A stretch of 60,723 nucleotides of DNA, the filler included, from Platydemus manokwari (lineage: Eukaryota): the NCBI GenBank assembly GCA_037951405.1. It is 5 parts of 5 records of this genome, joined end to end, with 100 filler letters (N's around TTAATTAATTAA, not from the genome) between each part and the next. Parts side by side here need not be neighbours in the genome. Positions count along the whole stretch, not along the records: positions 35,021 to 49,226 come from JBBMOY011505859.1; 4 more parts are not named here. One strand, 5' to 3'. This document shows positions 1-60,723 of the stretch, piece after piece. The translations under genes and the position numbers were made by a program. How positions within the stretch are numbered: the first letter of the stretch is position 1; each line of letters opens with the position of its first letter. The notes under the pieces were generated by a model that searched no databases, was not told the DNA's origin, and saw nothing but the letters and a program-made list of their open reading frames with translations.

Positions 1-65
1 ATAAATCGATGGCAAAACGTGATGGCAAATTTTTATTTACAATTTTGTCCGCGAACTTTATTTAC

Positions 66-1960
66 AACCTAATATTTAATTGTTATGAGGAACCCGTGTA
101 CCGAGGAGATAAACTACAACGGTATGTAGTTCAACAGTCCAGTTGAGTCTCGTTTTCTGAATTTTCTGTTTGAGGGCATCATATTTGTTAAGATTGTTTT
201 CATCGGCATTTCTTGGTTCATTGATCAGGCACTTGATGTCTACAAATAAGATAAACTCTTCTGATAATTAACAATTTGGAGGTCAGCTCTGATAGTCAAT
301 CCGGTAAATTGATATGTCTTTTCTCTACATATGATTTTGTCTGATTGTCGATTGATAAATTTCTCTTGAATTCCCACAGTGGTTCAAGTCGATGTTGAAA
401 AAATGAATGGTAAACTGTGCATATTGTAAAGACATGAATTTGGGATTTGAATTTGTATAGACATTTTCGGTATTTCAGATCCTTAATATAGTTCTTGTCT
501 GATCTTGCTTTGTGAATGAATAAGAACTCAGTGATGATTAGACCACCACCAAATATAATTTTCTTCCAAGTTGGGTCCTCCTGTTATCGAGATTTCTTCG
601 GATTTGCCATTATTGCATAGGATTTCCGTCTTACCGTTTTTGTACAGTAACATGATAATGTGAGTAGCAGCATCTTACACTCCCATTCTTGATAAAATAG
701 TAAATATCATTTCTGTTTGATGAATGCATATACTTCCTCAGTATCCAATAAACGCATACGGATTTTGATATTCTTCTTCTCATGGTATTTCTCAAGGCTG
801 CTCAAAGAGTGAAGTTATGCTCTCCGCATCAGTCGGTTGGTAAGACTCTTTTTTGCAGAAAGTGCAGTAGATGATTGTGGGAGATCCAGTGGTTAAGCTG
901 TCGATAAAGGAAACCAGTATAAATTTTGTTATCACAATCCAATGGGGATGTTGGTCTCCACAATCCAAAGTTTTGATAATGTCACTGTTTTATCGGATTC
1001 GATATTATCATTGTATTGTTTTTATGCCGCTCACCAGGTACTTCTTTTGTTGTCATACATTTCTGTATTATGGTAGATAGGACATCCGTGTTGGGATCAG
1101 TGAATCACATATTTCTATAGCTGGCTCTGTTCTTGCCAGGCGCTGTGGGATGCTTTTTCTTTAAACTAGTTAGTGTATTCTTGATTGAGATATCTGTAAA
1201 GATGATATAATTGCTAAGAATGTATGCTTTGGGCATGGTGTTATGTAGGATTTCGTGCATTGTTTGAGTCGGTAATATTCATTTTGTTTTTCGATTAGTG
1301 GTTTTTGAAGTCTTTTATCTTAGGACAACACCCAGTATCGTGGTTTCTGGTGATGATTTTGAAGGCAACGTCTGAAGAAGATTTATGGAGATGTCTCAAA
1401 CATTTTTCAGTAGTTTCTCTGTCATCGGAGAAGTTGTTATGTCCTGGATAGGAATTTTTAGTCTCTCTAATATCGCAGATTCCTTTTATATGATCAACGA
1501 ATTTGGAGCACACTTCGTTAAGTGATATCGCATTTGATATAGCAATGGTCAATTCTGAGGCAAGAATTCGATGTGTTTCTATCCTAGATTTGTCTATTGT
1601 TTTGGTTGGGGGCATAATTATTTGCCTCATTAGTTTTACCTTCTGTTTTCCCTAAATAATTGCTCACCGGTCATTATTTTAGATTATTCCCATATTTATT
1701 CTGAATAGACTTATATTCCTGCATTAGTTTGTCATGTAACCAAATACGCTGGACTTGCTGTCATTGAATATTATCTGTTTGATTCTGCCTGGATTATTCT
1801 TCCCTTCATTTAATGCTTTATTTCTCCAACGTAGTCATCAGATATTCTTGTTTGTATTCTCTATCAGATTTTGGTGTTCTTCAGTTAGGTAATCACTTTT
1901 CGGATCGAGTCATGTAATTTGTTCTTTTTTGATGTCAATCATGATAAGATTCCACTGCTT
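66..1960 (-). mobile_element. Decayed RLE-clade non-LTR retrotransposon (NeSL/Utopia/R4-like) with internal deletion
   Basis: Minus-strand translation, through stops and frameshifts, gives RT motifs SAPGKNRASY, WRPT, Q..LPTD*CGEHNFTL*AAL and MIFTILSRMGV..IIMLLYKNGKTEILCNNGKSEEISITG. It then gives FLFIHKAR, a CCHC-like YRKCLYKFKSQIHVFTIC and an RLE-like RADLQI...DIKC...NKYDALKQKI...VELHTVVV..LGT. Boundaries are approximate. Confidence 0.8.
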
Positions 1961-2139
1961 CGGCTTGTGAAGGATTGGGCATAATATACGTGAAGAAAAA
2001 TTAAAGAACTAACTTAATAATAATTTAATTAAAATATTTTTAATTAATAATTTTAATGATTTAAGAATGCAAGAGAAGATTATAAAGTTTATGACTAAAA
2101 AGTACTCATAAAATTAAGAAGAAAAAGAAACAACAATAT

Positions 2140-2290
2140 TAACACTCGAGGAATTAAGAACTCCTAAGATTTCGTACGATAGAATGCAGGGAAGACCAAG
2201 CACAATTAAAAGTATTCAAAATAAGAATTCAAGCAGGTTTGAACGTTAATTAGATACAGGATCAAGAATAAACGTTAGAGAGGTATAAAA
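2140..2290 (+). mobile_element. Possible LTR-retrotransposon aspartic protease relic
   Basis: LDTGSRINV at 2250-2276 resembles the retropepsin LDTGS motif; flanked by stops, no other domains. Confidence 0.3.
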
Positions 2291-5200
2291 TTCTTAAGTT
2301 CTATCTATAGAGAACCTTACAATAGATTTATAACTAAAAGCAGGTTCACAGGTTGGTTATTTGCTTAAAGATCCGACTATTCTATTTCATTGTATTGTGA
2401 TGTATTTCAATTTGAATTTTGCTGTAATTTATTGATATATAAATCTATACTCATATCATAATATTAATAATAACTTATTTAAATCAATTCATTAATTTTT
2501 ATTCTTGATTTATAATCTAACTTCGTAATTCGTTCGTCATATACTTTTGGAGTCAGGTGTACCAATTCAATATTATTAGTACAAATATATTACAGCTCAA
2601 ATAATCTATTAATACGGTTTCGATACTCATTTAACTCTCATTAATTCTCACATTATTTTCAATTTGTTTTGATCTAAGTTATAATAAATCTAGAAACCGC
2701 GTAAACCCAAAAATATTTAATTTTAAAAAATTCAGGTAAATTTTGTCAAAGATTTAATTTATTGTAAAAAAAGAAATTTGGATACCATTGATTGGTTATT
2801 GGAGTAATATGTAATCTGACGATGTGTAAACCTTTTCATTCCTAATTTCATAATTTTTTCTAATAATTATTGAATGAATTTAAACTCTTCCTTTACTTCT
2901 TTGTCAGCAATCTCAGAAGAATTATTGAAAACGATTCTTTGCAATAATATATCTTTTGTTTGATCTCAAATTGATTTCCAGGAAAACATTCAAAAAACTA
3001 TTTATATATTTTTAATTGAACAATTTTTTTGCAGTAAAAGTAGTAAAAAGTTGAAATGATAATACAAATTGAAAATAATCCAAGTAACATCCGCAATTCT
3101 ATGGGACACATTGTGACGTCCTATATTTTAGAGAATATTTTTTATTCGATTTTTAACATTACATCTATGTATTGCGCTGAACCTTCCTAATTCGTTGATT
3201 TATTGACGTTAACCTTGGCTGAATGATCAATTTGTTTTTAACTTCATTCGTATAGTGATGCCAACAAGTAAATTGTTCGATTTACTTTTGTAAAACCAAT
3301 AAATAAATCAATGATTCATTTGATTTTTGATTGTTCTAATATGATGTTAAAATTCAGTAGATGGGAATACGATTAAAAAAAGAGAGCCGGATATCAAAAT
3401 AATGAAAATTCCTCATGTACTATCAAAGAATATATTTTAATTTTATCCTTAGCACACAGTGGTTTAGAATGTCAAAATTTTACAAGATAATAATATTATT
3501 GTACATTAGTGTGTTAGGGGTAACTGTCAAAATAGTTAGCAATTTTAATCAAATAATTTATGCCTTAAAATTCGTGATAGTTTTCTGTATGTTCTCGCCA
3601 AGCTTGTCTGTGTCAAATAAACTTGATATCCACTTTAATCTGTTCGCTTTATCCAAGACAGGAACAACTAAACAGAAACAGTGCTAGCAGAGCAATAATT
3701 TCATAAATTAAAAAACTTAATATCAATGAAACAGTTGCGAATTAAAAACGATATCAATAAAATATTACTTTGGAAATATGTTACTGACAAATTTTGAACT
3801 TACGAAAAATAAAGTTTATCAAAATTCCTTTTAAAAGTAATCGAAACACATCCAATATGATAAAACATTGGTTTAATTTGAATGCTGTAGCCAAGTTTAA
3901 TATCGGTTATGTCAAAGATCAGATTTGAAAATCTAGTGTAAATTAAGGATAGGAAAAGGTTGATACGGGTGTTATTATTCTGAATTCAAGAGGTAATAAT
4001 GAAGAATAAAATGCTTGAAACTTATTTTCGAGATAGTTGACTGACAAATGAAACAGTTTGTAGAAAACAAATTTAAAATCAATCAAAAACGGTTTTTATC
4101 GATTCGTTACCAATTTATATTGATTAAATGAAATCAGATCTAAGTATTGAATATGGAAAATATTATTCCAATATATAATGAAAATTAAGGAAAATATTCC
4201 TAAATAAAACACCAACTTATAAAAAGAAAATTTGCATTTTAATTTTCAAAATAAAAATATATGGGAAAATAGAGGCCAGTTATAGGAGATCGACCATTTC
4301 AGAAGCTCAAAGAATCCAACGATTTATTTTTATCATTACATTTATTACACTTTTTCAGAGTTAATTGAAAAAATACTTTCTGTGCTACTTGAAAATAAAT
4401 TTGAAAATAGGTCAATAGCATATTTATTTAGTTAGAATATTTATTTAGTTTCAAGGTACAATAACATGACTGTTTCATAGGTAAACAATAAAGTTACTTA
4501 AATAGTATCACTCAATAAATAATATCACTAAACATAAATAAAAATATCATTATTGAATTTTTTTCATTAAATTTTAAATTGATTTGGTGACCCATACCAA
4601 TCACTACATTAGCTAGATATTACAAAACGATTGGATCAAGAATTGCTAACAAAAAACAACCAATCAAATCTCACCGTTCAAACGTATTTATTTATTTATA
4701 TCTATTTATTATCGTATTTACATGAAATAAAATTGATATTTTTTCATTCAGTCCGTTTTGTTCGAAACACGAGTAATAAATTCAATAGCGTTGATAATAG
4801 ATAAAAACAAACCATACAAAAACATGTGTTATAAAGCACAAACAATTAAAATAACCAAAGATATGATTTATTAGAAAATTAATTATTCGATTTTATAAGA
4901 CTTCAATAGAGTATCACAATGTGACCTTATCAGATTATATTCGTGTTCATGGAATTGTTTCTCTGCTAAATCCGTGAAGCGGTCTGGATGGTGTTGTGAG
5001 CTCAATTTTCGACATGTTTTTCTAATAAGTTCAAAAGAAGGCTGTTTAGGCAGATTTAGATACTGGAAGAAAGAAGTTTATAATGAGGGATAATAAGCAC
5101 ATCTTTATAACAATAATAAAATCAGATAACACACACACACACACACATAAATCGATATTATTGAGATATTGGTTTGGAGAAATATTTTTCATTTTATTTT

Positions 5201-5724
5201 TCAAATATTTACAATCATTGATTATTATAATTATCAACTAGCAATCGACAACACCAAAATTCCCAAACCATTGCTACTAAAATCGATGACAAAATCAAAC
5301 ATTTAAATGCTGCAGGTTTCTTTGAATTAATTATAGATATAATAACGTAATATCAATATTAATGTATACCGTGTTTCATTGGTTATTTATAATAATATAT
5401 ATTTCGAAATCAATAATAAATTAACTGTCACTGATTTGTACCGCACACACACAGACGCACACACAGACACACACACAGATATATATTCAGTCTAATTCGT
5501 CGAATGTCATCGCGAATCCAATTATCATATCACCAACAAATCAATAACCATTCATTTCATTTGATATTATTTTCGATACTCGAATTAACCCACTTAATGA
5601 TCTGTCTTATTAAATATCTCGTAAAATGTGATCAAATTTGATTGGCTGGATAGATGGCCATAAAGAATGACATAAGTTATAAAAAGTTCCTTTTATAAAT
5701 TTTATGGAAATGCTTGAGCCACAT

Positions 5725-5850
5725 CTTGACCTCACACCCACATGAAGAATGAAGCTACTCACCATAGCCCATGTTATGCCTGAAATCATTGTCAAGTATT
5801 TTAAGAAGTGTGGCATGAGCAATGCCCTTGAAGCTCGGAAGATGATGCGT
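5725..5850 (+). mobile_element. pogo/Tigger-family transposase C-terminal relic
   Basis: DLTPT*RMK and PEIIVKYFKKCGMSNALE..SEDD match the pogo DDE_1 C-terminal pattern (TPTG..K.P..; IVKSFKKCGISNALDGSEDD). Confidence 0.65.
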
Positions 5851-6702
5851 TGTGTGCAGTGTATGGTTCCAATAATAGTGATGAAGATGACAATTTTCCT
5901 TATTATGGAGATGATTAAAGTGTGTTTTGGTTTATATTCAAGTGTTTTCTACTTGTGAAATGTGCTGCTAAATTGCTTTCACCTATATATGCCCTGCTGA
6001 AATGGGAGTACACCCTATATGCCATCAAATACCGCAACTAAATATACTATTAATAGACCTATTTCTTGATCACTCCATTTCAACGAATACTTCAACACGC
6101 ACATTTAAAGTCATTTCAATTTCTCATCGATTCATTATAAAAGCTATGTCGATAACCAATAATATTTCTCTAATCGATGTTGATCTTTCAAAAAAAACAA
6201 TAATTATTTGACATCACCTGTAACCATTTTATGTGCTTTTCTGGTCGACCAATCAGAAATTCTGAAGTTTGCAAAAAGTAAAGCGCAGTTTCTAATAAAT
6301 AGAATTGAACAATGAATGTTGATTGGTTGATAGGTGCGAGTGACAAGCTAAAGAAAATCAAATCTAAACATTCTAATGGTGATAGTAAGAAATTGAAGCC
6401 CAAATCGATATAGATTTACTGGTGGAAATATCTCCAATGCACTGCGATAGAACGGTTAGCTCGGTCCAAGATAAAGCCACATTAATGTGGGACTGATTTT
6501 CACAATTGTGTTGCAAACCGATACGCCTCTAAAAAGAATCAATACTTGACATGAAAATTTTGAGAAATATTAAATAATTGGCACAATCACGATAAATCAT
6601 AGAAAATACAATTTACATGCTAAATAAAACAAGATTCTTATTATTATTATTATGAATACCAATCAGAATAATTATAAATAAATAAATTTGTGATATTTAT
6701 AT

Positions 6703-7350
6703 CAGTGGTTTTCAACCAGGGTTCTGCGAAACCTTAGGGTTTCACCAATGCACTGCAGGGGTTCCGCAATTTCAACAACGAACAAATAAACAATATGTTA
6801 AGTTCAATTTCAAAAATCGATTTTATTATTATTATTATTTCATTATTATTTTATTAATATTTATTGCTTAAATATACTAAATTTAACATAATTAAATTCC
6901 CTACGTTTGGAAAATCACTTTGCCCTATCACTAACAGGTTTGCTTTTATATATTTTTCTTCCTGGTTAAAAAGGAATATCCTGCAATTGCCCAGAAAACG
7001 CTACAACTTCTTGCGCAATTTTCAACCCCATATTCGTGTGAATTTGGATTTTCAGCTCTGACAACCAGCAGACACAAGAAACGAGCTTATTCATGTGCGT
7101 CTGTCAATAACACGACTGAATCTTTAAAGAGTTTTGCAAGAAACACCAAGCTCAAATTTCTCACTGAGTTTTGATAAGATTTTGTTTTCATTTCATCAAC
7201 AAACATGTACAATACTCTGAACATAAATGCTTTTATTTCATTTTAAAAAATAAATGTTGTTTTCTGCATAAAACATTTAAAGAATTGCTCCTCGAGCCAG
7301 GAGAATGTTTCCGTGGGGTTCTACTCCAGCAAAAAGGTTGAAAACCACTG
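6703..7350 (+). mobile_element. Non-autonomous hAT (Buster/Charlie-type) element retaining the dimerisation domain
   Basis: Perfect 15-bp TIRs CAGTGGTTTTCAACC / GGTTGAAAACCACTG. 8-bp TSD ATTTATAT / TTTTATAT (7/8 match). Internal KEYPAIAQKTLQLLAQFSTPYSCEFGFSAL is an hATC motif. Confidence 0.9.
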
Positions 7351-7721
7351 TTTTATATTATAAATGTTGGTTCAACATCAAAGGAAATAAAAACATTTCA
7401 TTTCACACTTAATATGTTTAATTTAATCATAATCTAATCGTTTTCAAGATAAATGTTGTATTGTTATGTTCGTATGTTGTGATCGATTATGGATTTCTCA
7501 ATTTTTTTACATGAAATCGACGGTGATTTTAATTTGAGATTTACAAACTCGAAACCCTTCAAATCGTTTCAAAGTGTTAAAATCACATTGTGTAAATAGT
7601 TTTATTCGATTCGATTCCATTTTTATGTCGACGTTATTAATTATCTCTTGTTCTGTCACATGCACTGGATCCAAACATACTTTTTGGCATATTTCATATA
7701 ACTTATCATTACATCATTCAG

Positions 7722-10700
7722 CATTGAGGTTATTACGGCCAGCGACGTCTGATATCCAGGAGGAAATAAGCCTAATGAAAGCTGATTTCGAAAGCAATAA
7801 GGATGTTGAGAAGGTATTTTTTATTATTAGCTGGGTTTTTGATGAGTATCGTAAGCATGGAAATATTATTTTTATTTATACTGTTTGTGTGTGAGATTGA
7901 TTAATCCGGATGTGTGGTTGTTTTATGAGCTTTTATGAATTGATAATTTTTTATTCGATTTTTGATGTTGCTATTCGGATACCAATGTGAGAACTTTTAA
8001 AGGAATTAAATTTTTAAAGCTATAATTTAAATCTTATATAAAATATAAAATATCAGTGGCTTACCCCCACCAATCTGATGTTTTTAATGACTCGCAAATT
8101 CATTTTCATACGATAAACACTAGCGATCTTTTCACAATAATTGTTGCATTGACATCCTACTGAATGTAACCATATATAAAAACAGTAAGATTAAAAAGAT
8201 TACCAAAATTAATCACTATCAATGTTTTTACTAAATGTTGTAATGAATTCTTTCTTATTCTAATAATACATATAATAATCTATATGGCATTGATAGACAA
8301 TGATCGCATCAGCAGCTTTACTTAATGTGCTAATAAAATTGTGTTGCTAGAATGGTCTGTTGCTAGAGAAAAGTTAATTGGAATCATGATATCGATTAAT
8401 ACAAAAAGTATCTTTCTTTACGTCAATAGCTTAATCGGTTTAAAAGATGTTTTATATGTAATCGCGAATTAGAAATAACGGCACCTTATTTTTACTCAAA
8501 TTGTCGATAGTATGCACAAAAAATATAATGTTATTCGTCAATAGAATTAGATCACTTATTTCTATTCGACGGTAAAATGCTGTGTTATATTCAAGAAGTG
8601 CCTGGAATGAAAAATTTTTCACTGAATTCAGTCAGTCGATATACTTATAAATTCCAAATCATTGGCACATGTTAGAATTGTTGAATTTCTAGAGAATGCA
8701 TTAAAAATTACAAAGAGTAATGATAAACCCCTTTATTAATAATAGTGACTGAATCTCATATCATCTGATAGAGAGTCTTTTGGCATGGTAAAGGTCCTGA
8801 AAATTTTGAATGGGAAGAATATCTCTACATGGCGACGGACTCGAAAATTAAATTTAACTGAGCGCCTGAATTGGATAATAACATCATTAATTCTTTGATA
8901 TCTTGGAGACCAATTTAAGTATAGTAATATTCTAATTCTCTCAGAAGATTTAGCACCTAATGAGTGTCAAATCAGGAAAGTAATCGAAAATTACTGGAGT
9001 CGTTCCACGAAAATTAAACGCTAAAATATTCCAGTCGGTGCCTAGAACTTATATTGATATACCCGTTTTATAACTTATATATATATCGTCTCAGTCGGTA
9101 TGGTAATATATTCATTTTTTCGATTTCTGCTCCTTCTAATTAAATCAAAACACCATGAATATTATCATATTTCTCTGATTAGAGTTTATTTACATTTTTT
9201 TATCAATACAGTTCTTGTGGTGACATCATTTGACATCGATTCTTTACCAGTTATTATAAATTCAGAGTGTTATGAACATATTTTCATATTTTCTGTTGAG
9301 ACATCGGTGGATTATTTATGACAAATGCTTGATATATACAATTGATATACACTAAATTGATAATTCTAAACACTCTAGTAAAAAAATTACATTTTAATCA
9401 CTACAGATATAATTTGGTTTCAACCAATCACTTTGGTTATCGATTGTTTTTATCTCATTCTGTCTATTATTGAAGAAAATAATGATTGGAAGCGGTTTCG
9501 TGTTTCTCTTACGATTTTTTGATAAAATTGTCTCTTGTAGCAGTGTTTCGAGTTAATTTGGCCAACTATAAACATCCAATCAAAGCGATCGAAATATTTG
9601 CAGAAAGCGACATTCAGAATCGCTTCCAAATTAGCTCGATAAAATTAAAATTAATTTTGTAAAATGTTCAGAAAAAGTCCATAATCAAATTAAGAATTGA
9701 ACCAGTTTTTTGGTAGATAAAACCGTGTGATTTCTGTTCAGTCTATTCTTTTAAATAACTCATTCATATTAACTAAAATAATTGATGAAAGAAAGTTCTG
9801 AAAAATTTCAAAGATCTCATCAACCATATAATAAAGCTAACAAGTTTTTAAGAATGTATTGATTGACCTTTAGAAATTGTTTTACGTAATTGTTTATCAC
9901 TGTTGATTAATAATATATTGATTTATATTGCAAGAAAGAATAGTACTTTGTGCTCTTTGATCTTTCGAGAAATTCCAAAAACAATCTGTTTAGATATGCC
10001 AATCTTTACAAAATGTATTAGCCAAATTTACATATGCAATAATCTCATATTTATATGATGTCTACAAGAGAAATGCTTGAGCAGAACTGATTATCTCAAC
10101 CAATGTGCTTTTGTTATCTGATAAATCAAATAACGACCACCGTTTAAAGAAGAATGAATACATCGAATGTCTCAATAAATTTAATAAATAATTATTTACA
10201 ATATGATAATTTATGGTTAATATTTCGGGAATATGGTATAGATCATCATTTTATTTCAGGTTAATCTATGTGGCATTATTCGAAACAGAACTTTGTTAAT
10301 GGCTTTAATAGTTGGCATTGTATTGCATCTGTCTCAGCAATTCTCGGGAATAAACAATGTATTGATTTAGTTCTTTTTTCAATTTAAAATTATAACCCAT
10401 CTCCATACTCTGTAATTTCTCTATTTGATAGAATCAGTTACAAAATTTGGTATTAAATTGATTTGGTCTTTACAGATATTTTACTATTCGGCCACTCTTT
10501 TCGAATCGGTTGGTATTAGCAAGGAAAACAGTGGATATTCCACTTTAGGAGTTGGTGGCATTATGATTTTGATGACTTTGGTTTCGTTTCCATTCATTGA
10601 ACGATGCGGTCGTCGAGTTTTGCATATTGGTGGTTTAAGCGGTATTTGATTTATCATTCTCTTTTTGATAATAATTCTCATAACAATCAAGGTTGTCTCT

Positions 10701-11809
10701 TTACGTCTGTGTGTTTCACGATATTTTACTCGCTCAATTCAACGGTTTACAGTTTCAACTATCTCAGTGTGATCAGTGCTTTGCTCTTTGTGGCTTCTTT
10801 TGGATTTGGACCAGGTGAGGAAGTTTTTATTATTTTTGTTGTTCCTTATTATTGCGGACCATTATTATTGGTTAGAAATTATAATCTTTTTGATGATCAA
10901 ATAATATTTAACTCATTGCTTTGGATATTTAATAAGCCATTCCTTCATTGTTACAGCGTTATTGTGGCGGATACACTCATGTGGAACCAAAGTCACAACA
11001 GTTTTTGAAATTCAATCGTTAAATGAAAACTAATATTGATATTATTTTTATTAATATTATCATTATTATTATAAATATTATTTTCATATCCAGGCTCTAT
11101 TCCGTGGATGATGATAGCAGAGATGTTCCCTCTAAGTAGTAGATCTACAGCGGTTTCCGTTGGTGCCTCTGTAAATTGGCTGGCAAATCTTATTGTTGGA
11201 TTAATCTTCCCATCACTTCACGTGAGTTGTTAATGTTTGGAAATAGTTTTAATATCTACGTCTATCTTCATCAAATATATATGATTCCTCATCAATATTT
11301 ACTTGAAATATTTCAGTTGTAATGGTTCTCATTTAAACAAAACTCCATTTATTATTTCCATATTGTGACGTGTAATGTAAATGAACGAATATTTTTATCT
11401 TATCTTATCTTACTGATTTGTTTATTTCAAACCAGCGGCGAATAATACCAATGTAGTGTAATAATCAATTGTTCTGATATCGAAATGAAATCAATGGATT
11501 CGATTCTTATTTATAAGTTAAGAGTGTACGATAGGCTACAGTTTCACTAAATAGATTAACCATTATGACTATCATCAATTGAGCCTGTTGCAATAAACAA
11601 CATAACATTGTTCTTCGATTGATGATAGTAGATTTTATCTCATTTTAATCATTTATCAGGAAGCTCTCAAGAATCTGATATTTATTCCATTTATCGTTTG
11701 TCAAGTGCTAGCATTAATCTTTCTGGGATTCAAAATGCCCGAAACGAGAGCAAAGATAGTCGAAGAAGAATCATTCACCAAATTACCGATTCAATCAACA
11801 GCAATGTAG
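7722..11809 (+). CDS. Facilitated glucose transporter (SLC2A/GLUT class I-like), 3' part. Exons 7722-7813, 10260-10358, 10476-10641, 10692-10814, 11094-11221, 11660-11809
   Basis: GT-AG bounded, phase-consistent exons encode ALRLLR..DIQEEISLMK, LSQQFSGINNIFYYS, ERCGRRVL, FGFGPGSIPWMMIAEMF, NWLANLIVGLIFP and MPETRAK, ending at TAG 11807-11809. 5' exons not found. Confidence 0.92.
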
Positions 11810-12084
11810 TCAAACATTTTTACACTTGAATGAATTTGATAATTAAAATTTTCTCAATATTTTGTTCCTTTTGAATTATTTTGCTATTGTTTAATATATA
11901 TAATATTTCTATTCGAACGATTTATTTTCTTATAGATTTCTTCTTTCTAAATAATAATAGACAAAATCCAAATTGGTTTAATAAATTATTCTGTATAGTA
12001 GCAAATCATATAATTATCATGTTACTAAAAAATATTTATTTCAGCAGCTATTTTTGTGTTGGATATTATTGGCACTGTTCTGCA

Positions 12085-12184
12085 NNNNNNNNNNNNNNNN
12101 NNNNNNNNNNNNNNNNNNNNNNNNNNNNTTAATTAATTAANNNNNNNNNNNNNNNNNNNNNNNNNNNNNNNNNNNNNNNNNNNN
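12085..12184. other. Artificial contig spacer
   Basis: 44 N + TTAATTAATTAA + 44 N. Confidence 0.98.
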
Positions 12185-13040
12185 AATAATAATAATAATA
12201 GTAATAATAATATTAATAATAATAATAATATTAATAATAATAATAATAACAATAAACCTGATACCAGTTGACCTTAAATTGATTTTCAGATAAAACAACA
12301 TCATCAACCACTATGATGAGCTAATATCTATTGAGATTATTATGAAAACAAGTCCACTAACAAATAATGAGTTGAGTTGTAACAAGATAATTATTAATAA
12401 ATATAATGTGATTTGCGGTGCCGTTATCGTGTTGCACATTTGGTAGTGTTTATCGAGTTATTTCAAATATTTATATCTCATTATAATAAATATTCCATTC
12501 ACAATATACATCTATTCATTTCAAACAGATCTTTTGAATTATTCGAGAAATCTTTTTTCATAATTTGACATCTTTTTTCTTGATAAAACCCAGTTCATCA
12601 ATCAATCAGACATGTTGTGCAAAACACAGATTGTTGTGTAATAGCTTTCACAATAATGCTCTCTCTCTATATTGTAATGATGCTATTATACAAAGACTTT
12701 GTTATTATGATATGATATCGATTTTTGATTGATAGTCAAGTCAATAATATCTATTATTGAAAAAAACATTTCCAATAGATATAATCAATAGTATAATATT
12801 GATTTATAAAAATAATCAATAATTATTACACATAGAATTTGTTCCTTCTAAATAAGAAAAAATCTTACACAACTCTATGCGTGGAAAATATTATTTACTA
12901 AAATTATTTTTTATTCGGTGTAATTGGAATATTTTTGTTTATTGATTTTATTTTCTGTTTTTATTGATGTGATTGGCTAATATAATAATGAAAATAATCT
13001 GAAAATGATAGGGTATATATATATATATTCAGAGATAACT

Positions 13041-15154
13041 CTATCGATACGATTGCAGATTCCACGTTAACATATTATTATTATCTGAGTCGATCGATAT
13101 AGTAATCTGGAACAAATAGGCAAATCATAATAAGTACTGAATCTTGTAATTTATGTGTGTATGTATGTATGTATGTGTGTGTCATAGTTTTACAATCGAT
13201 TCGTAATCTGTTTAGTTAATATCAGTATAGTGTTGATTATTGATTGGAAATATAATCTTTGATTGGTGAATAAAACATAACACAAAAATATCGTAGTTAT
13301 CCAATGAATTGATAGAATGGATCTCATTAGTACAATTATTGATAAAAGATTATCAGAAATTATTAATTATAAATATTGATATTTATTATCAATCAATAAA
13401 GACTGGTAGTGTAAATATTATACCTCTCTATTTGTACCGAATCCAATGTTTGAGCCTGGTCGTTTAGAACTGAGATGTTCTATGCTTTTGGTCTTACCTA
13501 ATGTCATATCTCTCGGATGTGAGCGATTTAATGAATGCATACTACTATATTGCATTCCAGCTGCAAACAATTCATTCAATATTTCATACAAAAAACCCAC
13601 AATATCACATCAACCTGAATCTAATCCAGCAGGCATTGAACCTATCGTCCGTCGTTTCGTTACGGACCGATCGAATTTCAGTGGTTCATTGCGATTGATA
13701 TTCATGCTTCGATACTGATGAAGGGTTTTGCCGGAATAATTATATTTTGAAGCTGCCGTTGGAATCATTCGGGGCATTTGTTTCAAATTTTGTGGTTCTT
13801 TCATACGAAAAAATGTGTGTTGCTCGACAGCATTCTTCCATAAACGCTTGGCTAAATTATGATTGAAGAGTTTGAATCCGACGATCGCTACAGAATCGTC
13901 ATACTAATTAAAACATAAATTAATCAATCGATATATGCAATATAAATCAATAATTACTCGATCTGATCGAATCTTCAAATAGAAGTAATTCTTCTTGTAA
14001 GATATGCGTAACACTTTCGGCCAAGCAAACCTACCGATTCTGAGCCTATCCCTATAAATAAGCACTCCTTGATAACAGACCCCAATGAAGATCTCCACAT
14101 CATCATTATCTCTGGCAGGATGAAGATCGACACCGTATTGTTCGAGTCTTTTAGCTGTTTCTAAATATTTTACATCAGCTTTATCTGGTGGCATGTTGAT
14201 GTGCTTTTTGTGCAATTCAGCGATCTTCTCCAACAGTTGATCGCTCTGATTAAGTACAAATTCGAATTCGCGCAAATATTCGATACCATCGCCATGTTCT
14301 AATTCATCATAATCTCCAAGCTCCGATTGGACCATAAATGATCCCAGCAATGCTTGAGTTATCCATGAGCATGGCAGTTTTCCTGTGAACACATCCTGAC
14401 GGACTTGTAAGCTTAGCTGATATCTTGTAATATCTTCCTGCAGGAGCACAGGTTCAGGAGGATAGAATTTTACTTGGAAGTTGAAAACCCAATCGTCACT
14501 ACCTAAATTCGATCAGCAAATAATAATTTCATCTGATTTTTCATTGGACAAATTTTGACCAATAATTATCAACTGGACCAATGGAATTAAGATTTGATGG
14601 ATAATAATGACAGTAGTGTGTGCATGATTTACTAATCAATATATTGGATTGTCATGAATAGAAATGATATTTCACAAATACTCTCACTCAAATTATTAAA
14701 GGCACAAATCACGTGGACTACTCTATTAGCTTGACATAAAAATTTTAATGAAAGATATAATTTGAATTTCTTTAAACGAATCAATACCATGGTAACGGTT
14801 AATATCATGCCCCCATAATATAAATTAAATACAAATAAAGAAAGCTAACTCGTTAATTGTTTGGAAATTTTCTTCTCCATTTCTAACCAAAACTGAAAGA
14901 GCGAGAGAAAGATCGTGATTATTGATCGAATTAAAAAATAATCAAAAAACCAACCCATGTTTGCAATTTAGCATTGACATAAGTCATTCCGAAAAAATCT
15001 TTCTCGATCAAGTCGAGATAAGTGCAAACCTGATCAAACAAATCTTTTCCTAACATTTTCGAATTCATGTCGAATTCGACCTCCATACCATCGAGCAAGA
15101 TTACATTGGCTTTTTGGAATGTGAAATCTCTGGACGATTTGCCTTTGTTTTTTC
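13041..15154 (-). CDS. Band 4.1/coracle-like FERM + FERM-adjacent protein, 5' incomplete. Exons 15154-14955, 14892-14850, 14502-13958, 13903-13615, 13560-13424, probable last exon 13106-13041
   Basis: Spliced translation: VILLDG..GKDLFDQVCTYLDLIEKDFFG, FWLEMEKKISKQL, FQVKFYPPEPVLLQEDITRYQL, ALLGSFMVQSELGDYD, YGVDLHPA, FAWPKVLRISYK, KRLWKNAVEQHTFFR, SKYNYSGKT. GT-AG junctions and phases are consistent. Confidence 0.93.
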
Positions 15155-30600: not shown

Positions 30601-31865
30601 TAAAAGTGAATTTTAATTATTTCAAGCCGAATAATTCATGATAATTTGCAGTCAGTAATTTTTTTATTGTTATGATTATTATATCAGACCCACTGGTAGT
30701 ACTGGCCTTGCGATCTTCTAAAATCATTTAATAGTGTCATACTTGGTTTCCCTTTATTGTTATCTTGGTGTTACTATTCTTAAACAATATATTAACACTC
30801 ACTTCAGTAAATTGTATCTTAATTAACCAAATATATTTTATTGCTTTGCATTATTTCAGATTTATAATTTGAATATTATTTTTTATTATTCTCACCCGAA
30901 GGTTTATTTGCAGAAACAACTTTATCTGTTGGAGTCCAGATTGGTTAATTTTTTTTAATAAATCCATCTGATATAAGCAAACGAATTAATCAATGTATTT
31001 TTAAATATTGTACCTTAAACTTGAATTATGAGCCAACTTACATAAATCATCAAAATCTTTAACAAAATTCTTTAATTTACCACAGGTAAATTTGTAAAAC
31101 TCTTAGTTTTCTTGTTTTTGTATTAATTTTGTCCTGTTCATTAATAAAACTACGTCCTTAAATCGTTTGTTTTAATCAAAATAGTTCTTCTAAGTCAACA
31201 ACTGTGATAAATTCCTGAGTTCCGGCTATCGAAATATCTATTAATAATCAGTGAAAAATATTATTTTTTATTTACTCAGTGCCTTTGATAACAATTATTT
31301 TAAAAAACGATAAATTCTGTAAAAATTCATTCTCTTTAAGGAAATTAATAAAATTTCCTTTCTTAGTGCTTTAAAATCACCTTTAAATTTAATAAATTGC
31401 TGTTGTTTAAAATTTCCATTAAAAGATGTAATAAAACTCAACAAACAAATTGATCACCAATTCAAAATGACGAATACAAATATCAATTAATAATTAAATT
31501 TGAATATATGATCAAAGATCAATGAAGTTATTAATCAGTCCAAAATTCATAAAACAGAGGCCATGACATAATTTTCACAGAGATGACGAAACACTACAAA
31601 AACGTAAATCGATTGACAATATCAATTAATCGATAATCACAAGACGGTAGATGATTGATTGCAAAATCCACCGGGTTTTATTTGCGATAAGACTCAAATT
31701 TATTCAATTAAATTTAAAAATAATTTCCATCATGAAAATCAAAATTTTAAATAATTACATAACAAAATTTTCCCAAAATAAATAAGTGAAAGAACTTAAA
31801 ATATCTCATTTTATATCCGCAACACCGAAACAATATCTCAAAGAATTCATATTTGTTGGAAAATC

Positions 31866-32671
31866 TTACACAAATATTTGCACAATTTGTGAATAGGCAA
31901 GCCAACCACATTATAATAGTCTCCTTCGATACGGCTTATAAATGATGAAGCTAAACCTTGAATAGCATATGAACCAGCCTTGCCTCTGAATCAAATTATT
32001 TGAGGAAAACAAAAAGAATAATTAAATTTACAACGGTTCTTTGGTTGCTACATAATGCTTAACCATTTCAGGACTCAAATCTGCTACATACACATCAGTT
32101 TCTTCATGAAAAATATGACAATCTTCGACTGACTTATCTTTAATAACAAGAATACAAACACCTGTTATCACTTTATGTTTTTTACCACTTAACCTTAAAA
32201 CTTAATAGTAGAAAATAACAAACAAAATAATTTTACAATGTCAACATTTTGTCTGCATGTTCATCGTTTTCTGGCTTACCAAATATTTTCCCATCGTATT
32301 CAACAATTGTATCAGCACTGATAATCAAATCAACATTGTTCTGAAACAAAATTTACAGTGCTCAACAAACATCTAATAATAAAATTTCATGATTTACCTT
32401 ATAAGACATAACTTCCTCAATAATAAAATAAGCCTTTTCATAAGCGAGTTGTTTACAATATTCTTTATTATCTGGGAAATTTGAAGGAATTAGATTTTTC
32501 TCGTTATAGTTAGAAGGAAATACTTCAAAATCAATACCCTTAAAAATAATAAAAATGAATATAAATGTAAATTATGCAAACTAATTTATTAAGCAATTCA
32601 CTTCGTCTTGGCGAACTACTAGCTAATATTATATTTTTTCTCCTAATCTCATGTTTAATTGGTTCCAACAT
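31866..32671 (-). CDS. Maf-family dTTP/UTP pyrophosphatase (ASMTL N-terminal-like), stand-alone. Exons 32671-32582, 32538-32398, 32340-32237, 32193-32032, 31985-31866
   Basis: Absent from the ORF track. Spliced product has [38 protein letters not shown] and KAGSYAIQG...[12 protein letters not shown]. Four ~45-55 bp GT-AG introns, phases consistent. Confidence 0.93.
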
Positions 32672-34920
32672 TTTTCATAAAAATGATTGATGAAAACAAA
32701 CGGACAATTCACAAAAAAAATAAAACCTATTAAAATCAAATTTTCAAGTATTATTATACACTTAAGTGTGGATTAAAATAAAATCGGCATATTTTATTTT
32801 TACTTTTAATGTTTACTAATCTGGCGCTATTTCCAACTTGATAAAAAACAACAAAATTCTTAAGATAGTGATATTCTTACATTCACGATATTTAGCGAAT
32901 TAGATATACTTTTTACGAAATAGAATTATATAATATTAAATTCATGTATTTTTAAGACCACGGAAGTAATTTTGTTGATGGAATAATGTAAAATCAAATA
33001 AAATACATTCTAAGGGCCTCTAGAAAATTTGCTCTTTCCTTGCCTTGAAAATTTTCAAAACTTGTTCCAAAATTTGCTTTAATATCCAGTTGTGTATATA
33101 TTAATCTCTGTAAAATTATTTGCATCACTGACCAATTCAAAAAAGATAATGAATGACAATGACAAAGATATTAATTACCAAAAAGCACTTACTTTTAATA
33201 AGAGGTATATTTTTCAAAAATAACAAATTACAACTGGTTCTATGGCCATATACGATACAACTTGGTGTTACAATTTTTTTAATCAGTGAGCACGTTTGTA
33301 AATTTGGGAAATGTCGTTGAAAAGAATAAGCCTTGCTCTTTAGATAGTAAATAATATGAGACGATATAAATTACTGATAATTTTACAATAATGTATCTTA
33401 TTATTTATTTTGGGGGTATATTATTGGCATCTTCGACTGCAATACTGGGCATTTACAGAGTGCTGATCTCCAGCTTGAAATGAACTTCTCTCTTCTGCTA
33501 TGTAGTCGTGGCGTGACTACGGTCTTATAACAGTTACCATTGGGTCTCATCTTAATTATGTCCTGATTGTGTAACTGTGTGATCATGGAATTGTGCATGC
33601 AATAATTGTGACCTTCACCTTATTAGTTCTCTAGAGAGATTCAGTAACTCGTATGACGACCAAGTTACCGGAAAAATTACTGAAATTTTTAAAGGTTAAA
33701 GATTATAGAAATAATTGATTGTTGCAACTAGGACCATTTGTCCGGATGCAGCAATTATGGCTGGTACTGAACATACACAATCACAAATGAATAAATTAAT
33801 ATCATTAAAGATATGTAAAGATATTATTATGGAATGGTTAATAAGTCTATTGTTGTTAATAAAATTTATTTAGGAAAAATGAAAAATGAAAAAACAAAAT
33901 AAAAATAATTTTACTAAGCTACGCAACGCACTACACAAGTTTGTTACCGATTTACAATTTAAAAGAATTAAGACAATATCCATACAAAGGTTAATTATTA
34001 AAATCATTACGATACAAAACATAATAATAAACTAATATTATTAATATTAAGCACTTCACATTAAAGCAAAATAAAATGAAAATGTAATACAAAAATTCAA
34101 ATCAATTAAAAAGTTTTAAGAAATCAGTTTTATGGATCATTTAAAAATAATATACTTTGGGTGGGTTGAAATTGGCCTTGCTCAGATTTGAGTTTTTATT
34201 ACTGGAATGGTTTTGGATTATTGAAATCAGATTTTAGATATTTTGGGGAAATTGATACATGGTTTTATGCTGGTTATAGTTTGATTGATATTTGGGTTTG
34301 TTGACACCCTCAATATATATATAAAAATCAGAAGTTCACATACTTTTATATTCAATGAAAAATAGTGAAAGATCACTAAAATGACAATTGTCTATGTTAA
34401 TTTATTTGATTCTAATTGATAGCATCATCTTCAGTAGCTCACCTACACTAAAGAAAGAGATTCAGGTGAAACGACATTGAGATACCTTAACAACATTGAT
34501 TAAACTCAAGTGATATAAAAATTAGAATTAACTAAATGTGCTAGAATTTAAAGAGAATTACGATCTAAAATTTGCTGGTAGATTTATTCCAAACTATAAA
34601 GCATAAGAGAAACAATTACATATTATAAATAAGATATTAGATTTAGTTTCAGTAATAAAGGCGAGATTATAGTCTTTAATAGAACGTTATAAATTATAAG
34701 TTATTATAATTTACGTAATTTACAAGAATATTGATGATTAAATAAGAATAAGCATAGGTAACAATAAGGCGATAGAAAATGTACAAGCTGGTATTTATTA
34801 TAGAGAAAAACAGAGGTAAACCAAAATGAAACAATAACAAGCATTCTGTAATATATGTATATATGTATTTGTTTAAATACTATATATTTGTACAATCTTT
34901 TGAATTAATAAATATTAATA

Positions 34921-35020
34921 NNNNNNNNNNNNNNNNNNNNNNNNNNNNNNNNNNNNNNNNNNNNTTAATTAATTAANNNNNNNNNNNNNNNNNNNNNNNN
35001 NNNNNNNNNNNNNNNNNNNN
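34921..35020. other. Artificial contig spacer
   Basis: 44 N + TTAATTAATTAA + 44 N. Confidence 0.98.
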
Positions 35021-35317
35021 TTTTATTAAGATCATTACATGATTGATACAATATATAAATGTAATTTTGGTCTTATCTTTTAGGTATTTCAATAATAATA
35101 ATAGTAATGATTATAATAATAGTGATAATAATAATGATTGTGATGAAGTCTAAGGAAACATGATTAATGTTTTCAACCTTTAAACAGTATTGATATTATT
35201 AAGTAAATGAATTAGGTATTTTTGTGGCTTCAAATGGTAGCTTTTAATAACCAATTAGCTTGGTGACAAATAATTCTTATCGATTCATCTTTAGTTGTGT
35301 TATTGATTTCTTTCTAG

Positions 35318-38300
35318 GTTCTATTCCTGTCGTAACACTCAATTATTCTTCATTGATGTTCAAATCATCTTATTCACGTGATCAAGTAGAAACTTGTGTC
35401 AGGGAATTGATTAATGCCACCAACAGTTCCATTGCTAATCAAACTAGCACCGAACTTGTTTTCACAAAAATCGGTCGCTTACAAATACGAAATCAACAGG
35501 TGAAATTTAAATTTTACAAAAATTTCATTGCCAATATTGATGGGAGTGGCAAAATTATCAATAGCATGCAAAATGTAATGTTTTTGTACTTTGTAATTTG
35601 ATGGATAAATTATTTCATCATTAGCGACCAGGAACAGCTGATTCGGTTATGTCAGAGAGACCACCAACAAGATCATTTTCCAATGTTATACCATTACCGA
35701 AGTAGGTTTGCAATTTAATATAGTATTCTATTTCAGAATTTTATCTATGTGATATTAGAAATATATTTTCTCAACAAAACTCCCACAAAGAATCCCAATA
35801 ACAATTTTATTACTTCTTCGTTACAAAATGTGAAATGATAATCATATAACTCAGAGCATATTAATTCATTATTATATAACAGGGGTGGCCAACCGGTCGA
35901 TCTTGAAGCCAATTTTAGTCTATCGCGTGAGATGTTATTCAAATGAAAAGTCGATCTTTCGTACACAAAAGTTGGCCACCTCTATTATATAATATAAACT
36001 CCATTAATTTCATTTAATACAATAGAATATTAATTTATTGATTTTTATTAATATGTCGTTAATATTACGAGTACTTATATTTGATAAATAAAATTTTATA
36101 TAATTTTCATTTTTATATTTATGATTTTCATTTGTTATTTTCGTCTGAAGTTATGGATTTAAGCTTATTCGATGGATTTGAATGATAAAAATCATAAATT
36201 CACTTCGAACTTTATCAATTCTAAACCATTTGGGTATGAAAAGCAATTATATGAGAAAGTGCATTTATCGCTGACCTATTAAGCGAGTTTATAAAGAAAT
36301 GAAAAAAAGCATTTCTCCTTAATATAACATTATATAAAAAGTAGATAATAAATATGCATTCTAATTTTGTCATATTTGGGGCTGATAACTTTTAAAAGGT
36401 ATTTTTACTACATTCTGAACTCGATTACTATTTTATTATATCAATTAAATATTGATCGAATTATTATCTGAACTTGTTAATGAGGATTTTGATTGGAATT
36501 TCAGAATATCGTCTTTCAATGATTGTCATAGACTTGAGACTATAAATGAGAGGGATGTATTCGAATCGAAAAATTTAGATTTAGAAACATCTAACGTTTT
36601 GAGACTCGATGAAGATGGTAATCAGAATTCCAGTTACACTCAGCAGTTTGAAGATGAAGGTAAATAATTTTAATGAATGCAAATTGCTTCATAAGAATAA
36701 CTATTATAATATAATAATAATTATAAGTACTATTATTATCATTATTATTACTTTGTGATTGCATTCAATGTTTTATTATTATCAGCATCATTATGTTTCA
36801 TTTTAGCTGAAGATTGTAATTATATAAGTCCTTTAACTGAATCAAACAACTTCAACGCAATTCCTAATTCTGTTGGTATGAATCAGACATTTTCTGTGAG
36901 TTCCCAATCCGTAACTGAAAAGTCCACGAATTCAGAAAATTGCAACGGAGCCTTATGCGATACAGTTACAACCGACCACAACGATATATTAACATCTATT
37001 GATATCGACCTCAAACCACTGCCTACTCCAAAGCCTCCGTCGAGATCATCTTTAATTTCTCAACATAAAAGACCCACTTCTGTTTATTCGAACAGCCGAC
37101 CATCAACATCAGCTTCGTCGTCATGTGGACACCCAGGTCCAGCTGGTCAAGATTTATGTTACGTTTGCTATCAACGAGAAAAGAGAAATGTACCTATTTC
37201 TTTCACAGAACAAATCAAGGAGCGTGAAAAAGAAGAAGAACGTGTCTTACAAGCTTTTCAAAATATGAAAGATACCGAACACTTTCTTAAGGAACAAGTA
37301 TGCCGATAATGTTTTTTGTTTCTAATAATAGTAATTCATTCTAAATTTTGCACAGTTTCAGAAAGGCCTTTAGGAAAATTATCCTAAAATTTCTCTTTTA
37401 ATTCCAAATTCATTTTGAAAAGAATTTTAACTGTTAAATGTACTTACAGTGGTTATAAAATGAATTTGTTTTTCACTAGGAGAATCTTTTATCAAGAAAA
37501 CACGACAGTCAAAAAATTGCCGCATTTAACGCGGGCGTGGCTGATGCAGTTCGTAACCAACAGAGATCAAAAGATCCAAACATGTATCGATCATATTTAT
37601 TTGAAAAGCGACCCTTGACTCCTCCGAGAATAATTAAACAGAATCTGCTCAGGTAATACACCAGTGGTCTCCAGAGTGAATCTAAAAGTTGAAAATCATT
37701 TAGTTCTCAGCTTGATAAACAGGTTGAATGGAAAGTAAACTCCAAAAAGAAAAACGATGAAGAGGAAGCTTTCGTCGAAAGACTGGAACAAATTCAGTTA
37801 GCAGAAGATCTTGCCAAGCAACGTGATCAGTATATTAAAGATAAAGAAAAGTCAAAAGACCTTTACAAAAAAGCTTTGGATACACAAGTTTGATTTTCTT
37901 TGGAATCATTTTAAAATACAGACAAATCGATTTTTAACAGATTGATTCTAAACCATTACCCATTCCAAAATATCAGCCGGATTCAGAAGAACCGTTTTTC
38001 GGAAAAAACGATGTTACTCAGGAAAAACTGATAGAAAAGCGATCAAAAGCTCGAGAAATTTCGAAGAACCAACTTGAAGCTGCTGAACAAAAGAAACGAG
38101 ATGCTTTGATAAAGAAAATCCAAGAGCAGACTCACGAGGAAAAGGTTCTTGACAAAGTGAAACACGAGTAAAAATATATTTCAATTGAATATTTTTGTGA
38201 TTGATGCAAATATGTAAACACTTGTACTGGTTTTGCAGTGAAAAAATGTTAATAATAACAGCTATTTATTCAATAAACATTATATTTTATGATAACCCTG

Positions 38301-38991
38301 ACAAAAGTAAGATTCCAAAAAATTAACTTGCCAGAATAATGATTGTGGCCTTTCTGAGGATTGGGTCAGATATAATATCTTCTCAACTGGTGGTCCACGC
38401 AGTGTCCTTCATCAAAATGTTTTATTCCTCATCTTCCAACTGATGAGAGAAATCTTCGGTAACTTATTTTATGTCCAAGAAGTCATTGATCGTCCGTAAA
38501 TTACAAGTTTGAGAGAATTATCATTTTGACACTCACCCGAGGGCCTCGATCATCTAGACGTTCTGTTTATTGTCACCAGTATAACTGCAAATTAAGAGCC
38601 CCGCTTGATACACCACATAGTTTATATATTTTGTTTAAATTATTAAAAAATTAATTTTATCAGAAACATCATCATTATTTAATATCGGTTATTAAGCCAT
38701 TTTCAGATTATTTTCATTTTCAGTGTCATTGAAGATCGAGCTAGACGATATCAAAGAGCTTTACAGAATAGAATGAAATTGGAAAATGAGTGGGAGCGGG
38801 CAAAGGAAGAGAAACAAGAGCGAGATCTGATGGAAAGATTGAAGATCTCGATGCCGGATAAATTGTTGATGCATGAACAGTGTGATAAATATACGAGATG
38901 TACACAATGCAAAAGAAAAGTCCACAACATTGGTCAAAGCAATGTTTGGAAAGAAACTTATTTCAATACTGGCACGAGATTTATTTATTAG
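35318..38991 (+). CDS. CCDC81: Coiled-coil domain-containing protein 81-like, 5' incomplete. Exons 35318-35574, 35625-35701, 36505-36659, 36807-37297, 37480-37652, 37704-37887, 37941-38167, 38724-38991
   Basis: IPVVTLNYSSL..SRDQVETCVRE..ELVFTKIGRLQIRNQQVKFKFYKNFI (HU-like domain), AGQDLCYVCYQR and C-terminal HEQCDKYTRCTQCKR..NIGQSNVW, recognised from memory as CCDC81 motifs. GT-AG junctions. Confidence 0.85.
35880..35984. mobile_element. 105-bp hAT-type MITE in a CCDC81 intron
   Basis: TIRs CAGGGGTGGCCAAC / GTTGGCCACCTCTA (12/14 match); perfect 8-bp TSD TTATATAA at 35872-35879 and 35985-35992. Confidence 0.85.
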
Positions 38992-40202
38992 AATACTTCA
39001 AGGGAATAGTTCTCCAATGATTTAGTCAAACATAGAGGCCATTCTACTTTGCTTGTGAATGACCGACTATAGATAACATGAAAAGTTTTGATTAATTTTC
39101 TTTAATTCTCAGAATCTATTATGAGTTCTTGAACTATTTTAATTAGCTAATCGGTCTATTATATTTTTGTATTGTTTGAATGTGTTAATAAATATTATTT
39201 TGCTATTTTATTACAATCCAAATCAATTTTTTTTGGCTCGTTTATTTAATTTTTTATTGTATGACTTAGAATTGTTCAAGTTGGTAGATGAATGAATCAC
39301 TAAAAATCAAATGAAACTAATTGAAAATGGAATTTTAGTCACAGAAAATTAATTTAGAAGATAAAATTGCTTGAAAATTGTTTTAGTCGTTAACTTTTTA
39401 CAAGCAAATACTGACATAATCGAAAAATGTGAGTTAAACACAATAAAAATAAAAGTCCTCTTTTCTGGTGTATTTCAACTACATGGTATAAAATCGCGAA
39501 GCAACTGTTGAATTTTGTTCCTCAAGTTAATTTGGAATATTTTTGAGAATGGACACATTAACGGAATATGTGAATTTAGTGATTCCACATTGTTGAGGAA
39601 TAAACTCAAATCAATAAATTATTAATAAATGGTGCCCTAATTTTTTGAAATCGCTTGCTTACTATATTATTTTCATTAGCAGCTGATTTATTATATTTTC
39701 AACAATATTTTATTGGGTTTTTAGTGATGTAAAAATAATTTTTGGTGCTCTATTTGAAGAGCTTATTAAGAGTTTACAGTAAGATTACGTTTTTACTAAT
39801 TAGATTTTTTTTAGTAATATAATTTTAATATACTTTCAATTTTCATTTTATGATTAAAATTTGATGCTTAAAGAACACGTAATTATACAATCAGAATTAA
39901 TCCAGGAGTTAAATACACTACACTGATACAAGCGCTGAGTTTGGTGACTATCAGAGTTAACAGACAATGATTTGAACATCATTAAAAAATGTCTTATAGT
40001 TATAGAAGTATAAAATATTCTTATTAATAATGCTATATAACAGTTTTATTTGCGTGTGAAGACATTAATGATTATTAATGTATAATTAGGAAAATTTTTA
40101 AATATATTATTTGTTACGTTAATAATATTTATGAAATGATTTTTATCCATTCCAGTTAGAAAATTTGAAAATTCGTTAAAACTGTTGAGTGAGATGAAAT
40201 TC

Positions 40203-40592
40203 TGCAAAAAGAAAAACGAAATTACACCTTGGAACCTTATTTTGGCACTTTGAGCATTTGGATGCCTGGACGGCCATACAGGCACCCCAATGGGTCAATT
40301 ACAGTGAAGCTAGCTAGTAAATTACAATCGTGAAAAAGGGCATAACTACACAGAACACATCTAGGAATTGACCAATCCCATTCATGTAAAAACCCAAATA
40401 GCCAATAAGAACACAGAAAGGCAAACATCAAATCAAACTGCAGTTCATCTTGACACAGAAAGATGCACACAGGTCGCGAGTATAAAAAGCAATGTAAAGA
40501 TAGTTAACTGCCAGTTGAAAGACAGATTTGGTGAAACTATTGAGCTCATATCGATTGCCGAGTTCTTTTCAGTGTGTTTGTATATTGATTAA
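40203..40592 (+). repeat. Dispersed repeat, copy A (diverged copy ~59402-59712)
   Basis: CAAAA(A)GAAAAACGAA.TT.CACCTTGGA.CC...GCACTTT.AGCATTTG.ATGCCT.GAC...ACAGGCA is shared with 59.4 kb; weaker similarity continues downstream. Confidence 0.75.
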
Positions 40593-40599
40593 CATACCT

Positions 40600-41415
40600 T
40601 CGAGGAGTCAGAGTTTGATATTCCTTAATACCCCAACAATTATTTGGTGAGCCCTTATTCGAGCACTTTTACGATAATGTATTCAGAGAACCAGGATTCA
40701 GATTTTGCGTACCATCTATCAACACTTGCAGAAAAAGCATTCGGACCGAAAGCAAAGTGGCCAGCACAAACACGAAAAGTGGTTGAGGATCAATTTTTGA
40801 AAAGAGTGCATCAACACATCAGCACAGTGCTCAGTCTCGTCGATTATACCACCTACGATGAACTCATAAAAAGTTATGAGGGTAGAAATGAACTCTACAT
40901 CTATAATTCGTCAGCCTGTCACGTATGCCACAGAAACAGATCTCTCCTTGATGGGAAAAATTGAGAGGCTATCACCCAAGAAATCCATTGACAATATCCT
41001 CCCAAAATCCACGCGATTATTCACAAAATCACGTCAATTGTCGGTCAGAGACTCTCCAAAGAAGCGGCTAGGGGTGATATGCTTTAAATGCAACCGAATT
41101 TTACATTATGCCAATCAATGCTAATTTACATTTGCCAGTGAAAATCTAACGAAATCTCGAAGTAGTTCCACTTCTTCAATTCTTAAAAGGCAAGATTCAC
41201 CAATTCAAGACAATAGATCATGCTTTACATGCGGTAAAATCGGTCATATTTCGAGAGACCTTAAAAAGGAATCTTCACAAAATCACCGCAAAGAGACATT
41301 GTTAACACCCAGGGTCATATTAAATCCTTCTCCTGCGGTCACTTCCGGCATTTTGCCAGATCATGTCCGCGAAACACAAGTAGATTTCAGCAATCGTCTT
41401 CCAAATAGAAAGTAA
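40600..41415 (+). pseudogene. gag: Retroelement gag (Ty3/Gypsy-like) with two CCHC zinc knuckles, disrupted
   Basis: DFAYHLSTLAEKAF..VVEDQFLK..TYDELIK capsid-like segment; CFKCNRILHYANQC (41080-41121); CFTCGKIGHISRD (41221-41259, last Cys lost). Frameshift near 40875 and stop at 41122. Confidence 0.8.
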
Positions 41416-41550
41416 GCTTTCAAGACGATCATTCAAAGTTAATTTAACACAATCTGAATCACAAAATCCATGGGAATCAGAAATATCAATGATGAAAAAT
41501 AAACTGGAACTATCGATCGAGAGACTAGAAGGTGAAAAGGGCTTAATTTA

Positions 41551-42810
41551 ATGATCAAACCAAATCAGTTGTTGAGATGGAGAAATGAAGATTATGATAG
41601 TAGTGGTGAGAATATTGATGATGATGAGAGTATTAAAAAATTGAAAAGTTGGAAAATAAAATTAAAGACTTGTATGATGCATTTTTGTGGAAATTTCGAG
41701 AATAGTTTGGATTACGGTGACGGACAGCCGAGAGCTTTCTAATTTAGGTGGAAACGAAAATGAATTATGTTCGGTTATGTCGTCGCAGCTTTTTAGGAGT
41801 AGAACAATTAATTCAGGATTTATGAAGGTAATGACGGAAATGTTAGATTTTATAGCAGTTACTTATAAAGGAAAAGATTTTGAGATTTTTGTTGAAAATT
41901 GGGTAGGAGATTTGATTAAAGTAAAACTAAATTCTTTTTCGAGAGTTCGACATGTTAGAAGCCAGATTGTCGGAGGAGATGCTCCGCTTACGTTTTTGAA
42001 TCAAATTCTACGATATGATGATTATGTGATTATTTATGGCATCGTGCCAGAAAATGATATTGTTGTGAAAATGGAAAAAAGATGTATAGGAGAATGGAAG
42101 AACTCTACAGAAATGCTAAAGCAAGTGAATACGCTTTTAAAGGAGGAGTCATTGAATTTTAAGGAAATAGTGAAAATTTCGGAAATTATCCTTGAAAATA
42201 TACCAATGTTTCGTAATTTGAGTGAGTTAATATATTTCTTGGTACCGTATATAGAACAATATTTACCTATTAATTTTTACGTTGATTGGAATAATATAGA
42301 AAAAGAAGGCTTAAATCTACCTCCGTTTGAGATCAGTTTGATGAAATCAGGAGTTGAAATAGAGAATGTCAAAGAGCATTGATATACAAAGGTAAAAAGA
42401 ATCAGAAGAAGGATTTCAGAGAATTTGAGAAACGAAGCGGTTATTATCTTATCATATTGCGATCAAAATTTAGATTACGATGAATATTTGCTGAATTATA
42501 AATGTGTTGCTGGAAATGCAAACAAAATTAACTTCGAAGTTCATTACGAGAAAGGCATTATTAATGAGAACGTGGAATATGAGCGAGCCAACTTGCATAA
42601 AAATGACGTTACGTACGAAATTCAAGAGGCAGTATTTAACTTGCCATTTCATCAAGATTTTAATACTGATAATCATAATAATAATCATACAGACATTATC
42701 ATTAAAAAGGAAAATGCAGAATTTAATGAAATAGAATCAATCAACAATAAAAATCGAATATATTTAATGAAATCAAAAAATAAGAAAAGTAAGATATTAA
42801 GAAGTGGAAT
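41551..42810 (+). pseudogene. Unknown coding region leading in frame into the glycoprotein
   Basis: ORFs 41687-42382 and 42425-43099 share a frame and are separated only by TGA 42380-42382. ORF 41551-41742 may join by a frameshift. No recognisable domain. Confidence 0.6.
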
Positions 42811-43830
42811 GTTATCTTTGAACTTTTGGAGTAAAGCCATAATTTTTATGATGATGTTAATTATATTTAGCGTCGGTAATGAAGTTAAAACCTTAATAGC
42901 CTACGATTGCTCTAAAACAGAAATGGGAAAAATTTATTCGTTAATGGATATAACTGATTGCCCGGAAGCACATCCGATGAAAATCTCTAGTGGCGAAAAT
43001 GAGCATTATTTTCTATATCAGGAATCAAATTTTATTAGAGTGCAAGTAAAGGAATGCGTCGCTAAGAAGACAACTTTTGTTTTTCACTGTGGTAAATAGA
43101 GTCATACATCATTGATTATGATGAAGGCAATCCCCAGACCATTAGAGATAGACGCTGACAACTGCATAGCAGCTTTAAATTAAAAATAGACACTGGAATT
43201 AAATTATCAGCAAAAAGAGGTTATATCATGAGGGAATCCATTGTAGTTAGAGGATCCGTAGAAGCAGATGGAGAATGTAACGGAGAACCATTTAAATTTT
43301 CTGGGAAAATTGTCGATAAAGCTGTAGTGATGGAGGAATATTCCATCGAAATACGACAATGGGAACGCGACGAACTGAATGGGCAAATGCAAATTCATCC
43401 ATTCTGCAACTCAAAACACAAAAGTGCCAAACCGGTGAGCCAGTATAAGTTTATAATGTAAGGTCACAAGATTGCAATTTGGCATTTTTAAAAGAAACTA
43501 ATTTAATAGAAGTTAAGGGTGAACGAGTAAATGAAGTTATTAACAGCTTACATTCCGATCGAACACCCAAGAGCAAGATAAAGGCCATCCCAGTAAGAAC
43601 AAAGCGAACCCCAACTGTTTTAATGTCAATCTTGACTGAAGATGGAATGCGCTTTATCAAAAAAGACAGTACCAAAATCTGAAAAATTAGTGTATCAGAC
43701 CAACTATAAAAGATTATATGTATCAAAAACAAAATTAGAAAATGCCAAGGAAAAAGTCCATAGTGGCGATATCAAGTTGGCAGCGAGAGACATCGCTTGC
43801 ATGAATAAATTTAAGGAGGACCAAGAAAAT
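42811..43830 (+). pseudogene. Chuvirus-like (class III fusion) glycoprotein, env-like; N-terminal half, disrupted
   Basis: Hydrophobic signal FWSKAIIFMMMLIIFSVGNEVKT, then LIAYDC..YSLMDITDCP, LYQ...VQVKEC...FHCGK*SHTS, GSVEADGECNG..FSG..KAVV..YSIEI and VYQTNYKRLYV. This follows the Cys/motif order I recall for chuviral G proteins (YDC..SL..C; V.QC..CG.HSH; G.C.G; T.HP.L). Confidence 0.75.
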
Positions 43831-46799
43831 GATAGTGAAATCAATTCTAAGTCTTATCAGTACTCTGAGTCCGTCTTGACCCTCAGGTAGTATTATGACT
43901 TTATGAGTTTTGTCATTTATTCGCCTCGACGATCACTTCTTATATGATGATAAGTGGATCGGCGTAGAAATCGATTTTACTTTAGTAATCGCTTCTATTA
44001 TTGTCCTATTTATGGTATTGATTTTGGATGTTGTTGATTCTTACTACCAGTCTCACTTAATAATGCACCAGAATAACTTTAAAAGGTGATGAATGATAAT
44101 GAATTATATATATTATGAAATTGTGATGTCTTAGGCCTACTGGCAGATTTAAAATCAATTTAATGTGTGTACTACAATGATTTATTATTAATTACAATTA
44201 TACACCAATTACTACTTCTATACAATTATGGGGTTATAAACTACTACTTGTATGATACTGTATACAATTATTAACAATGAATACGATATACATTGGTTTT
44301 ATGCAACTACTTTTATACACATAAATGACATATAAACGACAATTCAGGGAAGCAGATGTTGGACCAACAGTTACCCTTCGTGCTATTGGGTCAGTGTCAA
44401 ATATTCAGAGTTTTTTTCCGAGCTCGGGTCGATAAATAGGAAGAATGTGCGTTATATATAATTGAATATGTTATTTTAAATGTATTATCTTACTCTTTGT
44501 TTTTCCAGTCGAAAATACTGGAAATATCTTAATCTCCGTCCCGCCAATGAATCGTCGGGTTCTTGTATACATTTTCTTATCGTGTTCTGGTGTTCTCGTA
44601 TTGTATATCGTGTGCTTTAATGATTACGGTTATTGCCTTATATAGACAGTGGTGAGTCATTCACAGATATTCTCTGCGTATATTAATGCACGGTAATTTA
44701 TTTTATTAAATGCATGGCTATTATTTTATTTAATGCATAGATATTACTTTATTTCAGCTGGATATTTGATTCGCAGTGCGTGATAATTTATTGCGCTGGA
44801 TTATTTCATAGATAGATTCACTTTGTGTTTTGTTTTAATTAGTGAGTTTTTATAACGTTATTTTAATGTAATTAATTTTATTATATCAATGCCGGGTTTC
44901 TTATTAATTATAGGGATTGTAAATTGGGGTTTAAATTATATATTATATTATATATTATTATATATTACTATATAAAATATACCCATCAGTCACAAAATTC
45001 CCCTGAATTTTCATAAAAAATGTTTTTTCATGCAATAATAAAAATTATATATTAATGCATGCAATTTATGTTAAAAATTTGCCATAGACTCCAAAACCCA
45101 ACAAAAATATGATTCATGAAATAATATCTGTATTATCTGGGTCAATGTTACCAGATGAATGATTTAATTATGTTAGCTATGTATGGTTTAATAATGTTAT
45201 TCAAACTCAACAGCGTGAGTTCTTCATTGCTTTCGCTTGTTAGTATTAACATTGACTATTTTAGTGAATAGCGGTCGATAACAATGTTATTTGATATTTC
45301 GATCTGATTGATTTTTATTCGTAAATGACAATCAACACTTTAAAAGGTTATTATTTAGAAATTTGTTATTTTGTTAAAAAATTTTTAGTGATAATTTGAT
45401 GTATTCTACAAAAACGTGTAATAATTTTATTGAATGTGTGACATTATTATTATTCTGTATGTTACGATGTGTATGATATTTCTTAATGGGTGTTGCAATA
45501 TTTCAACTCAACAGCGTGAATCCTTTTAAAATTTGTTAATACGGTTTAACTATCAAAATAATCACACACAATTTCGATATCAAAATGTATTTATAATATT
45601 ATACAACAAATCGTACACACTAATTTAACTCAATCAATTTTTTACTACAAGTTGTTTTGGTTATCTCACCGGGAATTGTAATTCAATAAACATATTATTT
45701 TATATTACTTTTGTTAACTTATTTAACTTTTTCTTTTGAATATGATAATCGATTTTGTGATAATTGACTTGATCGCAACAAGATAACAACAGAAGTACTT
45801 TTAATCTACGCAAATTGGGTGTGCTTTTTGGTTTAATAAATTATATTTCAAAATTTGGGTTACATGTTTATGGTAATGATAAAATATTGAAGTATAGAAA
45901 TAGTAGAATCAATAAATAGGTTGAATTTATAATTTATTTAATTAAAATAATCAATACAATACATCAATGTTGGGTTATAAATTATTATTTATTTATCCTA
46001 ATGCACCATATGAAAAACAGATTCGGCGAAGCGTTGAGTACCTAATCGACAGGAGAAGGTTAATTGTTTAATTGTCTAATCGCCAAAACGTATCAAAGGA
46101 ACTGGAAATAATACAGAGTTTTAAAAAATCAGTATTGTGTTGATAAATTTGATAATATAATAATTCCAAGATTAAAAATGAAATTGAATTTTTATACAAG
46201 TTTAAATATTATAGAAACATTTTCAATTACCGTACACCTTGTCTTCACAATTGATTAAAGCGCAAGTAAGTCACATTATCAAATAGTTAGAACTCAAGGA
46301 GACTGATTAAATGAACATAGTGTGAGTTTAAAAGAAACTGACAGTAAAAATACGAACGATATTTCATAAACCAATGATTTAGTTAAATTTATTAGTAAAA
46401 ATTATTTTACTTTGAAATTCACAAGCCCAGCATCTAATTTCAGTCTTATTAATTCGAATATTATATAATATAGTTCGTAACTATTAGTTACAGAGGTCCA
46501 TGGATTATTTATGAAGCCTTTTAACAAATTGAAAACTTACTATGCGTATTGGGGGTGCTATAAAAGAAAAGAAAATGTGATAACCCCCCTAAATCAATAT
46601 TCTAGTATTATTATAAATTATATATTTTACTAATATACTTTTATGGTTTACAAATTCATTGAAATTATGCTGATAAAAACATTCATGTTGCTGATATAAT
46701 CTCAATCGATTTAATTATTGAAGAAAATTATCATTCCAACTAAAAATTATTATTGAACTGAAAATATCGATAAATGTGAAAGAAAAATAAAATTATTCT

Positions 46800-49130
46800 T
46801 TGCATATTCGACAATATTTCAGAAATATAAGCGTGGATTTGGATAGCCTTGAATTGCATTTTCAAATTACTGGAATCACTGGGTTCAGATTCATTTAAAT
46901 CTGATGAGCCATGATTAGCGTTATTCCATTCAATCGATATCTATAAAAATATGTTCACGCAAGAACTATTCAATAAATTATAAAATTTAACATCTATAAA
47001 TCAGTTATTACTATTATTAATTTAAATTTTTATAAAGGATATCCATATTGGATATTTAAAAATGCCAACAAGTTGTTCCAGACTCATTTTTTGTCTGAAA
47101 TCTCTGATAAATATTTTTCGTATCAATTTATTTTTAAAGTATAATTTTATCCAAAAGAAAATTAAACAAAACATCATTTTTTTCTCACCTTCAACTAATT
47201 CATTATATCGTGAACGAGATTTGAGTTTGTCGATATTTGGCGCCAACATTTCAAGGCTAAACAAATAATGGATGACAAAAAACAAACAATTTGTAATACG
47301 TTTCACGCTTCATTTATTCTCTTTTCCGAATGATTTAATATTTTGGTTTCGTTTCACGATTCGTTGAATTATTTCTGCTAATCGAAGCTTTCAATTTAAT
47401 TATCGATTTTTTTATTGATACTGCATGAGAATTGTGGGCAAGAGATTTTATAATAATATTAAAAACAACACTGTGGTGACATCCAAGATTAATTGCAACC
47501 TTAACGACGATACTATAAGATGAAGTTTTTTTCTAAATTGTTAGCGCTTATTGATATTGATTCCAATGCATCTACAAGTCATTCTTTGATAGTAAAGTAA
47601 ATATCTCACGAATGAAAGTATTTTTGAAGTATTTTTATGAAGTATTTTTTAGCAGTAGCCATTTCATTCAAATTATCCTCAAAGAAATCCAGGAGAAATA
47701 TTTCCAAAATCAATATAATATTCCATTTTCAAAAATCATTGATCCTCACATCATCATAAGGTTTGTGAGGGTTGTTGGTTGGAGCCATTTATTAATTCAG
47801 CAGGTATTTCATGTATTGGCAGATTTTTAATGGCGAATATGTTCTCAGATAAACCAAGTTTACAAGCAATATCATTTATTAGTTGCTTTCAATAATTTCT
47901 TTCACATCACCGTGTTCACATCTCAATTACTAAGATAAGTATTACAATATTTCATTGAATCGAAACATATTAATATTTATCTCTTTTGTATTTTAAATCG
48001 CAAAACAGTAGTTCACAGAAAATAATCGATAAATTAGGCTTATAAAATTCCAACAGATAATTGATGAAAGAAAACGAGAAAAAAGTGTTTGATAGTATTC
48101 GATATTGGCCATAAAAAATTGAATCGAAACCATGAATAGGACGGTATATCAGCATCTCGGTTTCAATTTCTTTATACTGAATATAATAAATCTTAATACA
48201 ACCGGTCTCACAATCGTCTGAAACACAAATCGATTTTCGCAAAACAATTAAATAAATTATCGAAAATATCTCTACCAGTTTAATGACGACTTTGTCGGCT
48301 TTTTCAATTCTGTCCGAATCTGTTAATTGAAATATTCTAATTAATCCTCTCAATTATAGAGATCATCAGTTTCAAACCGCATAATCTCAAACCAATCGCG
48401 CCACATATCAATGGGAAAAAAAATTAATTAACAATTATTTTCTGTTAATAAGATTTGGATTTCTCTATAATCTTTATAATTTACCGCTGTGATGATAACA
48501 AGTATTGATATCACTTCCAAAAGTGAGGAAACCTCTGAGGAAATTTCTCTATTTCAACCACATTATTTGGAGGAAACACAATGAGAGTCCATTAAAGCAT
48601 AATTTTTCTGAAAATGGAAATATTGAGAATTGTTTCATTGATTGTTGTGACCTTTTCATCAGTTAGTGGAACATAACAGAATGATCGGGAATATGTCATT
48701 ATTTATTTAGACATTTGTTATGGTTCAAAGGAAACATAAAATAATCTATTATTAAATAGAATTCAACATTCTTTTAGCTTCCGGTCTGGCTTAGTTGTTA
48801 ATAACCATAGATTTCTGTGAAAGGAATTTCTGAAAATCACTGACTGATACAGACTTTTTTAATAATGATATTTAGAGTTTGAATGGCTCATAATCCGAAT
48901 TTTAACAGACGATTATATTTGTGGCCGTAAAATAATCGAATATTAAATAAAGTATCTTGACGGTTTGGAAACTGATATAACATAAATGGTCGCACAAATA
49001 CATCAATTTTTTAAGGATAAGAAAATCACTTTGTTAGCTTCCAATTGTTCTGGCAAAATATAAAGTACCTTTAATCTTCAATGGATTGCGAATAGTATCA
49101 TAATTATTATTTCTTCTGGATTTTTCATAA
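46800..49130 (-). pseudogene. Decayed, apparently intronless coding-like region of unknown family
   Basis: Successive broken minus-strand reading frames (47022-47306, 47970-48353 and flanks) with protein-like composition; no family recognised. Confidence 0.3.
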
Positions 49131-49226
49131 ATTTATTTATAAATCGATACCATACAGATTTGAATCTTATTATTAAATGATAATAGTTATTATTTCTGGA
49201 TTTTTTATAAATTTATTTATAAATCG

Positions 49227-49326
49227 NNNNNNNNNNNNNNNNNNNNNNNNNNNNNNNNNNNNNNNNNNNNTTAATTAATTAANNNNNNNNNNNNNNNNNN
49301 NNNNNNNNNNNNNNNNNNNNNNNNNN
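49227..49326. other. Artificial contig spacer
   Basis: 44 N + TTAATTAATTAA + 44 N. Confidence 0.98.
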
Positions 49327-49327
49327 A

Positions 49328-50614
49328 AAAGATTGGGATAAATTAGAACACTTATTGAAAAACCGAGATACAATCAAAAAAGCAGACTTTCTAATATCAG
49401 CTTCTCAGATACATAGAGAAGAATTCTATAAAAAATTCTTAGAGGATAATGCCGAAGTCATGCCTGAATTAAATACAGAAATATTAAAAGAAATTCTAGC
49501 ATATCTAGGAATGAAGGATTTTACAAGACTAATTCGAAATCTACCATCTGACGAAATCTATGATATCATAGAACATTTTACACAAGAAATACAAGAAGAG
49601 ATTATCTGTAAATTACCTTATTATAAAGCACAAGTATTAACAGAGGTATTATCATGCCCTACTGAAAGTGCAGGTAGAATGATACAAAAAGACTTTATTA
49701 CTGCTCATCCAGATTGGACTATCAACCAAGTCATCGAATTATTAAGAACGTATAAAACAAGGCATATACAAAAAGAACTATACGATATATATATAACTGA
49801 CCCTGACAAAAAACCAATCGGGAGAGTCAATCTAACCGCATTATTATGTAACGATAGGAACACTAAAATTTCCAATATTATGCTTACAGATTTCAAAAAA
49901 ATAGAAACTGGCTTAGGGCAAGAAGAAACGGCAATTCTATTCCGTAAATATGAGTTACTTTCTGCACCAGTAATAAATGAGAATCAACAAATGATAGGTG
50001 TAATATCATGTGACGATATTATGCACATTATACAAGAAGAAGCAGAAGAAGATCTATTACATCTAGGTAAAATATCAGAAAATGACTTGAATGCAGGTAT
50101 ATTTCATACATTTAAAAGAAGAATAGTATGGCTTTTTATTACTTTCTTTACAATAAATATAGCTTCTTTTGTAATAGGTTTTTTCAATGAAACACTCAAA
50201 AAGTCTGTAACAATATCAATTCTAATGCCAATTATTGCAGCAATGGCTGGTAATAGCGGAATGCAATCAGCTACTATAGCAATACGCGCACTTGTAACAG
50301 GGCAATTATCGTATATAAACTATAGAAGAGTATTATTAAAAGAACTATTAATAGGTCTATTCAATGGAATAGCATTATCTATATGCATATTTACCACAAT
50401 ACTATTAAGATACCATAATGTAGAGATAGAATTCATTTTTGTATTCTCAATGCTATTTGTTGTAACAATCGCAACAATTGTTGGATCGGCTATTCCAATC
50501 ATAATCCATAGATTGGGTGGTGACCCAGCACTTTCATCTTCTGTCATCACAAGTTCTATCACAGATATCCTATCCTTTCTAATATTGTTATCAGTCGCTT
50601 CAATTATCCTATAA
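49328..50614 (+). CDS. mgtE: Bacterial magnesium transporter MgtE, 5'-truncated by the contig edge
   Basis: Intronless frame open from 49328. MgtE N-domain, ESAGRMI, tandem CBS domains (YELLSAPVINENQQMIGVISCDDI), EEAEED, RIVWL, MPIIAAMAGNSGMQSAT, DPALSSSVITSSITDI. Confidence 0.95.
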   Translation, partial: KDWDKLEHLLKNRDTIKKADFLISASQIHREEFYKKFLEDNAEVMPELNTEILKEILAYLGMKDFTRLIRNLPSDEIYDIIEHFTQEIQEEIICKLPYYKAQVLTEVLSCPTESAGRMIQKDFITAHPDWTINQVIELLRTYKTRHIQKELYDIYITDPDKKPIGRVNLTALLCNDRNTKISNIMLTDFKKIETGLGQEETAILFRKYELLSAPVINENQQMIGVISCDDIMHIIQEEAEEDLLHLGKISENDLNAGIFHTFKRRIVWLFITFFTINIASFVIGFFNETLKKSVTISILMPIIAAMAGNSGMQSATIAIRALVTGQLSYINYRRVLLKELLIGLFNGIALSICIFTTILLRYHNVEIEFIFVFSMLFVVTIATIVGSAIPIIIHRLGGDPALSSSVITSSITDILSFLILLSVASIIL

Positions 50615-50633
50615 ATAAAATCATATAGAGCAA

Positions 50634-51090
50634 ATGAATATAAAAAAAATAAATATCAATATCTTCAAAAAACATAGTCAACAGTCTAATACTAAAAAAT
50701 TTCGTTATAGAAATACTGTGCTATTCAAGATATTACTTATTTTTGTAAATTCATTAGTCAAAATGGTACGTAATGATGGGTTCGAATATGCAGGGTATAT
50801 GACATTTCTAATGATATTATCAACTTTCCCTTTCATCTTTCTGCTTACAGCACTTGCTGGTTTTGTCACATACGTTTTTGGTACAAGCATAATCAATATG
50901 TCAGTTATTATAGACATAATTTTCTCAGGGTTACCAGACGCTACTTCAAGAAGTTTGAAACCTTATATATCAGCAATAGTGAATATCCCTAATATCAACT
51001 TGATAAAAATGGTGATTGCAGGTGCATTATGGACAAGTTCTTCATTAGTCGAAGGAATAAGAACTATTCTCAATAAAATATATGCTAATG
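50634..51090 (+). pseudogene. yihY: Bacterial YihY/BrkB-family membrane protein, C-terminally truncated
   Basis: Starts 19 bp after the mgtE stop. DGFEYAGYMTFLMILSTFPF and GALWTSSSLVEGIRTILNKIY resemble Rickettsiales YihY. Similarity stops after NKIY; the ORF tail to 51182 appears to be read-through into non-homologous DNA. Confidence 0.85.
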
Positions 51091-51398
51091 CTTATAGTTC
51101 TATTACCAGAGAGAGACTGCCAAGAATTTGTTTGTACATATTTTATATTTCAGAAATATCTATCTATACACAATCTAGATAATACTTCTATTTTGGCATG
51201 AATGTACCTAATATGGTAATTCCATGAAAATTACTTATGAATAGAACTTTAAAATAAGACATTCTTAAAAGCTTGAAAAATCATTAATGTAAAATATTTT
51301 TGAAATAAACTGTCATTTGATTTTTATGGTCATGGGGAATAATATCGAATGTACCGACTCATTCAAAGTTCAGTTAATATAGATTTTTTTGCTTATAG

Positions 51399-54300
51399 GT
51401 TGGGAAAAACCACAGTGGTTTGCTGTAAATGAAAACGAGAGAGGATATAAACCAAGTTTCAGAAGATCAAATTGGTTTAGTGCATTGGAGCGAGAATGTA
51501 AAAGTGTTGTTGAAAATTTGGGATTAATTGATTTAACATCATTCGCCAAATTTATTATTTCCGGAACAAATTCAGAAGAGTATTTGGATAAGGTAACTGC
51601 AAACAATATTCCACAAATTGGGAACACGTGTATCACACATCTGCTCACACCAAGAGGTCGTGTTTATTCAGAATTAACTCTCACTAAAATAGAGGAAAAC
51701 AAATTTATCGCTATTACTGGAGCTGGTTCAGAATTTCATGACTTATGGTGGTTGGAGAATAAAGCTCGATTACATGGATATTCAGATTCGGTGAAATTCG
51801 AAAATATTACTGATAAAACTGGTGTTTTAGGAATAGCTGGTCCTAAATCAAGAGAATTCTTGCAACCATTGGTAAATACTGATTTGACTGCAGATGGATT
51901 TAAATTTCTGCAACATCGGAAAGCAGAAGTTTTTGGAATCCCTGTTAGCTTAATTCGCATTAGTTATACCGGTTTGTTGTATTTTATTTAAATATTTATA
52001 AGGTTAATGAGTTGATGTATGTATATAATTATTATTTAATAATAATAGTAAGAATAACTACTTGTACATTTAGCGTATATATTATCAATTCAATCTTGCA
52101 TGTGAACCAATAACATATCCTTGTCCTGTCCTTCTCAATGAATTGCTCTTTGAAACAGGAATTATTATAATAATATCAAATAATTGTTAATTTTGGAATT
52201 GATCAAATTTAAAAGTTCTACTCTATCCTAAATCAAATTCCTTTCTTATATTGATCCGCACTGGTTAAAAGCAAACGTTTTTGTTTAAAATAATATTTAT
52301 TTTAATACACTTTACATATGATATCAATTAAAATCACCACAAGGCACAAACTCAGTTAATAAATGTCACTGAATAGTATTGATAAATTATAATAATATAA
52401 AAGAAATATAAAACAAAGAAAATATCGAATTAGAAAATAATACATAAGGAATGACACCCTTAGCGAATTCTAAATAGTTACTGCTAACTATCAAATTTAG
52501 AGAATTATACTAATCTTGCTCTCTTTGAAAATATATACAATTTTATTACGAAGAAAACTGACTCAATGGGATTGTATTTTTCACATTAATTATTAGACCA
52601 ATGTTACAACTGAACAATTCGAGCCAGTTCAAGGAAACATTGTAACTACTTTACAATCGTTTATCGAGAAATTTGGCCAGTAGAATTTATAATCCAGAAG
52701 CGTGAGTTCCAGTTATTAAGCAATTTTATTCATTGTTAAAATCAATTTAATAATTTTTCTACACCGTAAAAATTCTAATTGAACTTCTTTCAACTAGAAT
52801 ATTCCTAAAAATTACATTCAGATCAACTTAAAATATTTAATAATAGTGGTTACTAGGCAATTAGGCCTAAAACCCAATAAAATCAACAATCAGAACTCTA
52901 AGACATCTCAAATACTTTGAATTCTATCAATATAGAACCACAAATAGTTTTAAATAAAGCGAATTTGTCAAAAATAATTGTCATAAATATTTTTATTTTA
53001 CTTTATTGTACCTCAATAAAATTTGATTGTATTTCATTGATTGTATGACGAATAATAACAATCGCATATTATTTAAATAAAATTATATGTTCTATTTATT
53101 GATTTATAATTCAACATCATATCCTGTTTATAATATACATACACCTTTTGGATTCAGGTGTACTTAATTAATATTATTAATGAAAGTTAATTAGAGCTCG
53201 ACCCATTTACTTCAAATTATATTAATTAATTCGCATATAATATTCAATTTATTTTGATCCATATTATATTAAATCCAAAGACTAGCAAATCCAAACAATT
53301 TTTGATAATTTTCCAAATTGGTTAAGTTTGAAAATAGGGAAGAAATAATTTGTTAAATTAATATAATTCATCAATCATTTTTAATGAAATAAAATGTCCT
53401 TGAAATGCATGTAAATAACCGCAATTATCATAAATCAATATTTATTTGTAGTATTAGGGTTTGGAATAATTAATTTTATTGAATTTGTAGTTTGAATATT
53501 CACTATAATTAATTAAGTGAAAATCGTTTTTTTACAAGTATATTTTATTTTAATACAATCTAATACATGAAATCAGCTTAATCAATAATTAATGTTAAAA
53601 AATTTAATCATTAAATACAACATGAGTCTAATGCGACGAATACCACCAAAACGGAAATAATCTTTATCCAAAATTGACTGTGATTAAAATGAAATTAATT
53701 TTTCATTTCGAATAGATGTTATGAATTTTTTATTTTATTCTTATTTCACGTTTATCAATTTCTATTATGTCCTTTTATCTTAATAATTTATGCGTATATA
53801 TACAAAATTATATTATGATCAACAATTATTATAATATTTGTATTAGTCACGTGATTGCTTATTTTAATATTCAGTTATTTGACATTGTTTTTGAATATGC
53901 ATTCACTATAACTGTTACTGTATTAATTAGATCATATATGACACAAATTAAATTAATAATCCTCAAATAGAAATTTATTAATACCGATGTAGTATTAAAT
54001 AAAGTGTTTTGTAGAAAATTTGAGTCCTGGAGTTGAATTATAAGTCTATTTAATTTGCTTCTGTCCTTTCTCTATTTGAATAGTATTTTAACTGCGTGAT
54101 TAAATACTTAATTTGTTTAAATACGATTGCCTGAAGTTATTTTTCGTTGAAATTTTTCACATTCCTGTGACAACTGGCATGGTTGTTTTGGAGATTTAAC
54201 AACTTTTTAAAATTCATTGTAGTATAAACATACGAATCCTTTCTAAAAATAGTTTTGTTTTTTATTTTTAAATGTTAACTGGTGTTTATTTTTTCTGTTT

Positions 54301-57300
54301 GATTAACCTGTTTGTTAGACGCAAATTATTTCAACACTTGAGAACTATTTTTTATTAGTACTAACTTAAATTTGCGATAATAATTCGTTCAAAATTAGCA
54401 AGAGAGAAGTTATATTTAAAATTTATTATTATTATTTCTAGTTACGTAACAAATTTCAATATAGAACTAAATTCATCGTGAATTGACTATTTCAACCTGG
54501 CTAATTTATTTTTATCGTAATTGTGATTAATTTTATTTTATATCATTAGCTTAATTTTTTTTCAGGTATAATAATAAATTTTGAATAACTTTGTTATTTT
54601 ACTGAAATACTTATCGGTAATTTAATTTTAATCTATCGATAAGTTTAACTAAATAACAACACGAAACAGGTACACCAAGTGTAAAAGTATAGTTCTCACT
54701 TTAAAATGATTAACAAAATTTAAAGAATATATTTCATTAAAAGTTATTTAATATATGATTTAGTTAATATCTAATTTATAGAGATTTATTCAAAAATGTA
54801 TTAGGAGAACTTGGTTGGGAAATATACTGTCCAATGGAGAGGCTGAAAGAACTGTTTAGTAAATTGCAGGACCATGGAAAACATTTCAAACTCATGAATT
54901 TTGGTGGGTATGCAATGAATTCTTTGCGAATCGAAAAAGGTTTCCGGATGTGGGGAAATGATGTTAGTAAAATATTTGATGTCAGAACTTTTAATTTTCT
55001 TTATATATATGTGTGTAAGTGGTTCTACAGAAAATCACACCCAAACAAAACCTGTGAGAATCAGTTGAATATTTAAAAATAACATTCACTGTATAGCAAT
55101 ACATCCTGTCTCTATAAATTTAAATTCTTTCTATAAATTTAAATCAAAGTGCGAGTTTTTATTGTTAAGAATTTTTATAAAACAGAAAACTGTTGCGAAG
55201 TAGGTCGAATATTTGAAGAATTCCAGGATATATTAATTAAATGTAAGTCATTTTCATTTTTAATTGAGAAATTTAAATCAACTAGAAGTATTGACAAAAA
55301 AGTACAAGACAAAATGGATGATACTTTTTCCAACAGTCATTTAAGAATATTAGCATTTGAAAATCTTCGGTTCATCGCATTCTTAAAATGAATTTGGATC
55401 TCAAATGTTATCACTTTTTTTTGCTTCAGCAACTCATAAGTAACGGTCCTGATGTATGACTGAACTTCACAATAAGATCCCGAAGCTAACTGATAAAATG
55501 ATTTGGACAGATGACTGCAAGTCTTATCTTAATGAATCACTTTATAAATATTTAATGATCAGTTAAAATCAAAATATCCTTTATGTGAAATTCACGAATC
55601 ATTAGCTTTAAGGCGGGCATTTTGGTGCAGCAGATTATTACCTGCTTATTTACCTGCTTATAGTCCTAATGACAAAAATTAATTTTCCATACTTCAATAC
55701 ATGTTTGTAGACCATGTATTATTCGAAGTATGGCCTGGAAGATGGAGCAATGCTGCATTTTACTGACACATCATGAGCTATTTGAACCATAACTTTCCAA
55801 ATTGTTGAATTGATCTCCGAGAACATTTTTTAGAGTGTACTCCAACATCATTAAACTTTACGTTATTTAATATTTTCCTCTGAGGTCTTATTAATGAAGT
55901 ATATCAGAGCCATATTCAAAATTTAGATTGACTTGAAAATAAAATTTACGGTATATCATGACGTTGATGAAAGGCATTGTAAAAGGTATGTTCTCGAACT
56001 GTTGAGAAGCGAATTCATCTTCGCATTAATGAAAATAGTGGATTTGAAAATAACATTTGAAAGTTGGTTTGTGGGTTGTGTTGTTGGACACTAAACTATA
56101 ATGTGCATAATATTATGATGATTGAAATTCAAAATTGATTTTACATGTGATATTCTATTTATTTCTTTAAACAAAAGCATATTTTTACACGTCTTGATAT
56201 TCATGCAAAGATTTATATTTAACTTTTAATATTTATCTCAGTTTTATCAAACGATTGAATCTATTTCTCATTAAATTTAACTCAAAGGTTTCGTTTAATC
56301 TACGAAAAATTGAAAATCTTTTGTTTAGGAAAGCTTTTCATTTATGTCTGTATTTGATTCGTGTCATTATAGCCATTTTGAAAGCATATTTTATTTGATA
56401 TTTCTCAATGACAAATCAAGGCAGGTTGCTATCTCGAATTGACATTACAGCACTGTTATGACTTCATTATATAGCTGAATTATTCTTTACATATCCTAAA
56501 ATCATTTAATTTTTATTTCATTTTATAGATTTATAAGTTCTCAAGGAATACACTCGGACGACATCAATAATTAATATATAAATAATATTAAGATCAGGAG
56601 TGGTATCGATCATGTATTGCAAGAATATTTGCGTAGATTTATTGATTTCTAAATAAGAAATAGTTTAAGCTTAACAAAAAAACATTTGAGTTAAACTAAT
56701 TTTTCGATTAATGAATTCGGAATTTTAGTGTAGTGATATTTTTATTTTCATTTCATTCCCTATATACGATAATATTAATTTTACGATCTGATTTTATCGG
56801 AATAAAGTTTTTATTAAAATTTATTTCTATTTAGATGACAATGGATACAAATCCGATTGATGCTGGTTTAGGATTTTTTGTGAAACATAAAAAGGTGTTT
56901 TCAATATATTGACATATGATTTTTCGGTAGCTTAAAAGACAAATTATTACCGTTTGTCTTTTATTTCTTAAATTTTTGTATAACAAATAATTAAAAAAAC
57001 AATATCATAAATAATTAAATATTTTAATCCTTATTTAATAAAAATTGTTCATATCAGTCAATGAAAATGATTTACATCGCGCACTTCTGACTAATTCAAT
57101 AAAACCTGTAACTCGATCTTTTTATATAGTGTGAGCTTTGTTCCAGTTTAATCATGTTATTCCTTGTCTTTCCTCTTTCTTTTTATATTCAGGTACGAGA
57201 TCTGGACAGGGAATTTCATATATATTGTCCATTAGTTCGAGACTTCTTAGTCCCTCTGGTTCAGAATGAATGTGAACTCGGAGATAGGATCAATGGCTAA

Positions 57301-59063
57301 ATGTAGAATTTATTGTCGACAAGCTGACGATAATGAGATGACAAACAATTTGATTGTATAAGACCCTGTGTTTATGATTTTATTAATATCCAAACGTTAG
57401 ATAATAAAAAAAAACCAGAATAATAGCAATCGTATCGATTATTATAACAAAATATTATTAAGAAACGAACACTCGATTAATTTTTTGATATTAAACAAAA
57501 CATTGTGGAAATGTTATCATTTTGCGAATCATTTTGAAAAATAATAACCAATCACAAGTAAGTAGTAAATAACTGAATAGTGGAAGGACAAGATCTAGTT
57601 TTGAGTAAAATTTATATGAAGGAATGAAATATTGGTTTATCACGAATAAATCATTTTTAGTGTAGTCTTTCGCTGATTACTCATGATATTAACCACTAAT
57701 AACTGAATATAATAAAAAAAATTATATAATTAATTTTGTTAATTGGTTTAGACTGTCTGAAAGTCTGTAGTTATATTTGGAATAATCGTTTGTTGTATTT
57801 TTTCACTTAAAATTTTTCCAGAAGAAATTTTTCCAAATAAATAAATGATAAATATATGATATGATAAATATAAGATATGATAAATATAAGATATGATAAA
57901 TATCTGAAATGAATTTTTTTAATGGGTTGTTGCAGTTATGTGTGTTTAGATGGGATTAAATTTCTTGTATATGTGGTAAATATAATTCAGAAGCATATTG
58001 TATGTCGGTTTTGGTGTTTGAAAATGTTATTTATTTATTTTTTATTCTTATTTCGATATATGTATTGATTGAGTGCTTTGCCATATTTTATGTGATGATT
58101 AATTGAGTTCTACAAGTTTCTAAATAAATGATATACTATTTCATTAAAGTTGAATAAATCATTGTTCAGTAGATTTGGAACCACAGTTAGAACACAAAGA
58201 CTAAATTAATAGTCTAAATAATTTAATAATGAACTGACAATCCATTTCCATAGCATGCTAAATTATCGTAATTAATTAAAATATTTGATATTAATGCTAA
58301 ATCCAATAATTCTCTTTAAATTTCCTTTATCTTACTCCTAACAAATTCGTGTTCCTGCAAGGCCATCAAGAAATTTAATTAGGTTTAAGGTTAAAATTTA
58401 TATTTATAACTTTATACCAAGTTAAAAGCAAAATTGCTAATAAAAGGTAATAAAGAAAATAAGATCAAGTCATTTTCTATGTTGTACCACTGGCTTGAAA
58501 TCTATTTTTAGTCACTACGACAATACCCATAAATTTATGTGATGACTACTACAATAATAAGTCTATTCTCACTGTTTAGAATTTAGAAAGCAAAATTTAC
58601 GAAGATACTAAAAATTATTATTCTTGTGACATATTTGAATTAAATGAATTAAATTTAGGAGATTTTTAGGCTCTAATTTATTTATTATTTGATTTCAAAT
58701 AACTGAAATTCTTCTTAAGTACTTAAATAAAAAAATTCAAAGGGTTCTTAAAGAATATCATTAAATAAACTATACAGAATTTTGCAATACATTCATCAAA
58801 TGTAAAATTTCATTTTAGGACCATTTTTTTTAACTTAAGCCTTGATTTTAAATCAATTTTTAGTCTTAACGCAATTGTTATTTTAGCACTTATTTAGTAA
58901 GATAACTCAAACAAATTAAATATTTCAGAAAGCCGATTTTATTGGTAAATCAGCAATATGTGAGATTTTAAGCAAACCTCTCAAGCGAAAATTAGTAATC
59001 TTGCAAATTGACACCAAAGACGTCGATGCAGATGGTGATGAAACCGTTTTTCTAAAGGACGAA
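51399..59063 (+). CDS. DMGDH: Dimethylglycine dehydrogenase (GcvT-like domain part), incomplete at both ends. Exons 51399-51971, 54805-54962, 56835-56894, 58929-59063
   Basis: GWEKPQWF..YKPSFRRSNWF, IDLTSFAKF, HLLTPRGRVYSELT, ITGAGSEFHDL, RISYTGELGWEIY, FGGYAMNSLRIEKGFRMWG, DTNPIDAGL, ADFIGK, RKLV. GT-AG junctions and phases are consistent. Confidence 0.92.
55149..56060 (+). mobile_element. Decayed Tc1/mariner-superfamily transposase in a DMGDH intron
   Basis: RVFIVKNFYKTE..VGRIF (N-terminal HTH-like), IWTDDCKSYLN (cf. FSDE..F.L), EDGAMLHF (cf. QQDGA..H), LENKIY and C-terminal KRIHL..NENSGFE; many stops. Confidence 0.7.
57844..57903. repeat. Short tandem repeat, ~3.5 x 17 bp (ATGATAAATATAAGAT-like)
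   Basis: Direct inspection. Confidence 0.8.
58651..58830 (+). repeat. Dispersed AT-rich repeat, copy B (see 15865-16045)
   Basis: Direct sequence similarity. Confidence 0.85.
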
Positions 59064-59401
59064 GTTAGTCATAGCTATTATTTTTCGAAAGTGTGATTTT
59101 CATACAAAAGAATCCTGATAAATTTTCAAAATATTGTTTTTATTATTAAAATTCACCTGAAACCCAATAATTGCTCTCAATATATTCTAAAATTATAATT
59201 ATTAAAAATAACCAAATTTTCAAAATTATTTCACAAAATTGTAGAGAATAACATTATAAGCAATCATTCAATGGCCTTCTGAAAAAATGTTTCATTTTTA
59301 AATTTAGGTTTCATGCAATGGATTATTGATCAAAATATTGAGAGTTCCGTGCAATTATCTCTCTAAAAAAGCGCATTGTAATTGTTGAGTGTTAAGAAAT
59401 C

Positions 59402-59712
59402 TTCCAAAAGAAAAACGAATTTGCACCTTGGATCCCTTGTTTCAGCACTTTAAGCATTTGTATGCCTTGACAACTGAACAGGCATTTCAACCATAGTTGA
59501 CTTAGATGAAAAACGATATTTGGAAATAGGGACACAATTACACACAACATAAATAAGGATTGACTAATCATGGACATACTAAAACTAATAACCCCAATGG
59601 AAACATGAGAAATCAAGGTTGAAATCAAAATGTGATCTCGAGCATAAAGATGGTCAACTGCTAGTTTGGAAACCAATTTTTGGTTGCGTTTTTTGAGACA
59701 TTGTATTGACTT
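59402..59712 (+). repeat. Dispersed repeat, copy B (see 40203-40592)
   Basis: Direct sequence similarity, strongest over the first ~90 bp. Confidence 0.75.
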
Positions 59713-60403
59713 TTAGAATAGTACTGATTAGTACGTGTGACAGTTGAAAGCCAAGTTTTTGTTGTATTTCTGTGATACTTTGTGAGTCGTACTGATTAGA
59801 ATGTGAGTTAGAAATAAAGCTCGTGACCTTCAATTTTTGGAGTCAGCAATTATTTGACTATTCAGAATTATTTTTATCACCATAGAATAGTGCTTTCTTC
59901 TTTACGCAGAAAATCTTTCAATGGGCCTGAAATATATCATTAACCTGATGGAAATGAAACACATTTAAAAATGTTGTAAAAAAAATTTCACATTTGGTAA
60001 CGAAAAATATTATTTTTATATTTTTAATTTGAAAATTTTTAGAGATCAATCAAAAATTTAATTGAAAAAACATATTTCAAATTAATAAATAAATTAAATC
60101 ACCTATCGATTGTTGTGAAAAGCTTTTTTAATTGATGATTAATAAATACAATTGCTATTCAAAATGGTGTCTACAATCTAATAATTAATGATTGTCAATT
60201 ATTTGTTCAATATATTTTCGTCCAAAAAACAATAGACCGGTAATTGGCATTTTGTCAGTTATTTTCTTCTTTAAATGTCGAATAAATTTGAAATATTTTC
60301 TATGCAATTTTATTGAATATATTTCGATCAATATTTAATCGATCTCCACCTGGAAGCAGCCTTCATAGAATTATTTGACTATTTAGGAATGATTAAATTG
60401 ATC

Positions 60404-60404
60404 A

Positions 60405-60443
<39 letters not shown>

Positions 60444-60487
60444 TGTAACAATAATAATAATAATAATAATTGCAATAATAATAATAA
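60404..60487. repeat. (AAT)n microsatellite
   Basis: AAT run with few interruptions. Confidence 0.95.
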
Positions 60488-60723
60488 AGAATAAAAACCG
60501 CAATATTAGAAATATTTATGTCTTAAATCTTTTATTTAAAAAACTATTCATAATAAGCGATTTTCTATTTTTAAAATAATTAAAAATATTAAAATTAATT
60601 AAAGTTGTTTTATTAATTATCATTGAATTATATTAATAATTAAAAATTTTATGAATTATTGTCTCTTGGAATATTTTCCATTCAATTTTCCGTGCCACAT
60701 TTATCTATTAATGTTCTTATCAT

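Follow-up and report, generated by a model that had tools for sequence, protein, structure and literature searches.

Planarians carry Burro/GYPSM1 elements, giant Ty3/gypsy elements of high copy number, over 30 kb in length and with long LTRs, whose order is given as Gag(2–3 CCHC)–Ubi/SUMO-like–BCL2–Env–PR–RT–RH–IN in the sections of Arkhipova & Yushenova 2019 drawn on here (PMC6431247, with Grohme 2018 and Jurka 2007 cited within it as sources). According to the same sections, Burro env lies in frame between gag and pol and is like mononegavirus fusion proteins, and Dugesia japonica contains decaying fragments with stops and frameshifts (PMC6431247). Nine flatworm errantiviruses of GAG-ENV-POL order with an HSV/gB-type Env, six of them in Schmidtea and with up to 215 copies, appear in the portion of Chary & Hayashi (eLife 2026, PMC13524379) cited here, among them Smed_errantivirus_1 and _2 of the C1a group. 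The words ‘ubiquitin’, ‘Bcl’ and ‘Burro’ are absent from the main text of that article; we infer Smed 1/2 to be Burro elements on the grounds of their host, size and copy number. In mosquitoes, a chuviral glycoprotein is carried by the BEL/Pao elements called Anakin (PMC10084718).

We analyzed a window of 60.7 kb, meaning the whole stretch of DNA under study. Its stretch at 40090–43782 is very probably what deletions and truncation have left of a Burro-like Ty3/gypsy element in which pol lay after env. On the + strand, a capsid half, three zinc knuckles, two ubiquitin-like (Ubl) domains, a signal stretch and about half of Env follow one another in a coding relic of 3.1 kb. These parts, their order and linkage, and the breaks were observed directly. 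Segment by segment, the locus reads as follows:

40090..40640, + strand: high-copy 5' non-coding segment, likely LTR 3' end (contig depth; TATA-like motif at 40481)
40645..40654, + strand: candidate tRNA primer-binding site, weak (motif beginning with TGG, 6 bases downstream of a CA)
40698..40871, + strand: C-terminal part of the Gag capsid (matches residues 133–190 of P0002 at 84% identity)
41080..41366, + strand: three CCHC zinc knuckles (motif scan; three intact knuckles at corresponding places in P0002)
41367..41869, + strand: linker after the knuckles, same polyprotein (52–65% identity to P0002 residues 327–523 across frames)
41870..42079, + strand: Ubl domain 1 (profiles A3 and A4 against PDB; homologous to domain 2)
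42080..42319, + strand: helical spacer (conserved in P0002, P0008 and P0015; helices in both low-confidence models)
42320..42553, + strand: Ubl domain 2 (profiles A3 and A4 against PDB; broken by a stop at 42380)
42818..42892, + strand: internal signal stretch with basic residues in front (best 19-residue Kyte-Doolittle mean 1.88, from 42818)
42893..43782, + strand: gB-type (class III) Env ectodomain, front half (PF24664; colinear matches to eight long relatives)
43783..45150 (end approximate), + strand: high-copy non-coding segment after the env break (depth 4,000–11,100 at 43771–45025)

In searches with a FERM exon of the host, ranks 1–18 (67–78% identity) were taken by 16 named proteins, all from flatworms, and 2 without a name, the first named non-flatworm match being an annelid protein at 67%. 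By this sequence evidence the host belongs to Platyhelminthes. The proposal of an earlier note on this DNA, a relic of an env-bearing LTR retroelement in a flatworm-like host, is upheld.

Fragments of one decayed polyprotein

Gag remnant, middle frame and Env are not three genes but fragments of one decayed polyprotein. The main guide to the front part is P0002, an open 674-aa relative with Retrotrans_gag at residues 75–147 (E 8.5e-5, just below the Pfam cut-off). This single ORF joins capsid, three knuckles and Ubl1, is 52–84% identical to the window, and ends before Env. The capsid piece lacks a counterpart of the first 132 residues of P0002 and is interrupted by a frameshift near 40870. Knuckle motifs occur at 41080, 41221 and 41325, whereas 2000 base shuffles average 0.028 motifs and none of them reaches three; the first is intact, and the other two are degenerate, with one Cys missing in each. 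The gag with two knuckles described in the earlier note is present as a remnant, with three motifs instead of two. The knuckle region contains a stop at 41122 and a frameshift near 41275, and the linker contains a stop at 41406 and frameshifts near 41440, 41535 and 41680. The end of gag placed at ~41415 in the earlier note is a stop out of frame, and homology to P0002 continues across the frameshifts as far as 42277. Searches with P0002 of IMG/VR and GTDB genomes gave no close locus, nor did a search of JGI metagenomes, where one 33-residue match at 45% (L001) was not used.

The middle region resolves into a Ubl module. With profile A3 against PDB, the best 60 of 321 matches are all ubiquitin or ubiquitin-like entries; with the close-family profile A4, eight of the nine matches at E<=1 are ubiquitin-like (best E 0.003). 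No Ubl match came from the unsplit profile A2, and PDB sequence searches with Ubl1 alone or with the Env start yielded nothing useful. Confidence in the predicted folds was low (pLDDT 35 and 38), and their Foldseek matches were mostly ubiquitins at E >= 0.27, none at E<=0.001. In a 61-protein set, a homologue of Ubl2 was found in P0005, a CCHC-Env-protease polyprotein (iE 5e-8). A terminal di-Gly is absent from Ubl1 and occurs near the domain end in only one of nine Ubl domains examined; on this count, ubiquitin-type conjugation or DUB cleavage as a rule was rejected. Because the di-Gly end is lacking, the domains are likely binding modules directed toward the host ubiquitin-proteasome machinery and not conjugated. 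The long unknown frame of the earlier note exists, but as this module of the same polyprotein: Ubl2, the signal stretch and the LIAYDC Env share one frame, so the middle frame does not stand as an ORF of its own. The passage from linker to Env is spanned by two contigs, each from a diverged copy, at 42336–42939 (102 differences) and 42547–43024 (64). A word-index search with the Ubl2-Env frame among longer proteins gave no match.

The Cys-rich protein starting LIAYDC was found as described earlier, at 42893 on the + strand after a hydrophobic stretch, and cleavage before LIAYDC can be inferred. Its assignment as a chuvirus-like (gB-type, class III) glycoprotein is supported, at the level of sequence, by a match to Pfam PF24664 (Monjiviricetes_fusion) that starts at the signal stretch (E 4e-12, 45.3 bits, cut-off 27; 3.1e-16 with X at stops) and by ~55% identity to the Env of Smed_errantivirus_1 (65/118, hand count). 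This is near the Env identity of Smed 1 to Smed 2, 63.7%; the other Schmidtea families are 27–43% identical to one another. Env is broken by stops at 43097 and ~43446 and by frameshifts near 43178, 43420 and 43675. Its homology ends near 43782 (43667–43782 across eight long relatives) within a protein of ~650 aa, and the membrane anchor is absent. In an Env tree of 30 rows and 110 columns, built without short fragments of the 57 matches, no starred group holds the window, which lies beside three fragments at 83/96; stand-alone glycoproteins form long branches.

PF24664 includes chuviral glycoproteins, and its stand-alone or BEL/Pao-linked members also begin xxAYDC, as would be expected if an endogenous chuvirus glycoprotein or an Anakin-type BEL/Pao env had come to lie beside an unrelated gag relic by chance. 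This is extremely unlikely. Such members score ~35 bits, whereas fragments reach up to 115 and a CCHC-Ubl-Env-protease polyprotein scores 96; Ubl2 is in frame with Env; and other sequences repeat the links of gag to Ubl and of Ubl to Env, so that gag and glycoprotein are truly linked, as the earlier note had assumed, and chance nesting is already largely refuted.

Dezordi et al. in 2020 reportedly described Anakin as BEL/Pao elements with a chuviral glycoprotein in mosquitoes. Anakin and the focal copy share a glycoprotein superfamily (PF24664) within an LTR retrotransposon; Anakin has a BEL/Pao backbone and is found in insects, whereas relatives of the focal copy have Ty3/gypsy-type pol domains after Env. 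An Anakin-type backbone with env after pol was rejected, Env here following directly after gag-Ubl. The sole BEL/Pao-like match, P0054 (DUF5641 before Env), scores 35 bits.

Gene order in relatives and likeness to Burro

No protease, RT, RNase H or integrase was found in the window, and five relatives bearing RT-RNase H-integrase match it by tblastn (E<0.01) only in the env stretch, in agreement with the earlier report of no pol motif between gag and glycoprotein. Gene order was read from 11 long relatives, namely the 10 matches over 1000 aa among 57 plus P0060, a cluster member that does not count independently of P0017. Protease lies 3' of Env in nine of the 11 and 5' in none; RT-RNase H-integrase lies 3' in five (31–38% identity) and 5' in none. 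CCHC precedes Env in 5/11 and RT-RNase H-integrase follows it in 5/11, both in one ORF in 2/11 (P0024 and P0028). Pol 3' of env was thus directly observed in single-ORF relatives, none of those with pol exceeding 50% identity. Bcl-2 matches are present in P0014, P0016, P0022 and P0041. One long relative carries a label as a protein of a bacterial MAG.

Nothing of pol separates gag from the env that follows it in the focal copy. Since flatworm elements of this kind are ordered GAG-ENV-POL, this is nothing unusual, contrary to what was first thought (PMC6431247 and PMC13524379, in the portions cited). The same portions describe such elements in flatworms; the statement that captured chuviral env genes are described mainly in arthropods no longer holds. 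Of the two explanations offered earlier, a pol-deleted copy fits the position of pol after env in relatives, and no support was found for a non-autonomous gag+env family. The pol of the focal copy was likely once 3' of env and has been lost.

The pointer to Burro was apt. As in the published Burro order (PMC6431247, sections cited), a Gag with retrotrans_gag and two to three CCHC knuckles starts one polyprotein, and a ubiquitin/SUMO-like domain lies between Gag and Env; flatworm host and high copy number are also common to both. Unlike Burro, the focal copy has two Ubl domains and a short Gag-to-Env distance, and is without pol, an Env anchor and long LTRs. Likeness to Burro1–4 was judged by published domain description, not by direct sequence comparison. 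The BCL2-like, MATH and BIR accessory domains of Burro gave no Pfam match in the surviving frames, and the copy is therefore filed as Burro-like, not as Burro1–4; its likely place is among the Burro-type elements known from planarians. With Smed_errantivirus_1 and _2, as described in the cited portion of PMC13524379, it shares a gB-type Env and the GAG-ENV order, POL not being observable in the focal copy; those two are intact multi-copy elements of ~14.8 kb, compared with a 3.1-kb relic here. No dedicated report of non-autonomous Burro LTR elements in planarians, or of an anti-apoptotic function of Burro1, was found in the literature searched.

Flanks, state and origin of the copy

By contig depth, the focal stretch is a high-copy repeat. 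Summed depth is 5,600–9,900 at 40006–40507, compared with 14–40 in the flank, and a solo-like copy of the 5' segment, without gag, lies at 59294–59677 (65% by blastn in 378 columns; E 1.7e-21 by nhmmer); the segment is likely the 3' end of an LTR. The window holds no tRNA genes, and the candidate primer-binding site matched no tRNA. Neither an LTR pair nor a target-site duplication was found in the focal copy, nor was an LTR partner for the 5' segment; the likeness of 43783–45150 to that segment is AT-rich noise only. What lies at 43783–45150 is a different repeat or, if a large deletion intervened, the 3' region of the element itself.

Every depth bin from 40006 to 45276 is high and the two ends are highest, as for terminal repeats. 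This would suit a non-autonomous pol-less family (gag, Ubl and partial env), copied as a unit by a full Burro-like helper, with the window holding an old member. Short derivatives may exist in the genome, as suggested by an older relic in the same window that consists of a Ubl-helix-Ubl region only, between ~300-bp direct repeats (18817–19115 and 20398–20688, 64% alike). However, the focal copy has ends that do not resemble each other, 15 contigs carry different sequence in front of 43856, the env junction is shared by none among the contig matches listed (of 5,484 records), and capsid and Env are both cut mid-domain, leaving no useful gag+env product. We consider such a family quite unlikely.

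It is very unlikely that a Burro-like fragment here owes its shape not to real deletions but to repeats that collapsed or recombined in assembly, the short-read assembly being fragmented. The window does have four scaffold gaps, one with a bacterial-looking insert beside it, and contigs of one run include no piece spanning the stretch; yet 34977–49227 is without a gap except at its ends, contigs match the single-copy flanks exactly, and the focal copy has diverged uniformly from other copies, as expected of an old insertion.

The focal copy, then, is best read as a deleted Burro-like element, and it is dead, an ordinary relic: the front half of the capsid is gone, env is cut midway, about eight frameshifts and at least four stops have accumulated, and there is no LTR pair. 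Capsid, whole Env and Pol cannot be made from it. A full element would have inserted and then undergone deletions and point decay.

Proposed biology of the parent element

We propose that an intact parent would translate one polyprotein. Its Gag would remain cytosolic, and the internal signal stretch would thread the Env ectodomain into the ER, where signal peptidase likely cuts Env free at LIAYDC. The Env membrane anchor would turn the chain back so that protease, RT, RNase H and integrase come to lie in the cytosol, and the element's own protease(s) would liberate the parts.

A broader idea, which we hold to be quite unlikely, is that the genome houses a tandem-Ubl, Bcl-2-less Burro-like subfamily spawning pol-less derivatives that full elements copy in trans, the Ubl domains being kept for acting on the host ubiquitin system. 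The derivatives would then be the gag-Ubl-env piece and the repeat-bounded Ubl-only element at 18.8–20.7 kb.

One dead copy matters little in itself; it adds one more flatworm family to the published GAG-ENV-POL elements with a gB-type Env. Two small additions accompany it: the middle region is resolved as a helical spacer with a Ubl domain on either side, and the single-ORF plan Gag-(Ubl, Bcl-2)-Env-Pol proves, from metagenome proteins, to be common to many diverged elements.

One polyprotein from the gag remnant into Env

The focal retroelement relic has the following layout, from reading of the sequence:

40600-43890, plus strand: gag remnant, then a long middle frame, then a glycoprotein starting at 42893

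A motif scan detected three CCHC knuckle motifs in the gag remnant, far above chance (mean of 0.028 in 2000 shuffles), rather than the two previously described, and the stop at 41415, formerly regarded as terminating gag, lies out of frame. P0002, a 674-aa protein, was the only relative found with the middle frame as query, at 66% identity across the query length. Its one uninterrupted frame encodes a capsid domain, three CCHC knuckles and the middle region. The window sequence tracks P0002 residues 133–659 across five frameshifts; residues 1–132 have no counterpart in the focal copy. The middle frame continues through a hydrophobic stretch (42818) to LIAYDC, the start of Env, in the same frame with one stop passed. 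Read in this way, the gag remnant, middle frame and Env are one predicted polyprotein, not three genes, and the separate unknown ORF of the earlier note becomes part of it.

The glycoprotein matches PF24664 (Monjiviricetes fusion protein; E 4e-12, profile positions 4–87), as expected from the chuvirus-like glycoprotein that had been claimed after gag on the same strand, and a second piece covers profile positions 134–186. Env homology stops near 43782, approximately halfway through the protein, before reaching the anchor, which is absent from the focal copy. Against Smed_errantivirus_1, a Schmidtea GAG-ENV-POL element of PMC13524379, 36/56 and 29/62 positions (55%) were identical, as counted by hand in two ungapped blocks (43007–43177 and 43180–43365, stop position omitted). 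For comparison, Env identity in Schmidtea is 63.7% between Smed_errantivirus_1 and Smed_errantivirus_2 and 27–43% between other families. Stand-alone and BEL/Pao-linked glycoproteins scored ~35 bits (HMMER), and an Env tree left relationships without resolution.

Probable ubiquitin-like domains of the middle frame

The middle frame contains two related domains with a helical spacer between them (iE 1e-4 to 4e-4 for their cross-hits, within a set of 61 proteins). Ubiquitin or ubiquitin-like chains made up all 60 shown of the 321 PDB hits to a nine-domain profile built from the window and its relatives, the best single-domain entry among the matches listed reaching E 5e-5. Because some of the nine members were picked by eye, the profile was repeated with the six closest domains only; it gave nine hits at E ≤ 1, eight of them ubiquitin-like (best E 0.003). 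Single-sequence searches missed this likeness, and Pfam ubiquitin was matched by 1/9 member domains. Predicted folds of the region were poor (pLDDT 35 and 38); the second, at low confidence, had a strand-strand-helix-strand order in both halves, and the Foldseek matches listed were mostly ubiquitins with non-significant E-values. The domains are thus likely ubiquitin-like, an assignment carried by the profiles. A di-Gly end was present in one of the nine domains checked and in neither window domain.

Decay, repeat nature and surroundings

The focal copy is dead, with ~8 frameshifts and at least four stops in its coding part. Summed contig depth, from contigs of one sequencing run that may be the source sample, was 14–65 in the flanks and 448–11,100 in every bin of 40006–45276, and most of the 5,484 matching contig records were <95% alike. 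A large, diverged family of repeats is thus evident, although the depth values are no copy number. Two contigs from diverged copies span the linker into Env; the link is therefore not peculiar to this locus. Related sequences occur elsewhere in the window:

59294-59677: gag-less copy of the 5' segment (the high-copy non-coding stretch before gag), resembling a solo-LTR fragment, from comparison within the window
19380-19969: older relic of the Ubl-helix-Ubl region alone, 61% DNA identity to 41979-42567

The 5' segment may be an LTR end; comparison with the 3' segment, the high-copy stretch after the Env break, gave no match. The older relic is flanked by ~300-bp direct repeats (64% alike), and the whole unit (18817–20688) is possibly a small non-autonomous derivative.

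Other features of the window, whose host genes around the relic lie within 7.5-55 kb, are:

13.6-15.2 kb, minus strand: FERM/protein 4.1 host gene
21575-21991, minus strand: 139-aa frame without Pfam match, resembling a DNA-transposon relic by eye
25-27.5 kb, minus strand: RGS DHEX-domain host gene
ending near 38991: coiled-coil host gene, which we take to resemble CCDC81
49327-51179, plus strand: adjacent, intronless, bacterial-type MgtE gene (Pfam MgtE, CBS, MgtE_N) and truncated BrkB/YihY-family gene
51.4-55 kb: aminomethyltransferase-domain host gene

An exon of the FERM gene assigns the genome to Platyhelminthes, in agreement with the flatworm-like host proposed earlier. The MgtE/BrkB pair begins right at a scaffold gap, and no gap separates it from the aminomethyltransferase-domain exons at 51383. 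Its best plasmid matches are 33% identical and no close relative was found in GTDB; the pair reflects either a joining of symbiont DNA during assembly or a genuine insertion.

Position of pol and the parent element

A HMMER search of 1.84 billion representatives returned 57 hits; domains were scanned in 22 of these, then in further ones and the cluster member P0060. Among 11 long relatives (10 hits >1000 aa plus P0060, from the same cluster as P0017), which are distant (31–44% identity in the Env start), a protease follows Env in nine and the remaining two stop at or inside Env. RT-RNase H-integrase lies after Env in five, neither it nor the protease lies before Env in any, CCHC knuckles precede Env in five, and several have Bcl-2-like or ubiquitin-like matches ahead of Env. 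In P0024 and P0028 a single frame spans knuckle, Env and full pol.

Several aspartic-protease-like domains stand in series after Env in P0005, P0010, P0013 and P0060, with up to four such Pfam stretches in P0005 and seven in P0060 (4,844 aa), which also has ankyrin and C2H2 domains. The record of P0028 (HBK71150.1), a hypothetical protein in a Flavobacteriaceae MAG, likely reflects animal DNA that entered a bacterial genome during binning. Env fragments closely similar to the window's are fused to MRP-L47 and FAD oxidase host domains in the predicted proteins P0004 and P0007, probably as gene-model artefacts over decayed copies.

The five pol-bearing relatives match the window in the env stretch only; pol is therefore truly absent from it, as had been noted. 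According to Chary & Hayashi 2026 (PMC13524379), whose list holds nine flatworm elements, errantiviruses of flatworms, nematodes and bryozoans have gB-type Env only, in the order GAG-ENV-POL. A pol-less family moved in trans is improbable; we are confident that the focal copy has the working plan of a Burro-like GAG-ENV-POL Ty3/gypsy element and most probably descends from one. We do not class it with the giant planarian elements Burro1–4 because a search for their Bcl-2, MATH and BIR domains detected none in it.

The anatomy, linkage, decay and repeat nature are observed features of the focal copy; the mechanism proposed for its parent draws on relatives and on general knowledge of polyprotein topology. 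An intact parent would make a single polyprotein whose Env part would be placed in the ER lumen by the Env anchor together with an internal signal sequence, while Gag and Pol would stay cytosolic. Signal peptidase and the element's own protease would then free the parts, and the ubiquitin-like domains would probably be binding modules.

Follow-up and report, generated by a model that had tools for sequence, protein, structure and literature searches.

A predicted pair of ubiquitin-like domains between Gag and a gB-type envelope in a decayed, probably gag-env-pol, element of Platydemus manokwari

Introduction

A Ubi/SUMO-like domain and an in-frame envelope between gag and pol are already known from the planarian Burro/GYPSM1 elements. 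In the passages that Arkhipova and Yushenova (2019, PMC6431247) devote to them, Gag, a Ubi2/SUMO-like motif, BCL2 and a mononegavirus-like envelope are listed, the envelope lying in frame between gag and pol. ORF1 of Burro, of about 4,900–5,100 residues, is described in the same passages with MATH, BIR, ankyrin and Smc domains and a BCL2-like domain before the envelope. Burro1 RNA is reported to go up on piwi knockdown (PMC8532177).

Elements of the order GAG-ENV-POL with gB-type envelopes are reported from flatworms, nematodes and bryozoans, six of them from Schmidtea (Chary and Hayashi 2026, PMC13524379). Their envelope ectodomains are described as flanked by two membrane segments (PMC13524379). 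Neither the main text nor seven supplements of that paper contain the word ubiquitin, its figures lying outside the search, and the gag-env linker is unannotated in those texts.

Here we analyse a related region of Platydemus manokwari (assembly GCA_037951405.1). The window is the full 60,723-nt stretch, in which positions 35,021–49,226 come from JBBMOY011505859.1. The region is best explained, with a probability of roughly 0.8, as the cytosolic accessory middle of a Gag-accessory-Env(-Pol) polyprotein from a Ty3/gypsy-like element of gag-env-pol type. Its ubiquitin-like domains (UBLs) may, with less certainty, act as docking domains.

Results

AT-rich eukaryotic DNA makes up the window, and some of its host exons encode FERM and RGS_DHEX domains (Table 1). 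A block of three intron-free genes of bacterial type, mgtE (above the TIGR00400 cut-off), a YihY/BrkB family member and a GcvT-like gene, occupies 49328–51991 of the plus strand and begins directly at the N-gap 49227–49326. The block probably represents either bacterial DNA that was joined to the assembly during scaffolding or an insertion from a symbiont.

Table 1. Features of the element and its surroundings in the window
Feature	Position	Strand	Basis or remark
Host exons	13907-14512, 25067-25564	-	FERM domains, RGS_DHEX domain
Second copy of the stretch from UBL1 to UBL2, in more advanced decay	19381-19964	+	blastn/tblastn; nhmmer E 2e-10
Short exon-like frames, charged coiled-coil-like protein, just 5' of the element	about 37000-38950	+	
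Remains of a broken gag (C-terminal part of the capsid, CCHC zinc knuckles), over several frames	40698-41390	+	tblastn with P0043
Segment between last zinc knuckle and UBL1: unfolded, no family, frameshifted in this copy	41438-41872	+	contains out-of-frame ATG 41551
UBL1, predicted ubiquitin-like beta-grasp domain	41873-42082	+	AF2 model residues 9-78
Predicted three-to-four-helix bundle, 5' of UBL2 in relatives too	42104-42307	+	AF2 helices 86-153
UBL2, predicted ubiquitin-like domain	42320-42544	+	AF2 residues 158-232, pLDDT mostly 84-95
Asn/Glu-rich low-complexity spacer ending in basic patch (42770-42793)	42557-42808	+	sequence
Internal signal anchor or signal peptide; predicted cut between 42892 and 42893	42812-42892	+	hydropathy, conserved small residues
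5' part of gB-type (class III) envelope gene	42893-43800	+	PF24664; tblastn of relatives
Probable 3' LTR, TGTGA...TCACA termini	44122-44994	+	inferred from termini and contig depth

The plus strand is open from stop to stop at 41678–42382 (234 aa) and again at 42383–43099 (238 aa). The sole internal stop of 41678–43099 is the TGA at 42380–42382, and the frame terminates with the TAG at 43097–43099. When this stretch was shuffled 2000 times, no forward frame with one stop or fewer arose. The first-pass annotation had described such a frame, broken by a single TGA before the TAG, and this description is confirmed, with the start moved from 41687 to 41678 by the stop-to-stop reading. The 473-residue read-through, with X at the TGA position, is called P0001 below. 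The ATG at 41551, formerly taken as the start of the region, lies in a different frame. Since Gag homology extends upstream of it across frameshifts, it is not a start codon.

A relative of 68% identity, P0043, came from the third word-based protein search, alongside two seed proteins. It carries Gag, three knuckles and the accessory region in one frame, with three zf-CCHC matches (E 2e-14) and a Retrotrans_gag match (E 8.5e-5, just short of the curated cut-off). In tblastn, its residues 133–190 match 40698–40871 (84%), residues 191–463 match 40870–41685 (41%), and residues 381–658 match 41438–42274 (55%). The homology therefore spans 40698–42274 across three frames. Indels that set sister contigs apart from this copy lie near 41270, 41430, 41540 and 41680 (2–6 contigs each, among 40 listed of 781 differences), close to its frame changes. 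The continuous frame of P0043, the position of the indels and the gene order of longer relatives (below) place the region in the middle of a polyprotein that begins with Gag, ahead of env and pol. Gag with CCHC knuckles thus precedes the region as in GAG-ENV-POL errantiviruses, as seen in P0043 and in the knuckle remnants of the window. The relatives cover the layout in pieces, none spanning Gag, both UBLs and env; P0043 stops in the helical bundle, and P0004 is without both ends.

The end of the helical bundle is irregular in several sequences. P0008 and P0043 lose homology near it and P0004 carries on there, while this copy is locally shorter and loose contig ends occur at 42300. The site is probably a decay hot spot or, less likely, a recoding site.

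An AlphaFold2 model of 41849–42559 (pLDDT 74.5, pTM 0.41) consists of a beta-grasp domain, a helical bundle and a second beta-grasp domain; at this pTM the model does not define how the domains pack against each other. The best Foldseek matches of the model are di-ubiquitin and ISG15 (E 1e-8). Aligned separately with VIA-align, the two domains reach Z 10–11 with an rmsd of 1.5–2.0 Å over about 70 residues. UBL1 superposes on ubiquitin (6a44) and ISG15 (6oar) with Z 10.8 and 1.5 Å over 68–71 residues, and UBL2 on SUMO/FAT10-type UBLs with Z 10–11. Both domains of the model have the strand-strand-helix-strand...strand topology and are superposable on ubiquitin.

At the sequence level, profile A1, with 10 aligned sequences of which four (P0011, P0015, P0033 and P0023) were chosen by eye as UBL-like, matches the UHRF1 UBL (E 6e-5) and ISG15 (E 1e-4) in the PDB. 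The stricter five-row profile A2, built from phmmer-significant rows without those four and P0007, matches ubiquilin-2 at no better than E 0.04. A three-row sequence profile of UBL1 only found no UBL in the PDB, and a single-protein sequence search of the PDB gave 0 matches. In the ESM Atlas the top score was 0.76 in both searches, and the second returned Rad60-SLD and ubiquitin clusters at 0.75–0.76, which are leads only. By profile, AlphaFold2, Foldseek and VIA, the accessory region, previously considered unrecognisable, is modelled as two ubiquitin-like domains around a small helical bundle.

The UBL2 profile scores 21.2 bits on UBL1 of P0043 and 15.3 bits on UBL1 of this copy, the best of 400 shuffles reaching 6.5. 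Scores so far above the shuffles indicate that UBL1 and UBL2 are paralogues, and the resemblance of UBL1 to the family's own UBL2 points to a duplication within the element. Duplication of the whole helix+UBL unit was considered and rejected, the UBL part passing and the helical part not rising above shuffles. Folded alone (pLDDT 68.7), the helical bundle had no Foldseek match at E≤0.001 and a best VIA Z of 6.4, hence no specific fold match, an absence that is not proof of a new fold.

Neither UBL has a Gly-Gly behind its last strand, here or among the relatives scanned; the exception is P0015, with one a few residues beyond the UBL domain. The only GG near UBL1 of this copy is inside the domain and is missing from P0043. 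In the UBL2 column equivalent to Ile44 of ubiquitin (column 202), placed by means of the A2 alignment, the residues vary and are mostly polar; the column has 10 rows, of which one is out of register. The C-terminal Gly-Gly of a conjugatable modifier is therefore lacking, as is, for UBL2, a conserved Ile44-type patch. Given these two features, the UBLs are probably integral docking domains and not conjugated tags or cleavage signals.

Deubiquitinating hydrolases need the diglycine. Its lack makes it very unlikely that host deubiquitinases cleave the chain at the UBLs, although the top BFVD fold matches include BVDV polyprotein fragments that carry ubiquitin inserts, and the cleavage of such inserts in pestivirus polyproteins has been described (PMC8310069). 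The region resembles the inserts of cytopathic pestiviruses in placing a ubiquitin fold within a viral polyprotein. Those inserts, however, are presented in that source as genuine ubiquitin that was captured recently and is cleaved by hydrolases of the host, whereas the domains here are divergent and have no cleavage motif.

Retroviral matrix is an all-helical domain at the Gag N-terminus. The present region lies C-terminal to the knuckles and is mostly beta-grasp, and a matrix identity is not supported. Of the earlier proposal of a polyprotein with a matrix-like or other cytosolic accessory part and an internal signal, the polyprotein, the cytosolic accessory part and the internal signal stand, and the matrix-like protein gives way to the UBL domains.

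The spacer behind UBL2 matches no family above cut-off and no BCL2-like segment. The signal-like segment after it is indeed internal and preceded by a basic patch, as had been noted. The only 19-residue windows above 1.6 mean hydropathy start at residues 378–389 of 473, and the sole strongly hydrophobic stretch, at about residues 378–407 of the read-through, follows the patch directly. The site was compared over 24 proteins, the present one and those 23 relatives whose upstream sequence was long enough. A small residue occupies position -1 of the predicted cut site in 21 of the 24 and position -3 in 23 (background 0.24 and 0.30). The hydrophobic core exceeds 2.0 in 21/24, and the charge ahead of the core is net positive in 17/24.

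Residues 388–472 match PF24664 (Monjiviricetes_fusion, a gB-like fusion glycoprotein family) above cut-off with E 1.5e-11, so that an HSV/gB-type envelope follows the signal sequence as in GAG-ENV-POL errantiviruses. Beyond the TAG the envelope gene changes frame near 43180, 43410 and 43670, and its homology ends at about 43800. The window envelope is 45–47% identical to P0006, whose residues 210–370 are, by eye, nearly identical to the Smed_errantivirus_1 ectodomain given in the supplement of PMC13524379. By this comparison through P0006, the window envelope is close to the envelopes of Schmidtea errantiviruses. From this closeness, the host would probably be a planarian-type flatworm. In P0006 the envelope fragment is joined to an L47 domain (mitochondrial ribosomal protein), and P0006 is probably a gene-prediction or assembly chimera.

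This copy is dead: it has stops and frameshifts, has lost half of env, and is without any pol. Seventeen relatives used as queries, several with full pol, gave no pol match in the window. The segment at 44122–44994 is probably the 3' LTR, judged from its terminal sequences and the contig depth, which is high to about 45000 and then drops to 20 and 11; it has no direct-repeat partner within 35000–50000. Because pol and the second LTR are absent here, gypsy membership rests on the relatives. Over about 40100–45000, 5424 contigs pile up to a depth of 680–13,339, versus 6–33 in the flanks (one public run, possibly the source sample). The pile-up marks a repeat family, and its depth is not copy number. 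One public sequencing run contains the element, and there is no RNA run among the matches listed.

The second copy of the UBL region in the window is about 70% alike to the first and has no detectable gag or env beside it. The stretches 40171–40493, at the very-high-depth 5' end of the element, and 59371–59677 are similar (nhmmer E 2e-21), and this likeness marks another fragment of this or a related repeat.

The TGA interrupts UBL2 between strand 2 and the helix. The second copy has a TGA (19785–19787) at the same codon, and the aligned relatives, a set biased to open frames, have a residue there in 8/9 cases and a gap in 1/9. Its presence in both decayed copies could be coincidence or descent from an already broken ancestor, and the TGA is most likely decay. 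An inherited leaky stop setting a high Gag-to-Env ratio in the subfamily would account for its presence in both copies, and a single-ORF gag-env-pol layout would require some control of stoichiometry. Yet such a stop would split the compact UBL2 domain in half, and both copies bear further stops and frameshifts. Together with the residues in the relatives, this leaves a leaky stop highly unlikely.

A phmmer search of 1.84 billion representatives gave 41 matches, of which four match best in the upstream region and 37 in the envelope. With the upstream region, word-based protein searches found nothing among 2671 longer candidates or 2961 near-length candidates, and locus searches, with 3 pattern matches among viral contigs and 352 among JGI metagenomes, confirmed none. 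Of the 41 phmmer matches, seven pass jackhmmer for the helix+UBL module. Among six complete Gag-to-env linkers it is significant in three (P0007, P0015 and P0033), weak in P0011 (Pfam ubiquitin E 0.019), and not found in P0019 and P0035. A tree of 66 env columns and 28 proteins has support for 5 of its 25 inner branches and shows no clustering of the UBL label (373 of 500 shuffles as low), which says nothing on gains and losses.

The relatives also supply the gene order. P0007 reads CCHC-module-env-protease, and P0033 and P0035 read CCHC-env-PR-RT-RH-IN in one chain. PR-RT-RH-IN, missing from this copy, lies downstream of env in P0013, P0033 and P0035. The continuity with Gag in P0043 and the env-before-pol order of the relatives point to the region as the accessory part of a gag-env-pol polyprotein. 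Several relatives (P0007, P0010, P0013 and P0017) have at least two aspartic-protease-like domains behind the envelope. P0033 (HBK71150.1), a complete CCHC-UBL-env-pol polyprotein, is filed under a Flavobacteriaceae metagenome bin as a hypothetical protein and is likely animal DNA in that bin.

Some further alternatives, in part those of the first-pass annotation, can be weighed here. The region might be an env-leader or matrix-like protein in its own right, begun at ATG 41551; it might also be the tail of a deleted pol, or a pseudogene captured from the host. Such readings could be suggested by the ATG coming after the apparent end of the gag frame, and by Pfam, in which no family matches the accessory region directly. 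However, P0043 reads through from Gag past the out-of-frame ATG. The region follows the Gag zinc knuckles in P0043 and the pol of relatives stands downstream of env, which, with the empty pol searches of the window, argues against a pol tail. The helix+UBL module occupies the same place in divergent elements, against a host pseudogene. All three forms are extremely unlikely.

BCL2-like segments just ahead of the envelope signal occur in 8/42 proteins (P0010, P0011, P0012, P0014, P0015, P0027, P0028 and P0029); Pfam PF00452 appears below cut-off in 3/20. In P0011 and P0015 the helix+UBL module, weak in the former, is followed by the BCL2-like segment, as in Burro. A BH2-like look of P0043 residues 384–412 (E 0.1) was rejected.

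Discussion

The element shares with Burro/GYPSM1 a CCHC Gag followed by a UBL-bearing accessory region and then a mononegavirus-type fusion glycoprotein, and a Ubi/SUMO-like domain indeed lies between Gag and env. One such motif is named for Burro, whereas two UBLs are present here. The linker here is only about 500 codons, with no BCL2, MATH, BIR or ankyrin match. A seven-relative BCL2 profile found nothing in the three forward frames of 40001–45100, and P0001 and P0043, which jointly cover Gag to env, gave no Pfam match to the MATH, BIR, ankyrin or Smc domains of the giant ORF1. The element resembles Burro in its accessory region, fails the size and domain tests of Burro, and fits the GAG-ENV-POL group on gag and env. 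Smed_errantivirus_1 and _2, described in PMC13524379 as GAG-ENV-POL elements with HSV/gB-type envelopes, are like it in envelope type and, judged by its relatives, in gene order; unlike them, the window copy is broken and without pol.

Two beta-grasp domains per chain are also found in ISG15, FAT10, OASL and linear di-ubiquitin. In contrast to those proteins, about 75 helical residues separate the domains here, there is no C-terminal diglycine, and identity is 8–22%. A search of the literature on ubiquitin-like and BCL2-like domains with gypsy or env elements gave no tandem-UBL variant among its top matches. Relative to the literature searched, the doubled UBL, the lack of a BCL2 domain and the recurrence of a helix+UBL module in compact elements are new.

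A simple path can be proposed for the encoded chain. The positive charge, the hydrophobic core and the small residues at -3 and -1 suggest a cleaved signal anchor, which would insert N-in/C-out. Signal peptidase would cut at 42892/42893, and the envelope ectodomain would enter the ER lumen. The Gag-UBL1-bundle-UBL2 part would stay membrane-tethered on the cytosolic face until one or more aspartic proteases of the element itself trim it. Flavivirus and alphavirus structural polyproteins follow a similar capsid-anchor-envelope logic.

Within the tethered part, the likeliest reading of the UBLs is that of integral docking domains which are not themselves conjugated. By them, host proteins of the ubiquitin system or of trafficking would be recruited or decoyed during particle assembly. 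This step is the weakest of the proposal, at somewhat less than even odds on its own. Alternatively, the UBLs might be a built-in late domain that mimics Gag-attached ubiquitin and recruits ESCRT for budding. They do lie C-terminal to the nucleocapsid knuckles, PTAP/PSAP, PPxY, YPxL and FPIV motifs are found upstream of env in 0 of 10 proteins scanned, and in foamy-virus Gag a fused ubiquitin is reported to replace the late domain (PMC2958808). The same source, however, ties this activity to the L8/I44 patch, and the corresponding UBL2 column is variable and mostly polar; two of the six complete linkers, moreover, are without a UBL. A late domain is thus unlikely.

A broader proposal is that single-ORF elements of flatworm-type hosts carry, between nucleocapsid and envelope, a modular host-manipulation cassette of one or two helix+UBL modules, with or without a BCL2-like segment, in which the UBLs replace late domains and, through a surface other than Ile44, draw in the host's budding or ubiquitin machinery. 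We regard this as speculative and doubtful. If true, the element would be a natural encoded counterpart of engineered Gag-ubiquitin fusions, its capsid tethered to the envelope by a cleaved signal anchor.

Experimental confirmation is called worthwhile but hard in the 30-kb Burro elements, in the passages cited above (PMC6431247). Here the cassette is cut down to a 230-residue UBL-helix-UBL unit, suited to study alone. The window copy is itself a dead fragment, and the UBL module is not limited to giant elements. The finding bears on how single-chain Gag-Env-Pol elements assemble their particles, and on the role of the ubiquitin- and apoptosis-related extras that they carry.

What the first reader, a model, noticed from the sequence alone, without database searches (positions are those of the whole stretch)
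49327..51400. Rickettsiales-like mgtE-yihY block joined without a gap to DNA upstream of a host DMGDH exon
Seen: two tightly packed intronless bacterial genes. mgtE has no lesion; yihY is cut after ...RTILNKIY (~51085); a spliced animal DMGDH internal exon begins ~310 bp later with no N gap. The rest of the contig carries repeats shared with the other host contigs. Inference: either a recent endosymbiont-to-host insertion in a DMGDH intron or a chimeric join. Either way it points to an AT-rich Rickettsiales-like bacterium associated with this animal. The Rickettsiales assignment rests on recalled YihY motifs.
Basis: partly seen in the sequence, partly recalled or inferred. Interest (0 to 1): 0.75.

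Follow-up and report, generated by a model that had tools for sequence, protein, structure and literature searches.

The report
Rickettsiales symbiont DNA abutting host intron
A 1.76-kb piece of a so far undescribed Rickettsiales-type intracellular bacterium (a magnesium-transporter gene plus half of the next gene) sits at the end of an animal contig next to a DMGDH intron, but the only public run I could check does not cover the joint, so it looks more like an assembly join than a proven gene transfer.

Summary
Positions 49327-51083 are bacterial: mgtE (open from the contig edge to its stop at 50614, about 22 codons lost at the edge), a 19-nt spacer, and the first 150 codons of yihY/brkB. Homology to bacterial relatives stops exactly at 51083/51084. 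From 51399 on there are properly spliced DMGDH exons.

The bacterial block is 88% identical in DNA, and 96% in MgtE protein, to a Logan contig with the order fliE-mgtE-yihY-SDR-ybaB-dnaX. dN/dS is 0.03, and the window's own branch shows no relaxed constraint. So this is DNA of a living bacterium or a very recent transfer.

The MgtE tree places it in a fully supported clade whose named members are all Rickettsiales. The nearest named genome is Ca. Xenolissoclinum, at only 46%.

The joint is not supported. In the one available run, the bacterial contig ends at 51071. Nothing covers 51072-51090. The host contig fits the window only from 51139, and its 36 letters to the left of that differ from the window.

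My reading: real symbiont DNA (near certain); the join to the DMGDH intron is more likely an assembly chimera (about 0.6) than a real, unfixed insertion (about 0.35).

The parts
49327..50614 (+). mgtE (magnesium transporter). The 5' end is cut by the contig edge (about 22 codons missing). Otherwise the frame is open to the stop at 50612-50614.
   Evidence: TIGR00400 equivalog above cutoff. 96% aa identity to P0001. 88% nt identity to L001. dN/dS 0.031.
50615..50633 (+). 19-nt bacterial intergenic spacer, the same length as in relative L001 (2971-2989).
50634..51083 (+). First 150 codons of yihY/brkB (the relatives' gene is 302-312 aa). Homology ends at 51083.
   Evidence: (profile 6-111 of 259). 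dN/dS 0.155 against L001.
51084..51138 (.). 55 nt of unassigned origin between the end of bacterial homology and the start of the host contig of run X1. It carries most of the 33-codon read-through of the yihY frame, which runs on to the stop at 51180-51182.
   Evidence: No match in bacterial loci or in the rest of the piece. Positions 51072-51090 have zero depth, and X1 record 3 fits only from 51139, with 36 unfitting letters before it.
51139..51398 (+). 3' end of a host intron, with a polypyrimidine tract and AG at 51397-51398.
   Evidence: Read from the sequence. Covered by X1 record 3 at depth 9.03.
51399..51971 (+). Internal exon of the host DMGDH gene (GCV_T domain, rat DMGDH residues 462-652).
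   Evidence: PF01571, 3.7e-37. (E 5.4e-58 to 4p9s). Donor GT at 51972-51973.
51972..54804 (+). Host intron, 21-30% GC, containing high-copy repeats.
   Evidence: (depth spikes of 58, 65, 125 and 727).
54805..54962 (+). Next DMGDH exon (ELGWEIYCP...FRMWGND), spliced in phase 1. AG at 54803-54804 and GT at 54963-54964.
   Evidence: (PF01571, profile 199-242).

Best explanation
Positions 49327-51083 are genuine DNA of an AT-rich, obligately host-associated Rickettsiales bacterium. It belongs to an undescribed lineage whose close relatives carry flagellar genes and the gene order fliE-mgtE-yihY-SDR-ybaB-dnaX. This bacterium lives in or with the sequenced animal.

Its attachment to the DMGDH intron is most likely an assembly product. 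A low-coverage symbiont contig and a host contig both ended here and were joined, with a short unsupported filler (51084-51138) between them. It is probably not a fixed chromosomal insertion.

Shown: bacterial origin, purifying selection, Rickettsiales placement, the host gene structure, and the lack of support for the joint in the one available run. Inferred: that the join arose in assembly.
For: - Bacterial identity and synteny.
- The breakpoint is sharp at 51083/51084.
- Selection: mgtE dN/dS is 0.031 at dS 0.62. Window-branch codon changes are 30 synonymous to 5 nonsynonymous, against 39 to 4 on the L001 branch. There is no sign of decay.
- Taxonomy: the best GTDB matches are Ca. Xenolissoclinum (46%), two Anaplasmataceae MAGs (42%) and 'Rickettsiaceae bacterium H1' (44%). 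The clade has SH-aLRT 100. mgtE-yihY adjacency is shared with Xenolissoclinum.
- Joint, all: X1 record 2 lies on the window over its whole length and ends at 51071. The bin depth of 5.56 equals 177 x 6.16 / 196, so nothing covers 51072-51090. Record 3 fits only from 51139, and its first 36 letters do not fit the window. So the main host path of that run differs from the window to the left of 51139.
- The bacterial DNA is at the very end of the contig, so only one junction exists. Its depth falls towards the edge (about 2.4, 3.9, 6.2), as expected of a thinly covered symbiont.
- There is no other bacterial fragment in 51084-60723.
Against: - The X1 contig does not run on from 51071 into the rest of yihY, as a living symbiont's genome should, unless a coverage hole happens to lie there.
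- Bacterial depth (about 5.6 length-weighted) is within the range of the host contigs (4.1-10.9). This also fits a nuclear copy.
- Holes of 13-61 nt between X1 contigs occur inside undoubted host sequence as well, and the tool itself warns that a hole proves nothing.
- X1 is stored as contigs, which drop rare variants. I could not look at raw reads or at the assembly's own libraries.
- De Bruijn assemblers seldom join unrelated sequences without a shared k-mer.
Confidence: 0.58

Rival explanations
1. This is a real and very recent transfer of symbiont DNA into an intron of the host DMGDH gene. It would have inserted by non-homologous end joining with 55 nt of filler, and be heterozygous or polymorphic rather than fixed. 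The fragment would be a passive passenger, not a working host gene.
For: - Continuous sequence with no N.
- Bacterial k-mer depth is about 0.65 of the host depth and within the host range.
- The X1 bacterial contig stops 12 nt before the breakpoint and does not continue into the rest of yihY.
- The 36 unfitting letters of the host contig could be the empty allele.
- yihY is cut in mid-gene at a sharp point, as expected of a broken fragment.
- From general knowledge: nuclear insertions of Wolbachia and Rickettsia DNA are common in invertebrates.
Against: - No contig spans 51072-51090 in the only run. A branch connected to 1.7 kb of sequence at about half the host depth should have survived as a contig running through the joint.
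- Only one junction is available, and the bacterial part lies at the contig end.
- There are no lesions or relaxed selection at all, so at best the transfer is extremely young.
- The exact junction ORF is not on record in any other assembly.
Confidence: 0.35
2. The bacterial DNA does not belong to a symbiont of this animal. It comes from a Rickettsiales bacterium in some other eukaryote present in the sample (a parasite, a protist or food), and was joined to host DNA by the assembler.
For: - Rickettsiales infect protists as well as animals (PMC9352585, read).
- Low depth.
- No host-specific information is available.
Against: - The depth is close to that of the host nuclear genome.
- The bacterial contig of X1 is 100% identical to the window over 1367 nt, so the bacterium is reproducibly present with this host's DNA, if X1 is an independent library.
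Confidence: 0.07

Closest known systems
Candidatus Xenolissoclinum pacificiensis L6 (a Rickettsiales bacterium filed under Anaplasmataceae; intracellular symbiont of the tunicate Lissoclinum patella; PMC3851785)
   Same: It is the nearest named genome for MgtE (46% identity) and the sister in the tree (SH-aLRT 90). mgtE is directly followed by yihY. GC is about 31%.
   Different: Identity is only 46%, and both branches are long. The window's close relatives have fliE just upstream and flgD/flgE nearby, and fliE was not found next to mgtE in L004. The family-level placement is therefore open. Xenolissoclinum is itself a long-branch taxon that was left out of published phylogenomic analyses (PMC9352585).
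Unnamed bacteria in Logan assemblies SRR26937321 (L001) and SRR25018287/SRR25018289 (L002, L003)
   Same: They share the gene order mgtE-yihY and the 19-nt spacer. Identity is 88% nt and 96% MgtE aa for L001, and 77% nt and 82% aa for L002/L003.
   Different: In those contigs yihY is complete (302-312 aa) and is followed by SDR, ybaB and dnaX on purely bacterial contigs. In the window the homology stops at codon 150. Their hosts are unknown to me.
Nuclear insertions of Wolbachia or Rickettsia DNA in invertebrate genomes (symbiont-to-host lateral transfer; general knowledge)
   Same: A fragment of an intracellular alphaproteobacterium lies next to host intron DNA and is cut in mid-gene.
   Different: Accepted cases have junction-spanning reads, both flanks, and usually signs of decay. 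Here the joint is uncovered in the only run, one flank is missing, and the genes show no decay.

Membership tests
MgtE magnesium transporter (TIGR00400 / PF03448 + PF00571 + PF01769) | N-terminal domain, CBS pair and C-terminal membrane domain, scoring above the curated equivalog cutoff | tested here: met
   One search finds all three Pfam domains. One search gives 250.6 bits against a cutoff of 232.75, covering profile 20-447 of 450. Only the first ~20 residues are missing, at the contig edge.
YihY/BrkB inner-membrane protein (PF03631 / TIGR00765) | Full-length membrane domain of about 259 profile positions | tested here: not met
   Only profile positions 2-115 are present. Relatives have 302-312 aa covering 7-257. 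This is a 5' fragment of a family member, not a complete gene.
Order Rickettsiales | Phylogenetic placement inside Rickettsiales | tested here: met
   On the single gene MgtE, the window lies in an 11-row clade with SH-aLRT 100 whose named rows are all Rickettsiales. Caveats: one gene, long branches, shared AT bias, and the GTDB scan was limited by its peptide patterns.
Order Rickettsiales | 16S rRNA or multi-gene phylogeny; reduced genome of about 1-1.5 Mb; intracellular location | not testable with these tools
   Only 1.76 kb is in the window, and there is no rRNA. The two nearest MAG chromosomes are 1.1 and 1.4 Mb.
Symbiont-to-host nuclear insertion (lateral gene transfer) | Reads or contigs that cross the junction at host-like depth | tested here: not met
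   no contig of X1 covers 51072-51090, and the host contig departs from the window to the left of 51139. These are contigs only, so the result weakens the claim but does not exclude it.
Symbiont-to-host nuclear insertion (lateral gene transfer) | A second junction, or host DNA on both sides | not testable with these tools
   The contig ends inside mgtE at 49327.
Symbiont-to-host nuclear insertion (lateral gene transfer) | Neutral decay of the inserted copy relative to the living bacterium | tested here: not met
   The window branch has 30 synonymous to 5 nonsynonymous changes in mgtE, the same as the bacterial branch, and there are no stops or frameshifts.
Animal dimethylglycine dehydrogenase (DMGDH) | Aminomethyltransferase-type folate-binding domain that is closest to DMGDH, encoded in spliced exons | tested here: met
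   E 5e-58 to rat and human DMGDH, against 6e-13 to bacterial DMG oxidase. GT-AG introns restore the conserved ISYTG|ELGWE. SARDH and PDPR were not among the PDB matches, so orthology against them was not tested directly.

The most novel reading that the evidence does not exclude
This would be a very young insertion, still polymorphic and not yet decayed, of DNA from an undescribed flagellated Rickettsiales lineage into an intron of the animal's DMGDH gene. It would have been caught essentially at the moment of transfer, with 55 nt of filler at the joint and the empty allele still present in the population.
Probability: 0.3. Interest if true: 0.5.

Novelty: new member of a known kind. Interest (0 to 1): 0.3.

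Why it matters
The piece shows that this animal's sequencing sample carries a Rickettsiales bacterium. Its MgtE is no more than 46% identical to that of any genome in GTDB or NCBI. Its closest relatives, seen only in three other public runs, carry flagellar genes. A lineage like this bears on how host association and loss of motility evolved in the order.

For the host genome there is a practical consequence. This contig end should be flagged as possible symbiont contamination or a chimera, and should not be annotated as host genes. If the joint turned out to be real, it would be one more symbiont-to-host transfer, and an unusually fresh one. That kind of event is already well known.

Tried and rejected
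- Exact-sequence look-ups found nothing on record. I tried the junction ORF (182 aa), the partial MgtE and YihY products that X1's contigs would encode, and the DMGDH exon ORF. So I got no independent copy of the joint and no access to the unfitting 36 letters.
- A word search with the DMGDH exon was blank, because full-length proteins fall outside its length window. The Atlas search gave only the GCV_T family and no usable host taxon. Host identity remains unknown to me.
- The listing of cluster members gave no names for the MgtE relatives.
- The SRA accessions of the related contigs occur in no paper of the library.
- tblastx of 51084-60723 against seven bacterial loci found no further bacterial fragments. 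The 55-nt filler and the intron gave only chance matches of 11-15 nt.
- Seven host-side ORFs had no Pfam family, and there was no Rfam match. So no transposon or RNA gene explains the joint.
- I considered an old nuclear pseudogene and rejected it: dN/dS is 0.03 and the window branch is not relaxed.
- I considered sequencing-adapter remnants in the filler, by eye and from memory only. I did not test this computationally.
Full report
**What is there**

The piece (49327-60723, no N) begins inside a bacterial gene.

- **mgtE.** The frame is open from 49328 to a stop at 50612-50614. It carries MgtE_N, CBS and MgtE domains. It passes NCBIfam's equivalog model for the magnesium transporter MgtE, at 250.6 bits against a cutoff of 232.75, covering profile 20-447 of 450. 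About 22 codons are missing at the contig edge. There is no other lesion.
- **yihY/brkB.** After a 19-nt spacer, a yihY/brkB gene starts at 50634 (PF03631, profile 2-115 of 259).
- **Host DMGDH exons.** An exon at 51399-51971 lies downstream (AG at 51397-51398, GT at 51972-51973). It matches rat DMGDH residues 462-652 at E 5e-58. A second exon lies at 54805-54962. The phase-1 splice restores the conserved ISYTG|ELGWE.
- **Composition.** The introns are 21-30% GC and the bacterial block is about 30% GC, so composition does not separate the two.

**Where the bacterial part ends**

The closest relative is a 7-kb Logan contig (L001) with the gene order fliE-mgtE-yihY(312 aa)-SDR-ybaB-dnaX. A second lineage (L002, L003) has the same order, plus the atp operon, sodB and flgD/flgE.

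Window 49327-51083 aligns to L001 at 88.1% identity over 1757 nt, and to L002/L003 at 77%. The alignment stops exactly after ...AATAAAATATAT at 51083. Beyond that point the yihY frame reads through 33 unrelated codons to a stop.

No other bacterial fragment occurs in the remaining 9.6 kb. The 55 nt that follow the breakpoint match nothing I hold.

**Is the bacterial copy alive or decaying?**

| Comparison with L001 | dN/dS |
|---|---|
| mgtE (dS 0.62) | 0.031 |
| yihY fragment | 0.155 |

With L003 as outgroup, the window's own branch has 30 synonymous and 5 nonsynonymous codon changes in mgtE. The L001 branch has 39 and 4. Virtually all divergence therefore happened under bacterial purifying selection. 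The copy belongs to a living bacterium or was transferred very recently.

**What bacterium**

In the 5.8-billion-protein collection, nothing except the two Logan lineages exceeds 46% identity. A scan of one genome per GTDB species gave these best matches:

| Match | MgtE identity |
|---|---|
| Ca. Xenolissoclinum pacificiensis L6 | 46% |
| 'Rickettsiaceae bacterium H1' | 44% |
| Two Anaplasmataceae MAG chromosomes (1.1 and 1.4 Mb) | 42% |

All other alphaproteobacteria were at 38% or below.

In a maximum-likelihood tree of 63 MgtE sequences, the window groups with P0001 and P0002 (SH-aLRT 100). That group sits inside an 11-row clade (SH-aLRT 100) whose named members are all Rickettsiales. Xenolissoclinum is the sister at support 90.

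mgtE followed directly by yihY is shared with Xenolissoclinum, but not with the other three Rickettsiales loci.

Caveats: this is one gene, the branches are long, the AT bias is shared, and the scan depends on peptide patterns.

The flagellar genes in the relatives are compatible with Rickettsiales. Some Midichloriaceae and Rickettsiaceae keep them (PMC9352585). They do leave the family open.

**The joint**

Only one public run (X1) holds the stretch. It is kept as Logan contigs and has 94% of the sampled words. When laid on 49327-55200, it shows the following.

- **Bacterial contig.** Record 2 (1367 nt, depth 6.16, no mismatch) lies on the window over its whole length and ends at 51071. That is 12 nt before the breakpoint.
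- **Uncovered stretch.** The bin 50895-51090 has depth 5.56, which equals 177 x 6.16 / 196. So nothing at all covers 51072-51090.
- **Host contig.** Record 3 (2772 nt, depth 9.03) fits the window only from 51139 onward. Its first 36 letters do not fit. The main host path of that run therefore differs from the window to the left of 51139.
- **Two breakpoints.** The window has one at 51083/51084 and one at 51138/51139. The 55 nt between them are supported by neither side.
- **Depth.** Bacterial contigs have depths of about 2.4, 3.9 and 6.2 (length-weighted about 5.6). Host contigs have 4.1-10.9 (about 8.6). There is no large depth step.
- **Other holes.** Holes of 13-61 nt also occur inside undoubted host sequence, so the hole on its own is weak evidence.
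- **Not the same haplotype.** X1 differs from the window at 53555 and 53696-53697, so it is not simply the assembled haplotype.

**Weighing the readings**

- **Fixed insertion.** A contig should cross the joint at flank depth. None does, and the host contig goes elsewhere. This reading is disfavoured.
- **Heterozygous or polymorphic insertion.** This explains the alternative host letters (the empty allele) and the sub-host depth. However, the junction branch, anchored to 1.7 kb of sequence, should still have survived as a contig. It needs a chance hole at exactly this place.
- **Living symbiont plus a wrong join.** Two contig ends would have been bridged by gap filling or by low-stringency extension. 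This explains naturally why both contigs end here, why the filler is unsupported, why the bacterial part is at the contig end with falling depth, and why the genes show no decay. It does need the true symbiont path to have had a coverage gap just past 51071.

I therefore put the chimeric join at about 0.58, a real but unfixed recent insertion at about 0.35, and a bacterium from another eukaryote in the sample at about 0.07. Contigs cannot settle this. Raw reads or a PCR would.

**Comparison with what is known, and novelty**

The two genes are ordinary housekeeping genes. Symbiont DNA in invertebrate assemblies, whether as contamination or as true insertions, is a well-known phenomenon.

What is modestly new is the lineage. 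This is a Rickettsiales bacterium whose MgtE is at most 46% identical to any genome-represented species. Flagellated relatives appear in three other public runs.

I rate it a new member of a known kind, with moderate-to-low interest (0.3). The most novel reading that survives is a just-transferred, still polymorphic insertion into a DMGDH intron. I give it probability about 0.3, and it would deserve about 0.5 if true.

**Limits**

- The host's identity stayed coded or unknown.

Noticed in passing
L002:7707-8027, 18350-19559; L001:1027-1365: The close relatives of the window's bacterium carry flagellar genes: fliE directly upstream of mgtE, and flgD and a 1142-aa flgE-like gene nearby. They also have large ORFs (884 and 660 aa) with no Pfam family. 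This looks like an undescribed flagellated Rickettsiales lineage present in three other public runs (SRR26937321, SRR25018287, SRR25018289).
   Followed up: partly
window 54619-54814, 53835-54030, 53051-53246, 51875-52070: In run X1, summed contig depth jumps to 727, 125, 65 and 58 at these intron stretches, against about 9 for single-copy sequence. These are high-copy host repeats or low-complexity AT-rich DNA.
   Followed up: no
window 53555 and 53696-53697: The X1 host contig differs from the window by an A>G change and small TA/T insertions. The public run is therefore not the exact haplotype or individual that was assembled, or the assembly has small errors here.
   Followed up: no
window 60387-60485 and 57840-57903: There is an (AAT)n microsatellite of about 100 nt, and three tandem copies of a 16-nt unit (ATGATAAATATAAGAT-like), both in host non-coding DNA.
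   Followed up: no
L004:3570-5737: Among the four nearest GTDB Rickettsiales loci, only Ca. Xenolissoclinum pacificiensis keeps yihY directly downstream of mgtE, as in the window. The two Anaplasmataceae MAGs and 'Rickettsiaceae bacterium H1' do not.
   Followed up: partly
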